Assembly (NCBI GenBank): GCA_051294905.1
Contig: CM119384.1
Span: forward strand, 992,001-1,056,000
Direction of reading: 5' to 3'
Source of the DNA: Botryllus schlosseri
Taxonomy: Eukaryota
DNA: 64,000 bases
Each line of letters opens with the position of its first letter. The stretch's first letter is position 1. The translations under genes were made by a program, and so were the position numbers. Below, piece by piece: positions 1 through 64,000 of the stretch. The notes under the pieces were generated by a model, which saw only the letters and a list, made by a program, of their open reading frames with translations, was not told where the DNA came from and ran no database searches.

Positions 1-290
1 TTCAGTCGGAAATTCAATAAATCCTTACCCGAAAATAGCTCTTTTTTTCTAATGCACAATTTTCCGTCCCAATAACTTCGCTTTTTCTATTTTGAATTGA
101 GAATTGAGAAAAATTACTTATGCATCGTTCTTTTAGACAAGCTAACAATTTCATGGAGTATCCAGTAAAATTTGAAGAATAATGTTTTTTTTTGTATTAA
201 ATCCAAAGTTTCTAATCTCTTTCTAGTCTCTCACCGTCAATTTTACCAGCAATCAACTGATTGATGAACCAGTATTACTCATATTTTCAG

Positions 291-769
291 AATCCAGCCC
301 ATTTCACAACGCAGTCTATCAGCGGAGCGGGTGCGTCCGTGGGCTCGGTTTTGCTTTGGATCCCATACGGGTGAGGAGATAATTCTACTTGTGTAATTAT
401 ACCAATTAGAACGAAATGCTGGTAATCTAATTTGTGGAAATGTTTCCATGGTCTCATTATAAATGTAAGCTAATTTCTCGCTCTTCACAATTCGGTAGTC
501 CTAATTCTATTCTACTTTTAAAAAGCTGAAAATGTTTTAGTTGCTTATCCACACATCGAGAGATTGGTTTTGTGTCTTTTTGCAGTGATCAAGACGACCG
601 TGAGCCTCAAATAGCCGTTGGTAGCGCTCTGGTCAAATCCAAAGTCACCCGGAAAGAAAAGCCGAAGAAAACGATGATTTGGAACAGGAATCGGGACACG
701 TCTGGATTCGACAACCCAGTTCTTGAGATTGAAACTCCCGATACTGAGAGAAATCCCTCTAGTGAATGA
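291..769 (+). CDS. Last two coding exons (291-370, 586-769) of an unidentified gene whose 5' part lies outside the window; tail ...NPAHFTTQSISGAGASVGSVLLWIPYG/DQDDREPQ...GFDNPVLEIETPDTERNPSSE*
   Basis: TTTTCAG acceptor before 291, GTGAGG donor at 371, TTTTTGCAG acceptor before 586; phases match (2/2). Versus the paralogous exon at 12828-12907, 5 of 7 substitutions are synonymous in this frame. No family recognised. Confidence 0.65.
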
Positions 770-962
770 TATTGTAAAAAATCGTTGGTCCAGTCGTTTG
801 TTATGGCCTATTTAGTGCACTGCCAGCAGAGTGATCGGCGGATTTATTGTCAAATGTTGATTGGTAAGCTATTCGCAAAGATTTAAAAAATCCTACATGT
901 ACAATTGAATAATATATTCAAATCGAAATGAACCCGAATGCAACCATTGACAATGTTATATT

Positions 963-996
963 ACCCCTGACGAGTGTCAGCCGGAAATATTCGGGT
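963..996 (+). ncRNA. Minimal type I hammerhead ribozyme motif, degenerate (GAAA core changed to GGAA)
   Basis: ACCC-CTGACGA-G-TGTCAGC-C-GGAA-ATAT-TC-GGGT; stem I ACCC/GGGT is intact, core A13 replaced by G at 984. Confidence 0.5.
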
Positions 997-1643
997 TTAT
1001 TTTGATATCAATATAACATCCAATTGTATATTTTATTGCTCTGTACCTTCAAGAATCTCTTGTCTGTTTATCTTCATGATGTAGGCAAAGATTTTCTAAA
1101 TCTTCAACGGAAAAAGCCGTGTGTGTATATTATAAATTGTTTCTCACTGTGTGGATGTTTTCTGGTTCAAGAAATTGTATGCCCTTGAAGCACTTCTTAC
1201 AATTTAGTTCCAATGATCCTTAATTTATCCTTAAAAACCTCACCGCTTTCTAAGCAAATCCTGCATTTTCTTCCTGCGCAGAATTTTTGCATTGAACGAC
1301 TTCTCCAAGATTAGCATTTCTTGTGTAAAATATAGTATTTCTAAGATAATTATACAATGCGCATGCAGTTCTTGTATGCCATGTGTCAACAGATATATTA
1401 CAGTGCGTTGAAATTTCCGTCTAATGAATGTCGATATCAAAAGCGAATTGAATTCGAGTGACCAGAAGAGATATGGCGTATGTTATATGGCAGTGGTCGG
1501 GAACCTATGGCTCGCGAGCCATATATGGCTCTTTTGGGTATAAGATATGGCTCTTTGTCATATTTTTTTATCCTGTACTTATATTTCTCGATATTGCAGC
1601 AACTTATGTTACTAAAGTTTCTCAACGGCCAGAATAACTATTT

Positions 1644-1879
1644 CAGTGGTTCCCAACGTGGGCTTTATCGCCCCCCCAGGGGGCGATTTGGCGGTCTAGG
1701 GGGGCGAAAATGACGAAGGGGTCGAAGATGAAAAAAGGAGGGACGGCGGGCGAAGGGGTGATAGGGGGGCGATGGCGCGTCAGTTTGTGTGCCCAATTTT
1801 CGGTACACAAGATTTGGGGGGCGATGATCGGTGTTGACCTTGAAAGGGGGTGATGGGTCGAAAAGGTTGGGAACCACTG
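1644..1879. mobile_element. hAT/Charlie-type MITE
   Basis: Perfect 14-bp TIRs CAGTGGTTCCCAAC...GTTGGGAACCACTG; TSD not preserved. Confidence 0.8.
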
Positions 1880-2191
1880 AATTTGAAAGATCAAGGCAGT
1901 GGCGTATCCAGCGTTACGCGCACGGACCCCTTTACAAAATCCTCAAAATTGCTGACCAATATCCCTCGCGAATTCGATGTATACTCGGCATCGCGCGCTG
2001 CGTAGTCTTGGATTACACCATGCGTTGAGTGATCAAGAGAATAGCAGACAAGGGGACGCTTACATGAGTCTGGTTTTCAAATACACATTGTCTTCCTGAT
2101 CTACGGCGAGAAATGAACCGCTTTGGAAGTGACATTCCAATTACAAATCCAAATTACAAAAACGCTTCGCTATCCACGTCCAAATTGATAA

Positions 2192-2342
2192 GGTGTTCAA
2201 CATCGAGAAAACCATAACCGAGAATGCCATTACCGACAATGGACACCACCGATAATGGACATTATCGATAATGGACACTACAGAGAATGAGCACCATCGA
2301 GAATAGACATTACCGAGAATGTAATGTATGCAATGTATGCAA
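2192..2342 (+). repeat. Single arm of the foldback-like element family seen complete at 36000-36546
   Basis: Tandem 15-16 bp units (CATTACCGAGAATG/GGACA) in the same order as 36000-36130; abuts the FReD1 stop codon. Confidence 0.8.
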
Positions 2343-2344
2343 TC

Positions 2345-5300
2345 TCACGCTCTTTCCCGCATCTTGAGCTCCGCGTACCACAGGTGGTAGGAGTTGACAG
2401 GAACCCTCCACCAAAGCCCCTGCACGCCTGTTTTGTTGAAGTTTCCGTTCAGATTGCTGTTGCCGCAACCGTCATGCCACCAGCCTGATTCGTACTGAGA
2501 AGCGCAACTACCGTCATCACCATTGTCGTACGTTGCGAATTGGTTGTTGTTGCTCTGATCGTCGGTCGCATTCCCGGAGAATCCGGACACGTGCAGTCTG
2601 TACTGGTCGAATGCGGGTCCGATGCTGAAGGACCTGGGAACATTAGTTTGCGGGCGGGATATCATAAGACTGTGAGCGCCATAGTGCGGATCATTATCAT
2701 CAATACTTTCATTCGCCAACCATGAAATTGGCAAAAATACAGTGACGGTTGTTGGCATGTTTCTACGCTACCGTTGACTCAGTCGCAATCTGGCGTTGGG
2801 AAATATGAAAAGAGGACGCTTTTTTAGGATTTACAAACTTCCAAAACCGGAGATACAAAGATTTATGAAATGCGCCGAAATAATAACACCATCGATTCAC
2901 ATTCACCTGTATTTAGCAACCGAATAAACCCCATCTCTCGTGATCATTTTGATTTTCATCTCCATATTCCCTGTCTTGGTCAATTGATGCAACGCTTCCA
3001 GGCCTAAAAGAAAGTAGATTGCCTGTTGATTACAAACTCGATCGCTCTTGGCGCAGTGACAAGATGGTGAAACAAATAGGCCTACTACATCAGTGCTCGC
3101 TCTGATCTCGCTCACACTGTCAAATTACTTTACCATAGATTTGCTAGATCACGACCAATATGTCACCACGCTTATGACGGCGTGGGCGCACTTCATGCGA
3201 TAATACAAAAGTTGAGAAGTCATACCCAACCAATGATCTCCTTGCAAATCGCCGAATCCATTCACGTAATCGTCCCAACCTCTGTTGAAATCAACGTATC
3301 CGTTCACTCTGCGCTGGAAAACCTTTCACGAAAATGGAAATAACTAAAAATTTCTGCAACAATCGCGCACTCAACTCACGGTCCAGTTCCCTCCATCGTC
3401 AGTTACGTCACAGAAAACATTCGTGATTCCGATTTCCGGTATGTTTAATTTAAACACCCCCCCAAAATCATTACGCGCTGATTCCAATTGGGCGTCCTCA
3501 CAACTTCTCGCAAGACCTAGAAAGAATGAATGATAGCGAATTAGGGATGGTGTGAACCTCTGGAGGTTCACACAGGTGAAGTGATGGCCTATATTATATG
3601 GCACTTTCATGTTGACGTTCTAAACGTCACCAAATGTATCAACTGGGGCAATCAAGTGATATGATAATAGCATAAAATCGAAATCGCTCGTCGCTTTGCC
3701 GACAATTTCGACGAGAACTTGCAAGGGAATCAAAGATTACGTCTTAACGGCCCAGGCCAGACCGGACAATGTATTCGGCGTCTGAGTATTGCTACGTTTC
3801 CATTGAGTAGAGTGTGAAACAGGCTTCTATTCTTGCTACCGATATTACCCCATTAACAAGTTACACAGCAGTAGCCAACACCTCAATCGCACGGATTTGG
3901 TTTTTTGGATTTGGTTTTTATGGTATAATAAACATATGAAGTCAAGATTGGCCCCGTAAGCCTGCTAGATTTCTTACATCAGACAGCGATATCAATTTCA
4001 TTGATAGGTTGAATAACATCATTAGCTGAATACTAGTAGTATATGTAGTGTATTTCGCTCTTGATGTTGTGTGATTGCAGGTCAAGCTCACAGCAGAGAG
4101 TCACTAAATATTCGCAAACGGAAAGCTGGATATTTCAAGCAAACTTTCGTAACAAAGCAGGTAAAATTTTTGAGATTGTCAAGGTGCATGCTCGTTTAGT
4201 GTTGATTTTTTTATGCTGCCAGAGCCATGCATAGAGTGGCCCGCAGTTGAACTGCAATAAATTTCACCCCAAGATGTTATAATGAAGTGAAAATTGTAAT
4301 ATATGAAAAAGGTTCACGGTGCATAACCTACCAAGGTTCGTTTGTGAACGTGAACCTCTAAATTTCTGAGGTTCGCACACACAACGCGAACGTGAACCTT
4401 ACGTTCACACCATCACTAATAGCGATGGAAATCTCTCCATAGCCTTGGAATATCAGATTGGCGGCAGTGAACAGCGTGACACAGTGCTCTGAACGTAATG
4501 CGTACTACCGGTCCCTTGATATTTTAATGCTAAACCACGGAAGAGTGTCGGTACCCCCCACCGGATCTTGACGTGTTGTGGTTATGGCGTTGACATCATT
4601 TGTTAGTGCATTCAATACTGTTTGTATATTAACGGAACATGCTCAAACATCTATTGTCTCTTTTATATCAGTATAAGTCTGATGGTGAAATGAAAAGAGT
4701 GCAGCGTTGGCGAAGGCAGCAGTTCATAAAATATCGTCCTCCAAGTTCAACCTGCAGCGACAATGTCCATGATCATCCGATTATCACTGCTAAAGATATC
4801 TGGCTGACAGTACATCGCACGAATATGAGGCCAGTGGAATTACCCAGATATCTGGGTGTCATAAGTTACATAAGTTTCATAAGTTTACATAAGTTTACAT
4901 AAGTTTCATAAGTAAGTTTCATAAGTTTCCATCAGTTTCAATACGTCATTTTATGCATTTTATATGATTGTCTGTGTGTATTTGACCGGTATTTTGAATG
5001 CATGCTCGTGGTGGATTTTATTATAATTAACATGATAGTGAAAACATATTGTCAAATTGTCATGTCTTGCAACATAGGTTTTTATATCTGTCAGAAAGCA
5101 ACAATGATTCAGGTAGCGATAGGGTTACTGGCGATTGTAAGCTGCAGTAGCGAGAGGGTAAATGCACGGCAACAAAGGGGTTAATGAGTCTGCAGCTGAA
5201 GTGCGAAAATTGTATCTTTGAAGCATCATTTTGACATCGAATGCGCAGGACGATCGCATCCGATTTTGTTGACTGGGACGCCGGGCGTTCGCTTCCCATT

Positions 5301-7744
5301 TTGTAGACTGGGTTTTGATGTCTATGCCTCGAACTTAAAGTTTACATTAAATGCGATTAATTCCATAGGTGGATAAATAAGCGTTTAATGTATCGATTTA
5401 GGGATCCGACCCGCCAAGTAGGCCTACTTAAGTTTTTCCATATCCGGTCCGCCGACTGCAGAAGTTGCCCACCAATGGGTTGGTGCAAGGTCCGGTATCA
5501 GTGCGTGGATGGTATGGCGTAAATATGATATTTAAAACCGAAATATGGCCTATTATTGCCATTGTTGACACTTGGAAGTTTCAGTACAGATTAAACTCAT
5601 ACCGAGTTCAAGAAACATTATTTTACTCAGGAGGCTTCGCGCCTCTCCTCAGATGCCTCATCGCCCTGTAACCCCAAAATCAGACTCGAATTTTGCATTA
5701 TGACGGAGTTTGTCATCGTGACGCACAATGTCGTCTGGAATAACAATGACGCAGCTCAGGAGCAAGTGATCAGCTGCGATGAGAGCAAGAGTACCTACAA
5801 TGGCCAGCGCGAAAACGAGCAATGCTCTTGTGTCTCGTCACAGATATACATTGCGGTATCAATGACGGGTGTCCATAATTTCTCCTAGTCTCCTTCTAGT
5901 CTAAAACAACGTAAGCAATTTAGTCCACACCGATTACTTGGTGACTTAAAATTGACTCGAATATTTTGCTTCGAGTCACGAGTCAATCCACATCTCTGAA
6001 ACGCCGAGTCAAGACACGTCAAGTCATGACTCGATCCGCATCATCACTGATTCATGGTAATTTATGTGTGGAGAGGAGGCGATGTATCACACCTACTCAA
6101 GTTAGACTCAGTCAAGTATTGAGCGACTCATTCCCTGCGCATAGCTCAAAACCTAGAAGCAATATAGCCTACTAACGGCTGCAGTTTTTGCCATAATATC
6201 TTTCGGTGCAGTTACACGTATAGTATACGGTTGGGTTTCATTATGCAGACATGTTCCGCTATGTTGACAGGGATTTGGGTGATGTTTATTGTAATTTTGT
6301 GTACGGAAACAACGCGACAAGACAAACCTTCTGAATTTAGTAACATCCAGGTTTTGTGGCAGTGATCGAGTGTACTTCTGGGCGTATGGCTCAAGAATTA
6401 ACAACGATGTACTTACCACTACAGTTTTTACCATAGTATCCATCGGTGCAATTACACGAATAGTACGGATGAGTGACAGTACTAAGACATGCTCCGTTAT
6501 GTTGACATACATTCGGATGGTGTTCGCAGTAATTTTCTAGATGGAAAGAGAGAGAGAGAGCGATGTGTCAAACCTACTGAATCTATACACAGCCAAGTGT
6601 TGTGAATAGGGTTGCATTTAAAACAAACGTTTTTTTAAACACTTTGCTTAAAACATCTTATTAACAGTGTTTTAAACAAATGCCTTTTTTAAATAAAATT
6701 GTGCGAAAACTTTCGAAAACGTATAACAGGAGCCTACGATTTGCACCCAACACTGTGGACGTATACGATATCGACTATCGAGCGGCTCGAACCCCGGACA
6801 TCATCGTTGGTTCGACAGTTATAGTAAGTATATAAAGATTGGTGCGGAATGGGTGTTCTTATGATGATGACCGTCGACCGAAAAATGACAGTAGCCGGAA
6901 GCCCTTTTCGTCGAAGCATAGCCATATATACGCTACATTTTTAATTGCCAACGCCACTCCACTGTGGCGTCACAATCACAGCTTGGTGGCGTCATGACTT
7001 GAAAACACACATGTTTTAAACAAGGGCCATGTTTTAAACATGTTTGTTTTAAATTGGCTTTTATACTTGAAAGAACCCTAGTCACGGCACTGAGCGACTT
7101 ATTTCCTGGGCATTGCTCAAAAATTATAGAAGCGATATACTTACGGCTGCAGTTTTTTCCATAATATCCGTCGGTGCAGTCACATGAATAGTACGGATGA
7201 GTGACATTCTTTAGACATGTCCCGTTATGTTGACAAACATCGGGGTGGTGTTCACAGAAATTTTCTAAATAGAAACGAAGCGATGTGTCAATCGTACTGA
7301 ATTTATACACAACCAAGTGTTGTGGCAGTGAGCGAGTCAATTTCTGAAGATATCTCAAGAATTAGAAACCATGTAGGCTACTTACCACTGCAGTTTTTTC
7401 CATAATATCCGTCGGTGCAATTACACGTATGGTACGGATGAGTGTTATTATTCAGACATGTTCCGTTATGTTGACAGTGATTCGGGTGGTGTTCACAATA
7501 TTTCTCTATGGAAACGAAGCGATAACTGGGTCACACTTACACAAGTTATAGAGAAACAGAGTGTTGTGACAATGAGCGAGTCTTCTAATGGACAAACCTC
7601 AAGAATTAGAAGCGGTAAACTTACGGCTGCAGTTTTTTCCGTAATATCCGTCGGTGCAATCGCACGTGTAGTACGGGTGATTGTCATAATTCAGACATTT
7701 TCCTCCAGGTTGACAGGTATTCGGGTGATGATTGCAATAGTCAC
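2345..7744 (-). CDS. EGF-repeat + fibrinogen C-terminal domain protein (FReD1). Exons: EGF 7625-7744, 7386-7505, 7145-7264, 6417-6536; FReD 3380-3516, 3226-3322, 2907-3003, 2345-2633. First (signal) exon not fixed
   Basis: Four 120-nt phase 1-1 exons with six-Cys EGF spacing (e.g. [38 protein letters not shown]). FReD motifs SCED...[18 protein letters not shown]...[13 protein letters not shown]...[12 protein letters not shown]...YR/SFSIG...[14 protein letters not shown]...ELKMR. All junctions are GT-AG and in frame. Confidence 0.9.
4860..4940. repeat. Short tandem repeat, 9-10 bp unit CATAAGTTT(A)
   Basis: About 7 adjacent copies visible. Confidence 0.85.
6177..6300 (-). pseudogene. Fifth, decayed EGF exon of the FReD1 array
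   Basis: Same 240-bp period as the other cassettes, but acceptor TAG>TAC, first Cys lost (YNK for YCE), 2-nt insertion in CCGTA(TA)CTAT shifts the frame, donor GTTAG. Confidence 0.8.
6607..7080. mobile_element. MITE-like insertion in the intron between EGF exons 3 and 4
   Basis: Starts TAGGGTTG and ends AACCCTA; stretches the 240-bp cassette period to 728 bp; no clean TSD; a related end lies near 11760-11810. Confidence 0.6.
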
Positions 7745-8640
7745 CTTTATTGACAAAAGCGACATCATCTTAAAGTTCTTGGTTATAGATAGCATATATA
7801 CCGGCGAATGTGCTGGGTCCCGACTATATCTCTTCTTATCGACAAGGACAAACGTAACAAGGACTATCACCGGCAATCCTACGGATTCACTGGTTCACTT
7901 GCATGTATACTTGAATAGTACCGTAACTTGCGATTTTTCAAAAATGTGCCTCCAATTATACAGCGATTCGGGAAGTGCCTATTTTGAATACTGTATAATA
8001 GGCTACGCCTTGCGGAATGGGTTTATGATTTAGCTTAGCCCGATGCTAAGCTCTTGTGAGCCACGACCAGACACTACAACAGGTACATGCTAACTATTCA
8101 CATTAATATTTCTGACAAGTGTATTCAATAACAATAAAATATTTCGCGCCTCGTGCGATGTTCTTTTTGCTGTTTGCGATTGGTAATTACAGAGCGGTAT
8201 TTAATTTATTGATACATAATCCATATCATCGTTGCCAATCATGATATGATGGGTCTTGCAAGTAGTCGAAAGCATATGCTTACCCCGCGTTTACTCTTAA
8301 TCTGCAATATTTTTAATGACGACAATAAGTCACGACTCCATTGTAACGTGGCTATATTATTTCCATACAGTGCGTTGAAATTTCCGTTCAATAAATGTCG
8401 ATATCAAAAGCGAATTGAATTCGAGTGCCCAGAAGAGATACGGCGTTTTAATAACAAAACCATTTCTCAGAAGTCAAAGTTTTCGCGAAGTAATCCACTA
8501 AAGAACCGTCAATTAAGAGATAATGAAGGGAGATTAAGAATGGCTTCATTAGCAACAAATTACGTCCATTTAGAGGCGATACGTGTATGACGTCACGTCC
8601 AACTTCATGTCGATTGCAAAACATATGCAATGACGATATA

Positions 8641-9424
8641 CTGTGTTGTTTCAGCGCCGACTGTGATTTCGAGGGAGTCAGATCATCGATATCGTTTATG
8701 AAATACGTAGAATCGCTTTTATCAGGAAGCTCGCCTGATGAACAATCAGATCTGATGTTTTTACGCAAACAAGGAAACGACTTTCTAACAAACTGTAGGG
8801 TTTTGGTGTCATGGAATTTTCCACGACCATCACAAAACGGGCGACAACTATTCGTATCAATAGGGCAGCGGTTCCAAGCTTACCATGCATAACGGACGAC
8901 GTTGTAACAACGAAAGATGTGACGGGCGGCAGAACATTATTACCACGTATTCCCAATATTTAATTCGCTGCATTAACCAGTCCTTTGGTTTGTATGTTTG
9001 ATATTCATGATGTCCTGCCACCCCACGCGAAGGGGGTCTGATGACAACCCATGGTCTCCTTCCACAGCCCTAGCTAAATCAACCGATCGGGCATCGCCAG
9101 CGGCACTCCTCACGGCAAGTATAATCGCTTTTTTCAGGAAGCTGGCCTGATGAACAATCAGATCTGATGTTTTTACGCAAACAAGGAAACGACTTTCTAA
9201 CAAACTGTAGGGTTTTGGTGTCATGGAATTTTCCACGACGATCACAAAACGGGTAACAACCATTCGTATCAATGGGGCAGCGGTTCTATACTTTACATGC
9301 ATAACGGACGACGTTGTAACAACGACAGGTGCGACGGGCGGCAGAACATTATTACCATGTATTCGCAATATTTGATTCGCTGCATTAACCAGTCCTTTGG
9401 TTTGTTTGTTTGATATTCATGATG
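8641..9424. repeat. Two tandem copies (8641-9012, 9121-9424) of a ~350-bp module found upstream of the FReD units
   Basis: Shared blocks TGTTGTTTCAGCGCCGACTG, CCTGATGAAC(A/C)ATCAGATCTGATG, CATGGAATTTT, GCATAACGGACG, GCATTAACC...TCCTTTGG; further copies at 10778-11275 and 16236-16600. Confidence 0.85.
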
Positions 9425-9769
9425 ATCATGCCATAAATGCCATCATCAAGTCAACAGTTTCAACTCCTCCGCGATGGAGTATGTACAAAGGGTCACAGGT
9501 CACTATATAAGTCGGCTAATATCTCTAAATAAAACATAGAATGCAGCTAAAGAAATATTTCAATCATGAAATCAAGATCACCCGGATGGTGTGCACAGTA
9601 GAACTGTTCAAAAATAACCTTTTTTTAGGATTCCAGCCATTCACTTATTAAATTGTCAGGTTACGCTTCACACCAAATTTGGTTCAATGGTATTTTGAGT
9701 AATCTGTCGTCTGACAAGAGAATCTGATGGCAGACAGACCCGCTCTACTAGTTCACATTCGACCAATCA

Positions 9770-10585
9770 TCGTGATTGATTGCGAGAATTGTTGATTGTT
9801 GCGAGAGCATTCCCGGACACGTGCGTATTCTGCAACTTTGACAGAACTGACGTAGGTGACTGACGTAGTCACGACTCCATTGTAACGCGGTTAAAACTAG
9901 TGACGTCACAATGTAACAGCCAAATTTTGGAGGATATGTCTCCTAGCTACACCCTTTTATATCACTCATACAAAGTACGCACTATAAGTTTCTGTGTGGA
10001 TTGAACACGTGTCTGTTGCGATTAATCGCGACGGTGTCTCGTGTTTTGACCGGGATGTTGATTATAATTTATCATATTCAAAACATAAATTACAATTACA
10101 TGCTTTGTGGTGAAATTTATATGACCCAATGCGAAATTAGATCATATATTTCATTCCCAATTCCCCCCTGTCTTAATCTACTAGTACCAATTTACATGAG
10201 CCCGCATTTATTGAATACTATGTTGCATTAGATATTACATTGGATATTACATTTCCCACTGTTCCCACTGTTTCCCACAGTACATTTCTTATTCTCTTCT
10301 TCTGATCTGCGTTGAAGATCCCTCATTATATCCGACATCATTTCCGCACCCTACATGAAATGTACACAGAGTAGAACGTTTGTCGAACACGTAAAGCTAC
10401 TTGCATACCAACCCCGCAATCCCCCTTTGAGATCCATTTGCCATTGACGTAGCTTCTCGAGCAAAATTGCGCTGAAAAAGAGAAATTTCAATCCGATTCT
10501 AAATGGAACATAATTCGCTCGCACCTGACGAACGCGAGAAGACGGCGATCACGAAAATAATGAGAATCCTATACTTGAGCGACAT
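9770..10585 (-). pseudogene. FReD2 remnant: signal exon 10525-10585 (MSLKYRILIIFVIAVFSRSS), exons 10409-10471 and 10279-10350, and a degraded last-exon trace at about 9770-9840
   Basis: Exon-by-exon paralogy with FReD3 (16153-16213, 16036-16098, 15907-15975); exon 3 donor changed to GTGGGA; VFQRR and LEELH exons absent; trace HVSGNA...NNQQFS. Confidence 0.7.
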
Positions 10586-10777
10586 TTTCGGAACTGAATT
10601 GATAAGATAGATAGATGGTGGTGGGTAGGTGCACAATATAATGCGACCGACTTCAACTAAGCCACACACGCAAATGTGTATCATAGTTCCGCTTGCAACA
10701 ATTTATCAGGAATTTCATTTTTAGATACGCAGTCAACTTTCTATCAATTCCAAAACGTGTGCAATGACTGACAATGC

Positions 10778-11390
10778 TGTATTGTTTCAGCGTCTACTGT
10801 GATTTCGAGGGAGTCAGGTCATCGTTATCGTAGAATCGCCTTTTTTCGGGAAGCTCGCCTGATGAACCATCAGATCTGATGTTCTGACGCAAACTATAGG
10901 GTTTTGACGACATGGAATTTTCCACGAACATTACAAAACGGTCAACGACTATTCATAACAATACGACAGCGGTTTTAAACTTTCCATGCATAACTCGCCT
11001 GATGAACCATCAGATCCCATGTTTTGACGCAAACAAGGAAACGTTGACTTCCGTACAAAATATAGGGTTTGGCGTCATGGAATTCTCCTCGACCATCACA
11101 AAACGGGCAACAACTAATCGTATCAATAGGGCAGCAGTTCCCAACTTTCCATGCATAACGGACGACATTGTAACAATGACAAATGCGGCGGGCCCTGGAA
11201 CACTATTACCATGTATTTGGAATATTTAATTCACTGCATTAACCACTCCTTTGGTCTGTTTGTTTCTGACATTCATGGTGTTTCGACTCCATTGGTCATT
11301 TTACACCAGATCGTTATTCAGATTACGTATTTACCGACTTGTTGCACGGCCCACTTTCAGGCTTTAGGTAAGGTTATCTATAGTCTGCAC
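10778..11390. repeat. Third copy of the FReD-upstream module (with an internal partial duplication) plus flank shared with 16610-16720
   Basis: CCTGATGAACCATCAGATC occurs twice (about 10858 and 10998); the flank ATTGGT(C/A)ATTTTACAC...CGGCCCACTT matches the 16.6-kb copy. Confidence 0.8.
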
Positions 11391-12827
11391 CATGCTGTCC
11401 CTGAGTGCTGAACGCCGAGCTGGATGGATAGCCGATACCTGTAGTAGGGCGAGACAATCGAACACAAGAAAGAAAATGAAATCGTATAATAAGTAGGTAC
11501 AAGCCTCAATGGCAAAAACGTTCGCCGATTCCATTACCATTGCGATAACGGACAGAGGCATACTTCGAATTTGCATACAGCAGGATAGCTCTCTTAACGA
11601 GATATCTACCTACTATAGTTGTTGAGCCGACTATTTTGAGGGTTCCAACCATCCCATATCGTATACGCCGGTTATATCAGGCGGTAATCGTCCATAGGCT
11701 CATACACCATGTTGTTTTGGAAAGTAGGTTACACAATTATGGCATAATTATACAACTTAATAAGAAACGCATTTTTTTAAACAATCATTTGTTTTCAATG
11801 CAACCCTAAGTACAGTGTCAGTTTGAAGCAGGAGCGGCCAACCGCTGGCTCGCGAGAATGTTTTGAGTCGCCCGGGAGGCAATTCTCGAAATTGGATTTG
11901 AAAGATTTAATATTTATCATTCCAGTGCCCATCATATTAATCCAATTATGCTTTGCGAACATAAATCGAGAAATACAGCAATGCAGGCAAAATCGATGTT
12001 TTAATCAACAGCCAATTGTCGCGACTCCAATACTGAGTAAAATCCCGTTGCGCTGGCGGTAAAGGTTAATTACTGATTGGCCGCGCGCGTTTGTAATCAT
12101 CATTCTTGTCTGTCTTTCGTGTTCCAGAATTGTCTCGCCGTGCTATTGCTCAGTCCAGCGACGAGTGCCGAGCGCTCTGCAATCAATGGCCTAATGTCGC
12201 AATCACCTCAACGGGAGACAGCGTGGTGTTATGCGTGCACAGACAAATCTCGCTAATTGGTCGCGGCCGTGCGTAGCACTGATATTACTATAGTAAATAG
12301 TTGAATTGCAACTGAATATTAGCATCAGAATGGTCATTTCAAAAGGAGGGGGTTCCGACACCCCCTGGCTACGAGCCTGCCGCCACCCCATTCAATAATA
12401 AAAGTCGGCGCCTATGCCCTCACCCCGACCATACTCCTAACTTACTTACAACCCTAATATTCTGTACCCAACACGAAAAAAGAATCTATTTTTCCGTTTA
12501 TAAATTTTGATATGTTCGATCTCGGGGGTATATCGGAGAAGCGCCACAAATTTTGTATTCAAAATCGTAGTGTCTACAGCGGGAAATTCCATAAATTCCT
12601 GCCGTAAATACTTTTTTCAAATCCACGATTTTCCGCTCCAATAACTTGACTTCTGCTGTTTGGAATTGGGAAAAATTTCTTATGCATTGTTTTTCAGTCA
12701 ACCTAATAAAATTTGAAAAAGAATGTTTTTATGTTAAGACCAAAAGTTTCTGATCCCTCTCTAGTCTCTCACTGTGAATTTTACTAGCAATCAACTGATT
12801 GTTAACCAGTTTTACTCATATTTTTAG

Positions 12828-13300
12828 AATCCAGCCCATTTCACAACACAGCCTATCAGCGGAGCGAGTGCGTCCGTTGGTTCCGTTTTGCTGTGGATCC
12901 CATACGGGTGAGGAGATAATTCTGCTTGTTTAACTATACCAATTCGAACGAAATGACGGTAGTCTAATTAGTGGAAATGTTTCCATGGTCTCATTTTAAA
13001 GGTAATAAACCTAATTTCTCGTTTTCGACAATTCGGTAGTTCTAATTCTATTCTAATTTGTGAAAGCTGAAAATGTTCTAGTTACTTAGCTGCACATCGA
13101 GAGATTGATTTTGTGTCGATCAAGACGACCGTGAGCCTCAAATAGCCGTTGGTAGCGCTTTGATCAAATCCAAAGTGACTCAGAAAGAAAAGCCGAAGAA
13201 AACGATGATTTGGAAGAGGAATCGGGACACGTCTGCATTCGACAACCCAGTTCTTGAGATTGAAACTCCCGATATTGAGAGAAATCCCTCTAGCGATTGA
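12828..13300 (+). pseudogene. Duplicated last two exons of the unknown + strand gene (12828-12907, about 13118-13300); terminal acceptor deleted
   Basis: Translates NPAHFTTQPISGASASVGSVLLWIPYG and DQDD...AFDNPVLEIETPDIERNPSSD*; the 10 nt TTTTTGCAGT containing the AG acceptor are missing before 13118. Confidence 0.7.
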
Positions 13301-13499
13301 TATTGTAAAAAATCGTTGTTCTATGGCCTATTTAGTATACACTGCCAGCAGAGTGGTCGGAGATATAGTGTCGAATTTTGATTCGTGAGCTATTTGCGAA
13401 GATTTGAAAAATCCCACATGTACAATATTCATATCGAAATTAACCCGAATGTAACAATTGACAATGTTCTCTCCAATTTTCAACTAGTTGCTGACGATT

Positions 13500-13533
13500 A
13501 CCGCTGACGAGTGTCAGCCGAAAATATTCGTTT
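13500..13533 (+). ncRNA. Minimal hammerhead motif, core intact but stem I disrupted
   Basis: ACCG-CTGACGA-G-TGTCAGC-C-GAAA-ATAT-TC-GTTT. Confidence 0.5.
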
Positions 13534-14059
13534 TTTTTTTATATCAATATAATACCCAATTGTATGTTGAAGTTCTGTACCTCCAAGAATATCTTGTCTT
13601 TAAATCTTCAACAGAAAAAGGGCCTGCGTGTATATTATAAATTGTTTTCTCACTGTGTGGATGTTTCCACTGTTGATTAGGTTCATGAAATTGTATGCCC
13701 CTGAAGCAATTGTTACAGTTTAGTTCAAATGATGATGCATCCTTAATAACCTCAACTCTTTTTATAAGCAGATCGTGCATTTTCTTATTTTTCTGCACGC
13801 CCTGAATTTTTGCGTTTAACGACTTGCGTGAAATGTAGTAATAAGATAATTAATGTAATGCAGTTCTTGTATGCAATGTGTCAACAGATATAATATTTCC
13901 ATACAGTGCGTTGAAATTTCCGTACGATAAATGTCGATATCAAAGGCCATTTGAATTTAACAACCTTGTGTCCCCGGGTGTTGTCTGAGAAAAATGATTG
14001 TTACAAACTTTTAAAACCCGCCGTCGCGGACATAGGGGATCGCAGTCATTTCCATGTTT

Positions 14060-16213
14060 TTATGCTCTCTTCCGCATCTTCATCTCCGAGAATCGCAGGA
14101 GGTTGGACCGACGCTCCCACCAAAATCCCTTGTCGTCTGTGTTGTGGAAGTTTCCATTCAGATTGGTATTGCCGCAGTCGCGATACCACCAGCCTCCTTC
14201 GCGTTCAGTAGCGCAATTCCTTGACGGATTGGGATCTGAGTAGTGATCTGCGTCTTTCGTCGAGAATTGCTGTTCGTTGCATTCCCGGAGAATCCGGATA
14301 CGTGCAGACTGTACTTGTCGGATCCGGGGCTGATGCGGAAATTGCTGAATGAGATGAAAAGTCACGGAAGTGAAATAGCGTCAATATGCCTTTGTTTGGT
14401 TCATCGGCTTTTATTCCACCAATTCATATTTCATAATTTGTATATGAATGGATGCATCGAATCGAGTTTACCTGTATTTAGCAACCCAGTGAGTTCCCGT
14501 AGCTTTCAGGATCATGTTGATTTCCAATTCCATATTTCCGTCCTTCGTCATTTCGTGCAATTCCTCGAGCCCTGGAGATTATTTTGCGAACCAACAAAAA
14601 ATGATATATGTTCTATCGTTCTATTTATATGCAGCTTTATTCAATTCAAAATTTATATTCACGCTACGCGGGGTTCAAAAAAGCTTTTTTCGAATTTCAC
14701 CGGCTTGGTTGTCATATCGCCAGGTTACCTAACAAAACGTTGCACACCAAATTTGACCCAACTCCAACCAGTAGAAGGTCAGTTGAAATTTCGGTCATTT
14801 TTTAAATAATAGTATTTACGGTGATCAATTTCGTGTTCCAGGTAGGCCTGTGCCTGAAGAGGCGGGGATGTCTTTTCCACTTGTTTCGATCTTGACAAGG
14901 GCCTATGGTGGAGTTGGGATGAAGCCATCGTCAGTAAACGAAAAAAAGGATATGAAACTGATTAGTCGAAAATTTCTAATTCCATGATTTTATTTAAAAA
15001 TAATTAAAGAGTTAGTCACCGTAAAAACTATTTTTTATTCAAATGCAAATTTTTTACAGCAATAACTTCGCTTCTAGTGGTTGGATTTGAGCAAAATTTG
15101 GTAATATAATTCAGGTACCAGGTTGCTATTGGGTGGGGGTAAGTAGCTATGTTTGCCTTTGACGAGTATCAATGTGAATGAACAGAGAGAGAGAGTTATG
15201 ATATTCTTTTTCGCCTGCACCATCGAGATGCTTTGACGAGGGAGATGCGATACGGCCCTGAGGTCGGGAGTGGAAGTACGAACACCACAAGGACTCTCCG
15301 TGGGGCGAAGTTCCTATAGTAGCTAATTTAACGAGTATCTGTCGTCCAGATGGCTATGACGGCTCTCCGCCGGAAAGCAGCCGTACGCTATAGTAATAAA
15401 AAAACGGCCGTCAATAGCAAAAAGGTTGAACACCCCAGGATTAGGGGAACTACGGAATCGGTGTGCGGTCAGTGGTGTACGATGTTTGAGTTAACGTGAA
15501 AAGGGTGTACAACGACGAAAAAGGTTGAAGAGCGCGCCCTGCTCTAGATGACGCAGAAAACATTATTCAATACAGAATCAATCATACAATAGCCGAGTGC
15601 AGATCGACAAAATCCTGACACTTGAAGGGATTAGATGAAATTCAAAACCTTCCTACCGAGCCAGAAATCTCCATCACGATTCCCGAATCCCTTCACGTAA
15701 TCAACCCAGCCTAGGTAGAATCTCACGTTACCGTATTTTCTTCGCTGGAAAACCTGCAAGGAGCAATTTAAATCTCACAAACCTCATGAATTCTTCGAGT
15801 TCATGGTTCGATGGTTCAAAATTTCATGCCTCGACCTTATTTGGAACCGAGCTTGTTCATTTCGTTACAAACGATGGAATTTTTAAAGATTTCAAAATCG
15901 ACTCACAGTCCATTTCTTCTCTTCTTCTGATCTGCGTTTAAGATCCCTCATTCTCTCCGATATCATGTCCGCACCCTACATGAAATTTACACAGAGTATA
16001 GAGCGATTTTGGGAGACGTTAAACTGCTTGCATACCAACCCCGCAATCCCCCTCTGAGATCCATTTGCCGTCGACGTATCTTCTTGAGCAAAATTGCGCT
16101 GAAAGTGAGAAATTCTAATCCTATTCGAAATGAACACACAATTTCTTCGTACCTGACGAACGCGAGCAGACCGCAATAACGAACATAATGAGAATCCAAC
16201 ACTTGAGCGACAT
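14060..16213 (-). pseudogene. FReD3: secreted fibrinogen-domain gene with a frameshift in the last exon. Exons 16153-16213, about 16036/16040-16098, 15907-15975, 15657-15753, 14472-14571, 14060-14344
   Basis: Signal peptide MSLKCWILIMFVIAVCSRSS; WT/VFQRRKYGNVRFYLGWVDYVKGFG...FWLG/LEELHEMT...[24 protein letters not shown]. The frame then shifts before NEQQFSTKD...GGWWYRDCGNTNLNG...EMKMRKRA*, equivalent to a 16-nt deletion relative to FReD1. Confidence 0.8.
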
Positions 16214-16235
16214 TTTCGGAACGAACGACGATATG

Positions 16236-16600
16236 ATGTGTTGTTTCAGCGCCGACTGGGATTTCGAGGAAGTCAGACCATCGATCGTTCGTGAAATACG
16301 TAGAATCGCTATTTTCAGGAAGCTCACCTGATGAACCATTAGATCTGATGGTTTGACGCAAACAAGGAGACGTTGACTTCCTAACAAAATAAACGGTTCC
16401 GGCTTCATGGAATTTTGCACGACCATCATAAAGCAGGCATCAACCATTCGCATCAATAGGGCAGCGGCTCTCAACCTCCTGTGCATAACGGACGGCATCA
16501 TAACAAACGCAGTTACAACGGACAGGAGAACTTTATTGCCATGTATTTGCAGTATTTAATTCAATGCATTAACCGCAGTCCTTTGGTCTGTTTGATATCA
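16236..16600. promoter_or_regulatory. Fourth copy of the module, directly upstream of the FReD3 ATG (candidate promoter or 5' UTR)
   Basis: Ends about 25 nt before the ATG at 16213; contains the near-perfect 20-bp palindrome AACCATTAGATCTGATGGTT (16334-16353). The function is inferred from position only. Confidence 0.4.
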
Positions 16601-19600
16601 ATCGTGTGTTCCACACCACATTGGTAATTTTACACTATGCCGTGGCTCTGATTACGAAGGTAGGCTATGTACCAACTTGTAAAACGGCCCACTTATTCCA
16701 TGCTTAAGTAAGGCATTCTAGTCCAGTGGCGGTGCATGGTATGATATGATATGGAACAAGGATTTTCCATACTCCATACTTGCCTTACTCCCTCCATACC
16801 ATAATTGCAATTTTCCGTACCATACCATACTTGATACATATTCCATACTTTCAAATACTTTATAATATCACAAGTATAGTAGGCTACCTTTTCTAGCACC
16901 TGTGTTGATATTTCGGGTGTAATTATTTCTTAAACCAGCCATGATCCGTATCTAATTCCTGATAATAGTTTTACTGAGTCTGTTTTGTTGAGGTTTAGTT
17001 CGCGGTGGTGAGGTGTCGCTTACACCTACAGCAGCTTCCGCGCGCAAAATAAAACTGTCAGCGGATTGTTATCTAGGACCCTTCACACGAATATCATCGC
17101 ATTTCCGATACATTGACATGAGGAAAATGCCAGTTTGAAGTAAATATTTGCAAAATTATTTATATTATAGGCGCACCGACATAATATTCCAGCTGCAGGC
17201 GATCAATACAGCAGCGATCTGGGTGATTATTAGAATTTGTTTGGGGTTAGCGTGGCTAGAATAATATCAACGTTAATAAATTTGAGCGCTCGGGTCGTCA
17301 TCTATGGGATTAGCAATTACGTTGCCGTTTAATGCTATGAAGCGAAAACAAATCTGCCAGTGTAGCATCACTCCGTAGGTTAGTTATCTATAGTGGAACT
17401 CAGCGGTCGCTAGCGCGATGTCTATATTTCAATGATGAGCAGCTGCGATGAGCACATTCACAAAACTCCGGCGATATTTCTATAACCATTCTCGAAACAA
17501 ATACCATTGCTAGCTTTGCCATCATGCTTTCAAAACTACAAAATATAGTCATCGCTTTACTGGCGACGCCCTGGCAGGAGGGGAATTGAAGGACGGGGCG
17601 ACAATTTACAACTATATCCTGGTTATGAATATACATATATGACGTCACACTGTCTCGTTAAAATCGAGGGCCAATGGTGCTTTTAACCCACTGTATTCAA
17701 TGTGTATTGACTCGACTTGGACTCGAGTCATTGCTCATGACTCGAGACTCAGACGGTCAAGATCAAAATTTCATTGTAATTTCGAAGAACAGTGAAGTGA
17801 CCACCCTATTGGGATTTCGCCTATTGGTACTGGTACTTGAAAATGCGACCAGAAATTATAAGAAGTGAGGAAAAGTAGTATACTATAAATGCGAACCATT
17901 GGATATCACCAAACAGAGCCGTCAACACAATGACCTGGACTCGGACTCGAGTCAAAATACCATGACTCAGACTCGACTCTCTGCCCAATTTTATCCAGTA
18001 GCCAGTACGATTTGAGGAAAAAAGTCATTTTTGAAGACCCCTAATGAACAGGGGTGTACGAGTTTTGAGCAAACGTTAAAAGGGTGTACCACGTCGAAAA
18101 AGGTTGAAGAGCACTGGTGTAGGCTATGCCCGTAAACCTAGTTTGAGCTTCAAGTTTAGTTGTCACACTTGAATACCCAGCCAGCTAAAAGCAGCATAAT
18201 TGGTCATGGTCATCATCATCATATTGTTGGCCATGCCCTCCGAGCGCTCAAATTTAACAATACTGATCCTAATCGAAAGCTATTGTTGACCTGATTCCGG
18301 AAATACAATTTAAATACTGGTATGGAAATCGGCATTGTTCCGAATAATCGATCGATATAATTTCAATTATCATGGCCAATTGGTCAGTGTGTTGCGGCGC
18401 TCCGATTGTAAGGAACAATCGGCCTTGACGGCTATTTTGGAGTGGTTCTATTGCCATGTTAAGATATTAAATCGTGTTTTTGGAATCAGCGCGACACTAG
18501 CTTTTGATTGAGACCAGTTTGATTAAATTTAGCTCATGGGATGCCAGCTACAGGACTACCAATTACGCTGCTTTTATCCGACTGTGTACGCTGTGTAGCC
18601 TCATTTTGCCGCCCCCTTGGAGTCTGCCGCAGAGCCAAAACCGCCAAGTGCCTGCTACGCCACTGGTAATATGCGGCTTGTCCTCTAACAACGGAATATG
18701 ATGGCAGACAGACTTCGAATCGAGGCAGCTATAAACGCTACCTTTCGATATCTCGACGCGTCCAGAGATGGTTAATCGTTTTGTGAATAGTCAGTAACCA
18801 TATGTCTGTCTCCTTTGGTTACAACAACTTGCGCCCTCCTGGGCCATGACGACTTTTCTATTATAGCTGCCTCGAACATTCTCCCAATCTATGAATTAAT
18901 GAATGCTTCATCCTGTCGGGAATAATACCTCGATTTTGTTGCGATGGGTTTGCAATCGGGATCGAGAAATCGGATCAGTCTTAAAATCTCGTAAGTTTAT
19001 GCAGCGGCAAGGCTGTACTGTCCGACACACAATGTAGCCTATCACGAGGACGACTAAGCTTAAATATCACCTCTTTATGATGTTAGAGAAAGTCATGTCC
19101 CAAGATAACATCGGCGTAGAGATTAGAAACGATACTAATTTTAATGGATATCGCTACAGAGCCAAGTATTTTGGTCACTGCAACAATAGTGTCCTATATG
19201 GTGTGGACACAAGCAAATATCACGGTCCAGTGAAATTGGTCTACGACTCTACGTCATTTGGCTAAAGGCAAGTTGACGGTAATTTTTGATCGACTTGCCG
19301 AGTGTGAAATTTGATAAAACGGGTATCAATCGGAAGCTACTGTGGTACTGATTGCGAAAATATGAATTTTATTCTGCTCATGGTCCTGGAACCCCCCCAA
19401 AATCAGCCTCGAATTGTAACGGAGTTTGGCATTGTGACGCAACAAAGCAGTCCGCAGCCACATTACCATAAAATGTGATTTTCGCTGTTCATTTTTCCGT
19501 GATTAATCCAACAAATTGCCAAGTCTTGTTAAGAACACAAATTTTACGATGTGCGCTATATTTACATCTCGCAAACGGTTCTAGTTACTTGCAAAAATTG

Positions 19601-20846
19601 CTATCCCATATATTCGATACCTACCGTAATTAACATATAAAATGGCGTACCCGACTAAACAAATGCTCGATAATACAACAACATACGATATTCAACTGCA
19701 GAAACATAGAAATAAAACAACGTAAAAACACAATGCAGCTAAGGATGGCTTCAACACGCTTCACATTTGCTATCAAGTTTCAGGAACTGCGATATCGTGT
19801 TAGTTTCAAAGATACGTTGCCTGTTGGTATGACAACCATCGTGTGTTGCTAGATTCGATCAGATTTTCTAACGCGATGGTTGTCTACAAAAGGGTCAAAA
19901 ATAACTTCTGTTTCAAAATTTCACTGGCTAGTTGATAAAATTCGGATGTGCAGCGTTTTTAGGCGACCTATAAATTTTATCAACTATCCAGTAAAATTGG
20001 AGAGAAATAACTATTTTTGAACGACCCTAATCTACAAGGTACGGTACTTTGAAACTTTGAACTGAACAGGTACAGCGGCGTACGACCAATATTGGCAGGC
20101 CTCTGAAATCAATCAACAAGAACACAATGCATGGAGATTGGAGAATGAGTGTGTAGAAAGTTCTGCAATTAGGTATCGTGGCAACCAAAAGTCTAGAAAA
20201 TTCTGATTTCATCCAAAACATCGGCCAGCAAATGCTAACGAATGTATAAAAACTGCCAGAAGTCTGTTTACTACTAGTTTCTTGTTTCTGTGGTTACAAA
20301 AATGCATAACACTGCTAAAAACAAGCTAGGTTCACATATTTGAGTGCAATTGACATAAAATGCATGGAAGGCGGGTAGGATGCTAAATTCATTGTGGACA
20401 CAATCCGAAAAGCGATATATTCGACCAAAACAGAATAACTGAAAGTCCTAGTTCTAATAGGTTGGAATTTGAAATAAAAATAAAAAGTTTGCCTAAGGAT
20501 GCAAGGAACTGATTTTATGTGAATCACTAACGTAGGGGGTTCTCAAACTGATGAGGTCCGCGGACTAGTTTTAAGGGAAATTTTGCTAAGTGATGGTCTT
20601 CTTTTAGTCGTTTTAAGCTTGTCAGGCATACAATAGCCTAAAGTGATGGGATTTTAGTGATTGGTTACTGAAGTTTTAGGGGTGACTACCCAAAAAACTT
20701 GAACGGCTGCTGATAAAAGATTAAGAACCCCTGGGCCTGCAGTAATATGTCTAGAGTGGTACGCTGTTACTATTTTCAGCAGCGAGATATCATACTAGTC
20801 GATATCGGAAAACTCCACGCAAACATCAAGTCAAATAAACCGTGAT

Positions 20847-23800
20847 CTAAACGTGAGACGCGTCCGACACAGCCCCTTGGAGCGCTCTCTTTAAGCCTAG
20901 ACTCGCGGAGCTGACGGGCCGCATGCTGGCAACGCTAGTCCGTTTCGATATCTGGGCGTGGTGCGGTGATGAAGCGTTGGAAATGGAAGAGAAGACGCCA
21001 TCCACTTCACTGACGCTGCTGGCCGCTATGCTGACCGTGTCTTCGTCATCTCCGATTAACTGAAGATTAAATTAAATCATTTTAGCTCTTCTTGGAGTCA
21101 CAAACTTCACTTTAAATATATAATAACTAGGGAGATTTTTTTTGACATGTCAAAATTGTAACGTTAGGTCAAAATTGTTTACAAAATCAAATTTTTTTGA
21201 CCTCTGAATTTCGTTTGTATCGTAGATTTTGCACTTTCGGTGAACTTATCATTCGATATTTTACAGCGTGTAGCCTACTTTACAGACCTACCGTTGTAAA
21301 CGGCCCATCGTCTGCTCATTGTGAATCATAAACCGTCAAATGAAACAAATAGGTTAACATGGTTTTATGGTCAACGTACCGCAATATCCTAACTGAAGCA
21401 GGACTGTTTGGGCATTGCATGTTTCTTATATCAAGAAGCGCAAGCTGAAAAATTGTGATGTAGACGACATTGTCAGAATGAAACAACAACTGCTGCTGGT
21501 GAACGTTCTTTCTCCATTCTTAGCAAGCTACTTAGCAAAGACAGACACTTTCTACCAGAGAATGTAGGAAAGTATCTTTCGTTGTACTACACCAAATTTG
21601 AATTATTTCTACCATAATACGTGATGTACCTACTGGAATTCTTCCTAGGGTCAGATTTTGTTTAAATACTAGTTTTTTCATGTAAATATTTGTCAGTTTT
21701 TGAGCCAAAAACGTTTTTTTCAGGCCAAACTACTTCGTAAGGACAGACAGTTCAAACCAGAAATGAAGATTAGTAGTACAATTTTAACAATATGTGCGAA
21801 AGCACCTAATTTGCATACGTCATAGGCAATGTTCCCTCTAAGCTGCGCAGGTGCGCAAATGCACAGTGCTGAAAGGGTCTCTAGGCACAGAAAATCTACG
21901 CTGCGCACAAAAAATCAGAAGTGATGTTTTTTTTTATAGTTGTTGCGCACTGTTGTCCAATGGACCTCGCAGGCGCGCAGATTCGTGAAAATTAAGATGG
22001 AACATTGCCAGGGCCAAATAGTGTTATCACTGAAGTCTGAAACCGAGGTACAAGTGCGCCCCGCAAAGGTAACTATTGCGCTCCGTGAAGAAATTAGAGT
22101 TCACAATCACCTGCGCCTCACGGAAGATATTTTTGGCCTCGTACACGTGAGCGATACTGATATCATTTCAATAGCGCATTATTTTCTGGGAATGGCGAAA
22201 TAACATGGTTTAACAAAGTTATAAATAACAATGGGCTAGCTCGAAGTTAATCTGCGAGAAACTAACGAATGATAGTCTTCTTCACGTGGCATGGCGTAAG
22301 ATTTACTCAGGACCGTAACTTTCGCACCCCAAACCCCCCAATTGGAGGGGCCGAGCTCGAAGGGGGTCCAAAATTATTTCAAGAATTAACATAAATCATG
22401 GTGTATTTTTTGAAATTTTTCAGGATTTTTTTTTCGCGCTACGCGCGTTTTATTGTTGTAAGATATCTCATTCTTGGGTACCCTTTCCCAACAAAAATTA
22501 GGCATGATTTATAGAAATGGACAGTTGGGCGTCGGCCATTACCGCACCATGACGCGCCAAGACATATGAAGTTAAAGGCTATGTAACATGCGAATCCAAG
22601 AAGTGCGCCAGAACGATCAGCAGCGAGAAAACCTTGGGCGAAAAAGACTGCCCCGGTGCTGACCGAAAACTTCGATATCTACAAATATATGTGTAATTGC
22701 CCATGTCCATGAGCGCCTAAATGGCTGGCGCCGAATGTTCCTGTCCTGGCGATCCGAGTCCCACAACAAGACAAATGCTATATCGAGGGAACATTATTTT
22801 CCAGTTAAGAAATACCAATTTGAAATCGTGTACGTCTTTTACTTTAGTACGTTTTGGCGATTTCAATATCTTTTGACATAGCAGATAGGGGGTCACGAAA
22901 TAGCATCATGTAACGAAGTCATTATATCAACGGGTACGCCCGAAGATGTTTTATTATTATTTAGAGGGCCTATCTATTCCAACACACCTCACTGGATCAG
23001 CTCTACCGTTAAATCTGATTATGTGAGCAGGGAGAGGATAAAAATTTATAGCAATATATATGCATTTCACGATCATTGGCCGATGCAATCATGAATTATA
23101 GAATTTTTTTAGCGCTTAGCGCGTTTAGGGACGCTACTACAAAATGGGCACCCAATGTACATGATAAGACCGGAAGAAGCCTAGAGCCGTAGGGGGGTCT
23201 GGGGGCGAAGCCCCCCAGTAGTTAGTTTTATCACCCTATTGGAGGGTCGTTGCGCACTGTTGTCCGAGGGCCTGCGCAGTGAGTTGGCGTGTTATCGCAG
23301 ACTCTTGAAAAATTAGAGGGAACATTGGTCATAGGTCAAAATTCATTTTTTTAGGTAAAAAAAAGTCAAAATTTAGATTTTTAGGTCAAAATCTCTCGTC
23401 TTTTAAGTAAAAAAAAATCGCCCTAATAATAACAAAGGCAGCTTTCACAAAGCTTCCAATATTACATTTGAGTTGCATGCATTTTTCGTAGGTAAATTTT
23501 ACCTGGTGATATTTGGAGGGTCACCGTTAAACAAGACTTGTTTTGAAGTTTTACCGGTTTGCCAAGTCAAAAATGTCGAGAACCACTGATCTAAATAGTC
23601 AAAGTCTATCACACCTGCTCGTGCATGATCGTAGAAAGTTCCTCGGCCATCATGTGAAACGATTCGGCCAAACTCCGATGATAATCGTGCTGGTCGGACA
23701 TGATCAGTTTTTCGTTCACGTCGAGCGCTCGGCCGCATACTCCCACAAAATGTCTGAAAAATGCAGCGACACAAACATTGAGAAAAACTCTTTTCAAATT

Positions 23801-26800
23801 ATCAATCTAAAAATAATAGATTGAGGCTAAGTTTGTGAAGTCACATTTTGTGATACAATTGTTGATCTGAAATTTTCTTTCTAATTCTCTACCTGTTGCT
23901 GACAATTACCTCTGACGAGTGTCAGTCGAAAATATTCGGGTTCATTTCAATATCAATATATCATTAAAAAATTCACGGCAACCTCATTAAAATCACTTTT
24001 TACTTGCGGAAGCAGGTCTTCACGTCAGAGTAGTAACCAAGTCACAAGGTCTCGAGTCACAAGTTCATCTCACTTTTATAATTTCGAGTCATTATCAATT
24101 CACCACCTAAGCAAGTCCGAGTCCAAGTCAGCTAGTAGAGTGACTTGAGGCCGAGTCCAAGTCATTATGTTCAGTTTTCAGTTCGACGCGCTTTTTCTAA
24201 CTCTGCTCAAGTGATATGACTCGCATTCATAATATAGTAATTTTCCTCAGTCTTTTAACAGTTTCTGACCCTATTTTCCAAGTATCAGGACTGATAGACG
24301 GATTACCAATATTGAGGTAACTTTCCTATTCTTCAAAGTAACAGTGAAATGTCTGTCTTGGCCGTACCAGTCTCGAATCATATGACTCGGTTAACCGAGT
24401 CATGCACACACACAAATACATATCGAGTCAATACCCATTTGAAACCATGACTCGAGTCATTACAACCCTGTCACACGATTACTTTGCTACCAATCACTCA
24501 TGGAAATACCTGAATGCTTTTCTCATTCGGTCCACGGTATTGGCCGGATAATTGGATCGTTTGCTGTCATCAAGAAAGGCTTTGGCGTAAGCCAACGGTC
24601 CAGCGTTTACCTGCCACATAATAGAGTTGTTTGGAATTCTGAGATGATACTTTAAATTTCTATATATACCTGAACGCTGACGGATCCTTGCAGGCGCAAT
24701 TGAAGTTTCTTCAAATCAACGGTTTTGGAATTGACCAATTCCTCGAGTTCCGAGCATTTTTGTTCCATCGCATCCAGTGCGACTTCGATCGGTTTCAACT
24801 CAAAACTACGTTGTGACGTCACTGTGATGCGCTTCTTGACGTAGGGAAAGCTGTGAGAAGCTGAAACACAAAAAATTATGCGATAATAGAATTTCATGTT
24901 TCACAATTAGGGTTTTAAAAATTTCACTGGCTATTTGATAAAAGTGTTAGGACTGATGAAAAAACGTTGAACAGCAAATTTGTCTCAATTTCAATAAACT
25001 AAAAACTTTCCGACTCCAACAGCTTTCCTTCTACATCTACAGGTTGTAATTAAACAAAATTTGGTCCGCAGTGCAAAATGAGGAGTTGAAGCTACGTTAT
25101 TTCTTTTGAAATCTGTTGTGGAAAAAATAGATTGAAAGTAACTTACTCGTCAATATAGTTTTTCTCTTCCATTGTTCGTCAATACCTCCTCTTGCTTTGC
25201 CCCCGGGAGTGAACGGAGTCTCGAACACAAAATGCTTCAGATTGTGAGCACGCTCGAAGCTGGTTTTGCGAAACTCAGACTCTTGCTCGTCAAAGTAAGG
25301 CTGGACGTAAGTCACTTGTATGTAAGCGAATTTCGGGTCCAAATCCGAGCGATTCACCTAATACATGAAGTTTGATAATAAATAATTGGCCAAGATAGCA
25401 TGCAGATGCGGTCAAAGTTTACTCGAGTAAAAGGAGAACTAGTGATTGATATAACATGACAATATTAGAAAAAATAAGGGTTTTTAGAATACTCAAGTAA
25501 TTACACAAACTACATTTGGTCCAGGACCAATATTTCCACACCGTCGCTGTTTCGTCAAAATTTACGACTCACTTTATTGGATTCCTGCACCAATTTGATG
25601 TTTTCTCTGCCAAATTTTGTTCCGTACATGTTCTGCAGTCGCATCGAGATTTCAGAGAGCTGAGTCAGCTTTGGTTCCTGAAAGACACAAATCCATGTTT
25701 CTTAACCTTTTATCTATCACAGACTGGGAATATTGATATCATTCTAATAGCTCACAGTCTTTCTATTTTATTTCATGTACGAGCAAATGAAGTGACTGTA
25801 AAGCTGATCAATTAAATGCTGTGAAGTCCATTGCCATCTGGTCTATTTGATACCTGAAAGCTACCAGATAACTAAAATATGCCACTTTCGCTTGTGATCT
25901 GAGGCGCGCGCTGAAAATAAGACAAAGGTAGGACAAGTCAGAAAATAGGGACGCATGCTTTACTTTTATGGTTATAGTGTCGACATTGGCCTTTCATGGA
26001 CCATCGTCAAACCATGAGCAGGCGTTACCTTGTAGATGTATTCTCTGCCGTCTTCGTCCTCGAAGAATTGCTGTCCGTAAAAGGCCACTCGGAAATAAGT
26101 GCCCAGCATTCGCTTGCCAGTTCGGTTGACCTCGACCACTTTGGTGTATGCGTTCCTCAATGTCTCGTAGATGTGGATCAGACCCTGTTTGGGAAAACAT
26201 TGCCAAAACTCATTCATCACCGTCACGGGCCTACTCTGGATAATTACCTCAAAATCACGTTTCTTCTCGAAGAAAGGTATCATCATCCGGTAAACACCGG
26301 CCAGAAGTTCGTACCGTTCAGCCGTATGCAAAGCAGACACACATTGTCGCAGAAGATGGATGAGGACATCCTAAACAATCAAAATGTGGATTACAAAAAG
26401 CAGACATTGTTAGTAGTAAATCATCAGCAGCGTAGTAGATGCAAATATTTTTGGAATAAATAAAAAATAAAAATTTTCTTCACCTCGTTATATTGAACGT
26501 CTTGCATCCCCGTATCTTCCTTGATGGCGGATTCCTCCTTCTCGACATTCGGCGAAATAGCACGGAACGCGGAACAGCCTTTGCTTATAAAGCCTGGTCG
26601 GAAAAATAAGTTCAAAGTATACTAAAACAGGTTATAGGCCTGCCGTCACTTGAAGAGTTAGACACCCCACCCCACCCCACCTACTACCTTTTCCATATGT
26701 AGTGCCTACAATCAAACAGGTGTAAATTGACAAGCAATATCGATATTGTAGCAGAGCCATAGAATCCGTTTACGAAATAATGCATTCTGTTTGGCATCAG

Positions 26801-29800
26801 CAATAGGCAGAGGTGGTCATTAACTAAGTATTTCTAATTCCTCGGTAGGTACTAGGAACTAGAGTGGTCATTACGGTTGTAGAAAAAGAACCCTTTTTTC
26901 CAGATTTCAGAGACTCACTGATTAAATTATTAGGTTGTTAAAAAAACGCTGCACGCCAAATTTAGCTCAATTTCCACCAGTAGAAGCCGCTGCAGAGTCA
27001 ATTGCAACTTATAAATTAAAAAAAGAAGAATTGGAAATTTTACTGTCGAGTTGTCTACAAACACGATGCAATTTGATGCAATTCCAACCCATAAAAGTGA
27101 AGTTATTCAAGTTTTTCCATTCATAATTCTGGGATTTCCCACTCTAAATGCTATTTTTGCATATAAACAAGTTTTAACTGCAATCACTTTGCTTCTATTG
27201 GTTAGTTTTGCCTGTTCTTGTAGGCAACTCAACAATTTCACGGGGTTGGCAGTAAAATTTGAAACTTTTTGAGCAATATTTTGCGTGCATCATTTCGCGG
27301 GCAACTCAACAATTTAATCAGTGAATCCCAGGAATCTGGACAAAAAGTTGTTCATTTCTGACCACCTTTGCCGTAAAGTCTGTCGCTGTTGTAACGTTGA
27401 CATGCAACTCACTTTTCGTATCAATTTCAGAAGCAAGACAAAGAGAATTGTTCTCCTTCCCTTCCTCGTTGCTACCCGATTGTTGCGTCACAGAGAAAAA
27501 TCTCGATATAAACCCCCCACCGCTACTCTCAGACGACGGTCCGTTAACGTGCTTTCCTGACATCCGTGCAAAGTTAGTCAAGCATGCAAAGGTCAAAGAT
27601 CACAGGGTGAGATTTGCATATAAAGTGAAAGTGTATAGTTTTTCTACTATTGTGAAAAATTTTTGGGCCTTTCTCTTCAGAAAGACACTCTATCCGAACC
27701 GCAGCTAAAAGATTTTCACTAAAGATGCTGTCCCAGTCAGACCAATGAAATCTTACAGTCTATATTTCAAGGTCAACATAATTTTGACACTTAATATCGG
27801 TTGTAGCATACTACCACCAAAAATCGAAAAATCTAGCCAATATAATTCATACTATAATGAGATCATAGTCACCAATTTCTAGTCATGTTCCAAAGAATAA
27901 TTTCGAGACAACCAATGCAATAGGGTAACCCGTGCAATATGAAAAAGGAGTTTTTTTGAACGAGCTTATTGGCCAGTCAAATATCACTTTAAAATTGACC
28001 AACGAGATGCTGAGAATACTTCCATTTTTTTGATAGTACAATTACATCATGCTACTATTCTACAATGTGTGTGCAGCACACACTTCTATTTAAATCCGCA
28101 AGGCTGTTAACTATAGCATAAAGGCAAGCACTTTATTACTAGACAGTAGACATGCTGGCCACCCAATCGCCCAAAATCATGCAAAATCACAGCAAAATGC
28201 CGTACCTGACGCTGGCGTTTTGGCGTTATCTTTAATATCTGGCATTGAGTCAAGTTCATTATTTAGGAGAAATAACAAGAACTTGAACGATAGCGTACTA
28301 ACAATCAACACCCACCCAATTCAAGGATTCATTTTCGTACTGAATTCAAAATCGATATATCAAGTCAAAATGATATCAAAATATGTAATCTAGTTCAAGT
28401 TATCTGTATCATAGTTAAAATATGGATATACTGACCTTTTCTCTTCAAATATTCCGCCACTAGTGCGGCGATGTGGATGTAACACATTGCAGCCTGCAAT
28501 TGAACAGATTATTTGAAAATGGATACATTTGTGAATCTCACTGTCTTACAGAACAATAATATGAAATTGTGAACAGGTTCATTATATCGTATGTATTTAA
28601 AGATATATGGTCGCAGTGGAATCAAAGTGGCTTTATGTCCATTTTAAAATTGGTAGGAAATCAAGTATTTGTAAAATTTTCACGTTTTTCGGCCATATCC
28701 ATTTTTATGTTTGCCGCATTGTTTCAAAGTTAGCCACGGCCAAGAATGGGGCCGAAATGTTTTGTACAAATATTCGATTTTTTAGCAATTTGAAAAATGG
28801 ACATAAGCTCTTTCATTCCACAGTGATGATATTCTTATTTATATAATAAGATTTCATTTAAAATATCATATGGTCATTTTCCTATAACATCCAGGATAAC
28901 ACACTGAATGCCATGGATATTTATTTCAAAACCAGTCTAAACACGGAGCCTATGTCAATAATAACCGGTGTCATTATCGTCTACGATCTAGCACAAGACA
29001 TTAGCAAAGAATTGACACGCTTAGCAACGTTGTCTTCGCAATTTTGAACTTGTTTTAACAGAAAATATACCTGGAACATTGGAACAACCACGTAATTGTA
29101 CACCTAGATACCTTTGGAGATAGCTGCAAAAATAGCCACTAACGACGCGTGAAATCAGAGTGAATCTACCAGACACAAACAAGTCGACATCTCAATAATC
29201 GAGTCGCAAATAACAACACTAATATCAGATCAAACGGGTCATCCAGGAGTGCAATCATATATAGTCAATAGGGCTGTCTGAATTTTTTTTTCTTGATTAA
29301 ATTGTTAGGTTGCCTAAAAAACCGATGCAAACCAATTTTAGCTCAATTCCAACTGGTAGATGTGAACGCACAGGAGTTTGAAAATTTTGAATTTATCAAG
29401 AAAATATTTCAAATTTTACTGTCAACCCTGTGAATTTCTTGAGTTGTCTGCAACAACGATGCAAAACAACATTTTACGCAAGTCCAACCCGTAGAAGAGA
29501 AGTCATTTGAGTGTTTCATCCATAATGCTGGGATTACCCACCGTCCGGGGTAATCCGAAATTTTCAACTGCAATAACTTCTACCAGTTGGGAGTGAGCAA
29601 AAATTGGGATGAATCATTCTTTTAGACAACTCAACTATTTCATGGGGTTGACAGTAAAATGTGAAAATTTTTTTCAAATTTAATTTTATAATAAATTCAA
29701 AATTTTGAAAATAATGTATCTTCACATCTACCAGTTACAATCGATCCAAATTTGGCGTGCAGCGTTTTTTTTAAGGCAAACTAACAATTTAATGAATGAA

Positions 29801-30116
29801 TCCCTGTAATTTGGAAAAAAGGGTATTTTGAAGCAACCCTTCTGACCAGTAGTGACCACCTCTGTGCGTAAAAACATTAAATTCAAAATCCCGATCTTAC
29901 TTCAGAGTAATTCTTATTCTTCTCGTGAACCTTGGCCATTGCTTCCAGCCAGGTCTTGCGTAGTTCAGGTGTAGCCGCGTAGGACTTGGCCAGGCTGTAC
30001 TGCAGGTCCACCAGCATTTCCGGGTCGTCCTTGTGTTCTTTCATGGCGGCCGTGGCCATGAGAACGGTGCGGATGCGTTTGGTCAGGTCTTTGACTTCGA
30101 TGTGGAACACGGAGTG
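20847..30116 (-). CDS. DOCK9: DOCK-D family (DOCK9/10/11, zizimin) GEF, 3' exon block including DHR2: 29901-30116, 28436-28493, [28206-28238, 27413-27556 optional], 26484-26593, 26248-26370, 26029-26184, 25573-25677, 25147-25357, 24670-24860, 24510-24610, 23615-23753, 20847-21059
   Basis: Recognisable DOCK9/10/11 peptides: [113 protein letters not shown]. All junctions are GT-AG and phase-consistent. The symbol stands for the DOCK9/10/11 group. Confidence 0.97.
21827..23327. mobile_element. 1.5-kb non-autonomous hAT element with nested repeats, in the last DOCK intron
   Basis: 15-bp TIRs CAATGTTCCCTCTAA...TTAGAGGGAACATTG; perfect 8-bp TSD GTCATAGG at 21819-21826 and 23328-23335. Confidence 0.9.
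23908..23941 (+). ncRNA. Minimal type I hammerhead ribozyme motif, apparently intact (Penelope-like type)
   Basis: ACCT-CTGACGA-G-TGTCAGT-C-GAAA-ATAT-TC-GGGT: CUGANGA and GAAA core, 1-bp stem II, palindromic stem III (AATATT), UC cleavage site at 23936-23937, 4-bp stem I. Confidence 0.6.
24027..24470. mobile_element. MITE family rich in GACTCGAGTC palindromic subrepeats (other copies about 5945-6130, 17700-17985, 61370-61495)
   Basis: Recurrent ATGACTCGAGTCAT and AAGTCCGAGTCCAAGTC units; imperfect CAG(A/G)GT..TAA termini. Confidence 0.6.
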
Positions 30117-30189
30117 CTGGAAAAGACGTAAATACATTAGATTTTGTGAAACGATTCTTGATACAAACTTGGACACTAAGATAATTCCA

Positions 30190-31360
30190 GTGGTCTAATT
30201 TGTTAAATGTTTCTTTGCTCCAATTCTAATTCCAATCTAATTTTATAAATGTTTCTATGCTCACACTTTAATTATAATCTAATTTCTGATTTTTCTGAAA
30301 ATGCTACAGGAGAACTGTATAGTGCGAAACGAGCCTAGCTTCCTGTACACGTACAGTAGGGTTGTTCAAAAAAAACTTTTTTTTCCAAACCTCACTCTCC
30401 TAGTGACTAAATCGTCAGGTTGTCCAAGAAAACGATGCACACCAAATTTGACTCAATTCCGACCAGTAAAGGCCGTGCAATCTTGAATTGAAATTTTTAA
30501 TTTATTATTAAAAATTAAAAAAAAAACTCAAATTTTTCTGTCAACCCCATGAAATTGTTGAGCTGTCTTCAAAGACGATGCAAAACAAATTTGAGTCAAT
30601 TCCGACAAGTAGAAGCGGAACTATTTGAGTTTTTCGTTGATAATCCCCGGATCAAGTGTACAGTCATTTGCCAGAGAGACATTACAGACATTCTAATGCT
30701 TATTAGAATGAACTTGAAAAATAATTTTGTCGCTATAATTCTAATTTTAATGTAATTTGGAAATATCTGTGTATCCGTAATTCTGATTTTAATATAATTT
30801 GGAAAAACATTGCGTAGACATATTTTCAATCTGATTGAGAAAAACTTTATAGCTGTAATTCTAATTATATTCCAATATGGAAATAATTTGGAAATCACTT
30901 TAATTTTAATCTAATTTGGACAAACATTGTGTAGATATAATTATAATTTTAATCTAATCAAAAAAAACTTTATAGCTGTAATTCTAATTATATTCCAATT
31001 TGGAAATAATTTGGAAATAAATATAATTTTAATTTAATTTGGGAATAACGGCGCAGCTACAATTCTAATTCTAATCCAATTTGGAAAAGCTGAAAATTCA
31101 TTCATCATTCTAATTTCGATCTAATTCGGAATAGCTGCCTAGCTACAATTCTAATTCTACTTTAATTTGTAAAACTTTGTAGCTATAATTTTAATTCTAA
31201 TCCAATTTGGAAAAGCTGAAAATTCATTCATCATTCTAATTTTAATCTAATTTGGGAATAACTGTAGCTACAATTTTAATTTTATTCTAATTTGGAAAAA
31301 ACTTTGTAACTGTAATTCTAATTCTAATCTAATTTGAAAAAGCTGAAAATTGTCTAGTTG
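30190..31360. repeat. Satellite-bearing element (core TTCTAATT(C/T)TAATCTAATTTGGAAA), interrupted by a TAGGG-type MITE at about 30357-30660
   Basis: More than 10 degenerate units at 30700-31340; shorter copies at about 37690, 39560-39750, 44500-44810, 48750-48990, 50870-51050, 52370-52560, 56350-56530 and 58490-58580; several share ACTGTATAG(T/C)GCGAAACG.GCC.AGCTT. Confidence 0.75.
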
Positions 31361-32699
31361 CCCAAGTCTGTGCAGATACATTTTGTTGCAGACCATACCT
31401 TATAATAACGCAACAATATGAGGCAGTTAGTGGGACAATCGTGAAGTATTGGCTTGTAGAGAATGCCATTTGTACTTTCCAGTTGAACAGAATATTTACT
31501 CTGGCTAACAAACGACATACCCGTTGCTAAGATATGCAATTATACATTCACAAAATGCCAGTCTCGTGAGATTTAAAAATGTAAGACGCCCAGAACAACA
31601 CAACCGAATATCAAACCAAGGTATCGCACATACTACCATCCGAAATCCAAACAAGTATCTCCACTTACCAACGAAAACAAACATAATTAGCGAATTACGG
31701 TGAAGAGGTATAGGGATCAAATTTCTTTGAGATGCTCAGGACAAATTGTCATTCTCCGTGACTGGGTAGTAAGTTACAGCGCACTTGTTTTAAGTAGCAA
31801 TTACTGCACTTAACTGAAAAGCCTAGGAACAAGAGTGTGTAGCGGCTCAAATTAACAATGAAAAGGCATTTTGAAATACAATCTTAACTAGCAATATCCA
31901 GTATATTTCTGCATAGAGATTGTCAATAAGGCAGCTCATAGATAGGTTGCCTAAAATAAACACTGTCCACCAATTTTGGCTCGAATAACTTCACTTCTAC
32001 GCGCTGGAATTGGGTCAAATTTGTTTTGCATATTTTTTGCAGATAACTTAACAATTTCATGGTTAGCCTATAAATTTGAATTACTTTTTTAAATCTTTTG
32101 TAATAAATTCAAACTTTTTACACAATACTAGCTTCACTTCTATTCGTTGGAATTGAGCCAAGTTTGGTGTACAACGTAATTTTAGTCAACCTCACAATTT
32201 TAGCTGATAGCCGCAAAAATCTGAAAAAAAAATAATTTTTGAACAGCTTTACTGTGCATTACAGCAATGCTGCATCTGCGACGCTTACTCTTGATTAACC
32301 TCCATTTCACCTCAAAATCATTCGTCATGTATTGTAAAGTATAATAATGTGAACATAACTCATAACTAAACATAACAGGCATACTTTCGGTGATTTAAAA
32401 GGAATGCAACGATTCAAATCAATTTCGTGAAAGATGGACCTCGTTTCGACATAACGCGTCCAATTGCTTGCCGCATTTCTCGGCGAGTTATCATTGTTGA
32501 ACCGCGGATCGCAAGTTCAATTGCGCTAACGGTAGATCGAATTACGGATATCGGACCGTGACACGCGAAATGGTGGTCATTATGCTATCACTATTGTGAC
32601 GTGGCGGATATCTCAGCAAGGATTGGTGTATTTGAATCGTTTTCACCCATTGGCGTGAAACGATATTTGCTAAAATGCTGATGTCTTGATTTGAACACA

Positions 32700-33140
32700 C
32701 GCTATATGGCGGAAATGGTGAGTACACCCATTCTCCACCCCTGTATTCCCGGTGTATTCGTACCCTACGCTATGGTGTGGATCTAGTAAAAACAGGTATT
32801 TTCGGCTCATATATTGGCACTACATTTGCACCCTATACGCTATGGCGGAATATCTAGTGAATGCACCAATTTTCCACCCATGCATGATCACTTATCAGTG
32901 TATTTGCACCTATACTATGATTGAAATCTGTACATACACCCATATATTCACAGTGTATTTGCACCCTACGCTATGGTGGCAATCTAGTAAATACACCTAT
33001 TTCCCAGCAATGCGCGGTATTTACAGTGTATTTGCAACCTACGCTATATGGTGAAGATCCAGTAAATACGCCATTTTTCTCCCATGTATTCAGTGTAATT
33101 TCATCTTTCGCTATGGTGGCTATTTAACAAATACACCAAT
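32700..33140. repeat. Degenerate minisatellite, about 7 units of about 68 bp, with internal inverted repeats
   Basis: CGCTAT anchors at 32700, 32768, 32838, 32969, 33042 and 33109; units read GTGTATTT...CGCTATGG...AAATACAC. Confidence 0.75.
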
Positions 33141-35999
33141 CTGTGTGGCTAAAATTCTATTCTGATATGTAAAGCTGACAATTTATTAGTTGTCCAGCTC
33201 TGGTGATTAATTGAAGTAGCGGTCGAGTTCAATGTTGACTGTAATCATTTTCGCTACGGAAAGCATTCTTTCGCTCGCCACTTAAACAGGTTTCCAATTA
33301 CTGCTACTGCTGTAATAGTGATGGATGCGATATTCCATGCAACCGACAGAAAAATGGAAAACTTGAATGTTACAAATTCATGATTTTTTTACCAGAATCG
33401 TAATTCCAACGCACATTACGCAGGTGTGTCCGCGAGTTGCAATTTATCGACAATCTCACACGCGGGTGATGGCATGCCCACAGTAACGGTACGTCAATAT
33501 CGGCAGGTCTCAGCAAATACATTTCTTATTACAGTCGGGGACTCTACGTGTAAACAATACCTCAGTGGTAGTGACGATGAGAATACCTTCACGAAAAATA
33601 AGGTCTCTGCACTCATCAACGGTATTCCGAGGCAAGTGACTTGAGACAAATATAAGTAACGCTGCACACCTAATGTTTGTGGTGAGTGCTACTTCGTGTC
33701 CTGATTATTATGCTTCGAGAAACGCTCAATATGTCGTTATAACGGTACGGAATGATGTGTAAAGTTTAAATATGTACATTTGACGCGACCACAAACAACA
33801 TATTGCCAGCTCTACATCACAAAAAAGATTATTTGGTATTTTTTCGACCGTGCATATTTCATTGCACTTGGTGACAATGCTGTGGGTTAATCGCGACTTC
33901 ACAGATTTGTCATTTCAACTAACTAGCTTTGTGCTACATGTTTTGTATGCTGCGACCGATCAAGGTTTAGGTAAAAGTGACATACGTTTTACGTCATACT
34001 CGACCCGGCACAGAATCAATCCAGCTCTAAATTTTCGACACACATACCGCGGAGTTACAAGGCGTACAACAAAATGAGTCATACAACTTCACCTTGACAC
34101 AGCCGGCAAAATAGATTGGAACAGAATCCCTCAACAGTTGAAGTGTAAACATCTATTATTCATTTTTACTGACGAAAGAAACGCGTAAGGAGAAAAGCAT
34201 GGAGTGTTTCGTCCGAGCCTCTTTTTGATACATTAATTTAGCAACTGTTCGGCCTGACGCGTAGCGAATCGCGTAAACAATCGATTGTTATCTACGATAT
34301 TGAGGGCAGCGACCCCTTCGCTTGCATAATGCCATAAAAACTGAAAACTGTCACGTGGAAGTATTTTAAAAACATAACCCCTCGAGTGGTGATTCCAGTG
34401 CGCAAAACCTACTTGAGTGCTTTAAAAATTAAAAATGTACCAGTATTTCGTTACTGCCCGTCTCTGCAAACCAGGCACACGTATCGACAGGCAACACAGC
34501 TATGTTATGAATACTCGCCAACACAAACAACCATAATCCTCGCCAGCCTCCAAGAAACAACAAATCCCGAGGTCAAGTGGGTGCGGATAATTGGCTCGTG
34601 ACATTACGCGCGTAATAACCCGATTGCACAGTTGGCCATGTTATGACTTTGTCAGATAGACCAAAATGGAAATGGCGACATAAGAATTGATACAATCCTT
34701 GGCGGGTTGTATAGGAAACCGTAGGTGTTTTTGAAGTTCCAAGACTATCAACAAGTCTCCTTGAATTCAAGGGAAAGGGCATGATAGTGGCTCGGAATTG
34801 GGATGAATCATAGTGTAATGTTTATCAACAAACTGACGGCCTGAATTTCCTGTCTGTTTCGCGAGTCTAATGTAGCGATTAGGGCTGTATCACTCATGAG
34901 TCTCGGGCAAGTTTTTGTTGCAGTCAAATCCGTTGGAAGTTGCACTGATTTTTCACAAAAGTTGCAATTATGGACAAGTTCCTTGAAATTATTAGGGTGT
35001 GAGATACTCGAATCGTTCCGTACCCAAGGCACTGTAGCAAAACTCAAAAATATCAATAGCCGGGAAAAATTGACCCAGGGAAAATATAATTTTCAGCGGT
35101 TTGCCTGAATGTGCGTCAAACCTGAAATTTAAAAGATAGTGAAATAATCAAGAGATCTATTTACATATGGTGCCAAATATTTCCAGTAAAAAGTGAGTAG
35201 GATAGAAAGTCGAAAACACTTGCAAAAAATTCCATGAAAAATCGAAAAAACTCCAAAAAGTTACAGGAAAAATGTAGTAAAGTTGCAAAAAGTTGCAATA
35301 TAAGATTCCTCCAAACAGTTTAAAACACTAATTTGCTCAGTTCCTAATCATATCTCGTGATGGACTTTGCACGCGCGCTTCAAGCAACACTCTCACAGGC
35401 AAACTGTGAACATACGTAAGCGCGCTCTATGCCAAAAAGTTCAAATTTACAACAGTGGCAGATGGTAACGCTGATAATTTAAAATACAAACAACGCATCA
35501 ATTCGTACACGGGGACATAATTCATTCGAAACCATAGTCACGCCATAACTTAACCGCCAGCATAACACAAACGGACGATCATTTCTGAAACACATCGTTA
35601 CGATTCAGGCTCCCGACCGCATCATTTCAACTACAGGCCTGGAATTTTGAGGCGATACAAATGGAAACGTGTTGAGAAATGACACAACAATGTAACAAGC
35701 CGCACGGAAGATATTCACGTACGTGTGCCTCGACACGCATCGGTAAAAGGACTACTTTTTTAGCGTAATTAATCATCTTTTGACACTGGAGCTGTGAAAG
35801 ATATTTACGGAATTTGAACGGCTTTAAGGAAGGCGGTTAGCCGGTGCGATATATTCAATGATAAGAATGTTACACGATGTTATAAATACACGACAGGTGC
35901 TGTTGTGTAATTACTGAGGGTTGTTTTTCTTAATAATGGTCTCACAAGTGGCGAGACAGAATTGATTGGTTCTACTTGATGTGGAGACGACCCATGAGG

Positions 36000-36546
36000 G
36001 GTGTCCGGACAATACCGAGAAAACCATTACCGAGAATGCCATTACCGAGAATGGACACCACCGAGAATGGACATTACCGAGAATGGACACCACAGAGAAT
36101 GGACATTACCGAGAATGCAATGTATGTAATGCAGGCATGTTATGCATATGCACATGTCGTGTGAGAGCATCACGGCGTTGCCACATTCGGTATTGATGCT
36201 CAGGTATACATTTCTCGACAACGTCAGTCCCAGTAAGCTATATTCTTGACATTGGTTATTTTCGGTAATGTCCATTCTCGGTGGTGTCCATTCTCGGTGA
36301 TGACCATTCTCGGTAATGACCATTCTCGGTAATGACCATTCTCGGTAATGTCCGTTCTCGGTAATGGCATTCTCGGTAATGGCATTCTCGGTAATGTCCA
36401 TTCTCGGTAATGGCATTCTCGGTAATGTCCATTCTCGGTAATGTCCATTCTCGGTAATGTCCATTCTCGGTAATGGCATTCTCGGTAATGGCATTCTCGG
36501 TAATGTCCATTCTCGGTAATGGTTTTCTCGGTATTGGTATAGAACC
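36000..36546. mobile_element. Foldback/Mutator-like non-autonomous element whose TIRs are tandem arrays
   Basis: Arms of 15-16 bp units (CATTACCGAGAATG..) in opposite orientation; GG...CC termini; 9-bp direct repeat CCCATGAGG at 35991-35999 and 36547-36555. Confidence 0.85.
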
Positions 36547-39500
36547 CCCATGAGGCGGAGAGTTACAAATATGCTCACTAACATTACAGTTACCATATGA
36601 TTTGTCGTCCTTTTTCAGGAGATCGAAAATGTCCTCCGAGAACGCCTAAATGTCCCCGTTTTGAGAAATAGCCCTCCCTTATAGTTATAGCTTTGACAGT
36701 CCGGCTAATGGACACTGGACACGGACAGTCATAAAAACCACCATACATGACATGGATTTTAAAAAGTGTCGCCTTTCCGAATCTCAAAATATGGTAACCA
36801 TACAGCTTCTAATTTTGCGGAGCAATAAAGTAGGTTGACCCAGGTTTTGAAAATACTATAGTGAACAAGAAATGCCCACAGCAGTTTAGGACCGCCTATT
36901 AGACTTGTTAAAAAATAACTTTTTTAGATTTTCGCGGCTATTACGGTAGCTAAAATTGTTGAGTTGGCTAAAAAAATCGTGCGAACCAAATTTGACTCGA
37001 TTCCGTTCGTAAATTTTAAATTTATATAAAAAATAAAATACGTTTTTTAAATTTCAATTTTATATAGCTATCCAAATCGCAGTACGCTTCAATAACAAAA
37101 ATTAACCAAATAACCTTAACGCCAGATCGCTACATCTACTTCCATTCCGGGCTGTGTATGAACGAAAATTCAGACAATTCGGTTTCCTGGCTTTGAATTA
37201 TGCAGAATACCAATGATATCGGATCATATTTTCAGCACGGATAATACAGATTTGTGATTTCTTACAGATACCGCGTAACTATGTTTGTTTATATGTGTTT
37301 GGACAGGAAAATCGAAAGTGCGCAAACGTACATACTCAACCAATGACGGTTGAACTGTAACGATGAAATTTGATCGTTTTTTATCGGGAAATTATTGTCG
37401 ACGACTTCTCGTTGTCCAAAATACTAACATTTCGAAACTCCGTGAAGAAAAGTGAGTCATATTTCAGTCATTCGAAAGATTTCGCGAGCTTAGAAAGTAT
37501 GTTTGCGAAACCGAATTTTGTGCATTGCAGACAAACCGGGTGATATTTGCGCGAAAATACGAGGAAAGCATGCATGTCCGCTGATTCATATGGTGACGTC
37601 ACAACGGTCGACACAAATGGTGACTCGTAGGGTAGTAAGCAACTATGAGTCATAATTGGGGAAATGTAATATTTTCGGCTTTCCAAATAGATTAGAATTA
37701 GAATTATAGCTGGGAAGTTTTTCTTCCAAATTAGATTAGAATCGTTTCACTGAATTCGCAAAAACTTCGAAAGTGTAAAAAAATTCGTATCAATTTCATT
37801 CTTATAAGAAGGAGAATTCATGGAAAATGTCTGTACACCAAGCTTAGCTTGTTTTGCATTTTCAAGAAAACAAATTAGAATACAATGAAAATGAGGGCAG
37901 AGAAACATTTGAAAAATTACATTTCAATGAGATTTCCGGCATTTCGATTTAATTAGTCTCTAAATTAGAATACTGGGTGATACTGATGTTTTAACGAGGT
38001 GGTTGAGTATTGAAATTTTGCAATTTTTAGTTGGTTTTAGGTTGAGATAAGGCCGTTAGGAAATACAAGAGGTACCATGCTAATATTCCCAATAAAAATC
38101 AAAGAAAATTAAAAAATTTGCTATTTTTTTCTAATTTTCGACTTACAAGTATCGTTAAAATCTAATACTTGCGTCAAACTGAGTTTTATGATTACCTACA
38201 ACATTTTCATAGCGCTTGACCCATGATTTATATCCCGGGCCGCCGTCAACACAATTTAATAACCCGATATTACATCCGGAATTCAAAACCATACGCGCTT
38301 TCAACACGCAGCACTTGAAACGAATTCGATTGCCAATAAAATGCCACATATTTGTTGACACAGCTTAGGAGGCTAGTTCAACGTTGATGACGAAAGAATG
38401 CGCGTGAGACCGGTCGAGATTACATCAGCGGCAGAGAGAGCTTCAATATACAATTGAATATTATATTCGTGTTGAAATATTCGAGTTTATTTCAGTATGA
38501 ATATATTATTCAATCGTATATTGAACACTAAAGCCCGAGCAATAACTAGCTGCGAATGAAAGTTCGCACCTAACCTAGTTAAAATTCTCGGAATAGTTGT
38601 GATAGTTACAGATTTCCAAGGCGAGCGCAATTTACAGTCGATAACCCGCGTAAATAAGGGATTTTCGTTCGGAAAAAATGCAAGTTCGAGGCGATACTAA
38701 ACAACGAAAATCACGTTTTCGAAACATAAACACCGGCTTTTTCGCACTGCCCCGCAATCGAAGTATCATTATGTCTAAAACACGGTCATTATAATGCACG
38801 TAACGTCACACGCACGTAATCGTAAGAAACACCGATGTTTTTGAAATGCGAGGTAAAAAAAAACAATTACATATCCAGTCAACAAGTTTAATTTTTCAAA
38901 CCAGAACGTTAGTCAGTTAGTGAGTTGAGATGTATTTTTCACGCTGATTCCAAACCTTATTTTGAGTACATCACATTTTCAAGATAGCATCGAATTTGCA
39001 TTTTCCGGAAATTATTGAAAAAAATAAACATATATTTTCAAGAGACTTGAAAATGGTGAGCGTATGATTTTTTGTATTCTCCACACATTTTGAAGATAGC
39101 ATCGAATTTGTATGAGCTGATTTCATGATGAGCTATTTTTATGAGACTTGAAAATGTTCATCAGATGATATTTTTTGTATTTAACGAATAAAAAGATAAA
39201 GAAAAAAAATCTGTTTTCATGACGCTTCAAAATACTGAGCTGTTGTACACGTGACTGAAAATTTAAAATGCGGACATCTCGAAGTCCTGGTGTGCTAGCA
39301 AAATAATACGCCCGTTTTCGGAATCAGGAACAAAAACTCTTCAGGAGTCACTTAATTTGCTGTTGACCAGAGAGTTCAAATAATAAATTGATGCACTTTT
39401 TTTTGTGTTACGCGCTTAATCATACGTCAGCTCCAATGCATTATAGGGTGTCTGCATACTTTCGTCCTTACGCATTTGTATTAACTTTCCATAAACACCT

Positions 39501-41167
39501 TCAAATTAAGTTTGACACTGTGGTCCAGGCACTCTTGGGCAATTAGATAGTTCTGTAAGTGCTGCAGGGGAACTGTATAGCGCGAAACGAGCCAAGCTTT
39601 CTGTACAGACATTTTGCATTCTCGTGCCATGAGGATCTACTTGCAAATTCAGACATCCGAATTCTAATCTACGGTAATTAAAAAAACTGTAGCTATCATT
39701 CTAAATCTAATTAACTTGAAAAAGTTTAAAATGTTCTAGTTTCCCAACTCTAGCAAAGTTCGCGTTTTAGATCCGAGGCCACACATGAAATTCCACACAT
39801 TTTCGATCAACTAATGATTCAAAATATTGAGCGATTCCACAAAGACAGCGGGAGCCATTGAGAGAGATGATCGCAACCGCAAAATCGGATTTACATGTTA
39901 TTCATATCGCGAGCGGCAAAGTGGCAGGAATTTTTCATGAATGACAGTGATTGTTTACTATTTCGCGTTGGCATGCCCATCTCAAGACCAATTACATCAG
40001 GATGGTTTCAATGTATTGAAACTCAAAATCACTCAAAACAATACCTTCACATTGTTAATTTATTCGATAAGGCTTTTCGGCTGCTGACTTTTATAAATAG
40101 ACGATTGAATAATATTTTTATACGGAAATAAACTATTACCGGTATATCATTCCATTGTATATTGAAGTTCTGTACCTCCAAAAAGCTCTTTTTATCAATA
40201 GTAAATAAATTAAAAATCAAAAAAGTAATTCCGAGACTTGTGTAGTATTAGTGAGAAGTAGATCTTAACACCACGAATAGGGTGGAATTGTCTTAAATAT
40301 ATTCACTAATGTGATACAGGGGCTCTTTTTCTTGGTTGATACCGCAATTTCACTCGAACAAGCTATGCCATATCTTGCCCCAAAGTACTTTATTGAATGT
40401 GTAAAATATAAGCACTTTTGCTTAAAACACAGTAAAGGAGCAGTGAAGGTTATTGTTGTTGAAAAATAAATTTTTGGATTCCGGGGATTTACTGATTAAA
40501 TTGTTAGGTTCCCTAAATAAACGCTGCACACCAAATTTGGCTCGATTCCAACTGGTAGATGTACACAGCAGTTCGAAAATTTTCAATTTATTATTAAAAT
40601 ATTTGAATTTTTTTTTCTTCAAATTTTACTGTCAATCCCATGAAATAGTCGAATTGTCTACAAAAACGACGCAAAACAAATTTGACGCAATTACAACCCG
40701 TAAAAGCGAGTGATTTGAGTTTTTCATTCATAATTCTGGGATTCCAGGCTATTTTTGCGAATCTGAAATTTTCAGCTGCAATCACTTCGCTTCTACCGGT
40801 TTGAAGTGAGCAAAAATTGTTATAGATCGCTGTTTCAGACAACTGATCAATATCATGGGGTTGAAAGTTAAATTTAAAAAATATATATATTTTATAATAA
40901 ATTCAAAATTTTCAAACTCCCGTGCGTTCACATGTCACATCTACCTGTTTGAATCGACCCAAATTTATTGTACAGCGTTTTTTAGGCAACCTAACAATGC
41001 AATCAGTGAATCCCTGGAATACAGAAATAGTTATTTTTTAATCACCCTGTTGGAGGTAATAGCTACATTGCCACTTGCTATGCGAGTAAGCACTAGCGGT
41101 ACAAGTTGTGAAATTCGACTCCGAAAATGCAGAAGTACTTTGTCACCGACCACCTTTGGCTGTGTAG

Positions 41168-41684
41168 TAGGGCTCTTCAAAAATGACTTTTTTTCTCAAA
41201 TCATACTAGCTACTTGATAAAATTGTTAGGTTACCTAATTTAAGCCTACACACAAAATTTGGTTCAATTCCAACCAGTGGAAGCGGAGTTATTGCCGTCG
41301 AGAAATTTGGATTTGAATAAAATAGTATTTACGGTGAGCACAACTATGATAAATAAACAAAGAATCGGTCACCGTAAATACTATTTTATTCAAATCCAAA
41401 TTTTTTGACGGCAATAACTCCGCTTCCACTGGTTGGAATTGAACCAAATTTGGTGAGCATCGTTTCTATAAACAGCCTAACACTTTGATGGGGTGAACAG
41501 AAAATTTTCAAGTTTTTTATTATTTATTTTTATATAATAATTAGAAACTTTCTTCTCCTGTAGCAAAGCGGTTACTGGCTGGAATTGAACCAAATTTTGT
41601 GTGTAGGCTTAAATAAGGTAACCTAACAATTTTATCAAGTAGCCAGTACGATTTGAGAAAAAAAGCCATTTTTGAAGAGCCCTA
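41168..41684. mobile_element. hAT MITE of the most abundant family in the window (other copies about 1-240, 12580-12800, 14600-15110, 26870-27320, 29269-29840, 31960-32200, 40480-41040, 58790-58960, 60930-61330, 63195-63660)
   Basis: Long TIRs TAGGGCTCTTCAAAAATG...CATTTTTGAAGAGCCCTA; perfect 8-bp TSD CTGTGTAG at 41160-41167 and 41685-41692. Confidence 0.9.
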
Positions 41685-43629
41685 CTGTGTAGTTCAAAAT
41701 CGTACGTGCGAGAACGTTTCGCTGGTTTAGCCTTATAAAAGTTCATTAATTGACGTAAATTTAAGGCAAATTGACGCATTTCTCAGATTCAAACTCGACT
41801 TTTCGCGTGTTGTCATAAGTTAGTAGACCTCCAAAGCTTTGCGGCTAGTTAATCCCACAGAATTGCGTGGCAATTCAGTGTACTAATGACTGTGTCGCTG
41901 CATGTATTCAACTTACGCAGGATAAATAAAATATCAGCCTACTTCGCGTTACGGCAAAATACATCCCACTTAACAACGATCGAACGAGTTTCGCTATTGT
42001 TACCGCACAATAATATCAATACCAAGTATCAACGCATGACAAATGTCACGATTACAATCAAGACGTGTTTACCAACCATTCCAGACCTATTTCTTACTTA
42101 ACCTCTGTGATAATCACGTAATTACAGACGTTCTCAGCGTGCTAGTCAATTCTAAATCGGCCTACGCCACCACTTTCACAAACGAGGCTAATTTCGTGTT
42201 CAGTGTTCAGCTAACGCCGGTGTTAATCCAGAAAAGGCCGGGAAACCAATTTGTGGAAACCATACGCGTCTGTAGACACGTAAAGTAATCTCCAGATAGG
42301 TGATGTTTACAATTGGATTGCATTTCAGTTGTTGTAAAGAAAATCCCTCAAAACAGGCTCGGCCTAGGCCTAGGCCTAGACCATCCAGATCGAAAACAGA
42401 AATTACGTTGATAAATTCACTCTTAGCGCCAAGGAGCGTACAATTTCAGTACTCCAATCATCGTGTCCAGCCCTAGTAATCAACAAAGCTGTGTTGCCTC
42501 TTCGTGGGAGCTCATTTTTGTAAAACTTTCCCGCCTCTATTTTCCGAACATAGGCCCGCGGTACCGATGTACGATAGAGTTTCAAACAGCGACCAAACGA
42601 ATATAAACATCAACATCAAAGAATAACCAGGCTTACACAAAACCCTTTTGTGGCGGTTATTATCCTGACACAGTGAAGTAAATCGTTTACAAAGCACAGA
42701 ATCGGCGTCGCGCGTACGTCAAATCAGGCCGCGGTTTGAGGTGTGATATTAAGCCTACAATGGGTGACATGTGTACTTTGTTGCATTAAAAACACGTTTG
42801 TGAAAAGGCTTATCGGAATGAAACTAGGCCGGTAGGATTGTTCTGTAGGGTTGAATTACGGCTGGCGTTTGAAGTTGGTTCATCTCCATAGGCTAAGGGT
42901 TGTGTTATTGAGCAGATGTGGTAGAATTAATACCGGAAATCTCAGCTCAATTAGATTAGAATTAGAAATACCGGCATTACGACTTAATTTGATCAAAATA
43001 CACAACTAGAATTATCTATTTCTCCAAGTCTGATAGCTAGGTAGCGCATGCGCAGAAACGATATTTCAATTGAACCCGGTACTAGAGTTCGCCGAAACGG
43101 CCAGTTTCAATGAAAAATCTCGGAGAGCAAGTTAATTTTAGTTTTGTCAACACTATATCGCCGCCACCCGTAGCATAGCGTTATATATACGAGAGCGCGT
43201 ATATTTGTACCAGTTCTATATACTTTTTAATGTCGATAACAATCTAGCGCGAGACAGCTAAACAAATCGGCCACCGGCAGATATTCGCAAAATCGACCTC
43301 AGGAATTATAAACATTCCAAGAGTCGCGTTTTAGCGCCTACGGCCCATCTTGAGTTAGCTCTGAACCAAGCTAAGAATGCGATTAGAATCTGATATCTGT
43401 GCGCGGCTAAACAGAAATGGCTATCTCGCGTCAAACACAACTCGATTTACAAGCGTTCGGGTTGACGGATAACTCGTCTATATTTAGTAGATTTTATGAA
43501 GACATGTGTTCTATATAATAACGCCGCGTATAGCGGTGATAAAACAAATTTGAAAACGCCGTGAAATAGGATTAGAATGTCGAAGCCGGTTCGTCACAGT
43601 AAAGTTATGCTCATCAGCAGGGCAGTCAA

Positions 43630-43901
43630 ACTTGTACAAAATACTGAATTTTCAAAATACAAAAATAGAACTACAACTAGAACTACTCACTTTTCAAACC
43701 CGCAACTACAACTAGACCTAACGAAAACGACCTTTAAAATTCACAACCAGAACTATAACTAGAATGACTCACTTTTCTAGTTCTAGTTCTATTTGTGAGT
43801 TTTGAAAAGTGAGTAGTTCTAGTTCTACTTGACAATTTTGGAAAATGAGTAGTTCTAGCTCTATTTGCGCATTCTGAAAATCCAATATAGTTTGTACAAG
43901 C
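43630..43901. mobile_element. Foldback-type MITE with GTAGTTCTAGTT subrepeats
   Basis: Inverted arms CTTGTACAAA...CTAGAACTACTCACTTTTCAAA versus TTTGAAAAGTGAGTAGTTCTAG...TTTGTACAAG; fragments at about 58170-58240 and 60460-60510. Confidence 0.7.
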
Positions 43902-46900
43902 CTAGTCTATAAACGTTCAAGATAAAGATCATCGAGAAACATTCACAATCACCGCCACGATAGCCTGACTAATTGTGCTGCGTTGTTCAAGTCATAGGTC
44001 AGCCTTCATTGCATCAAGCAATGAAACTGCATGAAACATGACGTAATCATATCAACCTATGCACTTATGCAGGTGTCGGGCAGTAAGGTTACGGCTGGGC
44101 TTTTGTTTTTATAGTATGTTACGCACGAGACATGCAAACGAAACCGAAATTAGCTTCTACAGTGAAGTCGATTGTCGAACAACAGACTAGGTTATGTGTT
44201 GTGTGCTGTATTGTTTGTAAGTTGCTGAGATTTTCAGGACAGTACCAGGCTTCCAGAATGAGTGTGTATAGTGTAATATCGGGATGATTGGATGGCTATC
44301 AAATATGTAAATATGTAACTTTTATGCGACCAGATGGAATATAACGCCAGTTTGCATCACATTTTGAAGATTATTTCGTATTTTTTCGACATTGCTCATT
44401 GTTGACAATGCTGTGTGCTGATTAAGACCTCACAGACAGACTTAGACGCCTAGGTAATATTAGTGGTCTAAGTAGTCTAATTCGAGCGAACTGCCGGTGA
44501 TGTAATTCTAATCAATTTGTGAAATGTTTCTTTCCTCCAATTCGAAATCTGATTTGTGAAATATTTCATGCTTGCATTTCAATTCTAATGTACTTTCCGG
44601 TTTTCCTGAAAATGCTACACAGCTGCATAGTACGAGTCGAGCCATTTGCCATTCTCTTCCTTGTGACAATGAACTATGATTTGATACGAACTCAACTTGA
44701 ATGAATTTCCAAGTTTTCGTGAGTCGTGTAATTCTAATTGTAATCTAATTTGGAAAAACTGTGCGGCTACAATTTTAATTCTTATCTAATTTGGAAAAAC
44801 TGAAAATTGTCCAAATCTGAACAAGCATCACTACAGGGTAGCCGGGTTCACGATATGAAAAAAACGCATAGTAGTCTAAGCACCGTACAAAGTGCGCAAG
44901 TACTTTGCGCAATTGTACAATGTAAAAAATCTAATCGAACACCGTAAATCCGTCACTAATAACACGCGATTCGTTCTCAACCGGTCATGTTTTACAAGCT
45001 ATACAACGTAAGGTTCGTACGTAAATTATCACGAAGCATAAGTCATCGGAAAAGGTCGTAATTTCACGGAAGTAGGCCGGCCACTTTTGCGAACTATCAA
45101 TCGCGTGTCATCGCTAAATTGACATTAATAGTAGTAGACATATTTTGTTGGCACGCAGGCGTGATCAAGAACTCGAATCAACCGCTCCGATTGGACGCGA
45201 AATTTTTTAAATCTCAGCGGAAGCGTCTTCGATAGACAGTTGCGTGAAATCGATCTATCCCAAGAGGCTCAACACCAGAATATCGCCATTAGCGCAAATT
45301 CGCAAGGTACCACGTAATAAATCGCGTCGTTAAAATAGGATTTCCACTCTATAGATATATAAATTTATATTATTTTGGATCACAAAGTATTCCACCACAT
45401 TGCAGTAAAATTGCAGTTGACAAACTATAATCGACGTAATCTTATACAGAGGTAGATTACGAGTAGGTTTGTGCTACATATCAATAAGTGGTTCCGATTT
45501 TGGACTATTTTCTAGTCAAAACTAGGCCTGAAATATTTTCTACTTACTTGGAATCGCTACTTCTACTTGCACAACTTACTCATGTGATTTTGATTTTGGA
45601 CCACTTCTACTTGACAGTTTTCCATTCAAAACTAAGCCTGGAATAATTTTTTCAGGTTGCTTGGAAATTGAAATTGCTAATTCTACTTGAATGTAAATTT
45701 GGAGTACTTGTATTACTTATTCAAATAGTTATGAGTAGTTGAGTAGAAACTTTTAATAGTGACATCCACATCGTACAATTTCTCGGTAAATGCATACTAA
45801 ATGAGAAATAGCCCACAGAAATAATAAAAAGTGGGCAGCCAATTAAGATGTCAATACGCACGGTATTAATCAAACAGCAAACATTCCTTGTATTTAGACT
45901 CGCGGGCGGCCATACTAAACCCAGTTACGCAAGGGAGTCCGTCATTTCTCCCCATTTCTCGCATATTTATCTCTGTCTCGAGCCGCAAAGCAAAACATAG
46001 GACGCACAACAGATCGAGACAGCTACGAGCGAACAATCTTGACAGATCGCACCAAATTACGCTAAAACGGTGGAGAGAAATGCGATATAATAGCGACGCC
46101 TTGTTTACAAATAGCGGCTACAACGGTCGATAATTGCCGCAGACAAATCGGCCTCACACCCGAAACTCTGTTTGTCTGTGACCAATTAGCAAAGTTTATC
46201 AAGTTCTAGGAGTAAAAATCGCTCTGGAACGATCTGCGTCGCCAATTAGTAAAATTGTCACGGATAGGGTTAGGACAATTTTGAAATATTTTAACATCTA
46301 ATACATTAACTATAAAGAGACTCTTGTAGGAACAGAACCTCAATATGGACACTGGACAGTCGTGTCACGAATACATTGTTCAACATAAACCATAAAACAT
46401 CCAGTTTGTCACGCCATAAACTAACAAGTCGGTCTATGAAGTAGGAATGCGATTCAGCGATTGTATCTCTCTAATTAACCGCGATCAGGTCAAGTGTCGC
46501 TGTGTTTCTAGCAACTGACGTAAACGCTTCACTATTACGGCGTCAACGGCAGGGTTATCGTATCGGAATGATGGAGGGCCGAAATGTGAGGCCGATGCAT
46601 CGAGATACCATCAATCTCATTCTCGATTGTAAGTGAAAAGCCTCCAACCGGGGCCTACGACAGACTCGCGGCCATTGTCTGCTGTCGTCTCGTATACGAA
46701 GATCAACAGTGGAAGGGCGCATGCATTGCATCATGTTCACTTCAATGACACATAACATGGGAGTCATAAGCGTGTGGCCTGTTCAGAATCATTCTAGAAA
46801 AACACGCATGCATCAGCGTTACGCGAACGTGGCGTACCTGCGAACTAAGCCTTGGTGTAAAGTGATTGCGATAGAGTTTAGCTTTCTGCGAGTAGCAAAG

Positions 46901-49900
46901 TACTGTCGCGAATATAATAACACAACCAATGCAAGCTCACAAAACTCGTGCATGCTTTGGTGTGGGGATGAAACTAAACACTGTAGTTTTGTGTTAGTTT
47001 GAAACCTATTTACGCTATAACCATACAACTCTAGTTTCAATTTTATGGGCAAATAGAATTGTCACTAGTAAGGTTGTCAGGTGATAATGACGTCACGCAC
47101 GGTTAATTAATGCCTTCGCTCCGATCTCTCGAGCGCTTTACAAGAATGTCAGCTTCATTTTAATTATCAATCTTCGGTATAGCTTGCCGTACATAGGCGT
47201 ACATTTGACAGAGGCCAGCTATCATAACAAGTCCGGATAACGGATAATAACTCATGTGTGCTTGAAGATATGAAGAAACAAAGAAAGTTGGCCAGAGTAG
47301 GCGCAATGATAAGGCTGTCGCTAAGATGTCGCAGCATAAGGAGAGCTTGGTTGATAAGAGAGGAGGGAATCGCTAAGTACCGCTGTAGCAGAGTTGGATC
47401 TATTGTAAGGTTTTTGAATTTGCGTTCATTTCTCCATAATGCGCCTACCATATCATATTCGCGCATTAATGAGCCAGCTTATCCACGGGGATAACAGGAC
47501 TAAGAATCAACCATCCGTCTGTAATTTTTATAGGCTTGTAACAAGTTATATTCTTGACGGCTTATAAATTGGCTACTGTATATTTGTTTCAAGCCTAACC
47601 GAGTAATCTTTATAGCTAGGCAAAAAGGAGACACCGTTTTACGACCCTTCATAAATTACAGCTCCCAGAATAGTGTCAAGGTTTTACTGTTCTCGGGATG
47701 AACTTTTAAGCGCAATCCATTTTGAAGGCTGTTTCCAACTCGCTTTAGAAGTCTGCCGTTAAGCTACAGATTGGGTCAGGAATTTATTGCCTATGGCCAG
47801 TACGCGTGGTTTATTGCATCCTATATCGAATACCTTGCAAGGAAGCGATATGCCGCATACGTTAGGAAGTAGATGTAGAGATTAAGATACTTTATTACCA
47901 CCCACAATAGGTTACAGCTGCGTGCATCTATGAATGTATGTCTCTTGCTGCGACCTTTTCGATATAAATAGGTCAGCCAGATTGATATGGTTCGAAAATT
48001 GGCTATTTGGTATTTACGTTGTAATTTCAATAGCAACGTTGGCGATTTACGCGCAGGGAACTGCAGCTAGCCGATAGAAATTTAGGTATGATGTCGTATA
48101 AAATATTCAGAGGTTGGTACCTCAGTATAATTAGAAGAAACGTCATAAATTTTTACTAAATGACAAGTAACCACTCCAGCAAGTATTACAAGCAGTCAAA
48201 ACCTACTTGAGTACTCCCAAGAAGTAGAAGTAATCCGTTAATGACCACATCTGCTTATAATACTTGGATAATAGTCTAAATCCATATCGCCCATCTAATC
48301 ACAGAGAATCAGTATTTATTGTAATTACGTAAGATTGGGCTTGACATAGATAACATAATCTGTTTTAAGCACGCAAAATACATGAACTTGGCTGCCACCA
48401 ACTAGGGAGAATTGGCATTGAGAACTGGTTCCCAAAAAAGAGCGTGAATGCAACTAGACCTGAACTTGCAGTGATGAGATGCTCTTTTAGGCCACAGACA
48501 AGTTTTGTTTCACACGAAAACACATTCTCCTTGAAATGCTACGCAATGCAGACTATTTTCCACTACAGCCAGTTTGACGAACCCGGTTTTGAATTACAAA
48601 CTACGCGAGGGAGAAATCGCCTCACTTACAAAAAATCTTAGGATTAGCGACGCGGGCCGTGTTGTGACCTTGTCGACGTCACGATAGCGCGATAAACATC
48701 GTTGAACGATCGGAAATGAGATAAGTCGTATCAGTTGTTTGATCATTTTCACCTTTTTTTCAAATTAGATTAGAATTAGACTTATAGCTACACAGCTTTT
48801 TTTCAAGATATGTTAGAATCAGAAATACTGAATTCGCAGAAACTTAGAAATGGAGTCCGAATTCCGAAATAGACAGAAATTCAACTAAAATCAAAATATG
48901 TGCATATCAAAAGCACGAGAATAGCAAATGCAAGTACAGCAAGCTTGGCTCGTTTCGCACTGTACAGTTCTCCTGTAGCATTTTCAGCAAAACCAGAAAC
49001 TAGATTAGAATTTGAATTATTTTACTCAGAATTGTATGACTGTTGCGATCAGTAGTAGTAAATATAACAATTTTTCGCCTCGTTTTTACGCTGTATCGAG
49101 TTTCATGACACGCCTTGCGAGATGCGTATGTTTTGGATTTGATCAATTTATCATCGATGTCGATATTGCCGCGATTCGGTCCCCGTGTCGTAATTTAGTT
49201 CTAACTCATGTTCACAATTCGGATTCGTAATTTCGGATAAGATCTACGAATTCCAGCATTCGCACGCGCCCACTTTACGCCTTATCGTGTCCTGTCATTT
49301 CAACCCGAAAGAATTCGCCTTCGCTGTACTTTGGTTGCGTTATGATACTGCTATAATACCAGTTAACTGTCATTGTGATTCATACGCGGTGAGGAAATCA
49401 CGCGGAAGGGCTCAAGATGAGTTGCAAGCAAACCTTGCGTATAGAATGTGTATTGTATATTGCATAGTCAGTCATAGACAGTGCAGTGTTTTGGTAGACG
49501 ACTACACGGCATACGGAATTTATTCCAATTTCGGAGTGTTTACGAAAAATTTGTACAGTCATTTATAGAGAGTGCGCTGTTTTGGCAGACAACGCGTGCG
49601 GCATACGCGTACAATAGCAATGTAATAAAAAAAATGAACGTCCTGCGCTCAATCTAAATAAACAACGGCTGCCATTCAGCAAACGGCTGGCGTTTGCTTT
49701 GGGCGCCAATAAAACTGAGTTTATACATGAGGGTTTGTTTATGAGTTACATTGGCGAGAGTTGCGGAAAATATATTCGCGAGGCTGCCAACGTACCGAGT
49801 TTACGATGCTAGCGCGGTCAAATCATAGTATTCGGTTCGCTTTTTTGAGGCGAGAACGGCTTTTAGACAGCGTAATCGGAATACTTCGTTATTGGTCTCT

Positions 49901-52900
49901 TCTGCTGCATTACAGCGAAATACCAAAGGCTTCAGAGTGAAGCGGTTCATATGCTACCAGAGATATCCCTGATATGCTACAAACGTACGATTGCAATAGG
50001 CACCAAATCGTCGGCTAGTTATGAAATATACCGAGGCGGAAACCGATTAACACTCGCGAAAGCGGCTCGTTATCAAGATCTCTCGAAAGTTGTGGCGATC
50101 GGGTTATAATTTAACGAGTTTGGTGACAGATGAAAGCCACACCGGAAGAATATTAGGCAAGAAATTCGAAAATAGTCGCGAGTCTGAGGCAAACCGCGTT
50201 CAATTTACGATTTTCCTGCAAACGCACAGATGGCGACATTTTATTTTCGTATTGCATGTAGATCAATATCCGAGGGTGGCAAAACCAATTCGATTTGAAG
50301 TATAGACGCCATCGTGTTGCAAACTACTTTTTACTTTTCAAAATCAAAAATGAAAATGGAAAGTAGCATTGTCCATAAAAAGATTTGTGATTGATAAAAG
50401 CCAGCGTTTCGCAGTCCGGACCTTGCTACCCTGACTCCATACATGAGCCTGTTTTAGTATTTGTGAGGTAGCGTCCCCATAATCACGCAGCGTAAAGCAA
50501 ATCTATTGTTATAAGCCGAAACTAAAATTACTGAAACCCCAAATTCCACAGAACAAAATACCGCGGCACAATAACAATATACATCCCTAGAAGGCCCGCA
50601 AACATCTACACGGCAATGGAACGGAAGCCGTGTACCGTCTGCGGAAATACCTTGTCAGACCAAAAAATGTTAATGACTGAAATTTACGTTACGGCGACGA
50701 AATATCAAAGGGCTAAAAATCGAATTAACGAAACCGAACGCGATAGATTTATGCACAATTTACACAAGTCTTTCTTACAATATCGCGGTACTATTGCTGA
50801 GAGGCGGCAAGAATAACCGATCATTGACGAGCAGTGCCTAGTGCCTACTACTTGTGATCCAGAGATGAGCGACTGAAAAGTTTTCAGCTTTTTCGAATTA
50901 GATTAGAATTACAAAGAATGCTACAAATTTTTTCCGATTTTGAATTAAAATGATAGATAGTTTTTTTCCGAAATTTGAATAGAATTTGAATGATGGTTTC
51001 ACCTTTCTCTGCTCAAAGTAGATTAGATTTGGAATTACCGAATTCGCAGAAAAAACATCCATTTTTTATTTCGATTTGCAGCTGGTTTGGTATGTCTCGG
51101 AAACAACTACTTTTACCAGTACTGGAGTAGAAATTTTAAAATTACTTCTACTTGAGTGGCGATGTTGACTGCAATGACCAGCTCTAGGCTTTAGGGCACA
51201 AATTTTACTCGTAAGCCCCACAGGTCCGTAATTCGACCCCCTAAGCTTATGGTATTTAACGTATTCATCACACAAATGAATCGTGCTCGAGTCGGATCGG
51301 AATATTTTTCGTATGGACACCATCCCCAAACTATTACCTCGCATGTCTGCAACAAACAAGCCTAACATACACAATCAGTATGATGGCCGCGCGATTACAT
51401 ACCAGCGGATCATTAGCGGCTAGCATCGCTATACAAATCGAACACGGACCCGAGGCAAATTCTATTTAAGGATCGTAATTAACCATGAAGCCATTGTATT
51501 GCTTTTTCACACCCCGATTACAATGTCGAACACAGCAATCATTCCTGCACGGAGGCTATGTTTACTCCGCCAATTTTTTCTGGGATTATGTCGACTTCAA
51601 AGTCACCCTGCAGAGCTAAGCCAAGGGCATTAAAGAGAGATTGGCGTCCTTGAAAAGAGAAGTCACATTATCAAGAGCGAATGCATAGCGGCAGGCTTAG
51701 AATATCTCAAGAGATTTGGTTAAACAGTCGACACCCTTATTTATCCAGACTTTTTCGAAACAGGTCGGCCGTTCAAGCTTCATTACGCGGTCAATAAAAG
51801 CAACACTAAGATTACTGCATAGCGTGAGAATTTTTAATCTGTTTCCATATTGTGGATATTGTGATACAATGCACTAACTACCAAAAAAGCTACCGATTTG
51901 GATCGTACCGCAATCCATATTTAGGTCAGATCGGGGAAGTATGTGACTAAAAACGCCGCGATTTCCGTAATTTATACCACAAGAGCAAAATTCAATGGCG
52001 CAACACGCATATACCCTATCTGATCGGGCTGAACTGAAATCGCGGGTTGTAAGACAATCGATCAAGTCAGAGTAATTAAACGCGCGATTGGCAGGTTTAA
52101 GTTATACTGCGGATATAAAAATGCGTGGCCGTATCGATCCGCGAGTGGATAGCACGTTATCCTATGAATAGTTGATGATGAGTCAGGAAATAATATGGCA
52201 GCAGCTTCTACTATACAAGGAAAATGCACGATCAAAATGATCAAAAGTGCATTTAGTCCAGGGAACAAAATCTTAAAATGCAAAATATGTGAAAGTTCTT
52301 AGCCCACTGTATGTGATCAGAGTGTTGCGTCATAAAAAACTTATAATTTCTGGGTTTCGTGAAAACGCTACGGAAAAAACTGTATAGTGCGAAACGGGCC
52401 AAGCTTGCTGTACAGAAATTTGCCATTCTCGTGCTTTTGAGAAGGAACTCTAATTCGATATGAGTTAAACTTTCTAATTGTAATTGAATTTGGAAGGAAT
52501 CGTGTCGGTATAGTACAAATTCTTATTTAATTTGGAATAAAACTGTGTAGCTATGATTCTCACTCCAGCTCTGGTCTCAAATAAGGCAATTTATCAAGTA
52601 AAATCGCCAGATCAATTCAAAATGTAAAGATTATATTGCCGACACTGTAAAATCCCGCAATAAAGTCCGCCTGCAATGCGATTTCACTTTCAAAAACAGC
52701 GAATTTTAATTGGCGGCCGTGTAACAAGCAATCTATTAATGTTGTTCAATGTGTTAGCTGCGTGCTTATTATAGATTGCAAGGTTGGTCGCGTCGGCGCC
52801 AACGAAATGATTGCCAGTTACGCGCAGAGAGTGTCGTGATAAGGATTAGAACAAATGGCAGACTGATTAGAACTACATAACCGGACGCAAGCGCGTGTTG

Positions 52901-55900
52901 TCGTCACAGGGGTCCGTCCTAATCTACAAATTCGGATGTATTAAGACACACCAGGCATTGTAAGCGCAACGCATACTCAGTTCGGAGATAATCGAGATGA
53001 CCTGTTGTAGGTTTTATGGGTTACGAAATATGAAATATCTGAGAAGTCGTGGTCGACCCACTCCCTAAGTTGCACAAAAAGCGCGCGTTGGATTAGTTGT
53101 GCAACAAGCAGTTTAATTTTTGCGGTTAAAATGGTTTTTAGACTCTGAAAATTTATGCCGCGCGTCGCACACGCCAGGAAACCGCACTTTACGGCAGTTA
53201 ATTCCGTTTTTTCGTCGCCCGTGTACCTTTCAAACCAATCCGTCAGCCATATATCAAACAATCGTTAACGAATTCACTCAATCATTACGTAGGTAAACTC
53301 TGAGAAATTAGTTTTCGCCGAGCATTTGAACCGTAATGCAAATCATGCGACCTCTACTTACAGAATCAATAACAAAACGCGAGAGAAGTCTTCAAAACGA
53401 GAGAACAAATCGAAAAAATGCGCATCAAAATATCGCTTCATTCAAAGCAGATCGCGAATCGATATCTCCGATCAGACAGAGATGCTAGCCTTTGTATAAG
53501 GGTGGTAGCAACATATCACGCCGCGAATTGGCCTAATTTTGTAGCCTTTTGGTCGTTGGCGACGTAACTGGAACAGGTTAGCCACAACTTTCAGTACGAG
53601 GTGCCTTATCAGAAGATTTATAGCGTAAATTGATAAAAAATAGAGTAGCATTATACATAGAATAATATAATCATATTGATATGTTCGGGTTTATTTCAAT
53701 ATGAATACATTATTCAGTTGTATATTGAAGTTCTGTACCTTAAAAAGCCTTTCCAAACGGCATTACTTTATATTATTTTTCTCTCAGTGTGTATAGAAGT
53801 ATATTATACATATCCAAGGTCTTGGTATCAAGTATGTGATTGAAAGACGAGTATAACTCGTTTTGAACCCGTCCTATATTTCGCTTCGCTAAATTTTGTG
53901 GTGTTAAGAGAACTAATGAAAATATTAATACTGAGGCTAGTTCAACGCCAGGTGATTTTACTGTGTAATCTGAAACTCTCCGTATAGCATTGTGCGGTAA
54001 CATGTTTAAATATGATAGTAAATTGCGTTGATAAATTGCGTCGTAAGACTCAAAATTGACACAACGCAATTCGTTTGTAGGAGGCTCTTGGAGATGTGCG
54101 ATTGTTATTTTCGGAAATATTTTTTTCAATATGAGCATATTATTCAGTTGCATACTAAGTCGTTCGAGAAATCGAAAACTTTCACTCTAATTGCATGGCG
54201 AAGCATATGATCCCCAAGGCATTACACATCTGCCATGCGTTATGTGCAATTCCACGGAACATGAAAAGGGTTAGCCCATGTAATTTACTTCGGATTAAGG
54301 AACATACGCCTGAGCTTATAAGATATATTTAGCTGTGAAACTAATATTTATGAAACGCCAGACTTACTGCACGATAAAGATAGCCGCCGTTACGAGGTAT
54401 ATTTAGATAAGAAACGAATATTTTTAAAACCGCAAATATAGCCGGTCTTATGAGATCTATCTAGTAATGTAAAGGATATTTTATGAATCATACTTTCTGC
54501 TATCATAAAGATAGCCATTATTATGCGATATTAATTATGAAACGAATATTTTTGAATCGGAAAGATAGCACAGCGTGCCCCCGGCGTAAATGTCTTAAGA
54601 TATACGATGTTACAGTTTTAACCGTTAGACAGAAACTATAAATTAAATATCTCGCGCGTCACGTCCTGTCAGAAAATACCGATCCACATAATATTCCATA
54701 AAGTGGGAATTTCGGAAATCTAAATTGGCTGCAGTTTACGGTGATAGCCGTTCTGCCACGGCAGACATTTCGTCAGATAATACGGTAAACGTGACTGTCC
54801 TGCCTACTCTGTAAGCGAAGATGCAGCCATCACAATCGTGACTCAGAATAATAACATTCTGAAGAGTTTAACCGCACAGTGACTACAGTACACACAGGGC
54901 TGAAAAACTAGAAAATTGTCATATTTGCCAAACTAGATTATAATCAGAATCATTGAATTCGCAAACATTTCACAAATTAGATCGCCAACATTTCGCCCCA
55001 ATCAGTCTACTTATTATACAACTAGAATTATCTACTAATCCAAGTGAAGTGTAGTGACACCTTTCCAGACAGACCACAGCTTGATATCAGACTTTATTGT
55101 AACTCAGGTGACAAATCGCACATTCAAAGCGAACGACCAAGCGACGGCCCTTTCGTTTATTATTTATGATGTCACAGTAGCGTTGTTTAAACAAACTGTA
55201 GATTTGTTCCTTGATAAGCGCGTCTGGTCGAGAGAAGCTATTATTATTAACTTAACTGTATCAGAAAGCAGTGTACTGATAGTGGCTAGAAGGCTAGCCA
55301 AGATAGTTAGGCCTAGCTTTCAGCACAACGATGTAGCCATGCTATGAAGTAGCCGAGGTAGGATTTATTATCAATAGGAAACCAGTAGCTCTGAAGGAAT
55401 TTCGTTTCACTGGCGTGATTCTTTAATATACAATTGGATTATATACTGATATTGAAATAAACCCGAACATATTCTGATAAGATAGCTTACGAAGCTTATT
55501 TGTAACGATGACGTATATCACGCGCTAAGCAGTCTACACAGGAGTCAGATATTCACTAATCGAGATATTAACCAGACATTTCTAGGATACGCGCGTGACC
55601 GAATTCAAATCACGAGAAACCGATATGATGTGATATGGCAAGCTTACGCGATACCTAATATGACATAGGAATAACTAATTGAAGAGATTCTAGGAGGTAC
55701 AGAACTTCAATATACAATTGAATAAATAAATTGCTAGCTAGCGCGATCAGCCTGTAACTGAATAAGACCATATTGAATGTTGGATGAGCCTGGGAGTTTA
55801 CTGTAAATAAAGCAAGTCGCGGTAAGACAAAACGGAAGGAACAATGCGTTCTTGCAACACGCGGTAACATCATTCTTACTAAACAGCAATAGCGCGCATT

Positions 55901-56560
55901 GACAAGGAAATAAACCATACCAAATAGAAACTGCATGACAGCAGTAAGCTTACCGCGCCATTGAGGAGTGGAATCTACATTAGACGCCTTGCAATCATAG
56001 GTTAGATTCGTTTGCTATCAGCAGCACATCATCAAATTGTAACATGATTCCGGGAATAGACCACAATATGCAACTTACATTGAGATGAAATGAGATTATA
56101 CTGTCTGGCTACTACTAGTTAGTTATTGTAAACTGCAATATTTCCAAACACCGTAGTATATCAATTGAATATTCTGGTTTTCAGCTTGGTGCATAAGAAC
56201 GCATATAGAGTATTAGTAATTCGTCAGAACGCTGTATTGCAGTACGTCTTCGGATAGGAACCATCAAGGATAACGTAATAACGCACCTATAGACTTTCGG
56301 TAAGTAAAATTTGAATTTTATAAGCGCAGTCTATAGACAGCAGATTTTGGCAATTTTCAGCTGTTGCAAATTAGATTACAATTAGAATCACAGCTACGAA
56401 GTTTTTTTTTCCCAAATTATGGTCGACATAGAATTATACCTACACAGTTATTTCCAAATCAGATCAAAATTAGAATTATAGCTACACAGTTTTCCAAATT
56501 ATATTATAATTAGAGCTATTTAGTCTGATTGAGATAGTATTTTTACATATTTCAGATATC

Positions 56561-59500
56561 ATGGGGGATCTGTTTCACGAAAAGGCGGACCGCGACCTGT
56601 TTTTCAGCTCGTTCGGGACCGACATCGGGTCGCGGCTGGACCAGCTCAAGTTCGAATTCGAGGAAATTGAAAGCGGGGTGAGTGCTTGCTCCATGCTCAC
56701 GTAGCAGTTAAGGAGTATTGAATAAAATCGCCAAATCATCAAATACCATGCGACTATATACTCCCGCAGTTGAATGTTAACATTCCGTCAAGTTCAACTG
56801 GTATGCAGTCGTTTGCTGTGGCGCGTGAATTTTATAACCCTATGTCATAATATCGATATAAAACTTATTTGAGGCTCGTGTTTTGGTACGGTCCGGCCCG
56901 AAAAATGTAAATTTGCGGCACGCCGAAGGAGAAATATTCCGTAAACACACCGCTTTTTTTCAAATGTTATTCTTCGACATGCTTGGGTGGCAGCGTTTTA
57001 AAAATAATTGCCCACAGAAACCTGCGCAGATTTAAACTGTATTCCGTTTGGGAATAGTTGAATTAAATACAATTGTAGTTGTCTAATTACACTAATTATA
57101 CCGAAATGCCGGTACCGTAACTCTTATTCTTATCTAATTTGTGAAATGTTTCTATGCGGTAATTGCATCTAAACTTTCAGAATGTTATTGCATTTCCAAA
57201 AATAGATGCATTATTCATTGCCGTCACCTTTCCAATACATCATAAGACCGAGCAAGTCCGCCTTCAAAATACCAAATTTAGCCGCCAGAGTCTTAGCTTG
57301 AATCGTGGACACGATTTTTAAAGACGAGGTTATTTATTATTGACGCCATACTCAAACCGCGACCGAAAGTAATTGATCACAGCGGATTTATACGAAAAAT
57401 TCGGATCATTTCGCGCATATAGTAATATTATTACAGAAACCACTACAAGCTATACCTTGCAGTATATACTATGCGGTTTCCATTTAAATCACGAACCAAA
57501 TATCTGAATACACGCGCGCGCGTTACAGTTGCAAGACGAAACCGTACGACGTCACAATACGAAGACAATCACGAGAATAACCTGTCTTCCCATTTATAGA
57601 AAAACTTTCCATGAAGTACTAATTAGCGATATCAATCGATACTGCGCTACGCAGCACCTTACGAAATGAGTTTACAAGCCAAATACGGTTAGGTATGTCA
57701 GGAATTGAGAGTTTATTGGAATTTAAATCCGAATGTGCGATGGTGATTTGCTCTCTTGCCGGAATTTCTCATTATTTCACTAATACATGCATGGATCAAT
57801 AGTATATTCAGGTTTATTTCAGTATGAATATACTAATCAATTCTACCATCATTAATTTAACTTGCTCGCACTAGAAGTAGTTAGCGGGATAATATTCAAA
57901 CGAGTCGCGTTTTCGTCGACCGTTTCCAAAAAGCATTCACATGGAATAAAATCTACCCGGTTTTTCAGCATTTCATAACAATACCGCGTTTTTTTTTCAG
58001 AAAATAAAACAGCCAGTGAAATCAGAGGACGCGCCAGATTCGAACGGCCTCGAAAGTTTAGTTCAAAACGAAATCGAAAAGAAAATCAACGATGGTGAGA
58101 TGTTTAACCTGTTGACTCGTTATATATAGTACTTTTACAAACTACGAATATAGTTAGTTGACGAATGAATAGTTCTAGTTCTAGTTATGAGTTTTGAAAA
58201 GTGAATAGTTCTAGTTCTAGATCTAGTAACAGTCTGTACAAGTCTGTTCCTTACATGTCGCCTATTCGACAGACAATGTCCAGACAAACAACGTAATTAA
58301 TATTTCCTTCATGCTCGTTTCAGACAGCGATTCCGACAAGGAAAAAGACAAAGAACACAGATCTCGGACGTACACGATGATACGCGCCATTTCCACAGTC
58401 AGCCTCATGGCAAATTTCAAGGTAGGCAGACTAAATAATTCTAGTTGCCTAATCAGATTAATCAAAGATACATCCTGGTAATCTAATCTCATCAAATTTC
58501 TCAAAGTCTTGCGAGTTTTGTAATACAAATTCTAATTTGGAAACAAAAAGTGTAGCTATCATTCTAATTCTCATCCAATTCCAGAGCGGATTCTGGCGGA
58601 AAAAACGCGGGTCGAAAAAAAGCACAGGGTCGGACGATACCAGGCGAGGTTCCACGTCGTCGACGCCCGAGAATAACAACACTCAAGGCCTGCCCAAGAT
58701 CACAATCTCGGGAGACAGCGAAGGGAGGTCAACTATTTATTCAACGGTAAGACAGGAATTCATCGAAAAACTTCTTCGAACTTAATACAACCAAATACTC
58801 CAATTTTAACTCAATTCCAGCTCGTAGAAGCGAACATATTCTGGTTTTCATTCAAAATTCTTGGATTACTCGCACCAATAATTTCGCTTCTACCAGTATT
58901 TGCTGCGCATCGTTTTATTAGACTACTTGTCAACTAGATGGGGTAGAAAGTAAAATTTAAAATATTTTTGATAGTAATTACGAAATTTTCAACTGTGACA
59001 GCTTCACTTTTATTAGTCGGAATTCGGTTAAATTTGGAGTGCAACCTGGCAATTTTAGCTAATATCCGCAAAAATGTGAAGAAAAGTAGAATTTTTGAAC
59101 AGCCCCAATGGTCATATCTACATATTGTACCCGGGAACAAAGCATCCAAAAACAAAATCTTTGATTTTCAGGTCCCGCGAAAACCTAAAAACGCATCCCG
59201 CAGCCACACCATGTCACCCACGCGCACACGCTTGGGTAGTGACGGAGAAATTCCGGAACAGCTCCAAAGAACCGAATCAGGGAACGTATTCGTACCCCCG
59301 GTTATCATGGACGGAAAAGTGGTGCACGATTACCAGTACGCCACCCCGGAATTATCACCGAAAAAAGCGGAAGCCAACAAGTTCGCCAGGAGAAATTCCC
59401 TGTCTCGCCTGTTCCGAATAAGAAAGAGCCCGAAAAAATCGCCCAAAAAGGACACCACCCCCATCAAACATTTGTACGAGAAGACCGTCATGACCGCCAG

Positions 59501-59600
59501 CAACAACGAGTTGCATAGAGTGCAAGAAAACGGACATAGCGTAATCGTAGACGATGCTACTGCCAATACAATGCCGCGCAAGCATCTGGCGTCAACGTAA
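56561..59600 (+). CDS. Nested antisense gene in the DOCK intron, 299-aa low-complexity protein of unknown family. Coding exons 56561-56677, 58001-58094, 58324-58421, 58585-58746, 59172-59600
   Basis: Five GC-richer exons with strong pyrimidine-AG acceptors and GTGAGT, GTGAGA, GTAGGC and GTAAGA donors; phases 0,1,0,0 chain into a stop-free 900-nt CDS (MGDLFHEKADRDLFFSSFG...KHLAST*). Confidence 0.82.
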
Positions 59601-60763
59601 ACTTGCGAACTGCAAACTGAACTCGAACCGCGGTTTAAACGATCTGTCCCGTGTTCAGGCTCTGCTTCGAGCGAAGAAATGAACGACTCCGAAAATAAGA
59701 CTTGGTTTACGAGGTGTAACTCTCTCACATTACAAAAACACTGATACTTTTAAAAGACTGTTTATTTGGCTTTTACGAGAAACTGTTGTTGATTACGCCC
59801 GGAGGTTGTCAGTTACAAGGCAACCCTAGTAGGTTATGCCATGTAGTTTTTCAGGCGAAACTACTTTTTCTGCGATTTTGTAAAGCCTAGGTACTTTACG
59901 ACACTGATACTTTTGAAAGTGCGTTTAATTGGATTTTGGGGAATTTACAGCATCACTCTGCCCAGAGGTTATCAGTAACGGAATTTTCAGAGGAGACAGC
60001 GGTAATAATGTCTATCTTTGAAGAATATTACAACTAATTTTAGTGTGACTGGTCGTTTTGCGTTCGCAATTTTAAAACTAGCCACTGGTTACAGTTTTAA
60101 TCACCTTTACATTGCTTATGGGGCAGGGTATGCTCGCTATTGCATCGCGTAAAATGCTGTCGGTTAGGAACAACGTCTAATTTACACTACTATTCATATC
60201 GACGGAGGCGAAAATCTTCTGTAATTTATTGCTCTTGCCTTGCTAGCAAACAGTAAAACCGCATTCTTTTCTCTTTTTTACAATAAAATCTCAAAGAATG
60301 AGTACTGTCTTTTACCAACTATCTAACGCAGCAGAAGACAACTTTTAAGAAAGAAATTGCCCATTGATTACTATTTATAACTGAACAAGTGCTTTGAAAA
60401 GGTTCCAGCACCAGCAGTTTTAGTTAGCCTACAGCTGTAGTTGTGAAGTGAGTACTTCTATTTCAAGTTCTAGTTGCGAATTTTCAAAAATGAGTAGTTC
60501 TGGTTTTAAATACTTAATTCAAAAATGCTATTACAGTAACAGCGTAGTTTGGATAGGTTAAAGTTTAAACCAAGATTGTAAGCAGGACGTAAATAAATAT
60601 AGCATGACCTTCACGCTTAATGACTCGACTAGCGTCATAAACTCATGATCTTAAATATCATTAACTGATGTACTTTCAGCGACCTTGTCGATTCCTAATT
60701 TACAAGCTGATATGGTTTCATGAAACCACATTTGGTAGACTCAAGTTTGAAATCAAGTCCTAC

Positions 60764-63700
60764 CTGCATTCCCTTGTCGCTTTGAGCGTACGCGTTGATC
60801 ACGGAAAGCGAGTTTTGAAATCTGGAATTTCCGATTCCGCCTTCCTCGCTGATCAGTTGGGAAACGGCTTTGATCATCTTGAAAAATAAAGCCACACTTG
60901 ATTTTACAAGAAAGCGTGTGCATTAGGGCTATTCAAAAATAACTTCATTACCAATTATATAATTGCACACCGTAAATACTATATTTTTCAAATCCGAAAT
61001 TTTCAACTCAAATAACTTTCGTTCTACTGGCTGGAATTGAGCCGAATTTGATATGCATCATTTTTATAGACAACCTAACAATTTTATGGGTAGCCAGTAA
61101 AATTTGAAACATTTTTATATTGATTCTTAGTAAATAATCCAAAACTTTTTTAAAAATAGCAAGGCTTCAATAGGTTGTAATTGTCCCAAAATTGGTATGC
61201 AGCGTTTTTTTAGGCCATCTAACAATTTCATCAAGTAGTCAGTAAAACTTGAAGAATATTCTTCAACTTTTTATAATAAATCTAAAATTTTCTACTCCTA
61301 TAGCTATGCTTCTACAGATTGGAATTGAGCAGGTAAAAGACAGTTTTATGCCTATTTTTCAACTGTCGATCCTGATACACGAGACTTGAATAAGTCATAT
61401 AGAATGACTCAAGTCTTATAATTCGACTCATAAGCAATAACTCGAGTAGAAGTCGAGTAAATACACAAATTTACTCGAGTAGAGTCATTTTACATTTTTG
61501 ATAAAAAATATTTCGAATCATTATAACCCTGCCCTTACCTGTAAGTGCGACCTCACAAAGCTTTTGGAGGCCGTGTTGCTGGAGGAGTATTCGAAATTGG
61601 ATCTCATAAGGAGGTAGAGCAAGGCGCATGCTTCTGCTCTGGTACTTGAGAGGCGAGAGTTGCAGCATTTCAAGGCGTGGTAGATGAGAGAAGCGCACAG
61701 GTCTGCTTTTCCTTTGAACAAAGCCGCTTGGAACTGGAAAAATAAATTTTTGGGTTCAAAAGACCATACCTGTACAAACTATCAATCTGGTTCGTTGACG
61801 GCCCAGTAGCTACTGTCATTGTAGTAGTTCTAGTTCTAGTTGCGGGTTTTGAAAAGTTTGTAGTTTTAGCTCTAGTTGTAATTGCGAATTTTGAAAATTC
61901 AGTAGTTCTAGTTCTAGATTTTGCAAAGTGTAGTTCTGGTTCTAGTTGTAATTGCGAATTGGAAAAGTGACTGGTTCTAGTTCCACTTCTACATTTTAAA
62001 AAGCGAGTAGTTCTAGTTGTAGCTCTAGATTTTGAGAAGTATGTAGTTCTGGTTGTAGTTCTAATGGCGAATTTTGAGAATGAGTAGTTCTAGTTCTACT
62101 TCTAGATTTTAAATAGCTGTGTAGTTTTGGTTGTAGTTGTAATCGCGAATTTACAAGTGAGTAGTTCAAATTCTAGTTCTAGACTTTGAAAAGTGTGTAG
62201 TTCTGGCTGTAGTTCTAATGGCGAATTTTGAAAAGTAAGTAGTTCTAGTTCCACTTCTACATTTTGAAAAGTGGGTAGTTTTAGTTCTAGTTCTACATTT
62301 TAAAAAGCGAGTAGTTCTAGTTGTAGCTCTAGATTTTGAGAAGTATGTAGTTCTGGTTGTAGTTCTAATGGCTAATTTTGAGAAGTGAGTAGTTCTAGTT
62401 CTACTTCTAGATTTTGAAAAGTGAGTAGTTCTAGTTCTAGTTCCAGATTTTAAAAAGTGAGTAGTTCGAGTTCTAGTTCTAGATTTTGAAGTGTGTAGTT
62501 CTGGTCGTAGTTGTAATTGCGAATTTTGAAAAGTCAGTAGTTCTAGTTCTAGTTATGATTATTGAAGAGTGAGTAGTTCTAGTTCTAGTTGCTAGTTTCG
62601 AAAGATATCGAGTTCTAGTTCTAGCTGCGCATTTTGAAAATCCAGTAGTTTGCACGAGTCAAGAAACAATGCCTCTCTGCAATAGTGGTTGAAGATATGT
62701 TTGGGTTGGAAAAGTTAGTTTGGACATTTGCAGTCTCCTGTAGGCCGGAATCAAGTCTTATACCTCATAATTCCTCAATTAAAGAGTCCCTACTAAGATC
62801 GAAAGTCGAAACTAGCTCTTTTCTCGAATTCCGATTTGCATTTCGAACACTACCAACGGACGAGATTACCTTGCACATGAAAAGACGCAGGGACGCAAAG
62901 ACATGCTTCAAAACGCATTCCGACTGGCTGATTTCCAGAAACAGGAGAAATATCGACGACACTCTTCTCATGAGAGGGTTGTCACCTTCGTCTTTTTGAA
63001 GAATTTTCTGCACATACATACCAAAAATTATTTCCAGCCAAAAATATGCAAAAATGTACATTCGTTATTTTTGTTGTGGTCCCTGAAACAAAGGGCACCA
63101 CTACAGTATGAATGATGTAGAAACTCCGAATATAAAGTGCCAGATACAATAATCACCGATAATCAAACAATATCACTCATCGGAATCAGCTTAGCAGTGC
63201 TGTTCAAAAGGAACTTTTTTTCCAAAATTTTACTGGCTACTTAATTGAATTGTTAAGTCGCCTAAAAAATCCTGCACACATATTCTGGCTCAATTGCAAC
63301 CTATAGAAGCAGATAATGATGGGGAGATCTATAATAAATATTTGATGAATTTGCCACCGTAAATACTATTTTTTTCGAATCAAAAATTTTTTACTCCAAT
63401 AACTTCGCTTCTCCATGTTGGGATCGAGCCAAAATTTGTTGTACATCGTTTTTTCCAACAACCTAAGAATTTCGTGGGGTGGCCAGTAAGATTTGAAAAA
63501 AATATATATTTATTTTTATTAAATATATCCAAAATACTTTTCATTATATAGCAGGTTGGAATCGAGCCAAATTTGGTGTGTAGGCATAAATTAGGTAACC
63601 TTACAATTTTATCAAGTAGCCAGTACAATTTGAAAAAATATATTTTCTAAAAGCTCTACTGTGCATCGTTGACGCCTCAAAAATACTAGAACCAGAAAAT

Positions 63701-63830
63701 ACCTTGAATTGTTTTTCTCTCACAAAATCTCCCAACACGTCAAGAATAACCATGGCGATTTCATTTGCGAGATTAGCCTCTAAGCGAGAGCTCTGAGTGA
63801 CTTCCTCTTCCTTGTAAAAATCTGCACCAC
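60764..63830 (-). CDS. DOCK9: DOCK-D gene, upstream exon block: 63703-63830, 62870-63007, 61539-61733, 60764-60877 (gene continues past the window end)
   Basis: [26 protein letters not shown]...[76 protein letters not shown] joins [11 protein letters not shown] in phase 0 across the 30117-60763 intron. Confidence 0.95.
61769..62660. repeat. Expanded array of the GTAGTTCTAGTT...TTTTGAAAAGTGA family within a DOCK intron
   Basis: About 20 degenerate 35-45 bp units bounded by the same termini as 43630-43901. Confidence 0.8.
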
Positions 63831-64000
63831 CTAAAATAAAACTGAGCTTTCAGAGTACAGAACCGGTGCGACGTCAATTAATACTATTTCTCATTGTTAC
63901 TCCCCGAGGTGGGCAAAGTAGTGATAGTTGATACTCAGTAGAAGTAGAAATAGCAATTTCAAAGTAGGTATAAAAGTAAGTATTCTAGGCCTAGTTCTGC

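What the first reader, a model, noticed from the sequence alone, without database searches (positions are those of the whole stretch)
56556..59600. Unrecognised 299-aa gene nested antisense in a 30.6-kb DOCK-D intron, with a signalling-motif-rich tail
Seen: a clean 5-exon ORF. It is Ser/Lys/Arg-rich with no domain I recognise. It has PKITIS (58693-58710), matching the calcineurin-docking PxIxIT consensus; basophilic kinase sites RRGS and RRNS; Tyr motifs IYSTV, YQYATP and LYEK; and SPKK repeats typical of CDK sites. Known: vertebrate DOCK1 and DOCK2 host antisense nested genes (INSYN2A/B). I know of no such gene for DOCK9/10/11. Inference: a disordered scaffold or adaptor, possibly lineage-specific.
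Basis: partly seen in the sequence, partly recalled or inferred. Interest (0 to 1): 0.7.

Follow-up and report, generated by a model that had tools for sequence, protein, structure and literature searches.

The report
Ascidian-only disordered gene nested in DOCK-D
This is a real, expressed, 299-residue protein-coding gene of an ascidian-only, uncharacterised family. It has sat antisense in the same intron of a DOCK9-like gene in at least three ascidian lineages, and its function as a phospho-regulated disordered adaptor is only inferred.

Summary
Five GT-AG coding exons (56561-59600, + strand) give a 299-aa ORF. RNA contigs from three runs and raw RNA-seq reads show all four coding junctions. 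They also show two 5'UTR exons and a spliced leader joined at 56185. All 13 listed within-species variants in the CDS are synonymous (p = 3e-9), so the frame is under purifying selection.

The host is a DOCK-D gene on the minus strand, and the intron is 30,647 nt.

The protein matches no Pfam, PDB or ESM Atlas family. It does have relatives: Styela clava LOC120327984 (54% identity), a Phallusia protein named after Ciona LOC100176279, and four unnamed transcript or metagenome proteins. No named relative lies outside ascidians. In Styela and in a phlebobranch-like contig the gene lies antisense beside the same host exons; the contig holds both flanking exons, so there the intron is shown to be the same.

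AlphaFold2 predicts mostly disorder with four short structured islands. Three blocks are conserved in every sequence that covers them: PPV..DG....DYQY, R..S-hydrophobic and P-[LI]-[KR]-x-LY. The N-terminal helix is kept in all five sequences that include the N-terminus. The PxIxIT-like motif is kept in four non-phlebobranch sequences and is absent from all three phlebobranch sequences.

This is a real, lineage-restricted gene, already annotated elsewhere as "uncharacterized", and its function is still unknown. Interest is moderate.

The parts
55146..55357 (+). Upstream non-coding exon (5'UTR, cis-spliced form). Its 5' end is not determined.
   Evidence: A contig of run X1 joins 55357 to 56185 across a GT..AG intron of 827 nt. 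The raw reads of X23 do not show this junction.
56185..56299 (+). 5'UTR exon. Its acceptor at 56185 also receives the spliced leader.
   Evidence: The junction 56299/56556 (GT..AG) is seen in 2 contigs and 15 raw reads. Raw reads also join the 24-nt stolidobranch spliced leader to 56185: two equivalent placements are listed with 8 and 9 reads.
56556..56677 (+). Coding exon 1. The ATG is at 56561 (A at -3, G at +4). It encodes aa 1-39, the conserved N-terminal amphipathic helix.
   Evidence: The helix block is conserved in all five sequences that include the N-terminus. AF2 predicts a helix at residues 4-37 of the Styela ortholog, pLDDT about 70-77.
58001..58094 (+). Coding exon 2, aa 40-70: a variable acidic linker.
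   Evidence: The junctions 56677/58001 and 58094/58324 are seen in contigs of 3 runs, with 9 and 18 raw reads. The stretch is poorly conserved.
58324..58421 (+). Coding exon 3, aa 71-103. It holds R-x-x-[ST] followed by the RAISTVSLMANFK segment.
   Evidence: AF2 predicts a low-confidence helix here in the ortholog.
58585..58746 (+). Coding exon 4, aa 104-157. It holds the basic cluster FWRKKRGSKK, RRGS, the PxIxIT-like LPKITIS (58690-58710) and TIYST.
   Evidence: The junctions are seen in 3 runs, with 5 and 13 raw reads.
59172..60078 (+). Coding exon 5 plus 3'UTR. The CDS ends with the stop at 59598-59600. Conserved blocks: RSHTMS (59199-59216), PPVIMDG..DYQYATP (59295-59348), RRNSLSRLF (from 59388), SPKK x2 (59427-59450) and TPIKHLYEKTVM (59457-59492). 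RNA coverage reaches at least 60078, and an AATAAA lies at 60282.
58781..58804 (-). An exact 24-nt copy of the stolidobranch spliced-leader sequence inside intron 4, on the opposite strand. It lacks a GT donor and the SL-RNA body. It is probably a relic, and it explains the "opposite strands" joints and the very high depth at this spot.
60764..60883 (-). Host DOCK-D exon just upstream of the host intron. It ends ...SDKGMQ|gt, and its 5' border is approximate.
   Evidence: Its orthologs lie beside the nested gene in Styela (L002) and in L003.
29901..30116 (-). Host DOCK-D exon just downstream of the host intron ([22 protein letters not shown]...). It is the start of DHR-2 lobe A.

Best explanation
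Shown:
- The stretch is a bona fide single-copy protein-coding gene. It has seven exons, five of them coding, on the + strand.
- At least part of its mRNA is SL trans-spliced at 56185.
- It encodes a 299-aa basic protein (pI 9.5) that is Ser/Lys/Thr/Arg-rich, has no cysteine, and has no hydrophobic stretch long enough for a transmembrane segment (signal peptide not tested separately).
- It belongs to an uncharacterised family whose named members are all ascidian (Styela clava LOC120327984; a Phallusia protein named after Ciona LOC100176279 = KH.C1.568).
- The gene lies antisense beside the same host DOCK-D exons, just before DHR-2, in this genome, in Styela and in a phlebobranch-like contig. 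The contig holds both flanking exons. The arrangement therefore predates the stolidobranch/phlebobranch split.

Inferred:
- The protein is intrinsically disordered and acts through short conserved islands. These are an N-terminal amphipathic helix of about 34 residues, a small hairpin PPV[IV].DG....DYQY..P, and a C-terminal helix [ST]P[LI][KR].LY.[KA]TV[LM].
- It also carries two or three conserved basophilic phospho-acceptor sites: RS.T[MLV]S and R..S[LFMV][SA][RK][IL][LF]. These fit AGC/CaMK-type kinase sites and the canonical 14-3-3 motif.
- The most likely mode of action is a cytoplasmic adaptor switched by phosphorylation.
- In the non-phlebobranch lineages a PxIxIT-like calcineurin docking site may recruit the phosphatase that resets it.

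My odds: real conserved coding gene, above 0.95; disordered motif-based adaptor regulated by phosphorylation, about 0.55; functional calcineurin docking, about 0.25.
For: Gene model and transcription:
- GT-AG model giving 299 aa.
- All junctions seen in contigs of 3 runs and in raw RNA reads.
- It is the only ORF of 43 aa or more on the transcript, with upstream in-frame stops.
- The spliced leader joins at 56185. The leader sequence is identified and in PMC3795323.

Selection and copy number:
- 13 of 13 listed CDS variants are synonymous, binomial p = 3e-9.
- The gene is single-copy in its own genome.

Relatives:
- Homologs reach E 1.7e-24 and 7.3e-22 with exon 5 alone.
- The profile search gives Styela at E 2e-121, Phallusia at 1.2e-36 and a JGI contig protein at 1.9e-17.
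- Family alignment with the conserved blocks.
- All four coding intron positions are shared with Styela.

Nested position:
- In Styela the gene lies antisense inside a DOCK-D gene carrying PH, DOCK_C-D_N and TPR_DOCK9.
- tblastn places the orthologous host exons next to it in L002, and on both sides of it in L003.

Protein properties:
- AF2 gives mean pLDDT 51.8 and pTM 0.20, with local helices and a hairpin at the conserved blocks.
- pI 9.5, GRAVY -1.0, maximum 19-residue hydropathy 0.73.
- Motif scan across the family.
Against: - No binding, localisation or phosphorylation data exist. The only literature trace is one line in a Ciona differential-expression table.
- Motif matches of this kind are common in disordered S/T/K/R-rich sequence.
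- The PxIxIT-like motif is missing in all three phlebobranch sequences, and no LxVP motif is conserved.
- Only eight family sequences were found, four of them of unknown species, so the conservation statistics are weak and not phylogenetically independent.
- The AF2 alignment is shallow (11 rows), so low confidence does not prove disorder.
- Table 3 lists only the best-supported variants (147 are not shown), so the 13/13 count is a sample.
Confidence: 0.55

Rival explanations
1. The nested protein is functionally tied to its host. It would be a regulator or partner of the DOCK-D/Cdc42 pathway, and the host-guest arrangement would be kept because the two genes are co-regulated or because their products act together.
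For: The gene sits beside the same host exons in three ascidian lineages, although tunicate genomes are otherwise heavily rearranged (that last point is my own knowledge). A YxxP site, the Crk/Nck/Abl SH2 type, is conserved in 7 of 8 sequences.
Against: Nested genes are hard to move out of an intron, so conserved position needs no functional link. No CRIB or other GTPase-pathway domain is present. No co-expression data could be obtained. Neighbourhood alone is weak evidence.
Confidence: 0.12
2. It is a basic nuclear or chromatin-associated protein. The SPKK-type motifs and K/R clusters would bind DNA or RNA, as SPKK motifs do in sperm histones, rather than serve as CDK sites on a cytoplasmic adaptor.
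For: pI is 9.5. The tandem SPKK-SPKK lies next to RIRK, and there is an RKKRGSKK cluster. The first SP.K is kept in the five stolidobranch-type sequences.
Against: The SPKK block is absent in phlebobranch orthologs, which have ENGSSG there. The window protein has no K[KR].[KR] NLS match. The family-wide conserved blocks are not basic.
Confidence: 0.12
3. It is a very diverged member of a known metazoan family, for example an INSYN2-like or other nested-gene family, whose similarity is below the reach of sequence searches.
For: Tunicate proteins evolve fast and disordered proteins lose detectable similarity quickly. From my own knowledge, vertebrate DOCK1 and DOCK2 host INSYN2A and INSYN2B. DOCK6 and DOCK7 host ANGPTL8 and ANGPTL3 (PMC4172915).
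Against: No Pfam hit at E up to 10 for the window pieces or for five homologs. No PDB hit. Atlas feature scores were 0.84 or lower, with low recognition. The phmmer search of 1.84 billion representatives and the profile search returned no named relative outside ascidians. The host subfamily (DOCK-D) differs from those of the known vertebrate pairs.
Confidence: 0.08
4. It is a non-coding antisense transcript whose ORF is fortuitous.
For: None beyond the absence of known domains.
Against: 13 of 13 CDS variants are synonymous. Protein-level homologs reach E 1e-121, with conserved blocks and conserved intron positions. CDS GC is 0.51 against 0.39 for the window.
Confidence: 0.01

Closest known systems
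Uncharacterized proteins LOC120327984 (Styela clava) and LOC100176279 (Ciona, gene model KH.C1.568; Phallusia mammillata A0A6F9DH4-type entry)
   Same: True homologs. The window protein is 54% identical to the Styela protein over 298 aligned residues and shares its four coding intron positions and its conserved blocks. In Styela the gene lies antisense in a DOCK-D gene, next to the same upstream host exons.
   Different: Lengths range from 299 to 346 aa. Phlebobranch members keep the N-terminal helix, the DYQY hairpin, the R..S site and the LY..TV helix. They lack the PxIxIT-like, TIYST, RRxS and SPKK elements, and their genes have fewer introns. None has a described function.
Vertebrate genes nested in DOCK introns: ANGPTL8 in DOCK6, ANGPTL3 in DOCK7 (PMC4172915), INSYN2A/B in DOCK1/2 (my own knowledge)
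   Same: A small gene lying inside an intron of a DOCK-family GEF, with the arrangement conserved across species.
   Different: The host subfamily differs (DOCK-D here). There is no sequence similarity: no Fibrinogen_C, ANGPTL or any other Pfam hit. The fibrinogen-domain ORFs in this window lie beyond the end of the host's DHR-2, not in this intron.
Calcineurin-docking PxIxIT proteins (NFAT, AKAP79, RCAN; yeast Crz1 PIISIQ, Hph1 PVIAVN; from my own knowledge)
   Same: LPKITIS, and VPIIKVN, PPDIKVN and VPIIQIQ in three relatives, fit the ELM-type pattern .P[^P]I[^P][IV][^P]. All sit at one aligned position in a region of low predicted order. The defined positions are kept while the wildcard positions vary.
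   Different: The motif is absent in phlebobranch orthologs. No LxVP motif is conserved. Binding is untested.
14-3-3 clients and AGC/CaMK substrates with paired RSx[pS/pT] sites in disordered regions
   Same: RS.T[MLV]S and R..S[LFMV][SA] are conserved family-wide. They match the canonical 14-3-3 pattern and the basophilic kinase consensus, and lie about 60 residues apart in a disordered chain.
   Different: Neither site has Pro at +2. Phosphorylation and binding are untested.

Membership tests
Ascidian LOC100176279 / LOC120327984 family (unnamed, no Pfam model) | Significant full-length sequence similarity | tested here: met
   Exon 5 alone gives E 1.7e-24 and 7.3e-22. The profile search gives Styela at E 2e-121 and Phallusia at 1.2e-36. 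The window protein is 54% identical to the Styela protein over 298 aligned residues.
Ascidian LOC100176279 / LOC120327984 family (unnamed, no Pfam model) | Shared blocks: the N-terminal helix F.(F/G)G.(D/A)(I/V)G..L..L.(F/L)E(F/Y), PPV..DG....DYQY, R..S-hydrophobic-[SA][RK][IL], and P[LI][KR].LY..TV | tested here: met
   The three C-terminal blocks are present in the window protein and in all seven relatives. The N-terminal helix is present in the five sequences that include the N-terminus; for P0003 it lies upstream in its contig L016.
Ascidian LOC100176279 / LOC120327984 family (unnamed, no Pfam model) | Nested antisense in the DOCK-D intron just before DHR-2 | tested here: met
   The window intron is 30117-60763. 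In Styela L002 the gene is followed by the two orthologous upstream host exons; the downstream host exon lies outside the fetched locus. In L003 the gene lies between host exons at 5270-5497 and 13180-13302.
Ascidian LOC100176279 / LOC120327984 family (unnamed, no Pfam model) | Conserved intron positions | tested here: met
   The Styela exon borders fall at about aa 40, 81/82, 114 and 170. These align with the window borders at 39/40, 70/71, 103/104 and 157/158. The phlebobranch-like gene has fewer introns.
PxIxIT calcineurin-docking proteins | Motif fitting .P[^P]I[^P][IV][^P] | tested here: met
   LPKITIS at aa 139-145, window 58690-58710.
PxIxIT calcineurin-docking proteins | Motif lies in an accessible disordered region | tested here: met
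   In the AF2 model of the Styela ortholog, residues 147-154 and 156-162, which cover most of its VPIIKVN (154-160), have pLDDT below 50. This is a prediction only.
PxIxIT calcineurin-docking proteins | Motif conserved across orthologs | tested here: inconclusive
   It is kept at the aligned position in the window, Styela, P0002 and P0003 sequences. It is absent in Phallusia, P0004 and P0007.
PxIxIT calcineurin-docking proteins | Second docking motif (LxVP) | tested here: not met
   The window, Styela and P0002 proteins have no L.[LIVAPM]P. The only hits are non-aligned ones in P0003 and P0007.
PxIxIT calcineurin-docking proteins | Physical binding to calcineurin A | not testable with these tools
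   No calcineurin sequence was available by reference, and complex prediction was not run.
INSYN2 (FAM196) nested genes of DOCK1/DOCK2 | Sequence similarity to the family | tested here: not met
   No Pfam-A family of any kind at E up to 10, for the five window pieces or for five homologs. I made no direct comparison with an INSYN2 sequence.
INSYN2 (FAM196) nested genes of DOCK1/DOCK2 | Host is a DOCK-A gene | tested here: not met
   The host exons match DOCK9/DOCK10 best. The Styela host carries PH, DOCK_C-D_N and TPR_DOCK9.
DOCK-D subfamily (host gene) | DHR-2 closer to DOCK9/10/11 than to DOCK6/7/8 | tested here: met
   DOCK9 scores E 1.7e-27 and DOCK10 3e-18, against DOCK6 at 1.6e-6 and DOCK8 at 9e-5. 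In one search, DOCK10 scores 4.3e-23 against DOCK6 at 2e-14.

The most novel reading that the evidence does not exclude
The protein is an ascidian-specific signalling node. Its basophilic phosphosites are written by a PKA/CaMK-type kinase, read by 14-3-3, and, in non-phlebobranch lineages, erased by calcineurin docked at the PxIxIT-like site. Its long-standing residence in the DOCK-D intron reflects functional or regulatory coupling with this Cdc42 GEF. That would make it a taxon-restricted regulator grafted onto a conserved cytoskeletal pathway.
Probability: 0.1. Interest if true: 0.6.

Novelty: new member of a known kind. Interest (0 to 1): 0.35.

Why it matters
This record turns a "sequence-only" guess into a well-supported gene. 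It gives a precise transcript model that includes SL trans-splicing. It shows that an orphan, disordered protein family has stayed locked in one intron of a DOCK9-like gene in at least three ascidian lineages.

That makes the locus a clean case for two questions: how taxon-restricted disordered proteins persist under purifying selection, and whether host-guest gene pairs are functionally coupled. The conserved islands give direct targets for mutagenesis in Ciona or other ascidians, where electroporation and CRISPR are routine.

It is not a new principle. Nested genes in DOCK introns and motif-driven disordered adaptors are both known kinds.

Tried and rejected
- Pfam on the five exon peptides and on five homologs at E up to 10 gave nothing credible.
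- A PDB sequence search with the family profile gave only a chance hit, BICD2 at E 0.97.
- ESM Atlas feature and structure searches on the Styela and Phallusia proteins scored 0.84 or lower, with TM 0.25 or lower, so they gave no lead.
- The search for homologous proteins with the exon-5 open frame (region 69-210) found nothing. The family was reached only through the exhaustive phmmer search.
- An own-genome search found no paralog.
- The metagenome-contig scan failed with the full alignment, which had no conserved stretch. With the stolidobranch sub-alignment it found no further relative.
- N-myristoylation is rejected as a family feature. Gly2 is present in the window and Styela proteins, but not in P0002, Phallusia or the P0003 contig.
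- A PP1 RVxF match (RDLFF) occurs only in three sequences and lies inside the N-terminal helix, so I rejected it.
- I considered whether the "opposite strands" joints in the reads meant an inversion or an antisense RNA. I rejected that in favour of SL trans-splicing plus a relic SL copy in intron 4.
- Complex prediction was not run. No calcineurin, 14-3-3 or full-length window protein was available by reference, and neighbourhood alone does not justify a host-guest job.
- dN/dS against Styela was not attempted, because at about 54% amino-acid identity synonymous sites are expected to be saturated.
Full report

Yes. Reading the + strand and assembling exons 56561-56677, 58001-58094, 58324-58421, 58585-58746 and 59172-59600 gives 900 nt. 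That is a 299-aa ORF plus stop, with canonical polypyrimidine-AG acceptors and GT donors at every border. The composition is as described: S 36, K 30, T 24 and R 22 of 299. The CDS is much GC-richer than the window, 0.51 against 0.39. PKITIS is at 58693-58710 as stated, and RRGS, RRNS, IYSTV, YQYATP, LYEK and three SPKK are present.

**2. Is it transcribed and spliced as proposed?**

Twenty public runs of the same organism hold 11-33% of the sampled words of 56400-60000, about the exonic share. I laid three contig sets from three studies, plus one raw-read RNA-seq run, on 54300-60200.
- All four coding junctions appear as GT..AG skips in contigs of all three runs. In raw reads they have 9, 18, 5 and 13 reads.
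- Two further upstream junctions appear. One joins 56299 to 56556 (two contigs, 15 reads). The other joins 55357 to 56185 (one contig).
- On the resulting transcript of about 1.7 kb, the 299-aa frame is the only ORF of 43 aa or more. It has in-frame stops just upstream of the ATG, and the ATG has A at -3 and G at +4.
- RNA coverage reaches at least 60078, and an AATAAA lies at 60282.

**3. Spliced leader**

Raw reads also join 56185 to a 24-nt sequence that matches 58781-58804 on the opposite strand. Two equivalent placements are listed, with 8 and 9 reads. Forty-five reads carry, directly beyond 58804, the reverse complement of what I recognise from my own knowledge as the SMART template-switch oligo.

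That 24-mer occurs 561 times in the genome, against 0 for the control pattern. In 8 of 12 sampled copies it is followed by GT, and most sampled copies also carry a GGACC....GGTC stem about 45-55 nt further on. That is the layout of SL RNA genes.

It is letter for letter the spliced leader reported for the stolidobranch ascidians Botryllus, Halocynthia and Polyandrocarpa. Shorter or one-letter-different versions are listed for Styela plicata, Boltenia and Herdmania (PMC3795323, table 1 and supplement).

Three things follow:
- The organism is a stolidobranch-type ascidian.
- The mRNA is SL trans-spliced at 56185, which independently fixes its strand as +.
- The copy in intron 4 is a relic without donor or SL-RNA body. 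It explains the odd joints and the depth spike there.

**4. Is the frame under selection?**

Thirteen variants listed fall in the CDS, and all thirteen are synonymous. With 198 synonymous and 699 non-synonymous sites, the chance of that is 3e-9. The caveat is that the table shows only the best-supported differences. Synonymous diversity is high, at about 0.066.

**5. The host**

Minus-strand exons at 24652-30116 match DOCK DHR-2 lobes A, B and C. They match DOCK9/DOCK10 far better than DOCK6/7/8. The exon ending ...SDKGMQ|gt at 60764 and the exon starting ag|[17 protein letters not shown] at 30116 flank an intron of 30,647 nt. The "30.6-kb DOCK-D intron" is correct. The nested transcript spans 55146 to about 60280 and overlaps no host exon.

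**6. What is the protein?**

No Pfam family matches the five exon peptides. The word-indexed search with the exon-5 open frame found nothing. The exhaustive phmmer search of 1.84 billion representatives with exon 5 found four proteins, with E from 1.7e-24 to 7e-5.

One of them, P0002 (322 aa, from a transcriptome contig), is full-length. It led to Styela clava "uncharacterized protein LOC120327984" (P0005, 346 aa). A family profile then added two more proteins:
- a Phallusia mammillata protein named after Ciona LOC100176279;
- a protein on a JGI metagenome contig.

In the MAFFT alignment the window protein is 54% identical to the Styela protein, 51% to P0002, 29% to P0003 and 21-25% to the phlebobranch sequences. 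The gene is single-copy in its own genome.

P0003 as predicted lacks the N-terminus. Its contig L016 carries the conserved N-terminal exon upstream of what looks like a retained intron.

Searching PMC and bioRxiv for the locus and gene-model names gave a single mention. KH.C1.568 is listed as 3.3-fold up under the caspase inhibitor Z-VAD at mid tail regression in Ciona, with no functional comment (PMC8495957).

**7. Conserved nesting**

In Styela the gene lies antisense inside a 2234-aa DOCK gene carrying DOCK_C-D_N, PH, DOCK-C2, TPR_DOCK9 and DHR-2. The orthologs of the two host exons upstream of the window's intron lie just beyond the gene's 3' end, as in the window. The downstream host exon is outside the fetched locus.

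On the phlebobranch-like contig L003 the gene (8169-10822, +) lies between the orthologous host exons at 5270-5497 and 13180-13302 (both -). That is the same intron, here only 7.7 kb long.

All four coding intron positions are shared between the window and Styela. The arrangement therefore predates the split of stolidobranchs and phlebobranchs.

**8. Anatomy of the protein**

AlphaFold2 on the Styela ortholog with the family alignment gives mean pLDDT 51.8 and pTM 0.20. Only local elements are predicted:
- helix 4-37 (pLDDT about 70-77);
- a weak helix at 93-110;
- a hairpin at 218-225;
- helix 279-291 (about 77).

The Atlas model of the Phallusia protein is equally poor, with pLDDT 0.45. The proteins are basic (pI 9.0-9.9) and strongly hydrophilic (GRAVY about -1). 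They have no hydrophobic stretch long enough for a transmembrane segment.

Three blocks are kept in every sequence that covers them, and the N-terminal helix is kept in the five that include the N-terminus:
- the N-terminal amphipathic helix;
- PPV[IV].DG....DYQY, usually followed by ..P, which gives a YxxP in 7 of 8 sequences;
- R..S[LFMV][SA][RK][IL][LF];
- [ST]P[LI][KR].LY.[KA]TV[LM].

A second site, RS.T[MLV]S, is kept in all seven sequences that cover that part. It and the R..S site fit both the basophilic kinase consensus and the canonical 14-3-3 pattern.

Lineage-limited elements are these:
- The PxIxIT-like motif reads LPKITIS, VPIIKVN, PPDIKVN and VPIIQIQ. P, I and I/V are fixed while the wildcard positions vary.
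- T-I-Y-S-T-[VI].
- R-R-x-S-T-S-S.
- The SP.K repeats.

All of these are missing in the three phlebobranch sequences. No LxVP motif is conserved. Gly2 is not conserved, so myristoylation is not a family feature.

**9. Most likely mechanism**

Shown: a conserved, selected, expressed coding gene for a protein predicted to be disordered, with short conserved islands.

Inferred: it works as a motif-driven adaptor whose state is set by phosphorylation of the conserved R..S/T sites. 14-3-3 binding is a likely read-out. The helices and the DYQY hairpin are likely folding-upon-binding contact sites. Calcineurin docking is possible in the non-phlebobranch lineages, at about 0.25. It cannot be the ancestral, family-defining function.

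The rivals are in their own section: coupling to the host DOCK-D/Cdc42 pathway, a nuclear basic protein, or a diverged member of a known family. None is excluded, and none has positive evidence beyond position or composition.

**10. Comparison with what is known, and novelty**

The true family is the set of ascidian "uncharacterized LOC" proteins. Membership is met on sequence, blocks, intron positions and nested location.

It resembles the vertebrate DOCK-intron guests only in being nested. ANGPTL8 lies in DOCK6 and ANGPTL3 in DOCK7 (PMC4172915). INSYN2A/B lie in DOCK1/2 (my own knowledge; PMC6135963 shows only adjacency). There is no sequence relationship, and the host subfamily differs.

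The gene models exist in public annotation of relatives. What is new here:
- the validated model in this genome;
- its SL trans-splicing;
- the family definition;
- the deep conservation of the host-guest arrangement.

That makes it a new member of a known kind, of moderate interest.

Neither was used.

Noticed in passing
window 58781-58804 (-); own genome, e.g. L004-L015: The 24-nt stolidobranch spliced-leader sequence occurs 561 times, dispersed over the genome on both strands. Eight of 12 sampled copies are followed by GT, and most also carry a GGACC....GGTC stem about 45-55 nt further on, as in SL RNA genes. The flanks are otherwise unrelated. SL RNA genes here therefore look dispersed rather than tandem. 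The window copy lacks the donor and the stem.
   Followed up: partly
window 55690-55725, related to 55430-55467: A sequence of about 31-36 nt has word depth around 5000 in all three RNA contig sets, and dozens of raw reads run on into unlike sequence on both sides. It belongs to a repeat family that is abundant in transcripts. A similar copy lies 260 nt upstream.
   Followed up: no
G000:C2:8135210-8137217 (+), outside the window: A complete DHR-2 lobe A match (E 9.4e-49) lies inside an uninterrupted open frame of 2003 aa, with lobe C about 1.3 kb further on. It looks like an intron-poor or retrocopied DOCK gene. A third DOCK locus lies on C13 at about 1.10 Mb.
   Followed up: no
window 2345-3610 (-), 14060-14365 (-), 6153-7358 (-): Fibrinogen_C-domain ORFs (E 2e-12 and 7e-11) and EGF-like ORFs lie on the host's strand, beyond the end of the host's DHR-2 (lobe C ends near 23630). 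They are probably separate fibrinogen-related genes downstream of, or at the 3' end of, the DOCK-D gene. This is curious because vertebrate DOCK6/7 host angiopoietin-like genes.
   Followed up: partly
window 36042-36596 (-) and 61673-62552 (-): Long open frames made of tandem peptide-like repeats (TENGHYREWTLPRM units and [11 protein letters not shown] units) lie inside host introns. They are most likely minisatellites rather than genes.
   Followed up: no
window 56561-59600: Within-species synonymous diversity in this CDS is very high, at about 0.066 per synonymous site across four runs. Some contigs also differ from the reference by many intronic indels.
   Followed up: partly
L016 (Logan SRR25569774 contig), nt 75-190 and 377-1324: The database protein P0003 is an N-terminally truncated prediction. 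The conserved N-terminal helix exon lies upstream in another frame, separated by what looks like a retained intron of about 190 nt. The rest of the gene is one exon, as in the phlebobranch-like locus L003.
   Followed up: partly
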